Shown here: one piece after another, positions 1-19,285 of the stretch
Numbering within the stretch: the first letter of the stretch is position 1
Layout of the letters: each line of letters opens with the position of its first letter
Virus record (IMG/VR): IMGVR_UViG_2639762844_000001
Location: 1 to 19,285 of that record
Length of the DNA stretch: 19,285 bases
Source: a virus
Taxonomy: Duplodnaviria; Heunggongvirae; Uroviricota; Caudoviricetes
Direction: 5' to 3' (one strand)
Made by a program: the position numbers and the translations under genes
Notes under the pieces: generated by a model
What the model was told of the DNA's origin: nothing
Seen by the model: only the letters and a program-made list of their open reading frames with translations
Database searches by the model: none

Positions 1-1248
1 ATGGCACTGAATATTCCATTCAGAAATGCGTACTATCGTTTTGCATCCAGTTACTCATTTCTCTTTTTTATTTCCTGGTCGCTGTGGTGGTCGTTATACG
101 CTATTTGGCTGAAAGGACATCTAGGGTTGACAGGGACGGAATTAGGTACACTTTATTCGGTCAACCAGTTTACCAGCATTCTATTTATGATGTTCTACGG
201 CATCGTTCAGGATAAACTCGGTCTGAAGAAACCGCTCATCTGGTGTATGAGTTTCATCCTGGTCTTGACCGGACCGTTTATGATTTACGTTTATGAACCG
301 TTACTGCAAAGCAATTTTTCTGTAGGTCTAATTCTGGGGGCGCTATTTTTTGGCTTGGGGTATCTGGCGGGATGCGGTTTGCTTGATAGCTTCACCGAAA
401 AAATGGCGCGAAATTTTCATTTCGAATATGGAACAGCGCGCGCCTGGGGATCTTTTGGCTATGCTATTGGCGCGTTCTTTGCCGGCATATTTTTTAGTAT
501 CAGTCCCCATATCAACTTCTGGTTGGTCTCGCTATTTGGCGCTGTATTTATGATGATCAACATGCGTTTTAAAGATAAGGATCACCAGTGCGTAGCGGCA
601 GATGCGGGAGGGGTAAAAAAAGAGGATTTTATCGCAGTTTTCAAGGATCGAAACTTCTGGGTTTTCGTCATATTTATTGTGGGGACGTGGTCTTTCTATA
701 ACATTTTTGATCAACAACTTTTTCCTGTCTTTTATGCAGGTTTATTCGAATCACACGATGTAGGAACGCGCCTGTATGGTTATCTCAACTCATTCCAGGT
801 GGTACTCGAAGCGCTGTGCATGGCGATTATTCCTTTCTTTGTGAATCGGGTAGGGCCAAAAAATGCATTACTTATCGGAGTTGTGATTATGGCGTTGCGT
901 ATCCTTTCCTGCGCGCTGTTCGTTAACCCCTGGATTATTTCATTAGTGAAGTTGTTACATGCCATTGAGGTTCCACTTTGTGTCATATCCGTCTTCAAAT
1001 ACAGCGTGGCAAACTTTGATAAGCGCCTGTCGTCGACGATCTTTCTGATTGGTTTTCAAATTGCCAGTTCGCTTGGGATTGTGCTGCTTTCAACGCCGAC
1101 TGGGATACTCTTTGACCACGCAGGCTACCAGACAGTTTTCTTCGCAATTTCGGGTATTGTCTGCCTGATGTTGCTATTTGGCATTTTCTTCTTGAGTAAA
1201 AAACGCGAGCAAATAGTTATGGAAACGCCTGTACCTTCAGCAATATAG
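1..1248 (+). CDS. cscB: Sucrose:H+ symporter, LacY-family oligosaccharide permease (415 aa)
   Basis: Full-length ORF with multi-helix hydrophobic profile; sequence recognised from memory as E. coli sucrose permease CscB (MALNIPFRNAYYRF...). Stop TAG at 1246-1248. In csc operons cscB is the last gene of cscKB, so the locus ends here. Confidence 0.9.
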   Translation: MALNIPFRNAYYRFASSYSFLFFISWSLWWSLYAIWLKGHLGLTGTELGTLYSVNQFTSILFMMFYGIVQDKLGLKKPLIWCMSFILVLTGPFMIYVYEPLLQSNFSVGLILGALFFGLGYLAGCGLLDSFTEKMARNFHFEYGTARAWGSFGYAIGAFFAGIFFSISPHINFWLVSLFGAVFMMINMRFKDKDHQCVAADAGGVKKEDFIAVFKDRNFWVFVIFIVGTWSFYNIFDQQLFPVFYAGLFESHDVGTRLYGYLNSFQVVLEALCMAIIPFFVNRVGPKNALLIGVVIMALRILSCALFVNPWIISLVKLLHAIEVPLCVISVFKYSVANFDKRLSSTIFLIGFQIASSLGIVLLSTPTGILFDHAGYQTVFFAISGIVCLMLLFGIFFLSKKREQIVMETPVPSAI

Positions 1249-1257
1249 ACGTAAACT

Positions 1258-1301
1258 TTTTCCGGTTGTTGTCGATAGCTCTATATCCCTCAACCGGAAA
1301 A
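1258..1301. repeat. Perfect 11-bp inverted repeat (TTTTCCGGTTG / CAACCGGAAAA) with 22-nt spacer, 10 nt after the cscB stop
   Basis: Read directly: arms 1258-1268 and 1291-1301 are exact reverse complements. Loop is too long for a canonical intrinsic terminator; could be a protein-binding palindrome or structured 3' end. Confidence 0.4.
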
Positions 1302-1689
1302 TAATAATAGTAAAATGCTTAGCCCTGCTAATAATCGCCTAATCCAAACGCCTCATTCATGTTCTGGTACAGTCGCTCAAATGTACTTCAGATGCGCGGT
1401 TCGCTGATTTCCAGGACATTGTCGTCATTCAGTGACCTGTCCCGTGTATCACGGTCCTGCGAATTCATCAAGGAATGCATTGCGGAGTGAAGTATCGAGT
1501 CACGCCATATTTCGCTATCAGGATTCTGTGTGATGGTTACATCGCCCGGCCCAGGGCTGTTTAGTCATCAGCGCTTTCTGACAGTGCTGAGATTTCAACC
1601 TGTTGCAGTAAAAATGAGTAGATATAAGGCAAGTGTGCTGCCAAACCCATCTTTTACGGGGTGAAGGTAGATTTCGTTTGAAGGGTATC

Positions 1690-1704
1690 TGGTGTCCCCT
1701 GCAG
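1690..1704 (-). other. Prophage att core: 15-bp copy of the argW 3' end (CTGCAGGGGACACCA on the minus strand)
   Basis: TGGTGTCCCCTGCAG at 1690-1704 is the reverse complement of the 3' terminus of tRNA-Arg(CCU) argW as I recall it; identity stops after 15 nt, as expected for a duplicated att core rather than a tRNA gene. Lies 73 bp from the torI stop. Confidence 0.6.
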
Positions 1705-1777
1705 ACATCTACTTGGCGCGGCAGGGGATTGATTGGAATGGTTTTTTTTAGATGTGAAAAATATTTTACCCGCTATT

Positions 1778-1978
1778 TTACCCATTGGCGCGGCTTAAGA
1801 GCTTATTTTTGAATTCACAATGGTCACGATATAACCATCTTGCTCGCCCGTGGATAACTTTGGCTTTTGGCAGGTCGCCGGACTTAATCCGGTCATAGAT
1901 GAAGGTCTTACCGAAGCCAGTATCAGCCATGATGAATTTCAAATCAACCAGTGAATCAGGTTGTAGTTCGTGTTGCAT
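1778..1978 (-). CDS. torI: AlpA/Xis-family recombination directionality factor (excisionase), 66 aa
   Basis: 66-aa ORF MQHELQPDSLVDLKFIMADTGFGKTFIYDRIKSGDLPKAKVIHGRARWLYRDH... recognised from memory as TorI, the KplE1 excisionase; AlpA-type winged-helix pattern; adjacent to the att core at the int-distal end as in K-12. Confidence 0.8.
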   Translation of the reverse strand: MQHELQPDSLVDLKFIMADTGFGKTFIYDRIKSGDLPKAKVIHGRARWLYRDHCEFKNKLLSRANG

Positions 1979-2102
1979 GAGTGCTATCTCCGAATATGGA
2001 ATCGAACCTGCAAATCAGGCAATAAAAAGCCGCATTGATGCAGCAATGGTAGGTCTGGATATCTTGAGAAATGAACAGGCCTCATCGAGTGTGAGACTGT
2101 GG

Positions 2103-2447
2103 TTAGTCCTTGCGTAGCTCGCTGATTCTTCTGTAAGTCTCTGGTGCTTTGTTTCCGTGTATCTTCATTTCAGACTTCAACAGAGCAACGAGAGAATCCC
2201 ATTCGTTGAGGATGCCTTTGAATGCCGGAACGCGCTTTGCAACCTTGTCGAATGAATCTCTGATTTCTGGAATCTGCTCAACAAGTGCAACGCATCGCCG
2301 GAAATCGGCTGCGTCATGTGGAGCACCGAAGCTATGACCATAGATATTCTTTTTCAGTCCACATGCGATTGAGGCAAGAGTTGCGCTACTGATGCCGACA
2401 TCGCCAGTCGATTGCCATTTCAAAACCTTCATAGCCAAATCTGACAT
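2103..2447 (-). CDS. Hypothetical prophage protein, 114 aa, function unknown
   Basis: Clean ORF co-oriented with torI and the lambda-like early genes, typical GC content; no family recognised from sequence (MSDLAMKVLKWQSTGDVGISSATLASIACGLKK...). Confidence 0.55.
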   Translation of the reverse strand: MSDLAMKVLKWQSTGDVGISSATLASIACGLKKNIYGHSFGAPHDAADFRRCVALVEQIPEIRDSFDKVAKRVPAFKGILNEWDSLVALLKSEMKIHGNKAPETYRRISELRKD

Positions 2448-2689
2448 TTCTTGTCTCCATAAAACAAAACTCGCCGTAGCGAGCTCAGATAAAAGAAATC
2501 CCCGTCAGTGCGAGGATGCTGTTCATTGCTGCTATACACTTTTTTGCTCTCAACGTAAGCGGTAGCCCATTCTGTTGGGTTGGTGCAGTTGCTTTTAGGA
2601 AATGCTATTTACCCCTTAAACGTCGGCTGAAAGAGCTAAAATCCATGCAAAAAATTTACGCAATTTTGTGTATTATTGTGCAGTAAGTA

Positions 2690-3292
2690 ATGAGCTATTT
2701 TCTGCGCAAAAAATGGATGGTAAATTTGTCCGGGGCAGGAAAAATTTTATGGGCGCTAAACATGAAAAAAGATTCGTATCCTTATTTGATTTGCATGACA
2801 GTTTCAGGGCTGATCTTTATTTTCCTTTTCTTCTGGTGGCGGGAAGATATCTACAGGGTCACGTTTCTTAATCAGAGTATATCCCACTATTACATTCTGT
2901 TTAGCATGGGAATAGCTTTTCTGTTATCTCTGTTTTGGGTTAAGAAGGGGATAGTAAAACAAAGCGGCTGGAAGAGTCTGTCAGCATACCTTAAGGTTTA
3001 TGCAGGGATGTGCATATTTTCTGGATTTTTTCTGATTATACCCCTTACAACACTAACTTATTTTTTGCCTGGAGAGACATCGTCTTATGTTGCACCGTAT
3101 CGGTATACTTCCGGTAGTTCAAAAAGTTGTTCTGGAGCTGAGGTGGATGACCCCGATCTACATGAGAATATTCGCATTTGCTATCCGTATGGCAATTATG
3201 AGTACGATAATATTATCTATGTTGAAAAGAAAATTAATACATTAGGTGCGGTAGTGACATATGCACAGACCGCGCGTGATGATACTGAATGA
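2690..3292 (+). CDS. AT-rich moron: predicted membrane protein (about 3 TM helices plus Cys/Tyr-rich C-terminal domain), function unknown
   Basis: Only plus-strand gene inside a minus-strand early operon; about 39 percent GC against about 50-55 percent for flanking genes; hydrophobic segments LICMTVSGLIFIFLFFWW, YYILFSMGIAFLLSLFWV, VYAGMCIFSGFFLIIPLTTLTYFL; hairpin terminator just downstream. Start uncertain (ATG 2690, alternative ATG 2762; neither has a strong SD). Confidence 0.6.
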   Translation: MSYFLRKKWMVNLSGAGKILWALNMKKDSYPYLICMTVSGLIFIFLFFWWREDIYRVTFLNQSISHYYILFSMGIAFLLSLFWVKKGIVKQSGWKSLSAYLKVYAGMCIFSGFFLIIPLTTLTYFLPGETSSYVAPYRYTSGSSKSCSGAEVDDPDLHENIRICYPYGNYEYDNIIYVEKKINTLGAVVTYAQTARDDTE

Positions 3293-3326
3293 GATAGTAT
3301 ATAGCGGGCAAGTTTTAGTTAATTTA

Positions 3327-3350
3327 TCGAGGTAATATAATTTACCTCGA
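3327..3350 (+). terminator. Hairpin (9-bp stem TCGAGGTAA / TTACCTCGA, 6-nt loop TATAAT) downstream of the moron gene
   Basis: Read directly; followed by a T-rich stretch (CTCGTTTATT). Sits in the gap between the convergent moron and orf73 genes, so it may act in both directions. Confidence 0.45.
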
Positions 3351-3502
3351 CTCGTTTATTCTGGTATTAATATTTCGCTTTACGATCGATTTTTATCTGA
3401 TGATATCATGCGGTTTTCATATACTGACTTACTGTCTTTTCTCCGTTAGCGATTTTCTCATGCTCAGCGATGATTTTATCTTTGGCTTCTAGTTAATTTC
3501 GC

Positions 3503-3724
3503 TCACTTCGAACCTCTCTGTTTACTGATAAGTTCCAGATCCTCCTGGCAACTTGCACAAGTCCGACAACCCTGAACGGCCAGGCGTCTTCGTTCATCTA
3601 TCGGATCGCCACACTCACAACAATGAGTGGCAGATATAGCCTGGTGGTTCAGGCGGCGCATTTTTATTGCTGTGTTGCGCTGTAATTCTTCTATTTCTGA
3701 TGCTGAATCAATGATGTCTGCCAT
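3503..3724 (-). CDS. TraR/DksA-family C4 zinc-finger protein (lambda Orf73-like), 73 aa
   Basis: CxxC...17...CxxC pattern (CCECGDPIDERRRLAVQGCRTCASC) and length typical of phage TraR homologues that bind RNA polymerase. Confidence 0.8.
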   Translation of the reverse strand: MADIIDSASEIEELQRNTAIKMRRLNHQAISATHCCECGDPIDERRRLAVQGCRTCASCQEDLELISKQRGSK

Positions 3725-3822
3725 CTTTCATTAATCCCTGAACTGTTGGTTAATACGCTTGAGGGTGAATGCGAACAATAAAAAAGGAGCCTGTAGCTCC
3801 CTGATAATTTTGCTTTTCATGT

Positions 3823-4038
3823 TCATCGTTCCTTAAAGACGCCGTTTAACATGCCGATCGCCAGGCTTAAATGAGTTGGTGTGAATCCCATCAGCGTTAC
3901 CGTTTCGCGGTGCTTCTTCAGTACGCTACGGCAAATGTCATCGACGTTTTTATCCGGAAAATGCTGTCTGGCTTTTTTGATTTCAGAATTAGCCTGACGG
4001 GCAATGCTGCGAAGGGCGTTTTCTTGCTGAGGTGTCAT
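3823..4038 (-). CDS. Small lambda-like early-left protein, function unknown (ORF extends to 4104; start placed at internal Met MTPQQ...)
   Basis: ORF in the same operon orientation, in the position of the small lambda b-region ORFs; exact lambda counterpart not recognised. Start codon choice is uncertain. Confidence 0.45.
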   Translation of the reverse strand: MTPQQENALRSIARQANSEIKKARQHFPDKNVDDICRSVLKKHRETVTLMGFTPTHLSLAIGMLNGVFKER

Positions 4039-4114
4039 TGAACAAGCCCCATGTCGGCAAGCATAAGCACACAGAATATGAAGCCCGCTGCCAGAAAAAT
4101 GCATTCAGTGGTTG

Positions 4115-4306
4115 TCATACCTGGTCTCTCTCATCTGCTTCTGCTTTCGCCACCATCATTTCCAGCTTTTGTGAAAGGGATGTGGCTAACGTATGAAATT
4201 CTTCGTCTGTTTCTACTGGTATTGGCACAAACCTGACTCCAATTTGAGCAAGGCTATGTGCCATCTCAATACTCGTTCTTAACTCAACAGGAGATGCTTT
4301 GTGCAT
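4115..4306 (-). CDS. Lambda orf63-like small protein (63 aa)
   Basis: Length and position, overlapping orf60a upstream of exo, match lambda orf63; collinearity with lambda holds at a constant offset from here through ea10. Confidence 0.6.
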   Translation of the reverse strand: MHKASPVELRTSIEMAHSLAQIGVRFVPIPVETDEEFHTLATSLSQKLEMMVAKAEADERDQV

Positions 4307-4461
4307 ACCGCCTCCCGTTTATTATTTATCTTCTCAGCCAGCCGCTGTGCTTTCAGGGGATTTCTGATAACAGAAAGGCCGGGAAATACCCAGCCTCGCT
4401 TTGTAACGGAGTAGACGAAAGTGATCGCGCCTACCCGGATATTATCGTGAGGATGCGTCAT
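4279..4461 (-). CDS. Lambda orf60a-like small protein (60 aa from MTHPHD...)
   Basis: Internal Met gives exactly 60 aa, ending 4 nt inside exo; matches the lambda arrangement. Confidence 0.55.
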
Positions 4462-5138
4462 CGCCATTGCTCCCCAAATACAAAACCAATTTCAGCCAGT
4501 GCCTCGTCCATTTTTTCGATGAACTCCGGCACCATCTCGTCAAAACTCGCCATGTACTTTTCATTCCGCTCAATCACGACATAATGCAGGCCTTCACGCT
4601 TCATGCGCGGGTCATAGTTGGCAAAGTACCAGGCATCTTTTCGCGTCACCCACATGCTGTACTGCACCTGGGCCATGTAAGCCGATTTTATTGCCTCGAA
4701 ACCACCGAGCCGGAATTTCATGAAATCCCGGGAGGTAAACGGGCATTTCAGTTCAAGGCCGTTGCCGTCACTGCATAAACCATCGGGAGAGCAGGCGGTG
4801 CGCATACTTTCGTCGCGATAGATGATCGGGGATTCAGTAATATTCACGCCGGAAGTGAATTCAAACAGGGTTCTGGCGTCGTTCTCGTACTGTTTTCCCC
4901 AGGCCAGCGCCTTAGCATTAACTTCCGGAGCCACACCGGTGCAAACCTCAGCCAGCAGGGTGTGGAAGTAGGATATTTTCATGTCAGGCCACTTCTTTCC
5001 TGAGCGGGGCTTTGCTATCACGTTGTGAACTTCTGAAGCGGTGATGACGCCGAGCCGTAATTTGTGCCATGCATCATCCCCCTGTTCGACAGCTCTCACG
5101 TCGATCCCGGTACGCTGCAGGATAATGTCCGGTATCAT
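4458..5138 (-). CDS. exo: Lambda exonuclease (Red alpha), 226 aa
   Basis: Near-identical to lambda Exo as recalled ([50 protein letters not shown]...); 4-nt overlap with bet as in lambda. Confidence 0.95.
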
Positions 5139-5920
5139 GCTGCCACCTTCTGCTCAGTGGCTTTCTGTTTCAGGAATCCAAGAGCTTTCACTGCTTCGGC
5201 CTGTGTCAGTTCTGACGATGCGCGAATGTCGCGGCGAAATATCTGGGAACAGAGCGGCAATAAGTCGTCATCCCATGTTTTATCCAGGGCGATCAGCAGA
5301 GTGTTAATCTCCTGCATGGTTTCATCGTTAACCGGAGTGATGTCGCGTTCTGGCTGACGTTCTGCAGTGTATGCAGTATTTTCGACAATGCGCTCGGCTT
5401 CATCCTTGTCATAGATACCAGCAAATCCGAAGGCCAGACGGGCACACTGAATCATGGCTTTATGCCGTAACATCCGTTTGGGATGCGACTGCCACGGCCC
5501 CGTGATTTCTCTGCCTTCGCGGGTTTTGAATGGTTCGCGGCGGCATTCATCCATCCATTCGGTAACGCAGATCGGATGATTACGGTCCTTGCGGTAAATC
5601 CGGCATGTACAGGATTCATTGTCCTGTTCAAAGTCCATGCCATCAAACTGCTGGTTTTCATTGATGATGCGGGACCAGCCATCAACGCCCACCACCGGAA
5701 CAATGCCGTTCTGCTTATCAGGGAAGGCGTAAATTTCTTTCGTCCACGGATTAAGGCCGTACTGGTTGGCGACGATCAGCAATGCGATGAACTGCGCATC
5801 GCTGGCATCACCTTTAAATGCCGTCTGGCGAAGAGTGGTGATCAGTTCCTGTGGGTCGACAGAATCCATGCCGACACGTTCAGCCAGCTTCCCTGCCAGC
5901 GTTGCGAGTGCTGTACTCAT
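5135..5920 (-). CDS. bet: Lambda Bet single-strand annealing protein (Red beta), 261 aa
   Basis: Near-identical to lambda Bet as recalled ([66 protein letters not shown]...). Confidence 0.95.
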
Positions 5921-5925
5921 CCGTT

Positions 5926-6342
5926 TTATACCTCTGAATCAATATCAACCTGGTGGTGAGCAATGGTTTCAACCATGTACCGGATGTGTTCTGCCATGCG
6001 CTCCTGAAACTCAACATCGTCATCAAACGCACGGGTAATGGCTTTTTTGCTGGCCCCGTGGCGTTGTAAATGATCGATGCAGAGTGATTCAAACAGGTGC
6101 TGGGGCAGACCTTTTTCCATGTCGTCTGCCAGTTCTGCCTCTTTCTCTTCACGGGCGATCTGCTGGTAGTGACGCGTCCAGCTCTGAGCCTCAAGACGAT
6201 CCTGAATGTAATAAGCGTTCATGGCTGAACTCCTGAAATAGCTGTGAAAATATCGCCCGCGAAATGCCGGGCTGATTAGGAAAACAGGAAAGGGGGTTAG
6301 TGAATGCTTTTGCTTGATCTCAGTTTCAGTATTAATATCCAT
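5926..6342 (-). CDS. gam: Lambda Gam, RecBCD inhibitor, 138 aa
   Basis: Near-identical to lambda Gam as recalled ([36 protein letters not shown]...). Confidence 0.95.
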
Positions 6343-6440
6343 TTTTTATAAGCGTCGACGGCCTCACGAAACATCTTTTCATCGCCAATAAAAGTGGCGA
6401 TAGTGAATTTAGTCTGGATAGCCATAAGTGTTTGATCCAT
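6297..6440 (-). CDS. kil: Lambda Kil host-killing protein (FtsZ inhibitor), 47 aa
   Basis: [47 protein letters not shown]; overlaps gam by 46 nt and cIII by 32 nt, as in lambda. Confidence 0.85.
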
Positions 6441-6573
6441 TCTTTGGGACTCCTGGCTGATTAAGTATGTCGATAAGGCGTTTCCATCCGTCACGTAATT
6501 TACGGGTGATTCGTTCAAGTAAAGATTCGGAAGGGCAGCCAGCAACAGGCCACCCTGCAATGGCATATTGCAT
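6409..6573 (-). CDS. cIII: Lambda CIII, FtsH (HflB) protease inhibitor, 54 aa
   Basis: [54 protein letters not shown] recognised as lambda CIII. Confidence 0.9.
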   Translation of the reverse strand: MQYAIAGWPVAGCPSESLLERITRKLRDGWKRLIDILNQPGVPKNGSNTYGYPD

Positions 6574-6645
6574 GGTGTGCTCCTTATTTATACATAACGA
6601 AAAACGCCTCGAGTGAAGCGTTATTGGTATGCGGTAAAACCGCAC

Positions 6646-7014
6646 TCAGGCGGCCTTGATAGTCATATCATCTGAATCAAATATTCCTGATGTATCGATA
6701 TCGGTAATTCTTATTCCTTCACTACCATCCATTGGAGGCCATCCTTCCTGACCATTTCCATCATCCCAGTCGAACTCACAAACAACACCATATGCATTTA
6801 AGTCTTTCGAAATTGCTATAAGCAGAGCATGTTGCGCCAGCATGATTAATACAGCATTTAATACAGAGCCGTGTTTATTGAGTCGGTATTCAGAGTCTGA
6901 CCAGAAATTATTAATCTGGTGAAGTTTTTCCTCTGTCATTACGTCATGGTCGATTTCAATTTCTATTGATGCTTTCCAGTCGTAATCAATGATGTATTTT
7001 TTGATGTTTGACAT
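6646..7014 (-). CDS. ea10: Lambda Ea10-like early protein (122 aa)
   Basis: Length and sequence match lambda ea10 as recalled; position between cIII and the ral-side region. Confidence 0.8.
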   Translation of the reverse strand: MSNIKKYIIDYDWKASIEIEIDHDVMTEEKLHQINNFWSDSEYRLNKHGSVLNAVLIMLAQHALLIAISKDLNAYGVVCEFDWDDGNGQEGWPPMDGSEGIRITDIDTSGIFDSDDMTIKAA

Positions 7015-7034
7015 CTGTTCATATCCTCATAGAT

Positions 7035-7060
7035 AAAAAATCGCCCTCACACTGGAGGGC
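7035..7060 (-). terminator. Intrinsic terminator on the leftward transcript (stem GCCCTC/GAGGGC, loop ACACTG, then U6), upstream of ea10; lambda tL2-like
   Basis: Read directly: 7043-7060 hairpin, A6 on the plus strand at 7035-7040 gives a U-tract on the minus-strand RNA. In lambda the equivalent terminators are overridden by N, which is absent here. Confidence 0.5.
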
Positions 7061-7226
7061 AAAGAAGATTTCCAATAATCAGAACAAGTCGGCTCCTGTT
7101 TAGTTACGAGCGACATTGCTCCGTGTATTCACTCGTTGGAATGAATACACAGTGTGAAGTGGTTTACTGAATTTGGCCACCTGAACAGAGGTGATATGCT
7201 CACCTCAGAACAACACAGGTGCCATA

Positions 7227-8374
<1,148 letters not shown>

Positions 8375-8404
8375 CTCGGTGGCCAGTTTTTGTTGACCAC
8401 TTCA

Positions 8405-8536
8405 ATCACTGCCGAGCTGGCGAACGGTCAGGTCTATGTACTGTCGTCTGCCTGGCTGCACGGCGAAGCGAACCATAATGCCGAAGAAGGCACGGTTGAT
8501 CTTGAGTTCCACGGTGAAGAAGGGGATTACCAGTAA
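8405..8536 (+). pseudogene. 3' fragment (last 43 codons) of a phage tail-tube-like gene truncated by IS911
   Basis: Open frame runs from the IS911 boundary (ITAELANGQVYVLSSAWLHGEANHNAEEGTVDLEFHGEEGDYQ*) with stop overlapping the next start (TAATG); no start codon, so it is a truncated remnant. Confidence 0.5.
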
Positions 8537-8805
8537 TGAAAGAGCTTGAGTTAAAGAAACCGATTATCGCTCATGGTGAGACACTCTCCGTACTGGAGTT
8601 TGATGAACCCACCGGGAAGGATGTCCGCGAGCTGGGGTATCCCTACCAGATGAATCAGGATGAGTCCGTCAGACTTCTGGCGCATGTGGTGTCGAAATAC
8701 ATTGTGCGGCTGGCGAAAGTGCCGCAAAGCTCTGTCGACCAGATGTCTCCGGCAGACCTGAATGCAGCGGCGTGGCTTGTGGCTGGTTTTTTCCTCCAGG
8801 CCTGA
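8536..8805 (+). CDS. Phage tail assembly chaperone (lambda G / Mu gp41 analogue), 89 aa
   Basis: Small acidic ORF directly upstream of the tape measure gene with a -1 overlapping extension frame; classic G/GT arrangement. Confidence 0.75.
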   Translation: MKELELKKPIIAHGETLSVLEFDEPTGKDVRELGYPYQMNQDESVRLLAHVVSKYIVRLAKVPQSSVDQMSPADLNAAAWLVAGFFLQA

Positions 8806-8954
8806 CGGCTGAATACCTCACTGATCGCTTCTTTGACTGCGCCAGCTACTGGCGCATTAATCCCTTCGAATTGCTGAATATGCCGATCAGTGAAATTCCC
8901 TTGCTGGTCAGTCAGGCAAACAGGATAGAGCAGGAGAAACGCACACATGGCTGA
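8536..8954 (+). CDS. Frameshift-extended tail assembly chaperone (G-T-like fusion, about 139 aa) via -1 slip
   Basis: The -1 frame is open from the slippery site to 8954 and ends overlapping the tape measure start (ATGGCTGA). Confidence 0.6.
8787..8793 (+). promoter_or_regulatory. -1 programmed frameshift slippery heptamer T TTT TTC in the tail chaperone gene
   Basis: Zero-frame codons GGT TTT TTC; the -1 frame gives ...W F F P P G L T... continuing 54 codons. Confidence 0.6.
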
Positions 8955-10782
8955 ATTTGAGCTTAAGGCGTTGATCACCGGTGTCGACAGGCTTTCTCCC
9001 GCGCTGTCGAAAATGCAAAAGAAAATCCGGGGATTTAAACGCCAGGCGGAAGAAGCGTCACAGGGTGGGCTGGCGCTTGGTGGCGGATTGGCAGCGGGGC
9101 TGACGCTTTCCCTGAAATCTTATGCCGATCAGGAAAACGCCGCTACCGGGCTGAAAGTCGCCATGATGGATGCGAACGGCGAGGTTGGAAAGAGCTTTCA
9201 GGACATCAATAAACTGGCTATTGGCCTGGGTAACCAGCTACCCGGTACAACGGCTGATTTCCAGAACATGATGCAGATGCTGGTGCGTCAGGGGATCCCG
9301 GCAGAAAACATTCTGGGTGGTGTGGGTAAAGCGACAGCTTATCTTGCGGTACAACTGAAAAAAACACCGGAAGCGGCTGCCGAGTTTGCAGCAAAGATGC
9401 AGGATGCTACCGGAACGGCCTCAGAAGACATGATGGGGCTGTTCGACACAATTCAGAAGGCGTTTTATCTGGGCGTTGACGACACCAACATGCTGTCATT
9501 CTTCACTAAAACCAGCTCTGTTCTGAAGATGGTGAATAAGGACGGTCTTCAGGCTGCACAGAGTCTTGCCCCCATCAGTGTCATGATGGATCAGATGGGG
9601 ATGAACGGGGAGTCGGCAGGTAATGCCCTGCGAAAAGTTATCCAGTCCGGATTAAGCGTTAAGAAAATTAGGGACGTCAATAAAGTCATGGCCCGCCAGA
9701 AACTCGGGATACAACTCGATTTTACTGATGGCAAAGGGAGTTTTGGCGGTCTTGATAACATGTTCAGGCAACTGGCAAAGTTGCGAAAACTGACCGACGT
9801 TAAGCGAACAGGCGTACTTAAGGCAATATTTGGTGATGATGCCGAAACCCTTCAGGTGGTCAATGCCCTGATCGATAAAGGAAAGGATGGCTACGATCAG
9901 ATCCAGCAGAAGATGAATAAACAGGCCAGCCTGAATAAACGTGTTCAGGCTCAGCTTGGTACGCTGTCCAACCTGTGGGAGGCAATGACGGGGACCGCAA
10001 CTAACGGTCTTGCAGCTATTGGCGGCGCATTTTCTGGTGACGCTAAAAATATCACGCAATGGCTGGGGGAGTTAGGGGAAAAATTCACAAAGTTTGCGGA
10101 TGAAAATCCCCGGGTTATTCGCGGCGTCGTCGGGCTTGCTGCCGGTCTTGCGATTCTGAAGCTGGGATTGATGGGCGTGGGCAGTGCCATCAGTATTGTC
10201 AGCAGGATCATGTCGATGACGCCGATTGGCATGATTGCGACGGCGATAGCCCTGGCTGCGGGATTAATTATCACTAACTGGGATGTTGTCGGACCTTATT
10301 TTAAGAAACTCTGGGAAACCATTGGTCCTTATTTTGAGGCTGGCTGGGAACTCCTTAAGAAAGTTTTTGCCTGGTCGCCGCTGGGGATGGTGATCAATAA
10401 CTGGGGGCCGGTTGTTAAGTGGTTTCAGGATATGTGGGACAAGCTGAAGCCGATTATTGAATGGTTTACCGACAGTTCCGGTGACACGGTCGATACCATT
10501 AACTCGGCGCAGTGGGGCGCGGGTGCTTATGATGCTTATGGGACGGGAATACCGGCACGGGGATACACTCCTTATCCGGCGGTAGATCTGGCTCAGTCAA
10601 ACAACGCCTCCGATGCCACAGGCCCGAATCCCTTCATGATTAACAAAGCTTCTGCGCCAAAAGTTGATGGTGAGATCAAGGTCTCTTTTGTGAATTCGCC
10701 TCCGGGTATGCGGGTTATGGAAACGCGAACCAGCGGTTTTGATGTCAGCCATGATGTTGGCTATACGCGCTTTGGCAGGTAA
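8947..10782 (+). CDS. Tail tape measure protein, 611 aa
   Basis: Long Ala/Gly/Gln-rich largely helical protein with C-terminal hydrophobic and Trp-rich segment, immediately after the chaperone frameshift pair. Confidence 0.9.
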   Translation: MAEFELKALITGVDRLSPALSKMQKKIRGFKRQAEEASQGGLALGGGLAAGLTLSLKSYADQENAATGLKVAMMDANGEVGKSFQDINKLAIGLGNQLPGTTADFQNMMQMLVRQGIPAENILGGVGKATAYLAVQLKKTPEAAAEFAAKMQDATGTASEDMMGLFDTIQKAFYLGVDDTNMLSFFTKTSSVLKMVNKDGLQAAQSLAPISVMMDQMGMNGESAGNALRKVIQSGLSVKKIRDVNKVMARQKLGIQLDFTDGKGSFGGLDNMFRQLAKLRKLTDVKRTGVLKAIFGDDAETLQVVNALIDKGKDGYDQIQQKMNKQASLNKRVQAQLGTLSNLWEAMTGTATNGLAAIGGAFSGDAKNITQWLGELGEKFTKFADENPRVIRGVVGLAAGLAILKLGLMGVGSAISIVSRIMSMTPIGMIATAIALAAGLIITNWDVVGPYFKKLWETIGPYFEAGWELLKKVFAWSPLGMVINNWGPVVKWFQDMWDKLKPIIEWFTDSSGDTVDTINSAQWGAGAYDAYGTGIPARGYTPYPAVDLAQSNNASDATGPNPFMINKASAPKVDGEIKVSFVNSPPGMRVMETRTSGFDVSHDVGYTRFGR

Positions 10783-10806
10783 TGAAAAATTAATCTGTTA
10801 ATGAGT

Positions 10807-10829
10807 CCCACTTCGGTGGGCTTTTTTAT
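10807..10829 (+). terminator. Candidate intrinsic terminator (CCCAC-TTCG-GTGGG plus T6) between the tape measure and DNA-circulation genes
   Basis: Read directly: 5-bp GC stem with TTCG tetraloop followed by CTTTTTTAT, 25 nt after the tape measure stop and just before the SD/ATG at 10843. Confidence 0.4.
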
Positions 10830-10842
10830 ATCCGGAGTTTAT

Positions 10843-12171
10843 ATGACGTGGAAAGACAGGCTTCAGGATGCGTCATTTCGAGGTGTGCCGTTTAAGGTTG
10901 AAGAAGAAAGTGCGGGAACCGGCCGTCGTGTGGAAACACACGAATATCCGAACCGCGACAAACCCTATACCGAAGATCTGGGAAAAGTCACTTTCCGCCC
11001 GTCCATCACAGCTTATGTGGTGGGAGATGACTGCTTTGACCAGCGCGATCGCCTGATTGAAGCGCTGAATAAACCCGGTCCCGGCACGCTTGTCCACCCG
11101 ACATATGGTGAGCTGAAAGTCTGTGTTGACGGGGAAGTTCGGGTCAGCACATCGAAAAGTGAAGGGCGTATTGTCCGCTTTGACCTGAAGTTTGTCGAAG
11201 CGGGAGAACTCTCTTACCCCACATCAGGTGCGGCGACGGCGCAGACGCTGATGTCATCCTGTTCTGCACTGGATGACTGCATCAGTGAAAGTTTCAGTGG
11301 TTTCAGTATCGATGGCGTGGCAGATTTTGTGCAGAACGACGTCGTCGGTAATGCCGGCACAATGCTTGGGTATGTTTCTGATGCGATGAAAGTGGTGGAT
11401 TCTGCCGTATCGGATGCCGCCAGGCTGTTGCAGGGGGATATCTCGGTACTTCTGCCGCCGCCATCGTCAGGCAAAAATTTCGTTGAACAGGTGCAGAAAA
11501 TGTGGCGTACCGGGAAACGCCTTTATGGTAACGCCAGCGACCTGGTCACCATGATCAAAACGCTTTCCGGTGTCAGCCTCGGCAGCGATCTGCAACCGCG
11601 CGGCGTCTGGAAAACGGACAGTAAAACCACCGCTACGGCGACGCAGCAGCGTAACGTGGTTGCCAGCATCCTTCGTACGACCGCAATCAGCGAAGCGGCG
11701 TATGCCGTCACCCGATTGCCTGCGCCAACAACTTCCGCGGTGATGCAGAATGCCGCAGTGGGGCAGGCAACAACACCCGCGCAGAGCACTGGCTGGCCTT
11801 CCGTCACGCATCCGGCACTGAACAATGCACCGGCGGTGAAAAGCACGGTTGACCTGCCGACGTGGGAAGAACTGACTGACATTCGCTACACACTGAATAC
11901 GGCAATTGATAAGGAGTTGTCCCGCACAACCAGTGATGCGCTGTTTCTGGCGCTGCGCCGGGTGAAAGCAGATCTGAATGCGGATATCAACACGCGCCTT
12001 GAACAGTCTGCACGGATCATTCAGCGCACGCCGGATGAGGTTTTACCCGCACTGGTGCTGGCGGCGACCTGGTTTGATAACGCGGCGCGTGACGCGGACA
12101 TTATCCGGCGTAATGCCATTACGCATCCCGGCTTTGTGCCGGTGATCCCTCTGAAGGTGCCAGTGCAATGA
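10843..12171 (+). CDS. Mu gp43-like DNA circulation protein (tail/baseplate), 442 aa
   Basis: N-terminal MTWKDRLQDASFRGVPFKVEEESAGTGRRVETHEYPNRD... typical of the Mu DNA-circulation N-domain; position after the tape measure gene; SD GGAG before the ATG at 10843 (the ORF track starts at an upstream ATG inside the terminator). Confidence 0.75.
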   Translation: MTWKDRLQDASFRGVPFKVEEESAGTGRRVETHEYPNRDKPYTEDLGKVTFRPSITAYVVGDDCFDQRDRLIEALNKPGPGTLVHPTYGELKVCVDGEVRVSTSKSEGRIVRFDLKFVEAGELSYPTSGAATAQTLMSSCSALDDCISESFSGFSIDGVADFVQNDVVGNAGTMLGYVSDAMKVVDSAVSDAARLLQGDISVLLPPPSSGKNFVEQVQKMWRTGKRLYGNASDLVTMIKTLSGVSLGSDLQPRGVWKTDSKTTATATQQRNVVASILRTTAISEAAYAVTRLPAPTTSAVMQNAAVGQATTPAQSTGWPSVTHPALNNAPAVKSTVDLPTWEELTDIRYTLNTAIDKELSRTTSDALFLALRRVKADLNADINTRLEQSARIIQRTPDEVLPALVLAATWFDNAARDADIIRRNAITHPGFVPVIPLKVPVQ

Positions 12172-13247
12172 ACGATAACGTCACGCTACGGGTAAATGGC
12201 CGGGAGTGGAATGGCTGGACATCGGTGCGCATCGGTGCCGGTATTGAACGGCTGGCGCGGGATTTCAGCGTGGAGATCACCCGCCAGTGGCCGGGAGATG
12301 AGGGTATCACCACGCTTCAGCCGCGCATTAAAAATGGTTCAAAAGTGGAAGTGCTGATTGGTGATGAGCTGGTGATCACCGGCTGGGTGGAGGCGACCCC
12401 CGTTCGTTACGATGCCCGTTCGGTCAGCACCGGTATTGCCGGACGTAGTCTGACTGCTGACCTGATTGACTGTGCAGCCGAACCGACACAGTTTAACGGA
12501 CGATCGCTGGTACAGATTGCGCAGGCGCTTGCTGCGCCTTTCGGCATTGAGGTGGTGAACAGCGATGCGCCGTCGGGTGTTATTCCGGATGTCCAGCCTG
12601 ATCACGGTGAAACGGTGATCGAGGTGATCAACAAAATACTCGGTCAGCAGCAGGCGCTGGCTTATGACGACCCGCACGGCAGGCTGGTGATTGGTGGTAT
12701 TGGCTCAACGCGGGCACATACCGCGCTGGTACTTGGGGAAAACATCCTTTCCTGTGATACGGAGAAGAGTATCCGGGAGCGGTTTTCAGTTTACCAGGTG
12801 GCGGGGCAGCGTGCCGGAAACGACGATGATTTCGGTGAGGCCACCACCACCGCGCTGCGGGCCCGCACAGAGGATGCATTTATTGCCCGTTACCGTCCGA
12901 TGTATATCAGGCAGACAGGGCAGGCTACGGGGGCAGGCTGTATTGCGCGTGCTGACTTTGAAGCCCGACAACGGGCGGCGCGGACGGATGAAACCACCTA
13001 TGTGGTGCAGGGCTGGCGACAGGGTAACGGTACGCTGTGGCAGCCCAACCAGCGGGTGATTGTCTTCGATCCGGTCTGTGGTTTCGACAATACCGAACTG
13101 CTTGTCTCGGAAGTCACGTTTACTCAGGACCAGAATGGCACCCTGACGGAAATCCGTGTCGGCCCACCTGATGCTTATCTGCCTGAACCCGAAGCCCCCG
13201 GCGCGCGGAAAAAGAAAAAAGCCAGAGTACAGGAGGACCCGTTCTGA
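12168..13247 (+). CDS. Mu gp44 (P)-like baseplate hub protein, 359 aa
   Basis: Gene order and size match the Mu/SfV/e14 tail module; start overlaps the previous stop (ATGA). Confidence 0.7.
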   Translation: MNDNVTLRVNGREWNGWTSVRIGAGIERLARDFSVEITRQWPGDEGITTLQPRIKNGSKVEVLIGDELVITGWVEATPVRYDARSVSTGIAGRSLTADLIDCAAEPTQFNGRSLVQIAQALAAPFGIEVVNSDAPSGVIPDVQPDHGETVIEVINKILGQQQALAYDDPHGRLVIGGIGSTRAHTALVLGENILSCDTEKSIRERFSVYQVAGQRAGNDDDFGEATTTALRARTEDAFIARYRPMYIRQTGQATGAGCIARADFEARQRAARTDETTYVVQGWRQGNGTLWQPNQRVIVFDPVCGFDNTELLVSEVTFTQDQNGTLTEIRVGPPDAYLPEPEAPGARKKKKARVQEDPF

Positions 13248-13795
13248 TGAAGGCGATTGAAACCATACAGCGACAACTCCTCGGCCTGATTGGGCGGGCG
13301 GTGGTGAAAAGCATCAGTGCCGCCACGAAATGTCAGACCGTGGATGTATCCCTGATTGCCGGTGAACCCAAAGCCGGGGTTGAACATCTTGAACCCTACG
13401 GTTTTACCGCAAGGGCAAACAGCGGTGCGGAAGCGGTGGTGTTGTTTCCGGATGGTGACCGTTCTCATGCGGTGGTTGTTACGGTGTCGGACCGGCGCTA
13501 CCGCCTGAAAGGGCTGCAGACGGGTGAGGTGGCTGTCTATGACGATCAGGGGCAGTCCGTGACGCTGACCCGGGAGGGGATCGTGGTGGACGGTGCAGGT
13601 AAAACGATCACGTTTCGCAATTCACCTAAAGCACGTTTTGAAATGGACCTGGAAGTGACAGGACAGGTGAAAGACCTGTGCGACTCCAGCGGCACCACCA
13701 TGTCAGCGATGCGGCTTGCCTATAACGGGCATCGTCACAGAGAGAACGGTCAGGGCAGTAACACCGACAAACCTGATAAAGCGATGGAGGCATGA
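13247..13795 (+). CDS. Baseplate assembly protein V-like (Mu gp45-like spike), 182 aa
   Basis: Size and order; translationally coupled (TGATGA) to the hub gene. Confidence 0.7.
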   Translation: MKAIETIQRQLLGLIGRAVVKSISAATKCQTVDVSLIAGEPKAGVEHLEPYGFTARANSGAEAVVLFPDGDRSHAVVVTVSDRRYRLKGLQTGEVAVYDDQGQSVTLTREGIVVDGAGKTITFRNSPKARFEMDLEVTGQVKDLCDSSGTTMSAMRLAYNGHRHRENGQGSNTDKPDKAMEA

Positions 13796-14220
13796 TGGAA
13801 CTGTGGCTGACGGTGAACGGTAAACGCACCTGCGCCAGCGCACCGCTGGATCCGCTGACCCGCGCCGTGGTGATTTCCCTGTTTACCTGGCGGCGGGCGG
13901 AGCCTGATGACAACGCCGACGTCCCGATGGGATGGTGGGGGGATACCTGGCCTGCGGTACAGAATGACCGTTACGGCTCCCGACTGTGGCTGCTTCAGCG
14001 CAGCAAACTGACCAATCAGCTGGTGCTGACGGTAAGGGGGTATATCCGCGAATGCCTGCAATGGATGATTGATGACGGCGTGGTGTCCCGTATTGATCTG
14101 GATATCCGCCGCACCGGGATTAATGAACTGGGTAACAGTATCACTCTCTGGCGTCGTGACGGACCGGTAATGATTTCTTTTGATGATCTGTGGAGTGCGA
14201 TAACGCATGGCGGACAGTGA
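13792..14220 (+). CDS. Mu gp46-like baseplate protein, 142 aa
   Basis: Size and order in the Mu-like baseplate cluster; start overlaps the upstream stop. Confidence 0.65.
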   Translation: MMELWLTVNGKRTCASAPLDPLTRAVVISLFTWRRAEPDDNADVPMGWWGDTWPAVQNDRYGSRLWLLQRSKLTNQLVLTVRGYIRECLQWMIDDGVVSRIDLDIRRTGINELGNSITLWRRDGPVMISFDDLWSAITHGGQ

Positions 14221-15265
14221 ATTTCAGCGCCCGACGCTGGCTGAAAATATCAGTATGCTCCGTAACGATTTATTCGCCAGGCTGGACGTCAGCGACACGC
14301 TCCGGCGCATGGATGAAGACGTGCGGGCAAAGGTGTATGCGGCGGCGCTGCATACGGTTTACGGGTACATCGATTATCTGGCAATGAACATGCTGCCTGA
14401 CCTGTGCGATGAGTCCTGGCTGGCGCGACATGCTGCGATGAAACGGTGTCCGCGCAAGGGGGCCACGGCTGCCAGCGGGTATATGCGCTGGGAAGGTGTC
14501 AGCGATGGCCTGAAGGTGACCGCCGGGAGTGTTATTCAGCGCGATGACCTGGTTCAGTATACTGCAACTGCCGATGCAACCAGCTCCGGTGGTGTCCTGC
14601 GCGTGCCGATCGCCTGCTCAAATGCAGGCGCGGTCGGTAACGCTGACGACGGTACGGCATTAATCCTGGTCACGCCGGTGAATGGTCTGCCGTCTTCCGG
14701 TGTGGCTGACACCCTGACAGGCGGATTTGATACTGAAGAGCTGGAAACGTGGCGCGCCCGCGTCATTGAGCGGTATTACTGGACGCCGCAGGGCGGGGCT
14801 GACGGGGACTATGTCGTATGGGCTAAAGAAGTGCCCGGCATTACCCGCGCATGGACATACCGTCACTGGATGGGAACGGGAACTGTCGGTGTGATGATTG
14901 CCAGCAGTGACCTGATTAATCCCATTCCGGAAGAATCAACGGAAACGGCGGCAAGACAACATATCGGGCCACTGGCCCCGGTGGCAGGCTCTGATTTGTA
15001 TGTGTTCAGGCCGGTGGCACATACGGTGGATTTTCATATCCGCGTGACGCCGGACACACCGGAAATACGGGCTGCCATCACCGCGGAGTTGCGTTCGTTC
15101 CTGCTGCGTGATGGTTATCCGCAGGGAGAACTGAAGGTATCGCGTATCAGTGAGGCGATTTCCGGTGCGAACGGGGAATACAGCCATCAGTTGCTTGCAC
15201 CGGCAGACAATATCTCCATTGCAAAAAATGAACTGGCGGTACTGGGGACGATTTCATGGACGTGA
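14207..15265 (+). CDS. Baseplate J-like protein (Mu gp47-like), 352 aa
   Basis: Size and order; overlapping start. Confidence 0.75.
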
Positions 15266-15840
15266 CAAACGATGATTACATCCGTCTGTTGTCGGCACTG
15301 TTGCCCCCCGGTCCGGCGTGGTCAGCCAGCGATCCGGCGATTGCCGGTGCGGCACCGTCATTAACCCGCGTTCATCAGCGTGCGGATGCCCTGATGCGGG
15401 AGCTGGATCCGCGCACCACCACTGAACTGATAAACCGCTGGGAGCGTCTGTGCGGTCTGCCGGATGAATGTATTCCCGCAGGGACACAGACCCTTCGCCA
15501 GCGTCAGCAACGGCTGGATGCGAAGGTTAACCTGGCGGGCGGCATCAACGAGAATTTTTATCTTGCACAGCTTGCTGCCCTGGGCAGACCAGACGCTACC
15601 ATCACGCGATACGACAAAAGCACGTTCACCTGCTCATCGGCCTGTACTGACGCGGTGAATGCGCCGGAATGGCGGTATTACTGGCAGGTCAACATGCCAG
15701 CCGCCACAAACACCACCTGGATGACATGTGGCGATCCCTGTGATTCCGCGCTGCGTATCTGGGGCGACACCGTTGTCGAATGTGTGCTTAACAAACTCTG
15801 CCCGTCGCATACCTACGTAATTTTTAAATATCCGGAGTAA
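15256..15840 (+). CDS. Mu gp48-like tail protein (YmfQ/DUF2313-like), 194 aa
   Basis: Size and order; Cys-rich C-terminus; directly precedes the tail fibre gene. Confidence 0.7.
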
Positions 15841-15843
15841 TCC

Positions 15844-16767
15844 ATGCATCGTATAGACACGAAAACCGCGCAGAAGGATAAGTTCGGCGCGGGTAAGAAC
15901 GGTTTTACCCGTGGTAACCCCCAGACTGGCACACCTGCCACCGATCTGGATGATGACTACTTTGATATGTTGCAGGAGGAGCTTTGCAGCGTGGTGGAGG
16001 CATCCGGTGCCAGCCTGGAGAAGGGGCGGCACGATCAGTTGCTTACCGCACTTCGCGCGCTGCTGTTAAGCCGCAAGAATCCGTTTGGCGATATCAAATC
16101 GGATGGCACTGTGCAAACGGCTCTCGAAAACCTTGGTTTGGGAGAAGCCACATTTGGCGCTCAAAATTGCGCTGTATTTGATAATGCAGGCGTCAGCACC
16201 TGGAATGTTCCTGACATAGTGAAAAAGGGCCGACGCGTCAGGGTGAAGGTTATCGGCGGTGGCGGGTCTGGCGGTTACCCGTCGATAAGCTCAACGAACG
16301 CTGCCGGTGGCGGCGGCGGTGGCGGCGGTGGTGTGAGCGAGTCCGTCATTGACTTAACAGGTATTGACACCGTCACAATCACTGTAGGCAGTGGTGGAAA
16401 AGGTCAAAATACGTCAGCAAGAAACGGAAATCCTGGTGGCACCAGTAGTTTTGGCACATATCTCTCGGCAACAGGCGGATATGGTGGAGGTCAGATATCC
16501 GGAGGAGTGGGGGGAGAAGGTGTGGGGGGGCAGATAAATACGTCTCTTGGCCCAGGCTCTCCTGGTGCATCAATGATAGCAGGCACTGATTCGGCTGTCG
16601 GAGGTAGTGGCGGTGGTCCTGGCGGGCATGGACAGGTTTTAGATTCGGCGGGGAATGTTGGCAGTAATGCAAAAGGTCCTGGCGGTGGTGGCGCTGGGTT
16701 GGCAACGAAAAAGACTGGCGGAGTTACTGGTGCTGGTCATAGCGGGATTGTAATTATTTATTGGTGA
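15844..16767 (+). CDS. Tail fibre protein with conserved N-terminal anchor and glycine-rich C-terminal region, 307 aa
   Basis: N-terminus [40 protein letters not shown]... resembles side tail fibre N-domains; the C-terminal half is Gly-rich (G9 run encoded by a GGN repeat near 16305-16332). Confidence 0.7.
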
Positions 16768-16777
16768 GGTATAAATT

Positions 16778-16945
16778 ATGTGGGCACGAATTGAAAACAA
16801 CGTGGTAATGGAGTTAACTGATATAGACCCAACGGGTAGATATCATGACTCGTTAATCTGGGTTGAATGCCCTCCTGACACTCAGCGTGGCTATATATAC
16901 AATAGCGGCGAATTTACGCCTCCACCGGAGGTGGCAGCCAGTTGA
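16778..16945 (+). CDS. Small ORF (55 aa) downstream of the tail fibre; possible tail fibre assembly or accessory protein, or remnant
   Basis: ATG 11 nt after the fibre stop; phage-like GC content. Below the 60-aa cutoff of the ORF track; identity not recognised. Confidence 0.35.
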   Translation: MWARIENNVVMELTDIDPTGRYHDSLIWVECPPDTQRGYIYNSGEFTPPPEVAAS

Positions 16946-17258
16946 TATCGAAGGCATTCAGAATGTTATGCCACGTTAAAAATTCTGCAGATTCATCACA
17001 TTATTCAGTCATTCTTCAAAGTAAATGGCTAATTACGACAATGTTAAATTTCAGCTTTGAAGTGCCATTGGCTATCTTTCTTGCATATTCATCAGTAAGT
17101 AGCTTCAATAGACTGCCTTCACATTCTGGAAGGCATATTTTGCTTTGGTCATCTTTCTGAATTTCCAGACACCTGACTCGATAGTGTCGAGATACTATCT
17201 TTACTCGTGAGAGTTAGGTTGGACCAGATTGCTTTATCGAAACTAAAGGATTGAGACA

Positions 17259-17297
17259 AGTGTCATTCTTTTTTAAGTCTTTTACCTGAATGACACT
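17259..17297. repeat. Perfect 10-bp inverted repeat (AGTGTCATTC / GAATGACACT) with 19-nt T-rich spacer, 50-90 nt downstream of the minus-strand cargo gene
   Basis: Read directly; may be a terminator or a binding site at the 3' side of the AT-rich gene. Confidence 0.4.
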
Positions 17298-17346
17298 AAA
17301 TCTTTAATACTACTGATAATTTCCTTTAGATATTCTTGTCGAGTGG

Positions 17347-17934
17347 TTATCTAAATGTTTTGATATACTTGAGATAATATCTGTGTCTGAAGTTGAACAA
17401 TACATCTCCCGGGTAAATATTACCATTGCTCTCAACGAGTCCTTTGTTTTCTTTCGAGGTGAAAGATATCGTTCTTTTTATTTTTAACTCATTAAATTTC
17501 ATTACATCCATGTAACTTCCATCTCTATCACACATTTTAAAAACAACTCTATCAAGGCCATGTGATGATATAAAAGATTGAAGTCTTTTTATTCTTCTAT
17601 TCCATTTATCCATGGCTTCTGCCCTTGAGTTATAATGCATAAAGTATATTTTTACTCCATCCACAAATGCAACGGGGAAATTATGCTCTGTATTAATGAA
17701 ATCGCTTTCAACAATGTCTCTTGATAAAAAATGCTCCAAATTAATACACATTTCAACAAAATCAGATGCTGTGATGTACAGGCCGATAAAGGGAGTATTA
17801 TATTCAAGTCCTATATTTTTATATAGTCTATAGCCCCAGCAGTTATTGGATACAATAGCGAAAGGACGGGTTATTAAAATTTTGTCCAGAAAGTCAAATA
17901 ATCCAGTTTTGTGCAATATCTTATCTACCAACAT
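17347..17934 (-). CDS. AT-rich integrase-proximal cargo gene, 195-aa soluble protein of unknown function; tentative resemblance to DUF1919 proteins of polysaccharide loci
   Basis: About 33 percent GC inside a roughly 50-55 percent GC prophage; SD AAGGA 7 nt before the ATG; co-oriented with intS 193 bp downstream of it, in the slot that holds gtrABS in K-12 KplE1. The motif SNNCWGY...GLEYNTPFIGLY matches my recollection of the DUF1919 hallmark; not verified. Confidence 0.65.
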   Translation of the reverse strand: MLVDKILHKTGLFDFLDKILITRPFAIVSNNCWGYRLYKNIGLEYNTPFIGLYITASDFVEMCINLEHFLSRDIVESDFINTEHNFPVAFVDGVKIYFMHYNSRAEAMDKWNRRIKRLQSFISSHGLDRVVFKMCDRDGSYMDVMKFNELKIKRTISFTSKENKGLVESNGNIYPGDVLFNFRHRYYLKYIKTFR

Positions 17935-18127
17935 GTCATAATCCTTATGTTGTTTTATAGTGTATAATGTGAGTTTGTTATTTTTTAAATTGCAATTAAA
18001 TATTAGATAAATTTAATTGTCGTACATATAGAATATTATATGAATAAACCCAAAAAAACAACCAACCTAAAGGCTTTACTCTCGCCATATTATGTGAGTT
18101 GGATAATTGTACGGCGATATAGGTGGA

Positions 18128-19285
18128 TCACACCACCTTTTCATCGATCCAATCCGCCCACCATTGCATCATTTCTCTGCGCTTATCGAGATACTGAGCA
18201 TGGTTGTAAATCCCGCGCACAGATCCGCCGTTGGCATGTGCCAGTTGCATTTCAATGGCGTCTGCAGGCCATTCGTGCTCGTTCATAATCGTGCTGAATT
18301 CATGCCTGAATCCGTGACCGCTTTCCAGACCCTCATAGCCGATTTGTTTGATCACAAGTAGCACCGCGTTCTCGCAGATTGGCTTTTTCTTATCGTTGCG
18401 CCCGGCAAAAACAAACTCTGATACTGGTTTGGTGATAGAGCTTAGCGTAGTGAGAAGTTCAACTACCTGGTCTGACATAGGAACCACATGAATTTTGCGA
18501 CCCTTCATCACACTGGCGTCGATGGTGATAATCCTGTTTTCAAAATCGACGTTCTTCCATAGCATGGAACGAAGCTCTTTCGTTCTTAGGGCTGTGTAGC
18601 GTAAAACTTTTGTCGCAATGAGCGATACGATACTTCCTGAAAATGTTGCAAGTGCTTTGTTGAATGCCGGGATCTGGTCTGCAGGTAAAAACGGGAAGTT
18701 CTTCTTGCGGTATCCTTTCATGGCGTCTGCAAGGTCAGGTGCCGGGTTATATTTAGCCCTTCCGGTGACAATAGCGTAACGGAAAACCTCGCCGCATCTT
18801 CTGCGGGCTTTGTTGGCTCGCTCCATTGCACCGCGATCTTCAAATCTGCGGATTACTTCCAGCAGTTGCATCGGCTCAATATCCTGAATTTCAAGGCTGC
18901 CGATGATGGGTAAAATGTCGTCATCAAACATTTTTGCAAGTTCAGTCGCATACCCTACTGACCATACTTGCTTCTTGTGATCGTACCATTCCTTGTAAAT
19001 CGCACTAAAGGAATTGTTGTTAGACGAAGCCTTTTTCGCCTTTACCGGATCGATGCCAACCGAGATATCTTTCCTCGCAGTCCATGCTTTACCCCTTGCC
19101 TCCTGCAAAGTCATAAGCGGATATTTTCCGACGGTCAGGATTTTCTCCTTACCGCCAATCTTGTAGCGAAGCTGCCATACCTTTTTCCCGGATACAGGCA
19201 CATAAAGGTACAGACCATTACCATCGAGAAGGCGGTATGGTTTTTCTTTCGGCTTTGCTGCTTCAATCTGCTTAACGGTGAGCAT
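18128..19285 (-). CDS. intS: P4-type tyrosine integrase of the argW prophage (IntS-like), 385 aa
   Basis: Near-identical to K-12 IntS as recalled (MLTVKQIEAAKPKEKPYRLLDGNGLYLYVPVSGKKVWQLRYKI...); catalytic-domain residues (R...HxxR...Y) present; the start codon is the last base of the window, so promoter, att site and argW are outside. Confidence 0.95.
   Translation of the reverse strand: MLTVKQIEAAKPKEKPYRLLDGNGLYLYVPVSGKKVWQLRYKIGGKEKILTVGKYPLMTLQEARGKAWTARKDISVGIDPVKAKKASSNNNSFSAIYKEWYDHKKQVWSVGYATELAKMFDDDILPIIGSLEIQDIEPMQLLEVIRRFEDRGAMERANKARRRCGEVFRYAIVTGRAKYNPAPDLADAMKGYRKKNFPFLPADQIPAFNKALATFSGSIVSLIATKVLRYTALRTKELRSMLWKNVDFENRIITIDASVMKGRKIHVVPMSDQVVELLTTLSSITKPVSEFVFAGRNDKKKPICENAVLLVIKQIGYEGLESGHGFRHEFSTIMNEHEWPADAIEMQLAHANGGSVRGIYNHAQYLDKRREMMQWWADWIDEKVV

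Follow-up and report, generated by a model that had tools for sequence, protein, structure and literature searches.

An argW-bounded attR junction beside torI in a truncated SfI-like prophage, with an excision module that is probably still competent

Between the sucrose permease gene cscB and the excisionase gene torI lies a 15-nt sequence that an earlier note took for the 3' end of argW (tRNA-Arg CCU). The question raised by this locus is whether the 15-mer is the point at which a prophage joined the chromosome and, if so, whether an element that appears unable to make particles could still leave it. The window (the whole stretch of DNA analyzed, 19,285 nt) contains one end of the predicted element together with its flank, and stops just short of the other end. 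Taken as a whole, the evidence makes it very probable that the site is the attR junction of an argW-integrated KplE1-type module, which has probably retained its excision competence. The features on which the argument rests are as follows.

1-1248, + strand: cscB, a sucrose/oligosaccharide MFS permease (415-aa ORF), the chromosomal flank gene
1249-1689, no strand: chromosomal (B-side) attR flank, the cscB-argW intergenic region of prophage-free strains
1690-1704, - strand: attR core, repeating the final 15 nt of argW (- strand sequence CTGCAGGGGACACCA), the counterpart of pseudogene pawZ (b4643) in K-12
1705-1801, no strand: phage-derived attR arm, out to the limit of the 135-bp attR substrate shown to be functional in vitro for KplE1
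1763-1783, - strand: two tandem GGGTAAAAT repeats (1763-1771 and 1775-1783), presumed IntS arm-type sites, overlapping the torI stop codon
1778-1978, - strand: torI, recombination directionality factor (excisionase) and TorR inhibitor, 66/66 identical to K-12 TorI
7155-8404, + strand: ISEc52 (IS3 family), with ends TGAAGTGG...CCACTTCA and rve domains, at the internal deletion
18128-19285, - strand: intS, heterobivalent tyrosine integrase, its start codon being the last triplet of the window

The core reads exactly TGGTGTCCCCTGCAG on the + strand, in the local context ...aagggtatc TGGTGTCCCCTGCAG acatctacttgg..., and no second copy was found on either strand of the window with up to 2 mismatches tolerated. 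An exact 15-mer is expected by chance only about 3.6e-5 times in 19.3 kb searched on two strands. The torI ORF leaves 73 nt (1705-1777) between the core and the torI stop codon, which is the distance given in the earlier note and is identical to the gap between pawZ and torI in K-12, where the identical 15 nt at the boundary of CPS-53 are labeled as that pseudogene. In HK620 and Sf6 the same bases, plus one more, are annotated as the 'attP core'.

No tRNA genes were found in the window by ARAGORN, and its last triplet is the start codon of intS. As argW lies outside the window, its sequence had to be read from relatives. A megablast search of 5,426 complete E. coli genomes shows that genomes 99-100% identical to window positions 8405-19285 exist. 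Ec40743 (L002) and Res13 (L001) carry intS, a 161-bp spacer, an annotated tRNA-Arg on the same strand, and then yfdC, so that in genomes 100% identical to this part of the window argW does lie beyond intS in the orientation the earlier note had expected. In window orientation the tRNA-Arg beside intS reads tggtgtcccctgcaggaatcgaacc... in three genomes (Res13, Ec40743 and K-12); in the same orientation the gene of Ec40743 and Res13 reads tggtgtcccctgcaggaatcgaacctgcaattagccc..., and K-12 argW is identical. Read against these annotated genes, the 15-mer corresponds, as reverse complement, to the final 15 nt of argW with its CCA, and forms a direct repeat with the resident gene. The match proposed in the earlier note is exact in all three.

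Ec40743 is also 100% identical to window positions 1200-7154, and because it matches both parts of the window, one sequenced genome has both core copies around a prophage with the same ends. A direct duplication of the argW 3' end thus bounds the prophage, with the attR copy in the window and the attL/argW copy in Ec40743 and Res13. Should the sequence beyond the window be like that of Ec40743, a second core would fall at about 19447-19461, giving an excisable unit of about 17,757 bp. The attL region of Ec40743 is identical to that of K-12 at 175 of 176 positions. The sequence would be expected to run on into an intact attL and argW, as it does in the 100%-identical relatives.

The length and the name of the site need adjustment. 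The published KplE1 core has 16 nt, CTGCAGGGGACACCAT (PMC2951348), of which 15 positions are duplicated here (core CTGCAGGGGACACCA[T]); the sixteenth fails to match because the chromosome has a C at 1689, a position occupied by A in attP and attL. The 15-mer of the earlier note stands as a sequence, but as a core it falls one position short of the 16 nt of K-12. Phage Kapi1 integrates at the same site and has a 17-bp duplication in its host, as shown experimentally (PMC8787464). The length of the duplication thus depends on the first bases of the host downstream of argW. The 'left prophage boundary' of the earlier note is likewise a genuine junction under an unsuitable name, since in the KplE1 literature the torI-side end is attR.

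Whether 1690-1704 is the edge of the prophage was judged from where similarity stops and from both products that recombination at this point would give. When K-12 is aligned with the window, no relationship is seen to the left of the core (dsdC side versus cscB side), and from the core through torI identity is about 95%. The BLAST breakpoint is at 1690 for both K-12 and HK620, and similarity to K-12 KplE1, HK620, Sf6 and N7 begins exactly at the left edge of the core. A predicted attB, made up of window 1400-1704 and the remaining argW and yfdC of Ec40743, is found uninterrupted in many genomes, with 100% identity along its whole length of 608 nt, and 1415 genomes contain 80% or more of it at a single location. 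Strain 120899 (L006) is prophage-free and has the order cscA-cscK-cscB-argW-yfdC; window 1-1704 is 100% identical to positions 2602-4305 of its record, which run directly into argW. A predicted attP, composed of the intS-side arm of Ec40743, the core and window 1705-1990, is present unbroken in 15 free phages at 96-98.5% identity, including N7, IME10, Sf6, HK620 and HK633. In HK620 and Sf6 the annotated 16-nt 'attP core' is at precisely the matching position, flanked by the genes for the TorI homologue and the integrase. Joining the prophage ends thus restores attP, and joining the chromosomal flanks restores attB. The empty sites in other strains indicate that the site is in use; they say nothing on past excision of the present element.

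These comparisons make it virtually certain that 1690-1704 is the true prophage/chromosome recombination junction, attR. The 15-mer might otherwise have arisen by chance, or be left over from an earlier integration at argW, such as that of the csc island, with the true edge elsewhere. The argW-dsdCXA/csc region has been described as hypervariable (Moritz and Welch 2006, as cited in PMC8787464), and the csc flank here differs from the dsdC of K-12. Against this, all comparisons place the start of phage homology at base 1705, prophage-free genomes join 1704 straight to the rest of argW at 100% identity, and the search of the window at up to 2 mismatches gave no other core-like copy. A chance origin is rejected on the expectation of about 3.6e-5 and on the unbroken attB and attP counterparts. 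As far as the alignments go, the attB and attP matches have already refuted both variants, and the probability left to them is negligible.

The flank itself shows that the region varies. In records L004 and L006, where it is 100% identical, cscB is annotated as 'oligosaccharide MFS transporter' and lies downstream of cscA and cscK, and the stretch from 1249 to 1689 has no similarity to the dsdC-side flank of K-12. The flank belongs to the csc sucrose regulon (dsdC in K-12), and in relatives cscK, cscA, a LacI-family regulator and a truncated dsdX are found further out. It illustrates the known hypervariability of the argW-dsd region. In Res13, cscB itself is interrupted by an IS3-family element.

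On the phage side of the junction, the attR arm is strongly conserved. Primer attR-IHF2 (PMC3509656) matches exactly at 1782-1801. Over the core and arm (113 nt) there are 5 differences relative to K-12 and to HK620, 1 relative to N7 and none relative to JNE170426. The two GGGTAAAAT repeats coincide with the HK620 'attP' repeat_region 1441-1463 and are invariant in the alignment of K-12, HK620, Sf6, N7 and IME10. The IntS arm-type sites mapped on attL have a conserved TAAA motif (PMC2951348), and the GGGTAAAAT repeats fit such sites, so that they are presumed to bind IntS. By sequence, then, a conserved attR arm with putative IntS arm-type repeats is present; the positions of IHF and IntS sites on attR are taken from the HK620 annotation, primer names and sequence conservation. 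The earlier note had pointed to the surroundings of torI for comparison with the TorI binding sites of KplE1. That was the wrong end of the element: TorI binds cooperatively to five sites on attL, overlapping the intS promoter (PMC3509656, PMC2951348), which here would lie beyond the window, and the torI side has the GGGTAAAAT repeats instead.

Some smaller features of the arm may be recorded. A third exact copy of GGGTAAAAT lies inside intS (18908-18916, + strand) and is equivalent to an 'attP' repeat in the int gene of HK620 (L005, 829-839). Position 1743 is T here and otherwise only in JNE170426; K-12, HK620, Sf6, N7, IME10 and Res13 have G. The T lengthens a T-run of the arm, in an A/T tract beside an IHF-like AATCAA motif on the - strand; a candidate IHF-like site was seen by eye as AATCAATCCCCTG after an A-tract, on the - strand at about 1725-1750. 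An Rfam scan gave no match at the att site. In HK620 and Sf6 a small - strand ORF (hkaB / gene 17) spans the attP core and is split by integration, and only the torI-proximal part of an hkaB-type ORF is left in the window. A 59-aa ORF across the core on the + strand (1633-1812) is probably spurious.

Both recombination proteins are intact by alignment. TorI has the same accession (WP_001163428.1) as the proteins of L001 and L004, and TorI/HkaC is the last gene at its end of the element, adjoining attR. IntS is identical to K-12 IntS at 378 of 384 positions (98%), gapless and over its full length, with the Pfam domains Arm-DNA-bind_3 (PF13356), Phage_int_M (PF22022) and Phage_integrase (PF00589). 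Its six substitutions (44, 64, 102, 130, 346 and 380) fall, on reading of the alignment, outside the R..K..HxxR..H..Y catalytic motifs. At the argW end there is thus an IntS-type integrase with an arm-binding N-terminus, transcribed toward the inside of the prophage, and the RDF gene is at the opposite end. The combination of integrase, excisionase and att core that the earlier note had listed is all present, with the core exact. Many prophages, as well as HK620, Sf6 and CUS-3, share this highly conserved module (attL, attR, intS, torI; PMC2951348, PMC3509656), and its torI-attR part was found in 1405 of the 5426 complete E. coli genomes (about 26%).

The arrangement would be explained by a temperate phage with an int-attP-xis module of the KplE1/HK620/Sf6 type that integrated into the 3' end of argW. 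Its attP, between torI (xis) and intS, would have carried a copy of the tRNA 3' end. Exchange by IntS inside the shared segment would have rebuilt an intact argW beside intS (attL, just beyond the window), and the displaced chromosomal 15-nt tRNA end would have stayed beside torI as attR. Integrase and excisionase would then be at opposite ends of the prophage because integration split the xis-attP-int order. In excision, IntS would act on the core and arm-type sites, TorI cooperatively on the five attL sites, and the host would supply IHF; the products would be a circle of about 17.76 kb and an empty cscB-argW site.

Retained excision competence is a good deal less firmly placed than the junction, and is regarded here as probable. 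With TorI at 100%, IntS at 98% and an attR arm nearly identical to that of K-12, competence is plausible, and since every module component visible in the window is intact it becomes likely; the recombination module may thus still be active. KplE1, a 10.2-kb remnant with the same module, excises in vivo and in vitro (PMC2951348, PMC3509656), and excision dependent on IntS, TorI and IHF, shown for K-12 KplE1 only, has been reconstituted in vitro for that element (PMC3509656, PMC2951348). In K-12, CPS-53 excises in fewer than 1 in 100,000 cells, with efficient curing only when TorI is overproduced (PMC3105296), and inhibition of Rho raises the copy number of the CPS-53 region (PMC11551753). The normal early promoter for torI is gone here and a route for its transcription is not evident in the window; the frequency of excision is probably very low. 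Since the element is truncated and without particles, excision would mean loss of the element rather than phage production.

It is also conceivable, if appreciably less likely than retained competence, that the junction is real and the element is locked, through damage to attL, lack of torI expression once the early promoter and regulatory region had been lost, or impairment of intasome assembly by the change at 1743 or by those in IntS. Several observations lean this way. attL lies beyond the window; an IS-associated deletion took everything from the DUF2528/cIII region to the tail-tube gene; and in Res13 an IS1 has inserted between intS and the DUF1919 gene, 65 bp past the intS stop codon, a sign that the surroundings of the module are decaying in this lineage. 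Moreover, T1743 is unmatched in the free phages and K-12 sequences compared, and spontaneous excision of CPS-53 in K-12 is already below 1e-5 (PMC3105296). On the other side, the active K-12 proteins are matched fully by TorI and at 98% by IntS, whose 6 substitutions lie outside the catalytic motifs; the arm repeats and the core are intact; the attL of the relative matches the functional K-12 attL at 175 of 176 positions; and K-12 KplE1 is also without repressor and early region, yet excises. The balance of these points favors an element that can still excise, if rarely.

What would be excised is a remnant. The right end of ISEc52 abuts the middle of the tail-tube gene, window position 8405 corresponding to position 12001 of the Ec40743 record (L002), and the window follows the sequence of JNE170426 up to 8404 and that of Ec40743 from 8405. 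Relative to the prophage of Ec40743 (about 35 kb), the genes from essD to the sheath are missing (those for lysis, terminase, portal, protease, capsid, connector and sheath), and the deletion extends into the 5' portion of the tail-tube gene. The IS cuts off the lambda-like early operon a short way upstream of the DUF2528 gene and cIII, and the PL, N, cI and cII region is absent from the window upstream of cIII, kil, gam, bet and exo. The gene set of an intact phage (terminase, portal, capsid, sheath/tube, lysis and immunity) was accordingly not found in the window, and the view of the earlier note that the element cannot form particles holds, as the head, terminase, sheath and lysis genes of Ec40743 are gone. 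A reading of the retained tail genes as a tailocin was rejected, since the deletion has removed the sheath gene along with the 5' portion of the tube gene. Judged by its gene content and alignments, the element is an SfI/SfV-like myovirus prophage of about 17.8 kb, truncated beside ISEc52.

Two other features of the element stand apart from this argument. The sole Rfam match in the window is Lambda_thermo (RF01804, the cIII thermoregulator), at 6528-6586 on the - strand, full length with 88.5 bits, upstream of the lambda-like cIII/kil/gam/bet/exo block. A DUF1919 gene (17347-17934, - strand; PF08942, E = 3.5e-33) lies between the tail-fiber genes and intS, in the slot usually taken by O-antigen modification genes in argW and Shigella phages, where K-12 has yfdGHI.

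The join at 8404/8405 reflects either a deletion of roughly 17 kb next to the IS, specific to this strain, or, with lower probability, a mis-join in the assembly. If contigs had been wrongly joined across the repeated IS, the remnant would be partly an artefact and the real prophage would be of the Ec40743 type (about 35 kb); a full element of that size could still be non-viable, yet it encodes heads and tails. Such a mis-join would explain why the ISEc52/tail-tube junction is in 0 of 5426 complete E. coli genomes, why no target-site duplication is present around the IS, and why both sides are 100% identical to longer prophages. In none of the 5,426 genomes searched does a single location account for 80% or more of the window. 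Deletions next to an IS that leave no target duplication are, however, common in IS3-family biology, and their frequency counts against a mis-join. In JNE170426 this IS shares its left flank with the window but has another right flank, also without a duplication, and there is no mis-join signal in the window itself. A mis-join is accordingly considered improbable, and it would leave the attR assignment unaffected.

A further reading of the truncated element would have the strain-specific, SfI-like remnant kept as an excisable, non-infectious cassette, its module intact by selection rather than through recent descent. This is very unlikely. If it were true, possible reasons might be the role of TorI as a TorR inhibitor or an adaptive, reversible loss of cargo (DUF1919 and tail fibers), and T1743 and the 15-nt (rather than 16-nt) core might tune the frequency of excision.

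Taking the site as attR of a truncated prophage, the junction type is already known, having been annotated and experimentally characterized in K-12. Its identification here fixes the edge of the prophage at 1704/1705, dividing phage cargo from the csc sucrose-utilization genes, and puts the predicted length of the element, whose far end would be at argW, at about 17.76 kb; this has little importance beyond correct annotation. It also adds a further case of a KplE1/HK620-type module moving between unrelated phage backbones, here to an SfI/SfV-like myovirus, and of a recombination module outliving the structural genes. Both module transfer and such outliving are already in the KplE1 literature.

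The closest counterpart is KplE1 (CPS-53) of K-12. It shares the site, the same 15 nt, the 73-nt spacing and 108 of 113 positions of the attR core and arm, has an identical TorI and a 98% identical IntS, carries int and xis at opposite ends, and is likewise defective and without head genes. The differences are that K-12 duplicates 16 nt (with the extra A/T), that its flank is dsdC rather than cscB, and that its cargo consists of yfd genes within 10.2 kb, in place of the SfI/SfV-like early and tail genes with ISEc52 in about 17.8 kb. The P22-like argW integrators (HK620, Sf6, N7, IME10, HK633 and Kapi1) resemble the element in that the reconstructed attP is found unbroken at 96-98.5% identity; in HK620 and Sf6 the attP core and repeat elements are annotated at matching positions, and the core and arm of N7 are a single base off. 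These are viable podoviruses, whereas the element here has a truncated myovirus backbone, and the recombination module alone is held in common.

For the rest of the element, the relatives are the Shigella serotype-converting phages SfI, SfII and SfV, with 97-98% nucleotide identity over the early-left and the tail/baseplate genes. SfI covers 63% of the element (the match spans query positions 1825-14444 of 17581) and ends short of both the torI-attR end and the intS end; because both ends are missing from the match, the int-att-xis module is assigned to the KplE1/HK620 type. The backbone from 1705 to 16150 of the window is SfI/SfII/SfV-like, a pattern suggestive of a clean exchange of the module at each end of the prophage. 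Modular mosaicism has been described for the int-att-xis module (PMC3509656). Lambda offers a more distant parallel, with a heterobivalent tyrosine integrase, core and arm sites, an RDF, host IHF, and attL and attR junctions (PMC2951348). The int and xis genes of lambda are neighbors transcribed together, and its Xis binds attR; in the KplE1-type module, by contrast, attP separates int from xis, attL is the site bound by TorI, and intS is under autoregulation at a promoter that overlaps attL (PMC3509656, PMC2951348).

Follow-up and report, generated by a model that had tools for sequence, protein, structure and literature searches.

The genes located between exo and xis in bacteriophage lambda, namely ea8.5, orf55, ea22, orf61, orf63, and orf60a, are dispensable early accessory genes (PMC3824215, PMC8614690). 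Among their products, Ea8.5 is described as a homeodomain/zinc-finger hybrid (PMC8614690). The closest described relative of the gene studied here is the open reading frame of phage 434 annotated as ORF114 (M60848.1, AAA67902.1), which is the last gene of the pL operon before the excisionase. The same arrangement is found in the window, that is, in the whole stretch of 19,285 nucleotides of Caudoviricetes DNA that was analyzed. Here, an ATG-to-TAA reading frame of 114 codons (2103-2447, minus strand) is placed between torI (1778-1978, minus strand), annotated by PGAP in the identical region of NZ_CP041919.1 and coding for an excisionase that is also an inhibitor of TorR, and a divergent 200-residue open reading frame of the membrane type (2690-3292, plus strand). 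ORF114 and torI are both on the minus strand, co-oriented as the original prediction had it, and the gene lies between exo (4458-5138, minus strand) and torI, on the same strand as both of them.

This gene is orthologous to ORF114 of phage 434 and to HK022p30, and its product belongs to PHROG 1229. The protein matches the PHROG 1229 profile over its entire length, with residues 1-114 aligned to positions 1-113 of 116 (E 1.9e-51, 174 bits), and it shares 96.5% amino acid identity with the 434 protein over 114 of 114 residues by tblastn. Phage Gally encodes an identical protein, and phages 2851 and mEp043 encode proteins with 99% identity, while the record of Salmonella phage g341c annotates its own copy as similar to HK022p30. 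A near-identical full-length protein and the same local synteny both place the gene in the orthologue group of phage 434 ORF114. In RefSeq the protein is named simply a hypothetical protein (WP_001281200.1), and PHROG 1229 carries no functional annotation. The gene had been taken for an unrecognised one, which does not hold, as it is ORF114 in M60848.1, HK022p30-like according to the g341c record, and a PHROG 1229 member; it is a long-catalogued lambdoid phage reading frame without an assigned function. The companion statement that it has no recognisable motifs is correct for Pfam and NCBIfam. The Pfam search returned nothing at E <= 1 except a sub-threshold DUF5798, the NCBIfam search nothing significant, and the defense models of PADLOC-DB 2.0 nothing at E <= 0.1, and the comparison of 65 aligned relatives with the same curated families (Pfam, NCBIfam, and PADLOC) likewise gave nothing significant. 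No literature was found on the function of phage 434 ORF114, its accessions, PHROG 1229, or HK022p30; the sequence was not found in the supplements of phage accessory-gene screens, and a modeling paper on the exo-xis region does not treat it.

The length of 114 residues is by itself weak proof of a gene, because the window also contains spurious open reading frames of 100-108 residues antisense to real genes, which the list of reading frames places opposite exo and bet. ORF114 is nonetheless a genuine, selectively constrained gene for a 114-residue cytoplasmic protein, because it combines a Shine-Dalgarno sequence, full-length homologues, low dN/dS ratios, and the full-length match to PHROG 1229. 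The tblastn search with the protein matched 275 phage records, 254 of them at full length, and megablast with the gene found it in 914 of 5,426 complete Escherichia coli genomes (17%, at a coverage of at least 80%). Among the E. coli matches listed, each copy is annotated as an intact hypothetical protein. The dN/dS ratios, calculated by the method of Nei and Gojobori, are 0.12 against phage 434, 0.15 against g341c, and 0.05 against phage 2851, while the comparison with Gally shows no non-synonymous change at a dS of 0.08. The GC content of 47% is similar to that of the adjoining early genes. The claim that the 114-residue reading frame is real is therefore borne out by the ribosome binding site, the 254 full-length phage homologues, the dN/dS values of 0-0.15, and the PHROG match, and the frame is conserved in relatives, both in the E. 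coli matches listed and in functional phages, whereas a lack of such conservation had been named as grounds for refutation.

The likeness to phage 434 goes beyond the protein. A block at window positions 2025-2815 is common to both at 94-98% nucleotide identity (blastn against M60848.1), and contains the start of the divergent membrane-type frame, the terminator tL4, ORF114, which has the same length in both, and the terminator t'I. The block aligns in two parts, window 2472-2025 with M60848.1 539-988 (ORF114 and t'I), and window 2815-2445 with M60848.1 1-371 (the start of the divergent frame, tL4, and the leader of ORF55). The two loci differ in that 434 has an extra gene, ORF55, between tL4 and ORF114, which is absent from the window, and in that a lambda-type xis/int pair lies downstream in 434 and torI in the window. 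In 434 and Gally, ORF55 and ORF114 each follow their own cassette, made of a hairpin, a U-tract, GGAGA, six bases, and the ATG. In the window and in g341c, the alignment of the upstream regions (window 2445-2530; M60848.1 286-376 and 490-575) shows that ORF114 carries the cassette that in 434 precedes ORF55. This pattern would fit recombination between the repeated cassettes that deleted or inserted ORF55. At the other end of the gene, the stretch 2025-2100 with its t'I-type terminator is common to 434, to the prophage in the window, and to K-12-type torI prophages without ORF114, and behaves as a common junction where different cassettes join.

Translation signals and terminators are packed closely around the gene. 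A Shine-Dalgarno sequence, GGAGA (2454-2458, minus strand), can be read 6 nucleotides upstream of the ATG, and the motif GGAGA-N6-ATG is invariant in the upstream alignment with 434, Gally, and g341c. Ahead of it, the terminator scan detected two tandem intrinsic-terminator hairpins, at 2517-2498 and 2486-2467 (2467-2517, minus strand), which fold at -21.8 kcal/mol (z -2.85). These tandem terminators end about 10 nucleotides before the ribosome site, into which the U-tract of the second hairpin extends. The first hairpin is the counterpart of 434 tL4, as found by mapping the 'terminator t-L4' annotation with blastn, and the g341c record also annotates a Rho-independent terminator directly upstream of its ORF114 copy. 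On the other side, the gap between ORF114 and torI holds a t'I-type hairpin followed by a T-run (2029-2044, minus strand), found by the terminator scan, to which the 434 'terminator t'-I' (M60848.1 968-991) maps, with a fold that taken alone is no better than that of shuffled sequences (z -1.0).

No sigma-70-like promoter was found between the upstream terminators and the ATG, nor on the minus strand within 2450-2875. As the stretch from the terminators to the ATG offers no promoter, intact phages would produce the ORF114 protein only once N-type antitermination allows transcripts from pL to pass tL4, so that expression would belong to the early period following infection or induction and would not occur in the lysogen. 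This dependence on antitermination is deduced from the hairpins and the 434 annotation. With terminators on both flanks, not only the expression of ORF114 but also read-through from it into torI would need antitermination. The leftward transcript had been expected to run through the gene into torI; its position before the excisionase on the pL transcript agrees with this in intact relatives, although a t'I-type terminator intervenes.

In the prophage of the window itself, such a transcript lacks an evident source, as an IS3-family element together with deletion has removed N, pL, and the immunity region. What is left is a remnant of about 17.5 kb between cscB and intS (1250-19285). It runs from torI through ORF114, the membrane-type frame, a DksA/TraR gene, small exo-xis genes, exo, bet, gam, kil, cIII, and a DUF2528 gene to the IS3-family element, with an rve transposase at 7556-8374 and a probable orfA at 7191-7529. 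Directly after the element come a tape-measure-like gene (8947-10782) and Mu-type baseplate genes (10801-15265), and further on a tail-fiber-like gene, a DUF1919 gene, and a tyrosine integrase (18128-19285). None of the N, pL, immunity, replication, lysis, or head genes was found in the window. Because the prophage has lost N and pL, its copy of ORF114 is most likely a silent passenger. In strain Ec40743, an otherwise identical region continues differently beyond its IS. The attR side adjoins csc sucrose-utilisation genes: cscB lies inside the window (1-1248), and the matching genome continues outward with cscA, a gene for a LacI-family regulator, and a truncated dsdX. There is no tRNA gene inside the window, and argW must therefore lie beyond the integrase end.

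The upstream neighbor, the hydrophobic reading frame at 2690-3292, is outside the ORF114 unit. Only its C-terminal 88 residues match a phage family, PHROG 1416 (function unknown), with an E of 2e-50. It has a GC content of 35-40% and its own terminator-like hairpin (3327-3350), and appears moron-like. Phage 434 carries the start of this region, annotated in another frame as 'ORF-22+'.

The downstream neighbor, torI, is a different mosaic module from ORF114. A check of the two genes across argW prophages had been proposed, and comparison of E. coli genomes revealed no specific link of ORF114 with torI or with argW prophages: the two genes are contiguous in 285 of the 914 E. coli genomes that carry ORF114 (31%, measured with a spanning query at a coverage of at least 80%), and K-12-type prophages lack ORF114. 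The K-12-type match covers only positions 1778-2100, comprising torI and the intergenic stretch up to the ORF114 stop codon, and the K-12 prophage, with functional TorI and IntS, has no ORF114. Elsewhere, the gene adjoins lambda-type, P22/HK620-type, and other int/xis modules. In 434 and Gally it is followed by its own pair of excisionase and integrase genes, explicitly of the lambda type in 434, in g341c by two small reading frames and then an HK620-type integrase, and in phage 2851 by an integrase on the opposite strand.

The wider neighborhood was surveyed by clustering the reading frames from 92 loci, which fall into 34 homologue groups at 80% identity. An integrase is found within four genes downstream in 9 of these 34 groups, and these integrases belong to three families according to their arm-binding domains (Arm-DNA-bind_1, _2, and _3); the other 25 groups have no nearby integrase of the three recognised families. 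In phages of Vibrio, Klebsiella, Yersinia, Aeromonas, and Arthrobacter, the homologue lies amid early DNA-metabolism genes, among them those for RusA, an RdgC-like exonuclease, an HNH endonuclease, and a Ser/Thr phosphatase, and in P22-like phages of Salmonella a DUF550 pyrophosphohydrolase is a recurrent neighbor. No constant partner gene was found over the 34 groups, the recurrent ones being integrases and excisionases of three types and DUF550. In Vibrio phage K71, the homologue stands alone on the opposite strand among tail genes, between the tape-measure gene and others (L008, 2872-3330). Accessory 'moron' genes are typically placed in this way, alone on the opposite strand inside a block of genes. 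One IMG/VR contig (L080) holds two ORF114 paralogues. Taken together, ORF114 is not a companion of torI but an independent and self-contained mosaic cassette, located at the distal end of the leftward early operon.

It belongs to a very large family, whose members occur in phages, temperate as well as apparently lytic, that infect Gram-negative or Gram-positive hosts. A profile built from six close relatives retrieved 2,838 family representatives at E <= 0.001 and 657 at E <= 1e-10, each representative standing for a cluster at 50% identity. Homologues were found in phages of Vibrio, Klebsiella, Mannheimia, Aeromonas, Arthrobacter, and Clavibacter, and the related PHROGs are 8038, 15291, and 4212. 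In the last of these, with a profile of 353 positions, the ORF114 domain is N-terminal, and the remainder of the protein is uncharacterised. The family is not uniformly basic, with a median pI of 6.1 and a range of 4.6-10.4, against 9.2 for the copy in the window.

Roughly one in three of the 150 best-scoring relatives exceeds 150 residues in length; of the 50 longer ones scanned, 49 have no Pfam domain, and these gave nothing significant in the curated family searches (Pfam, NCBIfam, and PADLOC). A single metagenomic protein (P0247) has a CCA-adding/poly(A) polymerase-HD enzyme fused to the ORF114 domain. A link to tRNA repair was considered for this fusion and set aside, as it is a single case and the fused part is covered in none of the 683 phage records with that enzyme. 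Another metagenomic protein (P0155) carries the ORF114 domain twice in tandem. Several E. coli proteins join the domain to Ea22, ERF, DUF550, or Kil (the chimeric proteins being P0015, P0017, P0029, P0035, P0049, P0052, P0053, P0063, and P0068); they were rejected as true architectures, since they look like recombinants or mis-called chimeras of neighboring early genes. Such chimeras suggest either frequent recombination or gene-calling artefacts among these neighbors.

The AlphaFold2 model of the protein, computed from the alignment of 65 sequences, has seven helices, with a pLDDT of 95.6 and a pTM of 0.89. This is a high-confidence prediction of a compact globule of seven helices, which has no solved structural relative. 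Foldseek gave no match of the model in the PDB, and searches of the PDB by sequence and by profile gave none either. In BFVD, all matches of the fold search were uncharacterised phage proteins from this family, apart from a marginal one to a giant virus (E 0.06), and fold comparison also gave weak TetR-like matches. No transmembrane segment and no enzyme-like family match were found. In the 65 sequences, most of them about 30-40% identical to the query, eight residues are invariant without exception (W11, S21, P43, D45, D48, R51, C52, and P60), and G15, G18, S20, A25, E61, and W83 are nearly so. W11 and W83 are assumed to be core residues. S20 and S21 lie at the start of predicted helix 2, and the box D45-P-x-D48, followed by R51 and C52, at the start of helix 3. 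The patterns S-x-x-T and D-P-x-D are ordinary helix-capping boxes, and in the model most of the invariant polar residues would belong to boxes of this kind, S-x-x-T at helix 2 and D-P-x-D at helix 3.

Compared with the exo-xis genes of lambda, ORF114 occupies the same slot, between the equivalents of exo and xis on the pL transcript, and its neighbors in the window include a DUF1317 gene (orf60a-type), a DUF1382 gene (orf63-type), and the gene with a DksA/TraR zinc finger. However, its family extends far beyond the lambdoid phages, and, unlike Ea8.5, ORF114 is predicted to form a seven-helix globule without a zinc site. None of the Pfam profiles for the exo-xis proteins Ea8.5, Ea22, Orf60a/DUF1317, Orf63/DUF1382, and Orf61 matched it.

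The function that we favor, tentatively and at a little below an even chance, is that of a dispensable stand-alone binding module of the host-takeover or counter-defense type, acting on a conserved cellular component. The protein would be a delayed-early accessory factor, expressed only under antitermination, and would bind its target during early lytic development. We lean toward this function because of the exo-xis placement, the spread over unrelated phages, the lack of a constant partner or an enzyme signature, and the capping-box nature of the conserved residues; the moron-like placement in Vibrio phage K71 was also counted in favor of an accessory factor. The role of anti-host factor or regulator raised at the outset drew no support from the sequence, the fold, the fusions, or the literature. 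No hint of host takeover or counter-defense was found among the fusions, the neighbors, or the folds, and the eight invariant residues, which include a lone cysteine, speak against a binding module in that they could mark an active or ligand site instead of a scaffold. Those residues, invariant in 65 of 65 diverse sequences and including also two aspartates, an arginine, and a serine, are the main argument for a small enzyme, or for a 'sponge' that binds a small molecule or nucleotide, for instance to neutralise a host signal, or for a protein that modifies a host factor, with S20, S21, D45, D48, R51, and C52 as the active or ligand site. The two conserved motifs open helices 2 and 3, and the N-terminal ends of helices often form anion-binding sites; the fusion to the CCA-adding enzyme points in the same direction. 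We nevertheless consider an enzyme or sponge improbable, as no enzyme or known sponge was matched by sequence or fold, both boxes are common capping motifs, the fusion is a single one absent from the 683 phage records with the enzyme, and 49 extended relatives have no Pfam domain. A broader version of the binding module, in which the whole family would form a new class of early host-directed inhibitors, for counter-defense or host takeover, that bind a universally conserved bacterial component, is rather unlikely.

Also unlikely, although more probable than an enzyme or sponge, would be a small DNA-binding regulator of early transcription or of the lysis-lysogeny decision, with a non-canonical helix-turn-helix. 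In such a protein, the first two helices and the Gly-rich turn between them (G-[VI]-G-x-S-S-K-x-M-A) would sit on a helical bundle, somewhat as in a miniature TetR-type protein, which would fit the weak TetR-like fold matches and the HTH-like motif G-I-S-S-x-T; other exo-xis genes are also known to affect the lysis-lysogeny decision (PMC3824215, PMC8614690). A role as an accessory of site-specific recombination, coupled to the downstream Xis and Int (here TorI and IntS) and, for example, tuning excision, has in its favor that xis/int or int directly follows ORF114 in 434, Gally, g341c, 2851, a phage of Mannheimia, and many IMG/VR prophages, and that the nearby integrases, within four genes in 9 of the 34 groups, are of three arm-binding types. 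This role is nonetheless very improbable, given that a terminator separates ORF114 from xis, that torI is paired with it in only 31% of the E. coli carriers while the K-12 prophage with functional TorI and IntS does without it, and that in the 25 groups without a recognised integrase nearby ORF114 is surrounded by early DNA-metabolism or even tail genes. Neither Pfam nor PHROG searches gave ORF114 any match to the winged-helix families Xis, AlpA, or HTH_17, to which it shows no similarity; TorI, by contrast, gave weak sub-threshold matches to HTH_17 and Phage_AlpA, and matched the excisionase PHROG 66. ORF114 is probably not a component of the machinery for excision. Finally, the location in a remnant without pL and N, and the spurious frames of similar length in the window, could suggest a chance reading frame, or a pseudogene decaying in a defective prophage. 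The probability of this is negligible in view of the dN/dS of 0-0.15, the conserved ribosome binding site, the very large family, the confident predicted fold, and a frame that functional phages and the listed matches from the 914 E. coli genomes keep intact, and for the family as a whole the idea is already refuted.

For the window itself these findings are of little consequence, as they concern a catalogued hypothetical phage gene in a decayed prophage, in which the link to torI fails. The family is a reasonable target for functional work, as it comprises about 2,800 clusters (50% identity) and occurs in 17% of complete E. coli genomes, Stx phages included. Its appeal also lies in the strong purifying selection, in its absence from Pfam, and in a confidently predicted fold without a solved relative. 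[quoted passage not shown]

Follow-up and report, generated by a model that had tools for sequence, protein, structure and literature searches.

A lone membrane-protein gene in the early-left region of a decayed Escherichia coli lambdoid prophage belongs to a putative mobile cassette and may encode a superinfection-exclusion protein

In a decayed, IS-truncated lambdoid prophage of Escherichia coli, one AT-rich gene is read on the plus strand in the midst of minus-strand early genes, and the question is what a membrane-protein gene in this position does for the phage or for its host. The window, which is the whole stretch of DNA analysed here (19,285 nucleotides; IMG/VR record IMGVR_UViG_2639762844_000001), has a 100%-identical record in E. 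coli ECC-1470, for which a RefSeq annotation is available. From the letters of this DNA, the original prediction described an independently transcribed accessory gene expressed in the lysogen, of a kind that often turns out to encode superinfection-exclusion or abortive-infection proteins. Our own ORF list and the RefSeq annotation of ECC-1470 both place a single plus-strand gene between torI/xis (1778-1978, minus strand) and a DUF2528 gene (6646-7014, minus strand), as had been claimed, and in the ORF list 2690-3292 is overlapped by none of the minus-strand ORFs of 40 aa or more. The gene lies in the exo-xis (early-left) region, and its AT-richness was likewise confirmed, with a GC content of 0.390 versus 0.494 for the whole window and of 39.0% versus approximately 52% for exo/bet. 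An upstream 56-aa ORF (2516-2686), given as a membrane protein in the 434 annotation, was considered and set aside, as it has no PHROG match and lies outside the shared cassette. The elements of the locus are as follows.

2467-2517, minus strand: two terminators in tandem that belong to the pL operon and correspond to tL4 of phage 434 (annotated as t-L4 in M60848), given as context and lying outside the cassette
2594-3399, plus strand: putative mobile cassette (moron) made up of upstream control region, coding sequence and hairpin, delimited by blastn against the P2-borne E. coli copy L020
2655-2683, plus strand: phased TTGTG(C/T)A repeats at 10-bp spacing upstream of the putative promoter, kept in P2-borne copies, with three clean copies in the homologous locus L007
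2690-2761, plus strand: 5' extension of the maximal ORF (Met1-Asn24), missing from all diverged homologues and mostly upstream of the predicted transcription start
2698-2703, plus strand: weak -35-like hexamer TTTTCT, 17 nt upstream of the -10, a possible element read from the sequence
2718-2726, plus strand: putative extended -10 TGgTAAATT, proposed from positional conservation, with a predicted transcription start near 2733
2750-2752, plus strand: weak Shine-Dalgarno-like GGG, 9 nt before the ATG at 2762, its GG being invariant in eight aligned upstream regions
2762-3292, plus strand: coding sequence of 176 aa plus stop, for an inner-membrane protein of predicted N-in/C-out topology (ORF, homologue starts, dN/dS, AlphaFold2)
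3327-3350, plus strand: terminator-like hairpin closing the cassette, with a 9-bp stem, a 6-nt loop and a T-rich tail

The maximal ORF on the plus strand (2690-3292; 200 aa) is present in the ORF list and had been taken as the gene; the ORF itself stood, but its start was moved from 2690 to the ATG at 2762 (Met25), which is almost certainly the true start and would give a product of 176 aa. This start is favoured because all diverged homologues begin at the equivalent position, and because in-frame stop codons interrupt the 5' extension in two copies, TAA in L020 and TAG in that of strain E2, with the downstream ORF intact in both. The extension is probably untranslated. The RefSeq gene models of strain E2 and O103:H2 are of the 176-aa form, and a TTG start giving 188 aa is annotated for the copy of phage 434. 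Comparisons with copies 57-78% identical gave dN/dS values of 0.08-0.17, with purifying selection strongest in the C-terminal domain and not in the helices, and because of these values the gene cannot be a chance ORF. The reading of the locus as non-functional, either as a chance AT-rich ORF or as a decaying pseudogene, can draw on the inconsistent annotation of this one gene (200, 188, 176 or 112 aa, or 'frameshifted') and on a few genomes that carry fragments only, but it is effectively refuted by the selection just described, by an architecture and an invariant Cys pair that persist in relatives as distant as 16% identity, and by the 908 of 915 matching E. coli genomes that hold at least 80% of the region. 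The 112-aa and 'frameshifted' P2-borne copies were also considered as a sign of decay and rejected as such, since the flagged copies that were checked are intact from the true ATG.

In the upstream region, the sequence TGnTAA(A/T/G)TT stands at a constant distance of approximately 36-40 nt from the ATG in seven of eight upstream regions, including those of copies 55-57% identical in protein, and the hexamer TTTTCT is conserved in the P2-borne copies of E. coli and Salmonella. By itself, the TGnTAAATT motif is no rarer than chance in the window, and a generic promoter scan made no call at TGgTAAATT. From the aligned upstream regions, we infer that the cassette uses a sigma-70 promoter with an extended -10. 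The annotators of phage 434 marked a CII site at 2666-2679, and a CII-activated promoter was therefore considered. We rejected it because the pattern TTGYN6TTGY is expected about four times by chance in the window (4.25 occurrences), because the site lies 41 nt from the conserved -10, compared with roughly 13 nt for the CII sites at pRE, pI and paQ, and because the repeats are also found in copies borne by P2-like phages, which are not known to have a CII. In the chromosomal copies of Klebsiella and Enterobacter, AAGGAGG or AAGGA precedes the equivalent ATG. At the other end, the hairpin foreseen at 3327-3350 was found with its 9-bp stem, 6-nt loop and CTCGTTTATT tail, and the 81-nt hairpin region gave a folding z of -2.2. 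L020 keeps part of the stem: one A-T pair has become G-C by a compensatory change, one pair is a wobble and one is mismatched.

The limits of the cassette were given by its P2-borne counterpart. Window positions 2625-3399 are 76% identical in DNA to positions 5864-6636 of L020 by blastn, a second segment matches at 2594-2629, and the unit shared with the P2-like prophage thus measures approximately 0.8 kb and comprises the upstream region, the ORF and the hairpin. The homology ends where an Ea22-like pseudogene fragment starts in the P2 copies. Morons, as defined by Cumby et al. 2012 (PMC3594210), are transcription units of their own that a phage genome has acquired, and the present locus matches them in its downstream terminator, its deviant base composition and its patchy presence with horizontal spread. 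As far as organisation is concerned, the proposal of an independent prophage accessory gene was borne out by the shared unit, the conserved TGnTAAATT, the AT-rich composition, the patchy presence and the retention in decayed prophages, and sequence comparison lends good support to a self-contained accessory cassette of the moron type. The base composition of the phage copies overall (39-42% GC versus 49-53% for the surrounding DNA) follows this pattern, as does that of the P2-borne copies (41-42% versus 52-53% for their loci).

Among lambdoid phages, the cassette is approximately 98.5% identical in phages 434, 2B8 and mEp332. The copy in phage 434, CPT_434_36 ('putative membrane protein'; 'ORF-22+' of M60848, 1990), is essentially the same gene, with about 98.5-98.9% identity and with flanks and orientation alike, but phage 434 has an extra segment of approximately 196 bp (ORF55) on the left that the window lacks. 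The genome announcement of phage 434 assigns the gene no function (PMC9119081). Only 3-5 of the 220 phage records having the same flanks hold the gene, and most such lambdoid phages are without it. The cassette is present in 915 of 5,426 complete E. coli genomes (approximately 17%), including O157:H7 and O104:H4. In addition, the gene is intact in decayed elements, namely the IS-truncated prophage of the window, an O157:H7 remnant with a frameshifted int and a truncated bet, and a prophage remnant of less than 4 kb in strain E2.

With regard to the product, hydropathy and AlphaFold2 (AF2) agreed on three transmembrane helices followed by a beta domain, as had been proposed. The AF2 model of the 176-aa protein had a pLDDT of 85.6 and a pTM of 0.70, and the three helices and the beta domain were predicted with pLDDT values of 85.6 and 90.8. 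The predicted parts of the protein, all encoded on the plus strand and numbered on the 176-aa form, are as follows.

2780-2839, plus strand: transmembrane helix 1, residues 7-26 (hydropathy; AF2 helix 5-29)
2840-2878, plus strand: conserved periplasmic loop (W..IYRVTFL) with a short strand in the model (AF2 strand 34-36) and a net charge of 0
2879-2941, plus strand: transmembrane helix 2, residues 40-60 (hydropathy, AF2)
2942-2995, plus strand: cytoplasmic loop with five Lys and zero acidic residues, placed by the positive-inside rule
2996-3067, plus strand: transmembrane helix 3, residues 79-102 (hydropathy, AF2)
3068-3289, plus strand: periplasmic C-terminal domain of 74 aa, a five-stranded small beta-barrel, acidic and Tyr-rich
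3128-3130, plus strand: codon of Cys123, family-invariant in a 25-sequence comparison, putative disulfide
3179-3181, plus strand: codon of Cys140, the second family-invariant Cys in the same comparison

The charge pattern follows the positive-inside rule, and the N-terminus is predicted to lie inside with the C-terminal domain in the periplasm. This domain had been described as an 80-aa Cys/Tyr-rich domain; the richness in Tyr holds (9 Tyr, 12%), but the length is 74 aa, and 'Cys-rich' is overstated because the domain has only two Cys. These two, C123 and C140, are the sole invariant residues of the family across 25 sequences reaching down to 16% identity, and we infer a Cys123-Cys140 disulfide that holds the periplasmic domain. 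Conserved residues lie on both membrane faces and include an N-terminal K-x-SYP motif and the Lys-rich cytoplasmic loop, and W26, I30, T34 and L36 of the periplasmic loop are conserved across homologues. The nearest fold to the C-terminal domain is that of the DUF1093/YxeA-type small beta-barrels (PDB 3npp, 2k5q), five-stranded OB-like barrels occurring in secreted or membrane-associated proteins. A relation to the MliC/PliC periplasmic lysozyme inhibitors, whose SxSGAxY loop resembles the S-C-S-G-A-x-V of this protein, was considered and rejected for want of a supporting profile (Pfam) or fold match. Taken jointly, the gene, the cassette and the architecture are very likely to be as described here.

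The protein had not been recognised at the outset, and indeed it is labelled 'hypothetical' or 'transmembrane protein' in every source. A search for SieB-like, Imm-like or Abi relatives had been suggested; the topology part of that proposal was upheld by the three helices, but a family match was found in none of Pfam-A, PHROGs and PADLOC-DB v2. Pfam-A gave only a sub-threshold match to DUF6057 (E 0.022), PHROGs only phrog_1416, of unknown function, and PADLOC-DB v2 no component match at E values up to 10. Pfam-A and PHROGs contain models for T4 Imm/Sp, SieB, Cor, Llp and similar proteins. NCBIfam yielded no relative, a profile search of the PDB sequences yielded nothing below E 0.5, and a Foldseek search of the BFVD viral structures yielded nothing with E below 0.001 and TM-scores of at most 0.35. 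T4 Imm and Sp and the lactococcal Sie2009-type proteins are anchored in the membrane and counter incoming phage at the outer side of the cytoplasmic membrane, with Sp inhibiting a tail lysozyme; their sizes and topologies, however, are unlike those of the present protein, which has no Pfam or PHROG match to such families. P22 SieA is also prophage-encoded and independently transcribed, and it is a small multi-pass inner-membrane protein (approximately 165 aa), but its sequence lacks a counterpart of the 74-residue C-terminal domain with the Cys pair, and against the family profile it gave an hhalign probability of 0.2% over 10 aligned columns. SieA blocks DNA injection (PMC10883804). HK97 gp15, a classic moron of lambdoid phages that ends in a terminator of its own, codes for a membrane protein that excludes phage at genome entry; it differs in its 62 aa, in its place among the tail genes on the same strand as them and in its unrelated sequence (hhalign probability of 0.7% against the family profile). 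Together with SieA, gp15 and SNIPE are precedents of single inner-membrane proteins that block genome entry. The accession search and the 434 genome paper (PMC9119081) gave no paper naming the protein, its accessions are not listed in the DefensePredictor supplements, and the Salmonella prophage transcriptome of Owen et al. 2020 covers no homologue.

The homologues of the gene lead to a different phage group. P2-like prophages carry diverged copies (52-78% identity) in their gpQ-gpA (old/tin) hotspot, and in five independently sampled lineages (P0039, P0044, P0048, P0055 and P0062), at 55-78% identity, the gene stands between gpQ (portal) and gpA. The window copy itself is not between gpQ and gpA. 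In this hotspot, many cargo genes are anti-phage, and the homologues sometimes adjoin other candidate defence or toxin-antitoxin genes; its cargo also includes genes without a defence role, for example partition systems and cytolethal distending toxin. In the catalogue of Rousset et al. 2022 (Table S5B, PMC9122126), 'System #4' is a single gene with three transmembrane segments, no Pfam match and 470 occurrences, and its 181-aa protein is 52% identical to the window protein over 168 aa (BLASTP, E 1e-57). It is a true homologue, with the three helices, the C-terminal motifs and the Cys pair all alike, but it belongs to the hotspot of P2-like phages, and the lambdoid window copy lies in the exo-xis region. 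System #4 is a catalogue line only, its sequence being absent from the table of tested systems in the same paper (PMC9122126), and our search for a later report of anti-phage activity for this family found none.

An exhaustive profile search of 1.84 billion representatives gave only 61 proteins, nearly all of the same architecture of approximately 170 aa. One apparent relative, P0124 (3,074 aa), was rejected, as its score is the sum of twelve matches of 2-3 bits to an adhesin-type repeat. In four of the sampled lineages, namely Enterobacter, Klebsiella, Cedecea and a fourth, the homologue lies in the chromosome outside any prophage and its GC content is ordinary; these chromosomal homologues adjoin LysR-, AraC- or OmpR-type regulators, with neighbours that are inconsistent between genera. 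Since chromosomal homologues of normal GC exist outside prophages, an ancestral cellular envelope role is suggested for the family.

The best explanation that we can offer for this locus, tentatively and at less than even confidence, is that the lysogen expresses an envelope protein by which superinfecting phages are excluded. The extended -10 would be used by sigma-70 to drive the lone 176-aa gene as far as the hairpin, and because transcription runs opposite to the pL operon, the product could be made while the prophage is repressed. The protein would sit in the inner membrane with its N-terminus inside, and its three helices would display the conserved loop and the 74-residue beta-barrel, with one disulfide, in the periplasm. 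Acting alone at the envelope, it would stop superinfecting phages at or before genome entry, and its periplasmic domain might engage an incoming tail-tip, tape-measure or ejection protein, or else a host inner-membrane entry factor; such an action would be similar to that of P22 SieA or HK97 gp15 but would imply no relatedness. The presence of homologues in the P2 old/tin hotspot is circumstantial support for this function. In a broader and more speculative form, the gene may be the founding, lambdoid-borne member of a family of envelope immunity factors that is restricted to Enterobacterales and acts through single proteins, in which a disulfide-locked barrel on an inner-membrane anchor blocks genome entry or neutralises a phage or bacteriocin enzyme acting in the periplasm, with a fold and mechanism unrelated to SieA, Imm, Sp, gp15 and Cor.

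Alternatively, although we consider it rather doubtful, a chromosomal enterobacterial gene may have been captured for the benefit of the lysogen, and its product would then be a lysogenic-conversion factor that serves envelope fitness and has no part in phage defence. On this reading, the periplasmic domain would protect or modulate some component of the host envelope, for instance by raising tolerance to bile, bacteriocins, antimicrobial peptides or lysozyme-type enzymes, or it would tune a membrane sensor. Homologues of normal GC in non-phage contexts beside regulators, the keeping of the gene in remnants no longer able to produce phage and the non-defence cargo of the P2 hotspot all speak for a fitness factor, whereas the concentration of phage-borne copies in hotspots enriched for anti-phage genes, the lack of homology to known virulence or stress proteins and the differing chromosomal neighbours between genera speak against it. 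Rousset et al. (PMC9122126) discuss that transmembrane proteins encoded in defence hotspots frequently act as suicide effectors, and the hotspot location would equally fit a single-protein, RexB-like abortive-infection effector that senses infection in the periplasm and then depolarises or permeabilises the inner membrane through its three-helix bundle, killing the cell. The conserved residues on both membrane faces (K-x-SYP, Lys-rich loop) agree with such an effector, but known transmembrane effectors normally have a sensor or enzyme partner and this cassette is one gene in varied neighbourhoods, the most constrained part is the periplasmic domain and not the helices, and no similarity was found to RexB or to the CBASS, Thoeris and retron transmembrane effectors covered by PADLOC; abortive infection is improbable. 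A role in the life cycle of the phage itself (lysis timing, entry or exit) instead of a benefit to the host is very improbable. It would suit the position inside the early-left region and the three helices, a number shared with class I holins, but the gene is transcribed against the pL operon, is missing from most lambdoid phages with the same flanks, is found in unrelated P2-like phages and in chromosomes, stays intact in remnants without lysis and structural genes and has no adjoining lysis gene.

In conclusion, whatever the function of the protein, the analysis puts right the annotation of one gene that has been described in several conflicting ways, and it establishes one cargo cassette common to lambdoid and P2-like phages. 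The exclusion reading can easily be tested, as the cassette has a single gene with its own putative promoter, is available in phages 434 and mEp332 and has P2-like alleles for comparison. If it is true, the protein would explain part of the phage resistance in a large fraction of E. coli lysogens, including pathogenic lineages, would be relevant to phage therapy and phage typing, and would enlarge the short list of entry-blocking proteins by a new fold. If the broader proposal of an immunity family is also true, this would be among the commonest prophage-encoded defences in E. coli, having gone unnoticed in phage 434 since 1990.

The plus-strand gene of the early-left block belongs to a constrained single-gene cassette that moves between lambdoid and P2-like temperate phages and is kept as the prophage decays; its product is a membrane protein with three helices and one small beta domain. 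The window (1-19285) is a whole decayed prophage at argW, extending from cscB to intS, with the following order of features:

1-1248: cscB
1778-1978, minus strand: torI-type excisionase
2103-2447, minus strand: ORF114 homologue
2690-3292, plus strand: maximal ORF of the target gene, between the ORF114 homologue and the TraR/DksA gene
3503-3724, minus strand: TraR/DksA zinc-finger gene
next, all minus strand: small exo-xis genes, then exo, bet, gam, kil, cIII and a DUF2528 gene
from about 7191, beyond the DUF2528 gene: IS3-family element (ISEc52-like), then baseplate and tail genes and intS

The prophage is without immunity, replication, lysis and head regions; the IS3-family element stands in place of these and of N, and the early-left lambda-like genes directly abut Mu/e14-type tail and baseplate genes. 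The 200-aa ORF of the original prediction is present, is AT-rich as described (GC of 0.390 compared with 0.494 for the whole window), and is the sole plus-strand gene of its block, with no overlapping minus-strand ORF of at least 40 aa in the ORF listing. The hairpin proposed at 3327-3350 was confirmed, with a 9-bp stem and a T-rich tail.

Several features around the gene were also observed. The match to Rfam RF01804 (lambda cIII thermoregulator RNA element; 6528-6586, minus strand, 88.5 bits) indicates that the cIII leader is intact, despite the loss of pL and N. Two tandem terminator-like hairpins (2467-2517, minus strand), which correspond to 't-L4' in the phage 434 record of 1990, lie just downstream of the plus-strand cassette in the pL direction, so that unantiterminated pL transcripts would traverse the cassette in antisense and then terminate. 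About 196 bp present in phages 434 and 2B8 are absent from the window at about 2447-2470 (compared with 3049-3260 of the phage 434 locus, L001), and this segment carries ORF55, between ORF114 and the tL4 terminators. A 56-aa ORF (2516-2686, plus strand), which is CPT_434_35, 'putative membrane protein', in the phage 434 annotation, overlaps the tL4 hairpins; it has no PHROG match, lies outside the cassette common to the P2 copies, and is probably not a gene.

The start predicted at 2690 almost certainly does not hold. In Salmonella, Klebsiella, Enterobacter and Cedecea, homologues with 43-78% identity have lengths of 169-180 aa, and every one starts at the position of Met25, invariant throughout the alignment. 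The P2-borne copy of E. coli has no Met1 upstream of this ATG and carries an in-frame TAA there, while strain E2 has an in-frame TAG in the 5' extension, with an intact ORF 3' of it and a RefSeq call of 176 aa. Together with the AAGGAGG or AAGGA that precedes the equivalent ATG in the Klebsiella and Enterobacter copies, these starts and stops set the coding sequence at 2762-3292 (176 aa). A start at ATG 2762 also accounts for the disagreement among public annotations, which give 200 aa (RefSeq), 188 aa (TTG start, 434), 176 aa, 112 aa or 'frameshifted'. The discordant calls include L037 1593-2168 and L038 1593-2168 (two compared loci) and the protein clusters P0159, P0161 and P0168; the 'frameshifted' calls arise from a forced spurious N-terminal extension, and both such copies that were checked are intact from the true ATG, with the 176-aa ORF whole. 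An alternative-frame ORF (2749-2871, plus strand), whose ATG 2749 has AGGA 8 nt upstream and which overlaps the true start, was disregarded because this ATG is missing in the Salmonella copies.

The gene is real and commoner than the original prediction could tell, and a spurious ORF is effectively excluded. The target region of E. coli ECC-1470 is 100% identical to the window, and that of phages 434, 2B8 and mEp332 is about 98.5% identical; part of it was sequenced in 1990 in phage 434 as 'ORF-22+'. These three are the only phages encoding the protein among 50,697 phage records. Of 5,426 complete E. coli genomes, 915 have the region, in every case on the chromosome and in 908 with at least 80% of its length, and carriers include the ybhC-site prophages of O157:H7 and of O104:H4. 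A second allele (78% protein identity) was counted in 77 genomes, with DNA identity of at least 95%. The family is narrow: an exhaustive search with its profile, covering 1.84 billion representative proteins, returned only 61 relatives, and almost all of them share one size and architecture. Three prophages that decayed separately still carry the gene intact: the window, where an IS took out everything from N to the heads; the O157:H7 element, with int frameshifted and bet truncated; and, in strain E2, a remnant of less than 4 kb with exo reduced to a pseudogene. Gene losses are rare (7/915), for example through IS1203 or 5' truncation. Judged by dN/dS (0.115, 0.084 and 0.168 against copies 78, 70 and 57-58% identical), the gene is constrained, the ratio being lower for the C-terminal domain (0.07-0.10) than for the helical part (0.09-0.22).

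The roughly three transmembrane helices that had been predicted were recovered as three hydrophobic segments in the hydropathy profile and as helices 5-29, 38-61 and 69-101 of an AlphaFold2 model (22 family sequences; pLDDT 85.6, pTM 0.70), which also has a short strand at 34-36 and five strands after the helices; the last 77 residues modelled separately gave a pLDDT of 90.8. An 80-aa Cys/Tyr-rich domain had been described, and the domain and its tyrosines were borne out (74 residues, acidic, 9 Tyr), but with 2 Cys it is not Cys-rich. Nevertheless, Cys123 and Cys140 are the sole invariant residues in an alignment of 25 family members with identity down to 16%, and this pair is the family signature. 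The charge distribution (2 K/R at the N-terminus; 5 K and no acidic residue in the second loop; net 0 in the first loop) would place the N-terminus and second loop in the cytoplasm and the first loop and C-terminal domain in the periplasm. The predicted topology is therefore N-in, C-out; the loop-1 strand may pack against the C-terminal domain on one side of the membrane, and the cysteines would fit a periplasmic disulfide flanking a beta-hairpin.

Window 2625-3399 (plus 2594-2629) is 76% identical to the E. coli P2-like prophage copy. The shared unit begins about 140-170 bp 5' of the ATG, takes in the ORF and continues for about 107 bp past it, a stretch that contains the hairpin; the P2 copy retains the hairpin stem, with a single compensatory pair. 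Phage-borne copies have 39-42% GC in loci of 49-53%. Downstream of the cassette, E. coli P2-like prophages carry a pseudogene fragment with the PGAP name ead/Ea22-like (L035 4271-4641, minus strand; also in the loci L036, L037 and L038), whose N-terminus matches phrog_368; this suggests a scar left by capture into the P2 hotspot from the exo-xis region of a lambdoid phage. Upstream, TGnTAA(A/T/G)TT lies 36-40 nt 5' of the ATG in 7/8 copies, including copies 55-57% identical in protein, amid diverged DNA. It resembles an extended -10 promoter whose putative start, near 2733, would fall downstream of the spurious Met1; the motif by itself is not statistically unusual in the window, so the case for a promoter lies entirely in its positional conservation. 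Two or three TTGTG(C/T)A repeats with 10-bp spacing (window 2655-2683, plus strand; also about 5870-5905 of locus L007) precede it in lambdoid and P2 copies. One pair is marked as a CII site in the phage 434 annotation, which is unlikely given the spacing to the -10, chance expectation and the occurrence in P2-like phages; a host regulator site is possible.

In five sampled lineages (E. coli P0039; Salmonella P0044 and P0048; Klebsiella michiganensis P0055; and P0062) the homologue sits in a P2-like prophage, in the interval from the portal gene to replication gene A. This very interval is the P2 hotspot as defined by Rousset et al. 2022 (PMC9122126), home to old, tin and many anti-phage systems, as well as to partition systems and a toxin. 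In Table S5B of that study, 'System #4' is entered as one protein of 181 aa, '3 TM', lacking any Pfam domain and occurring 470 times. It shares 52% identity with the window protein (E 1e-57); the tested-systems table does not contain its sequence, and it is catalogued, not characterised. In Klebsiella michiganensis P2-like prophages the hotspot holds a homologue and a two-gene unit (L023 2281-5623, minus strand) of a 790-aa protein with a weak AAA_16 match and a 279-aa protein, which may be another defence candidate.

As in the original reading, the protein could not be recognised: throughout the databases it is named 'hypothetical' or 'transmembrane protein', and the gene is not discussed in the phage 434 genome paper (PMC9119081). 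Pfam gave no match that passed the threshold (a DUF6057 match at E 0.022 is noise from the transmembrane segments), no NCBIfam or PADLOC model matched, and the full-model structure search, BFVD and PDB sequence search found no relative. The sole PHROGs match was phrog_1416, a function-unknown family, on the C-terminal domain. The invariant S-C-S-G-A-x-V of the family resembles the SxSGAxY loop of MliC/PliC lysozyme inhibitors; Pfam and fold comparison gave no support to this likeness.

We propose that the cassette's own promoter would transcribe the gene against the pL operon, and the product would thus be made in the lysogen. Our tentative conjecture is that the protein acts at the envelope to exclude superinfecting phages, no later than genome entry. 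The manner would be that of SieA, gp15 and SNIPE, but the protein is unrelated, with negative profile comparisons to P22 SieA (probability 0.2%) and HK97 gp15 (0.7%). The main rival, an envelope fitness factor unrelated to phage, seems somewhat unlikely; it is favoured by the chromosomal homologues, outside prophages and of ordinary GC, of four lineages apart from the P2-borne ones (Enterobacter, Klebsiella, Cedecea and one further). An abortive-infection membrane effector is improbable, and a role in the phage life cycle more improbable still. On comparative evidence the gene is a textbook moron of familiar kind, whose protein family is without known relative, and we regard it as a worthwhile and cheap experimental object rather than a surprise.

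Follow-up and report, generated by a model that had tools for sequence, protein, structure and literature searches.

A lambda pL-operon remnant with intact Red and kil genes, cut off from its control region at an IS911-like element, is most likely silent in a defective argW prophage

When a prophage retains the lambda recombination genes together with kil, and an insertion sequence stands where their promoter should be, are these genes a latent module awaiting a new promoter or the leftover of a dismantled operon? The question is raised by a viral record of 19,285 nucleotides (IMGVR_UViG_2639762844_000001), referred to here in its entire length as the window. Judged from its sequence, the element is a defective prophage located at the tRNA-Arg gene argW and bounded by intS and torI at its two ends. 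The genes at issue, exo through ea10, occupy positions 4458-7014 on the minus strand and are accompanied by one RNA element:

4458-5138, minus strand: exo (lambda exonuclease), 226 aa, intact, 6 substitutions relative to lambda
5135-5920, minus strand: bet (Red-beta annealase), 261 aa, intact, 1 substitution relative to lambda
5926-6342, minus strand: gam (RecBCD inhibitor), 138 aa, intact, 3 substitutions relative to lambda
6297-6440, minus strand: kil (FtsZ-ring inhibitor peptide), 47 aa, identical to lambda
6409-6573, minus strand: cIII (FtsH inhibitor), 54 aa, identical to lambda
6528-6586, minus strand: cIII mRNA thermoregulator (Rfam RF01804), 88.5 bits (gathering threshold 50)
6646-7014, minus strand: ea10 (DUF2528), 122 aa, intact, 2 substitutions relative to lambda

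The first-pass annotation had described this block as full length and collinear with lambda, overlaps included, and the results from tblastn with the lambda proteins and from a codon-by-codon comparison agree with it. All six genes are full length, gap-free and 97-100% identical to the lambda proteins, with normal start and stop codons, and they overlap as in lambda (exo/bet by 4 bp, gam/kil by 46 bp, and kil/cIII by 32 bp). Every protein of the block has the Pfam family expected of it. Exo is a YqaJ-type 5'-3' exonuclease (PF09588, E = 2.9e-29; 226/226 aa aligned, 97.3% identity to lambda), Bet is an annealase of the Red-beta/RecT type (PF03837; 261/261 aa, 99.6% identity), and Gam (PF06064, E = 3.3e-64; 138/138 aa, 97.8% identity) is present in the 138-aa long form, which contains the 98-aa short form. 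Kil and CIII (PF06301 and PF02061, respectively) are both 100% identical to their lambda counterparts, and Kil has been characterized as an inhibitor of the FtsZ ring (PMC3961180). By gene content the predicted lambda Red module (Exo/Bet/Gam) is complete. Hidden inactivating mutations were considered and rejected, as the alignment revealed none in any of the six block genes, and Orf73 and the cIII RNA element proved intact too.

Leftward of exo, the arm continues to the end of the prophage remnant:

3967-4461, minus strand: homologues of orf61, orf63 and orf60a (small ORFs of the exo-xis region), 93-97% identity by tblastn
3503-3724, minus strand: Orf73 homologue with a TraR/DksA-type zinc finger, differing from the lambda protein at 1 aa
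1778-1978, minus strand: torI (excisionase / TorR inhibitor), from the RefSeq annotation of the same sequence and a PHROG excisionase match
1690-1704, unstranded: att core of 15 bp (CTGCAGGGGACACCA, reverse complement), a copy of the 3' end of tRNA-Arg argW

The final gene of the leftward operon is torI, and the att core forms the boundary of the remnant on that side; it was defined as the longest word common to the argW-intS and torI-cscB intervals of E. coli JNE170426 and mapped to window position 1690. In genomes sharing the window sequence argW adjoins intS, argW itself lying outside the window. The ORFs at 2103-2447 and 2690-3292 match only families of unknown function (Pfam, NCBIfam, PHROG). 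Expression of Orf73 from pL in lambda lowers the plating efficiency about 10^4-fold (PMC9239242).

On the other side of the block, the homology to lambda stops exactly at 7154, which corresponds to lambda 34044 in the interval from ea10 to ral, and the homology to phage 434 and others likewise ends at this position. No tblastn match to ral or N and no nut boxB within 2 mismatches could be found in the window, and an Rfam search returned the cIII element and no other RNA element. The loss of pL and N beyond the IS junction, claimed from the outset, is thus borne out by the homology endpoint as well as by both searches: the window contains neither ral and N nor nutL and pL, and therefore lacks what a functional pL operon comprises, namely pL/oL and N with nutL. 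Two features define the junctions:

7155-8404, plus strand: IS3-family element, IS911-like (ISEc52 in RefSeq), intact, 1250 bp
8405-8535, plus strand: last 131 bp of a tail-tube gene, the right-hand deletion endpoint

The element had been labeled IS911, a label refined here to an IS911-like member of the IS3 family annotated as ISEc52. It has inverted repeats (TGAAGTGG...), orfA and orfB in a -1 frame relation, an A6G slippery site located at 7478, an OrfA of 100 aa, and the domains HTH_Tnp_1 (orfA) and rve DDE (orfB), and it matches NF033516 with 302.8 bits. Its IRL abuts the ea10 side and its IRR the tail side. No target-site duplication surrounds it (flanks GTG vs ATC), and the lack of a 3-bp duplication points to a deletion or recombination junction rather than a simple insertion; strain 100181, by comparison, carries a simple insertion 12 bp away that is flanked by a duplicated AAT. 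The tube gene is complete in relatives, the 100% match to which starts at 8405, and is followed by genes for tail assembly, tape measure, and baseplate.

The results from genome comparisons reveal how far these deletions extend. In JNE170426 the ea10/IS junction is identical to the base, and the IRR abuts a truncated ybgA-family gene, beyond which lie genes for lysis, terminase, and head and a complete set of tail genes. As JNE170426 shares the left junction and retains these genes, the window represents a further deletion of about 14 kb on the IRR side, so that the two form nested deletions. Among finished E. coli genomes only JNE170426 has the left junction, the IS/tube junction is absent, and no record matches the whole window with at least 80% coverage. 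In Ec40743 and its relatives the same argW prophage also lacks the immunity region, and the IS lies to the right of ral in the opposite orientation. We propose that the block would derive from a lambdoid prophage having a Mu/SfV-like tail, and would represent the segment of its leftward early (pL) operon distal to the promoter, in which ISEc52 came to sit at lambda 34044/34045, between ea10 and ral. Deletions anchored at the IRR would then have removed ral, sieB, N, nutL, pL/oL, and the immunity and replication regions, and also the late regulator, the lysis and head genes, and the first part of the tail module. As to their order, we infer either successive adjacent deletions from one IS copy or recombination between two copies.

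Independent insertions of ISEc52/IS911-like elements, at least four in number and perhaps six, fall within about 0.6 kb in the ea10-ral-sieB segment, in different prophages and lineages. It might be argued that these elements target this region preferentially, as a recurrent and selected route to domestication rather than random decay. Were this so, the cut would separate N from the toxic and excision genes of the pL operon, to the advantage of the host, which would be rid of the threat from kil, gam, and orf73, and the prophage could no longer leave its site; we regard this as highly unlikely.

Could the block still be transcribed from a promoter at or beyond the junction? A consensus scan of the minus strand between 3300 and 8600 returned zero promoters. 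In a PWM scan, lambda pL ranked first with 13.1 bits, the best junction-proximal sites reached 5.3-5.4 bits, and sites of 8.0-8.6 bits were located inside the IS on the minus strand, at 8126 and 8396, about 1 kb from the junction. Neither scan, both being blind to weak, non-consensus, and alternative-sigma promoters, finds a credible sigma-70 promoter upstream of the block on the minus strand, including the left IS end and the junction, for which the first-pass annotation had proposed such a prediction. A hybrid promoter at the IS junction was also considered and rejected, since the end facing the block is the IRL and its best score is the 5.3-5.4 bits given above, against 13.1 bits for pL. 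Reading of the sequence places an outward -35 hexamer, TTGACC, in the IRR, where it faces the tail genes and not the block, with no correctly spaced -10 in the tail flank; this hexamer is presumably a part of an outward promoter, as in the IS911 pjunc. The earlier wording that the block is "presumably silent" gains support, of an indirect kind, from the lack of a credible promoter in either scan. Antisense transcription from the IS sites at 8126 and 8396, or read-through from the distant DUF1919 and intS genes, could still enter the block on the minus strand.

Any such transcript would meet sites resembling intrinsic terminators:

7031-7062, minus strand: hairpin (GCCCTC...GAGGGC) and T6 upstream of ea10, -14.1 kcal/mol, identical to lambda 33952-33931
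6595-6622, minus strand: hairpin and T-run just upstream of cIII, -13.8 kcal/mol, z = -3.9, identical to lambda 33512-33493
4366-4397, minus strand: hairpin and T-rich tail, -19.3 kcal/mol, z = -4.1, stem-loop identical to lambda 31287-31265

The terminator placed upstream of ea10 by the first-pass annotation (7035-7060) is recovered here as a predicted hairpin and T-run at 7062-7031, and all 32 nt of hairpin and tail are identical to lambda. The site corresponding to lambda 31287-31265 is one which we take to be tL3; a full-text literature search on the terminator names (tL2 cluster, tL3) gave nothing usable, so that these names are provisional, while the coordinates and the identity to the lambda sites come from the sequence comparison.

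These sites bear directly on the possibility of a latent module, in which a single promoter event upstream of ea10 would release both Red function and Kil toxicity in the manner of sbcA. No coding sequence is damaged, nor is the cIII thermoregulator, the IS immediately upstream looks active, and IS elements and rearrangements are able to create promoters. Moreover, Kil (PMC3961180), Gam, and Orf73 (PMC9239242) are toxic under pL expression. However, the delayed-early pL genes of lambda need antitermination by N (PMC2147009), and with N and nutL gone, transcription starting upstream of ea10 could not be antiterminated. The lambda-identical sites at 7062-7031 and 6622-6595 precede kil, gam, bet, and exo, with that at 4397-4366 following them, so that only a promoter arising downstream of about 6600 would be expected to activate them. 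With all three sites remaining, Red and kil would probably stay off if a new promoter appeared upstream of ea10 and nothing else changed. The orientation of the IS also argues against the latent module, since the IRL faces the block and the outward hexamer faces away from it, and strong read-through would reach torI as well and, with intS and both att cores, could allow the element to excise. A module activatable in one step is thus improbable. The claim that one promoter upstream would suffice for a recombineering-capable and toxic module, as in Rac, appears too simple in view of the lambda-identical terminators and the missing N and nutL, and the analogy with sbcA is weakened, as a promoter above ea10 would probably be insufficient for Red or kil.

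Is the intactness of the genes, then, a sign that they are maintained for the host? Over window positions 1-7154 there is a single base difference to JNE170426, and there are 2 to Ec40743. With 1-2 SNPs over 7154 bp, decapitation would be too recent for visible decay; the intactness of the genes, we infer, reflects recency and not selective upkeep, and neutrality is the reading adopted, although 1-2 SNPs are too few to decide on selection in either direction. A domesticated function, in which Exo, Bet, and Gam are made at a low level or under certain conditions and aid host recombination or repair, might be reached through relief from Rho or H-NS or through an antisense promoter inside the IS, where weak promoter-like sites do occur on the minus strand. 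The left arm is kept in 5/5 examined argW-locus genomes lacking the immunity region (the window, JNE170426, Ec40743, and two contigs that break in the IS), and domestication of defective prophage genes was reportedly proposed by Bobay et al. in 2014 and Wang et al. in 2010 (the latter cited in PMC3961180). Against this, the near-identity of the arm among these genomes means that they amount to roughly one lineage, and in Res13-Lact-PEA14-20 an IS1-bounded deletion at the same locus took exo through ea10, so that the Red block is not consistently retained there. One of the two left-arm SNPs, exo M55I, is nonsynonymous, and the terminators together with the toxic co-transcribed genes speak against useful constitutive expression. 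Domestication is accordingly very improbable. M55I itself was ruled out as a sign of decay, since the I55 allele is also found in prophages at other loci.

The same allele is compatible with exchange, as would be expected if the silent block mattered only as homologous DNA for superinfecting or co-resident lambdoid phages. Its nucleotide identity to lambda, 434, mEp332, and Stx phages is 97-98% over about 3.7-4.2 kb, and according to De Paepe et al. in 2014 (in the reference list of PMC11611040) Rad52-like recombinases are said to acquire DNA from defective prophages. This role as a gene reservoir is possible if doubtful; it would in any case be a consequence of any homologous prophage DNA and not a function specific to the block.

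The reading that we prefer, and hold to be very probably correct, is that of a promoter-distal relic of a pL operon, recently decapitated through IS deletions and most likely a silent passenger. The remainder from ea10 to torI would have no promoter of its own, would keep its internal terminators and, lacking nutL, could not recruit N; for these reasons it is predicted to be transcriptionally silent, and the Red block is most likely silent in the present strain. From the first-pass annotation the structure survives (an intact arm, the loss of pL and N, and a retained terminator), while easy activation does not. Prophages of E. coli commonly pass through such a stage as they decay, and the case has little significance beyond annotation; were expression shown, it would bear on prophage domestication, and nothing points that way. 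It does offer a clean example of IS-driven erosion by nested deletions from one fixed end, and illustrates that Red and kil genes may look intact and yet be dead weight in regulatory terms. The exo-ea10 block occurs in 1363/5426 complete E. coli genomes (at least 80% coverage), and the presence of exo/bet/gam in about a quarter of them is, where pL, N, and nutL are missing, no evidence of endogenous recombineering capacity.

Several known systems may be compared with this locus. Adjacent deletions by IS911/ISEc52 share with it the 1250-bp length, orfA/orfB, the A6G site, and nested deletions from one fixed IS end, with no unusual difference, as a missing 3-bp duplication is expected of a deletion junction. 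The lambda pL operon (30.4-34.0 kb) has the same genes, order, overlaps, hairpin-T sites, and cIII thermoregulator at about 98% nucleotide identity; in contrast to lambda, the window lacks ral, sieB, N, nutL, and pL/oL, ends in a KplE1-type torI and att instead of xis/int/attP, and is joined to an SfV/Mu-like rather than a lambda tail module. KplE1/CPS-53 of K-12 occupies the same site at argW, with the 3' end of argW duplicated as the att core and with intS/torI ends, and is likewise a non-inducible remnant. Its internal genes (yfd) differ, and it is not known to carry a lambda Red block, whereas the window has a lambda-like left arm and most of a contractile-tail module and adjoins the csc sucrose genes. 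The recET/kilR genes of Rac are also silent exonuclease, annealase, and cell-division-inhibitor genes in a defective prophage, although the prophage is a different one and the exonuclease and Kil belong to different protein families. In Rac the repressor and promoter region is still present and activation by sbcA was shown experimentally, whereas here the promoter has been physically deleted and terminators intervene. Finally, the engineered lambda prophages of the DY330/DY380 type and mini-lambda are likewise non-excising, non-replicating remnants with exo, bet, and gam. They retain cI857, pL, and N/nutL or have terminators deleted, which makes Red inducible (described in part in PMC3961180); these are the control parts that the natural remnant has lost.

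The window was queried with lambda proteins, and a codon-by-codon comparison of the matches followed. The six genes exo, bet, gam, kil, cIII and ea10 (4458-7014, minus strand) are complete and gap-free, with normal start and stop codons, and carry 6, 1, 3, 0, 0 and 2 amino acid substitutions relative to lambda, respectively. The exo/bet, gam/kil and kil/cIII overlaps follow the lambda arrangement, every protein of the block falls in its expected Pfam family, and the cIII thermoregulator RNA is found at 6528-6586 (Rfam). The first-pass annotation, which had described these genes as full length and collinear with lambda, overlaps included, is borne out by both the protein search and the codon comparison. 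At its left edge, 3503-3724 encodes a lambda Orf73 homologue with one residue different, after which come homologues of orf61, orf63 and orf60a.

Megablast against phage records gave matches of approximately 98% identity with lambda, 434, mEp332 and Stx phages, all of which stop at position 7154 (lambda 34044), between ea10 and ral. The lambda protein search gave no match to ral or N anywhere in the window, which is also devoid of any nut boxB. The native promoter and antiterminator region had been placed beyond the insertion sequence and considered lost, and this is what was found: the control region of the block is absent, while in every other respect tested the block is the lambda Red/gam/kil/cIII segment.

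The window extends from cscB to the start codon of intS and contains a defective prophage, closed by the DUF1919 gene and intS, with the following layout.

Features of the window
1-1248, plus strand, cscB (sucrose permease); the window opens at its start
1690-1704, 15-bp copy of the tRNA-Arg argW 3' end
1778-1978, minus strand, torI
After torI, up to 7154, leftward-transcribed lambda-like early arm
7155-8404, IS element, 1250 bp
Directly after the IS, 3'-terminal 131 bp of a tail-tube gene
Beyond this remnant, tail-assembly, tape-measure, Mu/SfV-like baseplate and fibre genes
17347-17934, minus strand, DUF1919 gene, between the tail-fibre region and intS
18128-19285, minus strand, full-length intS; the window closes at its start codon

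In complete genomes with the same sequence, argW lies just past intS, which identifies the element as an argW prophage of the KplE1/CPS-53 type. Excision of KplE1 has been reported in K-12; the att core, torI and full-length intS are all kept here, and the remnant may still be excisable. The DUF1919 gene occupies the slot where KplE1-type and Sf6-type prophages have cargo genes. Two ORFs, 2690-3292 (plus) and 2103-2447 (minus), assigned to phrog_1416 and phrog_1229, lie between torI and orf73. The 200-aa ORF in this interval, on the strand opposite to the early operon, has no Pfam or NCBIfam match and may be moron-like, with its own expression signals.

The IS encodes an HTH-domain OrfA of 100 aa and an OrfB with an rve domain, has an A6G slippery site at 7478, and is bounded by inverted repeats starting TGAAGTGG. 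Identical copies are labelled 'IS3-like element ISEc52 family' in RefSeq. The earlier name, IS911, was nearly right, in that OrfA and IRR of ISEc52 are very close to those of IS911. Since the transposase reads along the plus strand, IRL adjoins the ea10 side. No 3-bp duplication flanks the element (GTG left, ATC right), as would be expected of a deletion junction.

A consensus scan of the minus strand from 3300 to 8600 yielded no promoter-like site. In a position-weight scan, in which the control, lambda pL, ranked first at 13.1 bits, the best sites around the junction reached 5.3-5.4 bits, and values of 8.0-8.6 bits occurred solely deep within the IS, approximately 1 kb upstream; the latter are background-level, since they lie between the 99.9th and 99.99th percentiles of the window. 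The IRR (8385-8404) contains an outward-facing, -35-like TTGACC 6 bp from its tip, a hexamer with a role in the IS911 junction promoter, which points into the truncated tail module and away from the Red block. The flank 8405-8430 has no -10-like hexamer at 16-18 bp from it, and thus no obvious hybrid promoter for the tail genes.

The terminator assigned to 7035-7060 was confirmed. It consists of a GC-rich stem of 8 bp followed by T6 (7062-7031; -14.1 kcal/mol), and both hairpin and tail match lambda 33952-33931 exactly. Hairpin-plus-T sites at 7062-7031, 6622-6595 and 4397-4366 all match those of lambda, in which the delayed-early pL genes require N for read-through of such sites (PMC2147009). 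Both N and the cis-acting nutL are missing from the window, so that transcription from a new promoter upstream of ea10 would probably be halted without reaching kil, gam, bet and exo. The proposal that an upstream promoter would create an active module, as in Rac/sbcA, holds only for a promoter arising downstream of approximately 6600. Accidental expression would cost the host heavily. Kil prevents FtsZ-ring assembly (PMC3961180); Gam and Orf73 likewise inhibit growth, and pL-expressed Orf73 lowers plating approximately 10^4-fold (PMC9239242). Complete read-through would also hit torI and, as intS and the two att cores are still there, could lead to excision of the remnant, judging from KplE1.

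Among relatives, E. coli JNE170426 (NZ_AP027217.1, locus 29352-30594) has the same ea10/IRL junction to the base, yet its IRR adjoins a truncated ybgA-family gene, beyond which come lysis, terminase and head genes and a full set of tail genes; approximately 14 kb of this sequence is missing from the window. The window looks as if the same fixed IS end had given rise to a further deletion of this length, or as if recombination with a second IS copy had taken place, and the two would form a nested deletion pair anchored on the IRR end. The same argW prophage is found in Ec40743 and in several relatives that are 100% identical, likewise without immunity and replication regions; their IS lies right of ral in the opposite orientation, with a second copy ahead of the lysis genes. 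In Res13-Lact-PEA14-20 (NZ_CP062871.1, 3001-9400), an IS1-bounded deletion at the same argW/csc locus took all of exo through ea10, and cscB is split by an IS3-family insertion; decay at this locus therefore follows different routes. Over 1-7154 the window differs by one base from JNE170426 and by two from Ec40743, which makes these genomes one young lineage, and recency alone would suffice to explain the intactness of the block. The sole JNE170426 difference over 1-8404 is at position 4974 (exo ATG to ATA, M55I). Prophages at other loci, one site being near folD/fimbrial genes and another near proBA, encode the Ile55 protein as well, pointing to allele exchange or to recurrent mutation.

In different lambdoid prophages, independent insertions of ISEc52 are clustered within the ea10-ral-sieB segment, which is mildly unusual.

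ISEc52 insertions in the ea10-ral-sieB segment
Strain 100181, 9189-10438
JCM 5491, 9626-10875 and 4927-6176
Ec40743, 10842-12091
Two further hits of the search that matched the left junction to JNE170426

The insertion in strain 100181 is a simple one with an AAT duplication and lies just 12 bp away from the junction of the window; the prophage that carries it is otherwise complete and sits beside torS. A perfect 9-bp inverted repeat (GTGTATTCA...TGAATACAC) at 7115-7142, right beside the insertion point and also present in lambda (approximately 34005-34040), has two independent ISEc52 insertions within or next to it. The JCM 5491 arrangement was not seen in other ATCC 25922-type assemblies in the left-junction search. 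The clustering may reflect a hotspot or merely neutral tolerance; a selected hotspot is improbable.

The exo-ea10 block is very common: at least 80% of it is present in 1363 of 5426 complete E. coli genomes. Its anatomy holds nothing new, and an annotated RefSeq genome already contains the same left junction. The block lies within an argW remnant of the KplE1 type, equals the lambda segment apart from its missing control region, and was truncated by an ordinary IS3-family element.

Follow-up and report, generated by a model that had tools for sequence, protein, structure and literature searches.

The region at 15844-16945 of the window (the whole stretch of DNA that was analysed, 19,285 nt in length) is probably a two-gene receptor-recognition cassette of an SfV/e14-like prophage with a Mu-type baseplate, consisting of a receptor-binding tip of the type known from cyanophage Pam3 and of a mini-chaperone. 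The tip and its 55-aa helper are grafted as one cassette onto a fibre base common to E. coli and Shigella, which is an ordinary case of phage mosaicism. The modest novelty lies in the putative single-domain chaperone, the system being otherwise known in kind. The features of the locus and its surroundings are as follows:

15844..16767, plus strand: tail fibre gene (ORF list; full-length homologues P0015-P0030; AF2 model with a mean pLDDT of 83.8)
15844..16120, plus strand: N-terminal baseplate-anchor module, approximately aa 1-92 (nucleotide identity, PHROG, helices, Foldseek)
16121..16148, no strand assigned: lone relic of a crossover site for a DNA invertase of the Din family (Pin/Gin/Cin/Hin), CTCTCGAAAACC-TT-GGTTTGGGAGAA(GC) (homology breakpoints, match to the e14 repeat)
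16149..16764, plus strand: predicted tip with TNF-like β-sandwich and glycine-rich lattice, aa 103-307 (Pfam, PDB profile, AF2, Foldseek)
16305..16333, plus strand: GGN array that codes for Gly155-Gly163 and contains 2.4 copies of CGGTGGCGGCGG (Tandem Repeats Finder)
16763..16769, plus strand: Shine-Dalgarno-like GGTGAGG that overlaps the stop codon of the fibre gene and lies 8 nt 5' of the ATG of the small ORF (read from the sequence)
16778..16945, plus strand: 55-aa gene, putative mini-chaperone (family survey, synteny, dN/dS, PDB profile, AF2, Foldseek)
16946..16950, no strand assigned: distal end of the transferred cassette (alignment A1 with P2-like cassettes, BLAST, GC content)
17347..17934, minus strand: DUF1919 gene in the AT-rich cargo, given as context (Pfam PF08942, E 3.5e-33)
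18128..19285, minus strand: IntS-type integrase, given as context (Pfam)

The fibre is encoded by an unbroken reading frame of 307 aa on the plus strand and is chimeric, with an anchor of the SfV/e14 type and a tip of the Gly_rich_2 type. The two parts differ in composition, glycine making up 31% of residues 103-307 versus 11% of residues 1-102, as well as in distribution. Matches to nt 1-305 of the fibre gene were found in 1,853 of 5,426 complete E. coli genomes and in the phages SfV, SfI, SfII, and SfIV, in each case with 94-99% nucleotide identity, whereas the distal part is present in only about 10 of these genomes. A conserved N-terminal anchor with a replaceable distal half, as proposed from the sequence alone, is thus borne out. 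The anchor module is common to the fibres e14 StfP, SfV orf21, and those of the CPS-53 YfdL type. It matches tail-fibre N-terminal entries in the PHROG search, helices are predicted at residues 37-96, and a chain of the Mu baseplate (9ki1_j) was obtained as Foldseek match. The fibre would act as a short trimer, in which residues 1 to about 92 form the family-wide anchor docking on the baseplate and a linker encoded by the relic crossover site joins anchor and tip.

At the junction between anchor and tip, the crossover site encodes the residues ...LENLGLGE.... The stretch TTGGTTTGGGAGAAGC within this site agrees in 15 of 16 positions with TTGGTTTGGGAGAAGG, the inverted repeat published for the P segment of e14 (PMC12529663), and the homology to e14 and SfV ends at 16121-16148, where that to P2-like cassettes begins. 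In the 19.3-kb window, no second crossover site was detected by searches with core and e14-repeat patterns allowing up to three mismatches or by an inverted-repeat search. Likewise, neither a serine invertase gene nor an alternative tip and helper on the opposite strand is present in the window according to the ORF list and the annotation of the identical locus. The sequence-only reading had denied the presence of an invertase gene and of inverted crossover sites; this holds for the gene and for a pair of sites, but the single relic site had been missed. Its view that variation here does not arise by inversion is likewise sound. Complete invertible segments carrying the same or related cassettes together with an invertase and an alternative arm do exist in other loci (L002, L004, L012, L017), and the cultured Yersinia phage MLG42 holds the cassette in the silent orientation. 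Judged by these sequence comparisons, the locus in the window is a frozen half-segment. The single site explains where the replacement of the tip happened, and since neither the other arm nor the invertase is left, specificity would be fixed. Through recombination at the crossover site, the cassette of tip and mini-chaperone probably moves among tails that are unrelated to one another (SfV/e14-like, P2-like, and others), and in relatives it makes up one arm of a complete invertible segment.

The distal half of the fibre had been described from the sequence as short and glycine-rich. It turned out to be a complete predicted receptor-binding domain of a known type and not a reduced fibre. Residues 115-307 match the Pfam family PF21722 (Gly_rich_2) over profile positions 3-225 of 226 with an E-value of 2.4e-10 and a score of 41.3 bits, the curated cut-off being 24.3 bits. 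A profile of the fibre (A4) was aligned over positions 100-313 with residues 55-273 of the Pam3 fibre chain (7yfw_a/7ypx_A; E 1e-8). In the AF2 model, which is that of a monomer, pLDDT exceeds 90 across most of residues 110-307. In Foldseek, this model ranked closest to the Pam3 fibre (E 1e-9, prob 1.0), the tail tip of Bxb1, and the TG domains of ALK/LTK; whole-protein TM-scores to Pam3 reach only 0.47-0.57 because the N-terminal parts differ. Sequence profile and predicted fold agree in identifying the tip as a putative receptor-binding domain homologous to Pam3 gp24. A Klebsiella phage has a Pam3-like fibre that recognises LPS, and host-range mutations are located in the glycine-rich part of this fibre (PMC12671077). 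In the fibre described here, the non-glycine loop tips of the lattice domain would contact the host receptor, most likely LPS or another surface structure. A literature search by the names PF21722 and Gly_rich_2 yielded no papers. The minus-strand ORFs in the glycine-rich region (e.g. 16379-16705) were dismissed as by-products of the GGN/NCC composition.

The small ORF follows the fibre gene with a gap of 10 nt, and its coordinates as given in the sequence-only reading were confirmed. Its family comprises 14 clusters with a core of 50-55 aa. A length of 50-56 aa is found in the whole E. coli clade and is seen again with the Gly_rich_2 fibres of about five tail backbones, the small ORF always being located directly downstream of such a fibre (L002, L008-L013, L016-L018, L020, L021). 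With dN/dS ratios of 0.10-0.39 at saturated dS, sequence comparison indicates that the small ORF is under purifying selection. No match to the 55-aa ORF is contained in Pfam, PHROG, or NCBIfam. By sequence (HMM), its best match in the PDB is 7ypx_a, residues 7-59, with an E-value of 0.16. The AF2 model (pLDDT 89) contains five strands at residues 2-6, 9-14, 27-30, 40-42, and 45-47, and Foldseek aligned it with 7ypx_a as the sole credible structural match in the PDB (prob 1.00, TMq 0.74, rmsd 2.8 Å). The ORF is short and its PDB matches are weak when taken one by one (E 0.16 and 0.075); the argument for homology rests on the agreement between methods and on synteny. The top PDB match of the small ORF is the chaperone partner of the top PDB match of the fibre itself. 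Among 710 representative relatives, the domain is situated at the N-terminus of proteins with lengths of 46-215 aa; some of these relatives are located behind Gly_rich_2 fibres, and some BFVD matches carry the annotation “phage tail assembly chaperone”.

In Pam3, gp25 is required for soluble, trimeric gp24 and binds through its residues 1-55 (PMC9608196). The C-terminal α-helical trimerisation domain of gp25 has no counterpart in the window, the ORF ending at residue 55, where gp25 has its interdomain linker. By sequence and predicted fold, the 55-aa protein is a domain homologue of the gp25 chaperone and not a full member of that family, equivalent to the N-terminal domain only. The protein would be translated just downstream of the fibre gene and, as we infer, bind 1:1 at the flank of the nascent TNF-like/glycine-rich domain so as to shield and template it. 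Trimerisation may be driven by the N-terminal helices of the fibre while the 55-aa protein shields the tip.

Two other accounts of the small ORF and the fibre have to be weighed against this assignment. The first takes up a suggestion of the sequence-only reading and regards the 55-aa ORF as the remnant of an assembly gene of the tfaS/yfdK/SfV-orf22 type that was severed by insertion of the AT-rich cargo; the fibre might then be without a chaperone. The ORF indeed occupies the place of the tfa genes in SfV and e14, ends at most 5 nt from the cargo boundary, and many of its domain relatives are longer (median 129 aa). In P2-like prophages without adjoining cargo, however, the same ORF stops by itself at 52 aa, and the alignment of the P2-like cassettes together with the family survey rules out truncation by the cargo. 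The recurrence of the 50-56 aa size in about five backbones and the dN/dS ratios of 0.1-0.4 at saturated dS also speak against a remnant. In addition to the missing Caudo_TAP match in Pfam and the negative PHROG and NCBIfam searches, eight Caudo_TAP proteins gave a negative result when compared profile to profile (hhalign probability 0.25%). A Tfa remnant is therefore very improbable. We consider it just as improbable that the fibre is a dead mosaic, as implied by the RefSeq annotation of the identical locus, and the small ORF spurious. There, PGAP divides the fibre into an stfP pseudogene (“missing C-terminus”) and an unrelated glycine-rich protein of 174 aa and leaves the 55-aa ORF unannotated; the rarity of the cassette (about 10 of 5,426 genomes) would fit as well. 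Yet the frame runs through the junction without interruption, and the same in-frame junction (“LGLGE”) occurs in the fibres of e14, SfV, and P2-like phages. Moreover, the tail genes around the fibre are all intact, the full-length protein was found on more than 200 contigs, and a spurious ORF would be at odds with strong purifying selection and a confidently predicted fold. The two-part call of PGAP is an annotation artefact.

Within the tip assigned to the Pam3 type, nine consecutive glycines (Gly155-Gly163) are encoded at nt 16306-16332 by the codons GGT GGC GGC GGC GGT GGC GGC GGT GGT. Tandem Repeats Finder describes the array as 2.4 copies of the 12-nt unit given above and also reports an array with a period of 9. 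Exactly nine glycines are present in all 18 closest clusters listed (P0015-P0032), of which the 17 besides that of the window have identities of 83-88%; more distant relatives have 5-9 glycines at the equivalent position. These comparisons show that chance does not account for the nine-glycine run. When the fibre is aligned to Pam3 by HMM, the series GGGGSGG, 10 residues, and nine glycines lies opposite GGGGAGG, 10 residues, and GGGGGAG, which is described as loop L1 (PMC9608196). With a pLDDT of 92-98, the run is a confidently modelled strand of the lattice; this location is based on the HMM alignment to Pam3 and on pLDDT and DSSP, not on measured geometry. Within the lattice core, the first glycine hairpin would have the nine glycines as its return strand; they would be a structural element instead of a floppy linker.

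The length of the repeat had been expected to vary between isolates, and alleles with nine, six, and five glycines were indeed found in near-identical E. coli prophages (90% protein cluster). Deletions of 12 nt in the array are present in L003, L015, and L016 and one of 9 nt in L014. The length alleles lie on three haplotypes which otherwise are at most 5 SNPs apart in 3.5 kb, and from these sequences the alleles with six and five glycines probably arose by in-frame contraction on three separate occasions. The GGN array is a probable hot spot of slippage. Because the DNA of the array is a 12-nt tandem repeat, slippage during replication would occasionally drop 9 or 12 nt in frame, and the short alleles should still fit the fold since other subfamilies have 5-8 glycines at this place.

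With a 12-nt tandem repeat and length polymorphism among near-identical strains, the array has features of a contingency locus. Frequent slippage could then resize the first hairpin, move the residues at its tip, and tune or switch receptor specificity in place of the lost inversion switch. The perfect register of the repeat, the probably independent contractions on such closely related haplotypes, the position of the run in loop L1 beside the 10-residue tip, and the host-range mutations lying within a related fibre's glycine-rich domain (PMC12671077) would agree with such a role. We nevertheless regard it as unlikely. That all 18 closest clusters listed retain nine glycines suggests selection for one length, alleles with fewer glycines form a small minority (approximately 13 versus 225 contigs among the members listed), and only contractions but no expansions were seen. 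About two repeat copies are far below the number in classical contingency repeats, and the changes are all multiples of 3 and never frameshifts, so that on/off switching does not occur. In addition, L003, one carrier of the allele with five glycines, is a prophage in decay, marked by an IS1 insertion and by a stop codon within ymfQ; short alleles may hence simply be neutral damage. A more far-reaching form of our own reading is that the proteins of 50-56 aa represent distinct minimal single-domain fibre chaperones, in which a β-sandwich of about 50 residues folds the glycine lattice without a trimerisation module, and that the GGN array in loop L1 provides residual tip variation for a frozen fibre. 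This combined proposal is tentative, and we rate it as possible rather than probable.

The distal end of the cassette lies just beyond the stop codon of the small ORF, where similarity to the P2-like cassettes fades and the AT-rich cargo starts. The BLAST match of the cassette stops at query position 800, corresponding to 16949 in the window, and the GC content falls to 31-34% from about 17000. The DUF1919 gene of the cargo takes the position where SfV carries gtrABC (SfV map) and, among complete E. coli genomes, is limited to the same 7. A protein search of a phage database returned two weak matches only (26-28% identity), both from uncultured gut phages. None of the three proteins (fibre, small ORF, DUF1919) had a defence-system match in PADLOC, and a defensive role was dropped for them. 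The prophage is inserted at a tRNA-Arg gene beside yfdC, as annotated for the identical locus.

Recognition of a Pam3-type tip with a mini-chaperone corrects the RefSeq annotation, which divides the fibre into a pseudogene and an orphan protein and omits the 55-aa gene in E. coli genomes as well as in a cultured Yersinia phage. The cassette is a compact (about 0.8 kb), self-contained receptor-binding unit with the “LGLGE” crossover site as a natural in-frame splice point. This site already works on tails of the SfV/e14 and P2 types and may be of use for retargeting phages or tailocins. Should a single-domain helper indeed suffice, no smaller fibre chaperone would be known, and it would offer a simple model of how glycine lattices, which are found in the human ALK/LTK receptors, too, attain their fold. 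In scope, the locus is a tidy case of known phage mosaicism and introduces no new principle.

Among known systems, the fibre and chaperone gp24/gp25 of Pam3 (PDB 7YFW, 7YPX; PMC9608196) show the greatest number of parallels. Both fibres are short (about 300 aa) and combine a helical N-terminal anchor with a TNF-like domain and a GGGGxGG glycine lattice, the chaperone gene is located immediately downstream of the fibre gene, and sequence and predicted fold of the 55-aa protein correspond to the β-sandwich of gp25 (residues 7-59). In contrast to Pam3, the anchor is of the unrelated SfV/e14/Mu type, the host is enterobacterial, sequence identity amounts to only about 20-27%, and the helper is devoid of the C-terminal helical domain of gp25 (residues 64-162), which has been proposed as the organiser of assembly. 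The arrangement of constant part, crossover site, variable part, and helper gene is shared with the Din-invertase segments Mu G, P1 C, and e14 P (PMC12529663). Unlike these, the window has one site, no invertase, and no alternative arm, thus being a half-segment as in SfV, and its helper does not belong to Caudo_TAP. The proteins of this latter family (PF02413: λ Tfa, Mu U, P2 G, TfaS/YfdK/TfaP/TfaE, SfV orf22) are likewise encoded directly after the fibre and have a presumed role in fibre maturation, but there is no detectable sequence relation to the 55-aa protein, which has one third of their size. Extended glycine strands packed into a lattice that presents variable ligand or receptor loops are also known from gp38 of the T2/S16 type and from the TG domains of ALK/LTK. 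S16 gp38 has been named as a structural relative of Pam3 gp24 (PMC9608196); it differs from the tip described here in being a separate monomeric protein attached to gp37. ALK and LTK, finally, are eukaryotic receptors that gave weak scores in Foldseek (E 2e-3 and worse, TM about 0.25).

The window belongs to an SfV/CPS-53-like prophage, of which it covers the late region through to the right end, with the Mu-type baseplate genes gp46, gp47/Baseplate_J and gp48/YmfQ, the fibre gene, an AT-rich cargo gene and the IntS integrase. The studied region is 100% identical to a prophage of E. coli BEC1-S17-ESBL-07 (tRNA-Arg, beside yfdC) and to 5 other complete genomes. Its features and those downstream are:

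15844-16767, plus strand, fibre ORF of 307 aa
16778-16945, plus strand, small ORF of 55 aa
8 nt 5' of the small-ORF ATG, plus strand, Shine-Dalgarno-like GGTGAGG, seen in the sequence
16946-18127, AT-rich cargo, 31-34% GC
17114-17143, plus strand, terminator-like hairpin TGCCTTCACATTCTGGAAGGCA with a T-rich tail, about 170 nt 3' of the small ORF and within the AT-rich stretch
17347-17934, minus strand, DUF1919 gene of the cargo, where SfV-family phages have gtrABC O-antigen modification genes

The ORF list reproduces both ORFs exactly as an earlier, sequence-only reading had placed them; the observation made there was confirmed and its interpretation was partly supported. RefSeq/PGAP breaks the continuous fibre ORF (L001 18001-18924) into an 'stfP pseudogene, missing C-terminus' and a 174-aa 'glycine-rich domain-containing protein', and leaves the 55-aa gene without annotation, as also happened in the cultured Yersinia phage vB_YpM_MLG42 (L021 4135-4302).

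The fibre is a chimera whose two parts meet at a crossover site for an invertase. Its nt 1-305 match 1,853 of 5,426 complete E. coli genomes (e14 ycfK/stfP, CPS-53) and the phages SfV, SfI, SfII and SfIV, in each case at 94-99%, in keeping with the conserved N-terminal anchor proposed earlier; the remaining fibre together with the small ORF occurs in only about 10 genomes. The breakpoint is sharp, as similarity to e14 stfP and SfV orf21 stops at ...CTCTCGAAAACC TT GGTTTGGGAGAA GC... (16121-16148), and from the same point 95.8% similarity starts to the cassettes (tip plus small ORF) of the P2-like prophages L002 and L004. Read by eye, this stretch has the two-half-site shape of Hin/Gin/Cin/Pin sites, with 9 of 12 dyad positions agreeing, and it agrees at 19 of 26 positions with what we take to be the hixL sequence. 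It equals the e14 P-segment inverted repeat TTGGTTTGGGAGAAGG, defined by experiment (PMC12529663), at 15 of 16 positions. Pattern searches found no second crossover site elsewhere in the window, and an invertase gene is absent from its ORF list and from the annotation of the identical locus. Because a lone site without an invertase gene makes inversion impossible in the window, the sequence-only reading was correct on this point, but it overlooked the relic at 16121-16148, which explains where tip exchange took place.

Complete switches with the same kind of cassette exist elsewhere. In L002 and L004 the cassette supplies the C-terminal end of a P2 H-type fibre of 560 aa. Beyond it come a convergent gene of the fibre assembly family Caudo_TAP, an alternative fibre tip resembling gp53, an inverted partner site of 28 nt and an invertase of the resolvase family. 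Locus L017 carries the full arrangement on the backbone of the window itself, with an identical anchor and a related cassette: a Gly_rich_2 tip (56% identical), then a 56-aa 'MWARIEE...' ORF, an inverted Tfa gene, an alternative tip and an invertase. Prophage L010 (MKIL01000020, 726-2534), which shares the intS-yfdC location of the window, has a Gly_rich_2 fibre and a 53-aa helper ORF and keeps an inverted Caudo_TAP (Tfa) gene and an inverted gp53-like tip fragment without an invertase; it looks like an invertible segment part-way through decay to the state of the window. The P2-like, plaque-forming Y. pestis phage vB_YpM_MLG42 (PP599993; 3498-4302 of locus L021) holds the cassette in silent orientation, as an inverted arm beside active H/G genes, at 81% nucleotide identity with nine glycines and the 55-aa ORF; no invertase gene is annotated between cassette and sheath gene. 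By comparison with the complete switches, we infer that the window is a frozen half-segment, a term that implies no order of events.

Glycine makes up 31% of residues 103-307 as against 11% of residues 1-102, so that the glycine enrichment suggested earlier holds, but the distal half is not a reduced one: Pfam places residues 115-307 in Gly_rich_2 (PF21722; 41.3 bits, cut-off 24.3). A tip profile of 65 sequences matches the cyanophage Pam3 fibre gp24 (cryo-EM structures 7YFW and 7YPX) over the entire tip with E 1e-8. AlphaFold2 modelled most of residues 110-307 at pLDDT >90, and the top Foldseek match was the Pam3 fibre (E 1e-9, prob 1.0), ahead of mycobacteriophage Bxb1 tail-tip chains and, after those, the TNF-like plus glycine-rich domains of ALK/LTK; a chain of the Mu baseplate matched the N-terminal part. 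The Pam3 fibre is built from an anchor of helices, a sandwich of the TNF-like type and six glycine-rich hairpins arranged as a lattice, in which the central loops L1 and L6 bear GGGGxGG motifs and the variable tips are the proposed receptor binders (PMC9608196). The distal half is thus a complete receptor-binding domain of known type. One Klebsiella phage uses a Pam3-like fibre to recognise LPS, and host-range mutations of that fibre lie within its glycine-rich domain (PMC12671077), so that by analogy an LPS-type receptor is a reasonable guess for the window.

The nine consecutive glycines noticed earlier are present as residues 155-163 (16306-16332, codons GGT GGC GGC GGC GGT GGC GGC GGT GGT), within 2.4 copies of CGGTGGCGGCGG at 16305-16333 according to Tandem Repeats Finder. 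An HMM alignment sets 26 window residues including this run opposite Pam3 GGGGAGG-NSNTGNSKAS-GGGGGAG, which would make the run the return strand of the first hairpin, and its modelled pLDDT of 92-98 argues for a structural element rather than a linker. As had been supposed, repeat length differs among isolates, with 9, 6 or 5 glycines through in-frame deletions. Among the listed members of the 90%-identity protein cluster, 9-Gly forms account for about 225 contigs, two 5-Gly forms for about 12 and one 6-Gly form for 1. L015 and L016 equal the window over 3.5 kb but for a 12-nt deletion; L003 (CP062871), the 5-Gly carrier among complete genomes, lacks exactly one 12-nt unit in the same way on a haplotype with five further SNPs, and in L014 the deletion is of 9 nt and lies on a third haplotype. 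Since each background with a short allele also has a 9-Gly counterpart, three independent contractions are the simplest reading, which is many for a 27-nt array whose flanking 3.5 kb shows at most 5 substitutions.

We conclude that the array is slippage-prone and its variants tolerated; the case for adaptive variation is weak. A programmed role is argued against by the constancy of the run (exactly nine glycines in the 18 closest clusters among the matches listed, 17 of which are 83-88% identical to the window), by changes that were contractions only and all in frame, and by one decaying carrier. Other subfamilies have 8, 6 or 5 glycines at the run. The degenerating prophage is L003 (CP062871, 3107-3691 and 5981-6678), where ymfQ, the homologue of baseplate gp48, carries an internal stop codon and IS1 has inserted between intS and the DUF1919 gene.

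The 55-aa ORF had been read as the possible leftover of an assembly gene cut short by the cargo. Of this, the ancestry of the domain stood; the family and the cause did not. Membership in Caudo_TAP was rejected, with neither a Pfam match nor a profile-profile relation, and truncation by the cargo is ruled out because in P2-like prophages, which have no cargo nearby, a stop codon of its own closes the ORF after 52 codons. Its homologues fall into 14 clusters that share a core of 50-55 aa, nearly invariant over the first 35 residues and variable in the tail. In all contexts examined the ORF lies directly 3' of a Gly_rich_2 fibre: SfV/e14-type (window, L016, L017), P2-like (L002, L004, L012, L021), an unrelated myovirus-type baseplate (L008, L009) and a CPS-53 site variant (L010). 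Pairwise dN/dS is 0.10-0.39, and distant pairs show saturated synonymous sites with dN of about 0.19. The ORF is an intact gene and a dedicated partner of the fibre.

Its profile found residues 7-59 of the Pam3 chaperone gp25 as the best of 177,635 PDB sequences (E 0.16), and the AF2 model of the ORF (pLDDT 89, five strands) credibly matches a single PDB chain, again that of gp25 (prob 1.00, query TM 0.74, rmsd 2.8 Å). Each score is weak singly, yet sequence and structure methods agree, and gp25 physically binds gp24, to which the fibre itself has its best PDB match. An exhaustive profile search gave 710 representative relatives of 46-215 aa with the domain N-terminal (median 129 aa in the top 149 of 710); some carry DUF4376 tails, and two-domain forms also occur 3' of Gly_rich_2 fibres. 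BFVD matches include 'phage tail assembly chaperone' annotations, some of just 60 aa. Together with the gp25 matches, these longer modular relatives suggest that the ORF belongs to a modular chaperone family as a single-domain form. The 50-residue domain is often fused to Pfam DUF4376 (P0163, P0166, P0176, P0195), which suggests that phage fibre chaperones can carry DUF4376 as their C-terminal module.

Fibre and helper would probably be translated from one late transcript. The hairpin at 17114-17143 may be where the late tail operon stops. The helper may bind the nascent tip flank 1:1 and stabilise the glycine lattice, after which trimerisation of the fibre and its docking on the Mu-type baseplate would fall to the SfV-type N-terminal helices, with the helper departing; the tip loops would then bind a surface receptor. 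Specificity would be fixed because the inversion switch is lost, and would change through cassette replacement at the crossover site or, rarely, through contraction of the glycine run. Of the 5,426 complete E. coli genomes, only the same 7 have the DUF1919 cargo; its protein had no PADLOC match and only weak phage-database matches, to uncultured gut phages, and it may be a surface-polysaccharide-modifying moron.

Compared with known systems, mosaicism at an invertase site is classical and the fibre is a new member of an already known family. In Pam3 gp25, residues 1-55 form a β-sandwich gripping the TNF-like/glycine-rich flank and residues 64-162 a helical trimerisation domain (PMC9608196), whereas the window protein stops at the equivalent of the linker; such a single-domain chaperone is a modest new variant.

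Follow-up and report, generated by a model that had tools for sequence, protein, structure and literature searches.

The stretch of viral DNA analyzed here (hereafter the window, 19,285 bp) is identical to the argW region of Escherichia coli ECC-1470, a bovine mastitis isolate (Ont:H2), and contains a defective prophage of ~17.7 kb that is comparable to CPS-53 of E. coli K-12. The features discussed below are the following, with coordinates counted from the first base of the window.

1–1248: cscB, chromosomal.
1690–1704, no strand: attR core, a 15-nt exact match to the argW terminus, marking the far prophage end.
1778–1978: torI.
6528–6586: cIII thermoregulator RNA, the only Rfam match.
15844–16767, plus strand: tail fiber with a glycine-rich C-terminal domain (PF21722 and PHROG tail-fiber families), convergent with the DUF1919 gene.
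16778–16945, plus strand: 55-aa stub of a tail-fiber-assembly (tfa) gene (ORF with a weak PHROG tail-fiber match), cut where the insertion sequence (IS) remnant starts.
16946–17316, minus strand: internally deleted IS256-family element, both ends kept, ~930 bp of the transposase gene lost.
17259–17268 and 17288–17297, minus strand: 10-bp perfect inverted repeat with a 19-nt loop, conserved in the intact IS256-family element.
17347–17934, minus strand: DUF1919-family coding sequence with an ATG start; product of 195 aa, 23.2 kDa, pI 9.15, cytoplasmic and soluble.
17935–18092, minus strand: AT-rich leader (24% GC), a putative promoter region that arrived with the cargo.
17942–17946, minus strand: Shine-Dalgarno AAGGA (read on the minus strand), 7 nt upstream of the DUF1919 ATG.
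18128–19285, minus strand: IntS tyrosine integrase, 385 aa (Pfam Phage_integrase, Phage_int_M, and Arm-DNA-bind_3; RefSeq intS beside tRNA-Arg).

The attR core is equivalent to pawZ of K-12, likewise a 15-bp remnant, and torI is followed by a lambda-like early block of exo, bet, gam, kil, and cIII. The tail-tube gene has been cut by a frameshifted ISEc52, downstream of which lie a Mu/e14-like tail module (tape measure, baseplate, YmfQ, and the glycine-rich fiber) and then the cargo and intS. This argW prophage has lost its head, terminase, lysis, and repressor genes. The intS gene lies upstream of the DUF1919 gene on the same minus strand, and in the interval from intS to the tail fiber no ORF of at least 60 aa other than the DUF1919 gene has family support.

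The cargo module can be delimited at approximately 16950 and 18092, as phage homology stops at 16949 and restarts at 18092–18094. The first border is seen in the fiber/tfa region of a P2-like element (L009), whose homology to the window ends at 16949, and the second in other IntS prophages, whose homology resumes just at 18092–18094. The earlier note on this DNA had described the content of the module as single-gene cargo; there is one gene, but the module also holds a dead IS256-family element that truncated tfa, the start of the remnant coinciding exactly with the point at which tfa is reduced to its stub. Positions 16946–17161 and 17231–17316 of the remnant share 73 and 77% identity with positions 601–822 and 1814–1901, respectively, of the L033 sequence from E. 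coli plasmid NZ_CP148283.1, in which the 1.3-kb comparison element carries a 400-aa ORF annotated by RefSeq as an IS256-family transposase. Since the transposase is deleted, this is the remnant of an IS256-family element and not a functional member; the transposase start codon in the window has been mutated from ATG to TTG. The inverted repeat that had been noted downstream of the DUF1919 gene does exist, but it is conserved in the intact element, where, read along the transposase strand, its pairing takes in the AGGA ribosome-binding site and the region of the start codon, and thus it belongs to the IS and not to the gene. Its candidacy as the DUF1919 terminator was rejected on this ground and on the absence of a T-tract on the minus strand. 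A 72-aa plus-strand ORF (16942–17160) with a weak STT3 match (E = 0.019, below the cutoff) was also discarded as spurious, as it runs antisense to the transposase C-terminus. Near the other border, strain Res13-Lact-PEA14-20 carries an IS1 at 18078–18086, flanked by a 9-bp duplication and lying 6 bp inside the module boundary, which spares the DUF1919 gene and ~150 bp of its leader.

The composition of the cargo gene is distinct from that of its surroundings. Its GC content is 0.320 (GC3 0.316), compared with 0.508 (51%) across positions 1–16931 of the window and 0.475 in intS, and the 158 bp immediately upstream (17935–18092) have a GC content of just 0.241. Across 1000 shuffles of the AT-rich module, stop-free runs averaged 71 codons and never passed 143, against 221 codons in the actual sequence. 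The protein has a maximal 19-residue Kyte-Doolittle mean of 1.15 and no transmembrane segment, and its predicted structure is a compact alpha/beta model. These measurements bear out the initial description of a strongly AT-rich gene with a soluble 195-aa product, its own Shine-Dalgarno, and an AT-rich upstream region. The leader includes a perfect −10 hexamer (TATAAT, 18035–18040) with a weak −35, and a consensus scan listed no minus-strand promoter under its criteria. Of the features expected of a moron, the gene shows a location in a prophage accessory slot and a composition unlike that of the phage backbone, and the TATAAT hexamer would be a candidate element for transcription independent of the late operon.

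The slot itself is informative. The gene order here is argW-intS-DUF1919-IS remnant-tfa stub-tail fiber, and that of K-12 is argW-intS-yfdG(gtrA)-yfdH(gtrB)-yfdI(gtrS)-yodE-tfaS'-yfdK, from which it follows that the DUF1919 gene occupies the gtrABS position, as had been proposed from the letters alone. Homologs of GtrA, GtrB, and GtrC are absent from the slot of the window, as judged by ORFs and Pfam. The earlier note had called for a survey of how variable this slot is, and among 5,426 complete genomes the K-12-type intS-gtrA junction was found in 522 and the DUF1919 arrangement at argW in eight; strain XJ34 carries an S24 peptidase, gtrA, gtrB, and a 508-aa gene in the slot, and in strain ZY22049 the slot is empty, with a P22-like tailspike directly beside intS. 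The gtrABS genes of K-12 (CPS-53/KplE1) and the gtrABC genes of P22/SfV-type phages are, like the DUF1919 cargo, low-GC accessory DNA, and gtrABS shares with it the slot between intS and the tail-fiber/tfa genes of the argW prophage. Of the gtr products, two are membrane proteins and the third is a GT2 enzyme; the system uses Und-P-glucose and works on the periplasmic side. The expected outcome would be alike, namely a lysogen that modifies its O-antigen/LPS receptor, but the means would differ, with three genes in one case and one soluble cytoplasmic protein of an unrelated, uncharacterized family in the other.

The cargo is rare and nearly uniform. The exact protein is encoded on 472 contigs, all of them E. 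coli, and the only variants seen were V178A, N181K, and D109N, each a substitution on a single contig. The ORF is intact on the 472 contigs and in all eight complete-genome carriers. Foreign composition, a presence in 8 of 5,426 genomes, and nearly a single allele fit the earlier view that this is recently acquired cargo. Six of the eight complete-genome carriers have a common O-antigen cluster that is itself found in only 12 of the 5,426 genomes; the remaining two carriers are of a different O-type, and the DUF1919 gene is missing from six genomes that do have this cluster. Clonal descent is the simplest reading of this sharing, and since it explains the association equally well we do not take the association as functional evidence. 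The ratio dN/dS is uninformative because DUF1919 alleles are either identical or ~50% diverged. INPHARED phages yielded only two weak tblastn matches, in gut phage contigs that lack annotation, and no INPHARED phage matched the module at the DNA level.

The family assignment, first suggested by a short motif associated with DUF1919 proteins, is now firm. In the profile search that had been recommended, the protein matched Pfam PF08942 (DUF1919) over residues 18–164 with E = 3.5e-33 and 115.2 bits against a cutoff of 25; the defense HMMs of PADLOC-DB v2 gave 0 families at E ≤ 1, and there was no match in PHROGs or NCBIfam. RefSeq already annotates the gene as a “DUF1919 domain-containing protein.” With a threshold of E ≤ 1e-3, an exhaustive HMMER search returned 2,145 representative clusters; at E ≤ 1e-30 there were only 8, which makes the argW allele of E. 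coli an outlier of a large family. The query nonetheless carries the family-invariant residues N31, C32, G34, P48, F98, H100, Y101, K110, W111, R114, and R117, which form the pattern N-C-x-G after strand 1, NTPF, F-x-H-Y, and K-W-x-R-R-x-x-R. In column counts from an alignment of 101 sequences, P48 and R114 are conserved in 101/101, C32 and F98 in 100/101, H100 in 99/101, Y101, W111, and R117 in 98/101, N31 in 97/101, and K110 in 91/101, and position 106 is acidic in 93/101. Cys32 and His100 are candidate catalytic residues, accompanied by a basic helix (K110/R113/R114/R117), a combination that suggests covalent catalysis on a phosphorylated substrate.

The three-dimensional fold of the cargo protein is the same as that of 2g6t, a PDB entry for an uncharacterized Clostridium acetobutylicum protein (“homolog of HI1244”) and the sole solved DUF1919 member. 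With 23–25% identity and no known function, 2g6t adds no mechanism; it also has an additional N-terminal domain of ~100 residues (C2185-like_N in relatives) which the cargo protein lacks. The DUF1919 fold is an orphan fold. Foldseek searches of BFVD gave weak matches (probability 0.93–1.0, TM ~0.4) to giant-virus proteins named “putative papain-like cysteine peptidase,” and these matches are compatible with a Cys/His enzyme but prove nothing. No functional study of DUF1919, PF08942, HI1244, 2G6T, COG3955, or IPR015037 was found in the searchable literature, which yielded just three incidental mentions.

The company kept by the family points to glycan biosynthesis. DUF1919 domains are fused to GT2 (at least eight proteins), Glyco_tranf_2_5, GT32, a Wzx flippase domain, a methyltransferase, and an FrhB/Fe-S domain. 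In a census of the nearest gene on each side across 70 species-representative distant genomes (126 proteins), approximately one third of neighbors were glycosyltransferases (23/126 GT2 and 19/126 GT1/GT4), hexapeptide acetyltransferases (4/126) and sugar-nucleotide epimerases/dehydratases were also present, and no phage family was among the top 25 families. In one Flavobacteriia lineage the gene is fixed in the chromosome between ruvX and def. The closest relatives of the cargo protein (38–45% identity) are all from Enterobacterales. Among their non-phage contexts, the DUF1919 gene lies beside waaA with a hexapeptide transferase upstream in Pectobacterium fontis, has a Kdo hydroxylase on one side and a GT25 LPS glycosyltransferase on the other in an Enterobacteriaceae metagenome-assembled genome, and is found inside a Wzx/EpsG/LicD/CDP-ribitol cluster in Proteus faecis; it adjoins DegT, GNAT, and GT32 genes in P. 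carotovorum and GT8 in Xenorhabdus yunnanensis, and in Edwardsiella it forms a lone low-GC islet. Published mentions place a DUF1919 member in the eps cluster of L. johnsonii, and a DUF1919 domain in Cps17F of the Actinobacillus pleuropneumoniae serovar 17 capsule locus (PMC5901230). The acquisition of this domain sets the serovar 17 locus apart from that of serovar 8, and the recombination of Cps17F into the serovar 8 locus accompanies a serologically new capsule (PMC5901230). Cps17F is therefore the nearest published hint that DUF1919 may alter glycan antigenicity, although it is a fusion protein of a chromosomal capsule locus whereas the cargo gene is phage-borne, and neither the structure of the K17 capsule nor the activity of Cps17F was found in the literature searched.

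A second line of evidence comes from other prophages. In approximately nine prophage contexts the DUF1919 gene is low-GC cargo convergent with a tail-fiber or tailspike gene, and in every prophage case its GC content lies 8–22 points under that of its locus. The gene for one homolog, 50% identical to the cargo protein (loci L006 and L007), runs convergently toward a Tfa gene, whose identity to YfdK of K-12 is 50%, and toward a tail fiber whose N-terminus is 77% identical to that of the fiber in the window. At L017, in an Izhakiella capsodis prophage (L015/26/42), and at L024/25/27/43 the gene is convergent with Gp10_C or Phage_fiber_2 fibers, and at L027 an Oac-type Acyl_transf_3 gene lies 0.9 kb away. 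In an Arsenophonus nasoniae phage (L022/39), GT32 and then DUF1919 face Caudo_TAP and a Gp53-like fiber; in a P2-like prophage of Xenorhabdus poinarii, tail-fiber genes flank DUF1919, which is accompanied by GT8, GT4, and a sulfatase-family gene; a Providencia homolog has a Gp53-like fragment and a broken integrase nearby; and in two prophages with homologs of 34–35% identity, DUF1919 is set against an SGNH-esterase tailspike. By analogy with known systems, this position next to tail fibers and this low-GC signature are those of conversion genes that modify receptors. Relative to the searchable literature, the role as an alternative to gtrABS cargo, the recurrent tail-fiber pairing, and the orphan fold with its Cys/His signature are new; the family itself is already in Pfam.

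Our best explanation is that the gene is lysogenic-conversion cargo and that its product works in the cytoplasm on an intermediate of an envelope glycan, with the LPS core or O-unit as the likeliest target, and we assign this reading a probability of roughly 0.55. In the proposed mechanism, a horizontally acquired moron, which would be expressed from its own AT-rich leader, would encode a soluble cytoplasmic DUF1919 enzyme for envelope-glycan assembly. Its target, which we infer to be LPS, would most likely be core or O-antigen intermediates at the inner face of the membrane. Catalysis may proceed via the Cys32-His100 pair, possibly with the acidic residue at position 106, and the basic helix could hold a substrate that bears phosphate, for example a CoA thioester, a nucleotide-activated donor, or the undecaprenyl-diphosphate carrier. 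The surface polysaccharide of the lysogen would be changed as a result, that is, lysogenic conversion, with the masking of receptors against related phages as a likely benefit. On account of the Cys/His pair we lean weakly toward the transfer or removal of an acyl-type substituent as somewhat likelier than sugar transfer, and this is the weakest step of the model. The earlier note had left the choice between a surface-polysaccharide modification gene and an anti-phage gene undecided; glycosyltransferase fusions and LPS/O-antigen neighborhoods favor the first, and the lack of a PADLOC match speaks against the second, although phage exclusion is possible as a consequence of surface-polysaccharide modification.

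Two known systems frame this mechanism. The Oac-type O-antigen acetyltransferases of serotype-converting phages, such as Oac of Sf6 (Pfam Acyl_transf_3), resemble the DUF1919 gene in being lysogenic-conversion cargo of one gene, placed toward the tail/int end of the prophage, but Oac is a polytopic membrane protein, whereas the DUF1919 protein has no transmembrane segment and no similarity to PF01757 (Acyl_transf_3), which gave no Pfam match. Hexapeptide-repeat O-acetyltransferases such as WbbJ of rfb clusters are soluble, cytoplasmic enzymes that modify lipid-linked O-units before these are flipped. Their mode of action is the one envisaged here for DUF1919; their left-handed beta-helix fold, however, is unrelated, and DUF1919 has the Cys/His signature and no recognized acetyl-CoA-binding motif.

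A silent passenger is the first alternative to weigh, in which an intact but irrelevant hitch-hiker, brought or fixed by IS activity, sits in a decaying prophage and is unexpressed or finds no substrate in E. coli. The state of the element lends this some weight, with its head, terminase, lysis, and repressor genes gone, its tail-tube gene cut by ISEc52, and a dead IS256-family element abutting the DUF1919 gene and truncating tfa. Moreover, the consensus scan found no promoter, the argW locus lacks the partner glycosyltransferase seen at other DUF1919 loci, and the near-monomorphic gene leaves any signal of selection unreadable. Nonetheless, the ORF has stayed intact in 8/8 complete genomes and 472 contigs while adjoining phage genes decayed, all family-invariant residues are kept, the Shine-Dalgarno is good, and the leader is retained even where IS1 has landed 6 bp inside the module boundary. 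The recurrence of the placement across prophages, with alleles only 40–53% identical, also argues against mere hitch-hiking, and we consider this account unlikely.

Instead of LPS, the target could be another envelope glycan, for example enterobacterial common antigen, colanic acid, capsule, or peptidoglycan precursors. The family does occur in exopolysaccharide, capsule, and teichoic-like clusters (L. johnsonii eps, A. pleuropneumoniae cps, a LicD/Glyphos_transf neighborhood, and the glycosyltransferase-rich census), and no feature of the E. coli locus names the substrate. The closest Enterobacterales relatives, however, are in LPS-core/O-antigen contexts (waaA, Kdo hydroxylase, GT8, GT25, and Wzx/EpsG). 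In addition, tail-fiber-adjacent prophage cargo, of which gtrABC and oac are examples, classically targets the LPS receptor. A different glycan target is accordingly a rather improbable variant.

We regard as very unlikely an intracellular anti-phage or abortive-infection protein with no glycan link, for example a cysteine peptidase-like effector. The accessory slot, the near-invariant Cys/His pair, the weak giant-virus peptidase matches (TM ~0.4), and a Providencia homolog situated among McrBC, BrxR, and WYL-type genes would suit such a protein; it is disfavored by the absence of any PADLOC match at E ≤ 1 and by a family context that points elsewhere, as DUF1919 is overwhelmingly embedded in or fused to glycan-biosynthesis genes and has become fixed between ruvX and def in a Flavobacteriia sublineage, unlike the behavior of a defense gene. 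A structural or tail-fiber accessory protein (chaperone or virion enzyme) is scarcely credible despite the adjacency to tail-fiber and tail-fiber-assembly genes in many phages, given a GC content very unlike that of structural genes, the lack of a PHROG match, and the wide occurrence of DUF1919 in non-phage polysaccharide clusters.

Returning to lysogenic conversion by a glycan-acting enzyme, a broader proposal can be made, which we hold tentatively and with less than even confidence. DUF1919 may represent an unrecognized class of phage-borne, single-gene, cytoplasmic LPS-modifying enzymes, either serotype-converting or receptor-masking, with an orphan fold and Cys-His covalent catalysis, carried as AT-rich cargo of Enterobacterales prophages and paired with a receptor-binding tail fiber, with E. 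coli argW as a natural gtrABS swap.

Prophage-encoded LPS changes are a driver of serotype diversity, of the host range of phages, and of escape from vaccines, and the known toolkits for such changes are gtrABC, Oac-type acyltransferases, and Wzy/Iap-type systems. Even if the gene were inert, the locus would still record the IS remodeling of the cargo slot of a decaying prophage. If the interpretation is true, LPS modification would gain a new tool, a soluble module of one gene drawn from a family that numbers more than 2,000 representative clusters, and an orphan fold would gain its first tractable assay, consisting of one gene, an E. coli host, and a read-out of LPS and phage adsorption. The recurrent pairing with tail fibers would in turn offer a rule for finding more receptor-modifying cargo.

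The prophage is a mosaic remnant from which the head, terminase and lysis genes are absent. Its lambda-like early region is connected with the tail module by ISEc52, which interrupts the tail-tube gene. The features of the window are as follows:

1-1248: chromosomal cscB (sucrose-type MFS transporter), within which the window begins
1690-1704: attR core, 15 nt, argW-derived, TGGTGTCCCCTGCAG
1778-1978, minus strand: torI
6528-6586, minus strand: match to Rfam RF01804 (lambda cIII thermoregulator RNA element) at 88.5 bits, the sole Rfam match across the window
7227-8396: ISEc52, IS3-family, frameshifted (ORFs 7191-7529 and 7556-8374)
16778-16945: tail-fibre-assembly (tfa) stub, 55 aa, cut precisely where the next feature starts
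16946-17316: internally deleted IS256-family element, between the tfa stub and the stop codon of the DUF1919 gene

The IS256-family remnant beside the DUF1919 gene has lost approximately 930 bp of its transposase while retaining both ends, and the transposase start codon has changed from ATG to TTG. Related fragments are borne by 202 plasmids, chiefly from Salmonella. With tfa truncated at this remnant, the prophage would therefore produce no normal fibres even were the rest intact. The tail-fibre ORF itself (15844-16767) is a single continuous open frame of 307 aa in the window sequence, and the RefSeq annotation divides the same interval in two, labelling one part "stfP pseudogene" and the other "glycine-rich domain-containing protein". 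A terminator-like hairpin lies on the plus strand within the remnant (17114-17135), with a 7-bp stem followed by TATTTTGCTT; it could block read-through from the tail operon that would run antisense into the DUF1919 gene. On the other side of the cargo, one carrier (L032, NZ_CP062871.1) has acquired an IS1 at the equivalent of window positions 18078-18086, 6 bp inside the cargo boundary and with a 9-bp target duplication, which splits intS from the DUF1919 leader and leaves the DUF1919 gene untouched.

A giant-virus MAG (L030, 5995-6546) encodes a DUF1919 relative at 31% identity that adjoins an RNA-polymerase subunit gene, and a structural search of BFVD returned weak neighbors only, all of them giant-virus "papain-like peptidase" proteins.

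In two prophages (L028, 6600-9026; L029, 6594-8951) DUF1919 is convergent with a tailspike of 785-808 aa carrying an SGNH/GDSL esterase domain, which hints that DUF1919 is tied to acetylated polysaccharide receptors. Six of the eight DUF1919 carriers also have in common a rare O-antigen cluster (that of the bovine mastitis isolate ECC-1470; L036, 20300-26500), which is present in only 12 of 5,426 genomes, is non-typable in silico and contains GT25, GT2 and three hypotheticals. This may reflect clonality or a functional link. A GT32 gene (Gly_transf_sug/Caps_synth) adjoins DUF1919 in three loci, namely an Arsenophonus nasoniae phage locus (L022, 834-2334), L018 (1038-2242) and L046 (7917-9611), and the two are fused in one protein, P0132. 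Together, this adjacency and fusion suggest that GT32 and DUF1919 form a two-enzyme unit, with only the DUF1919 half present in E. coli.
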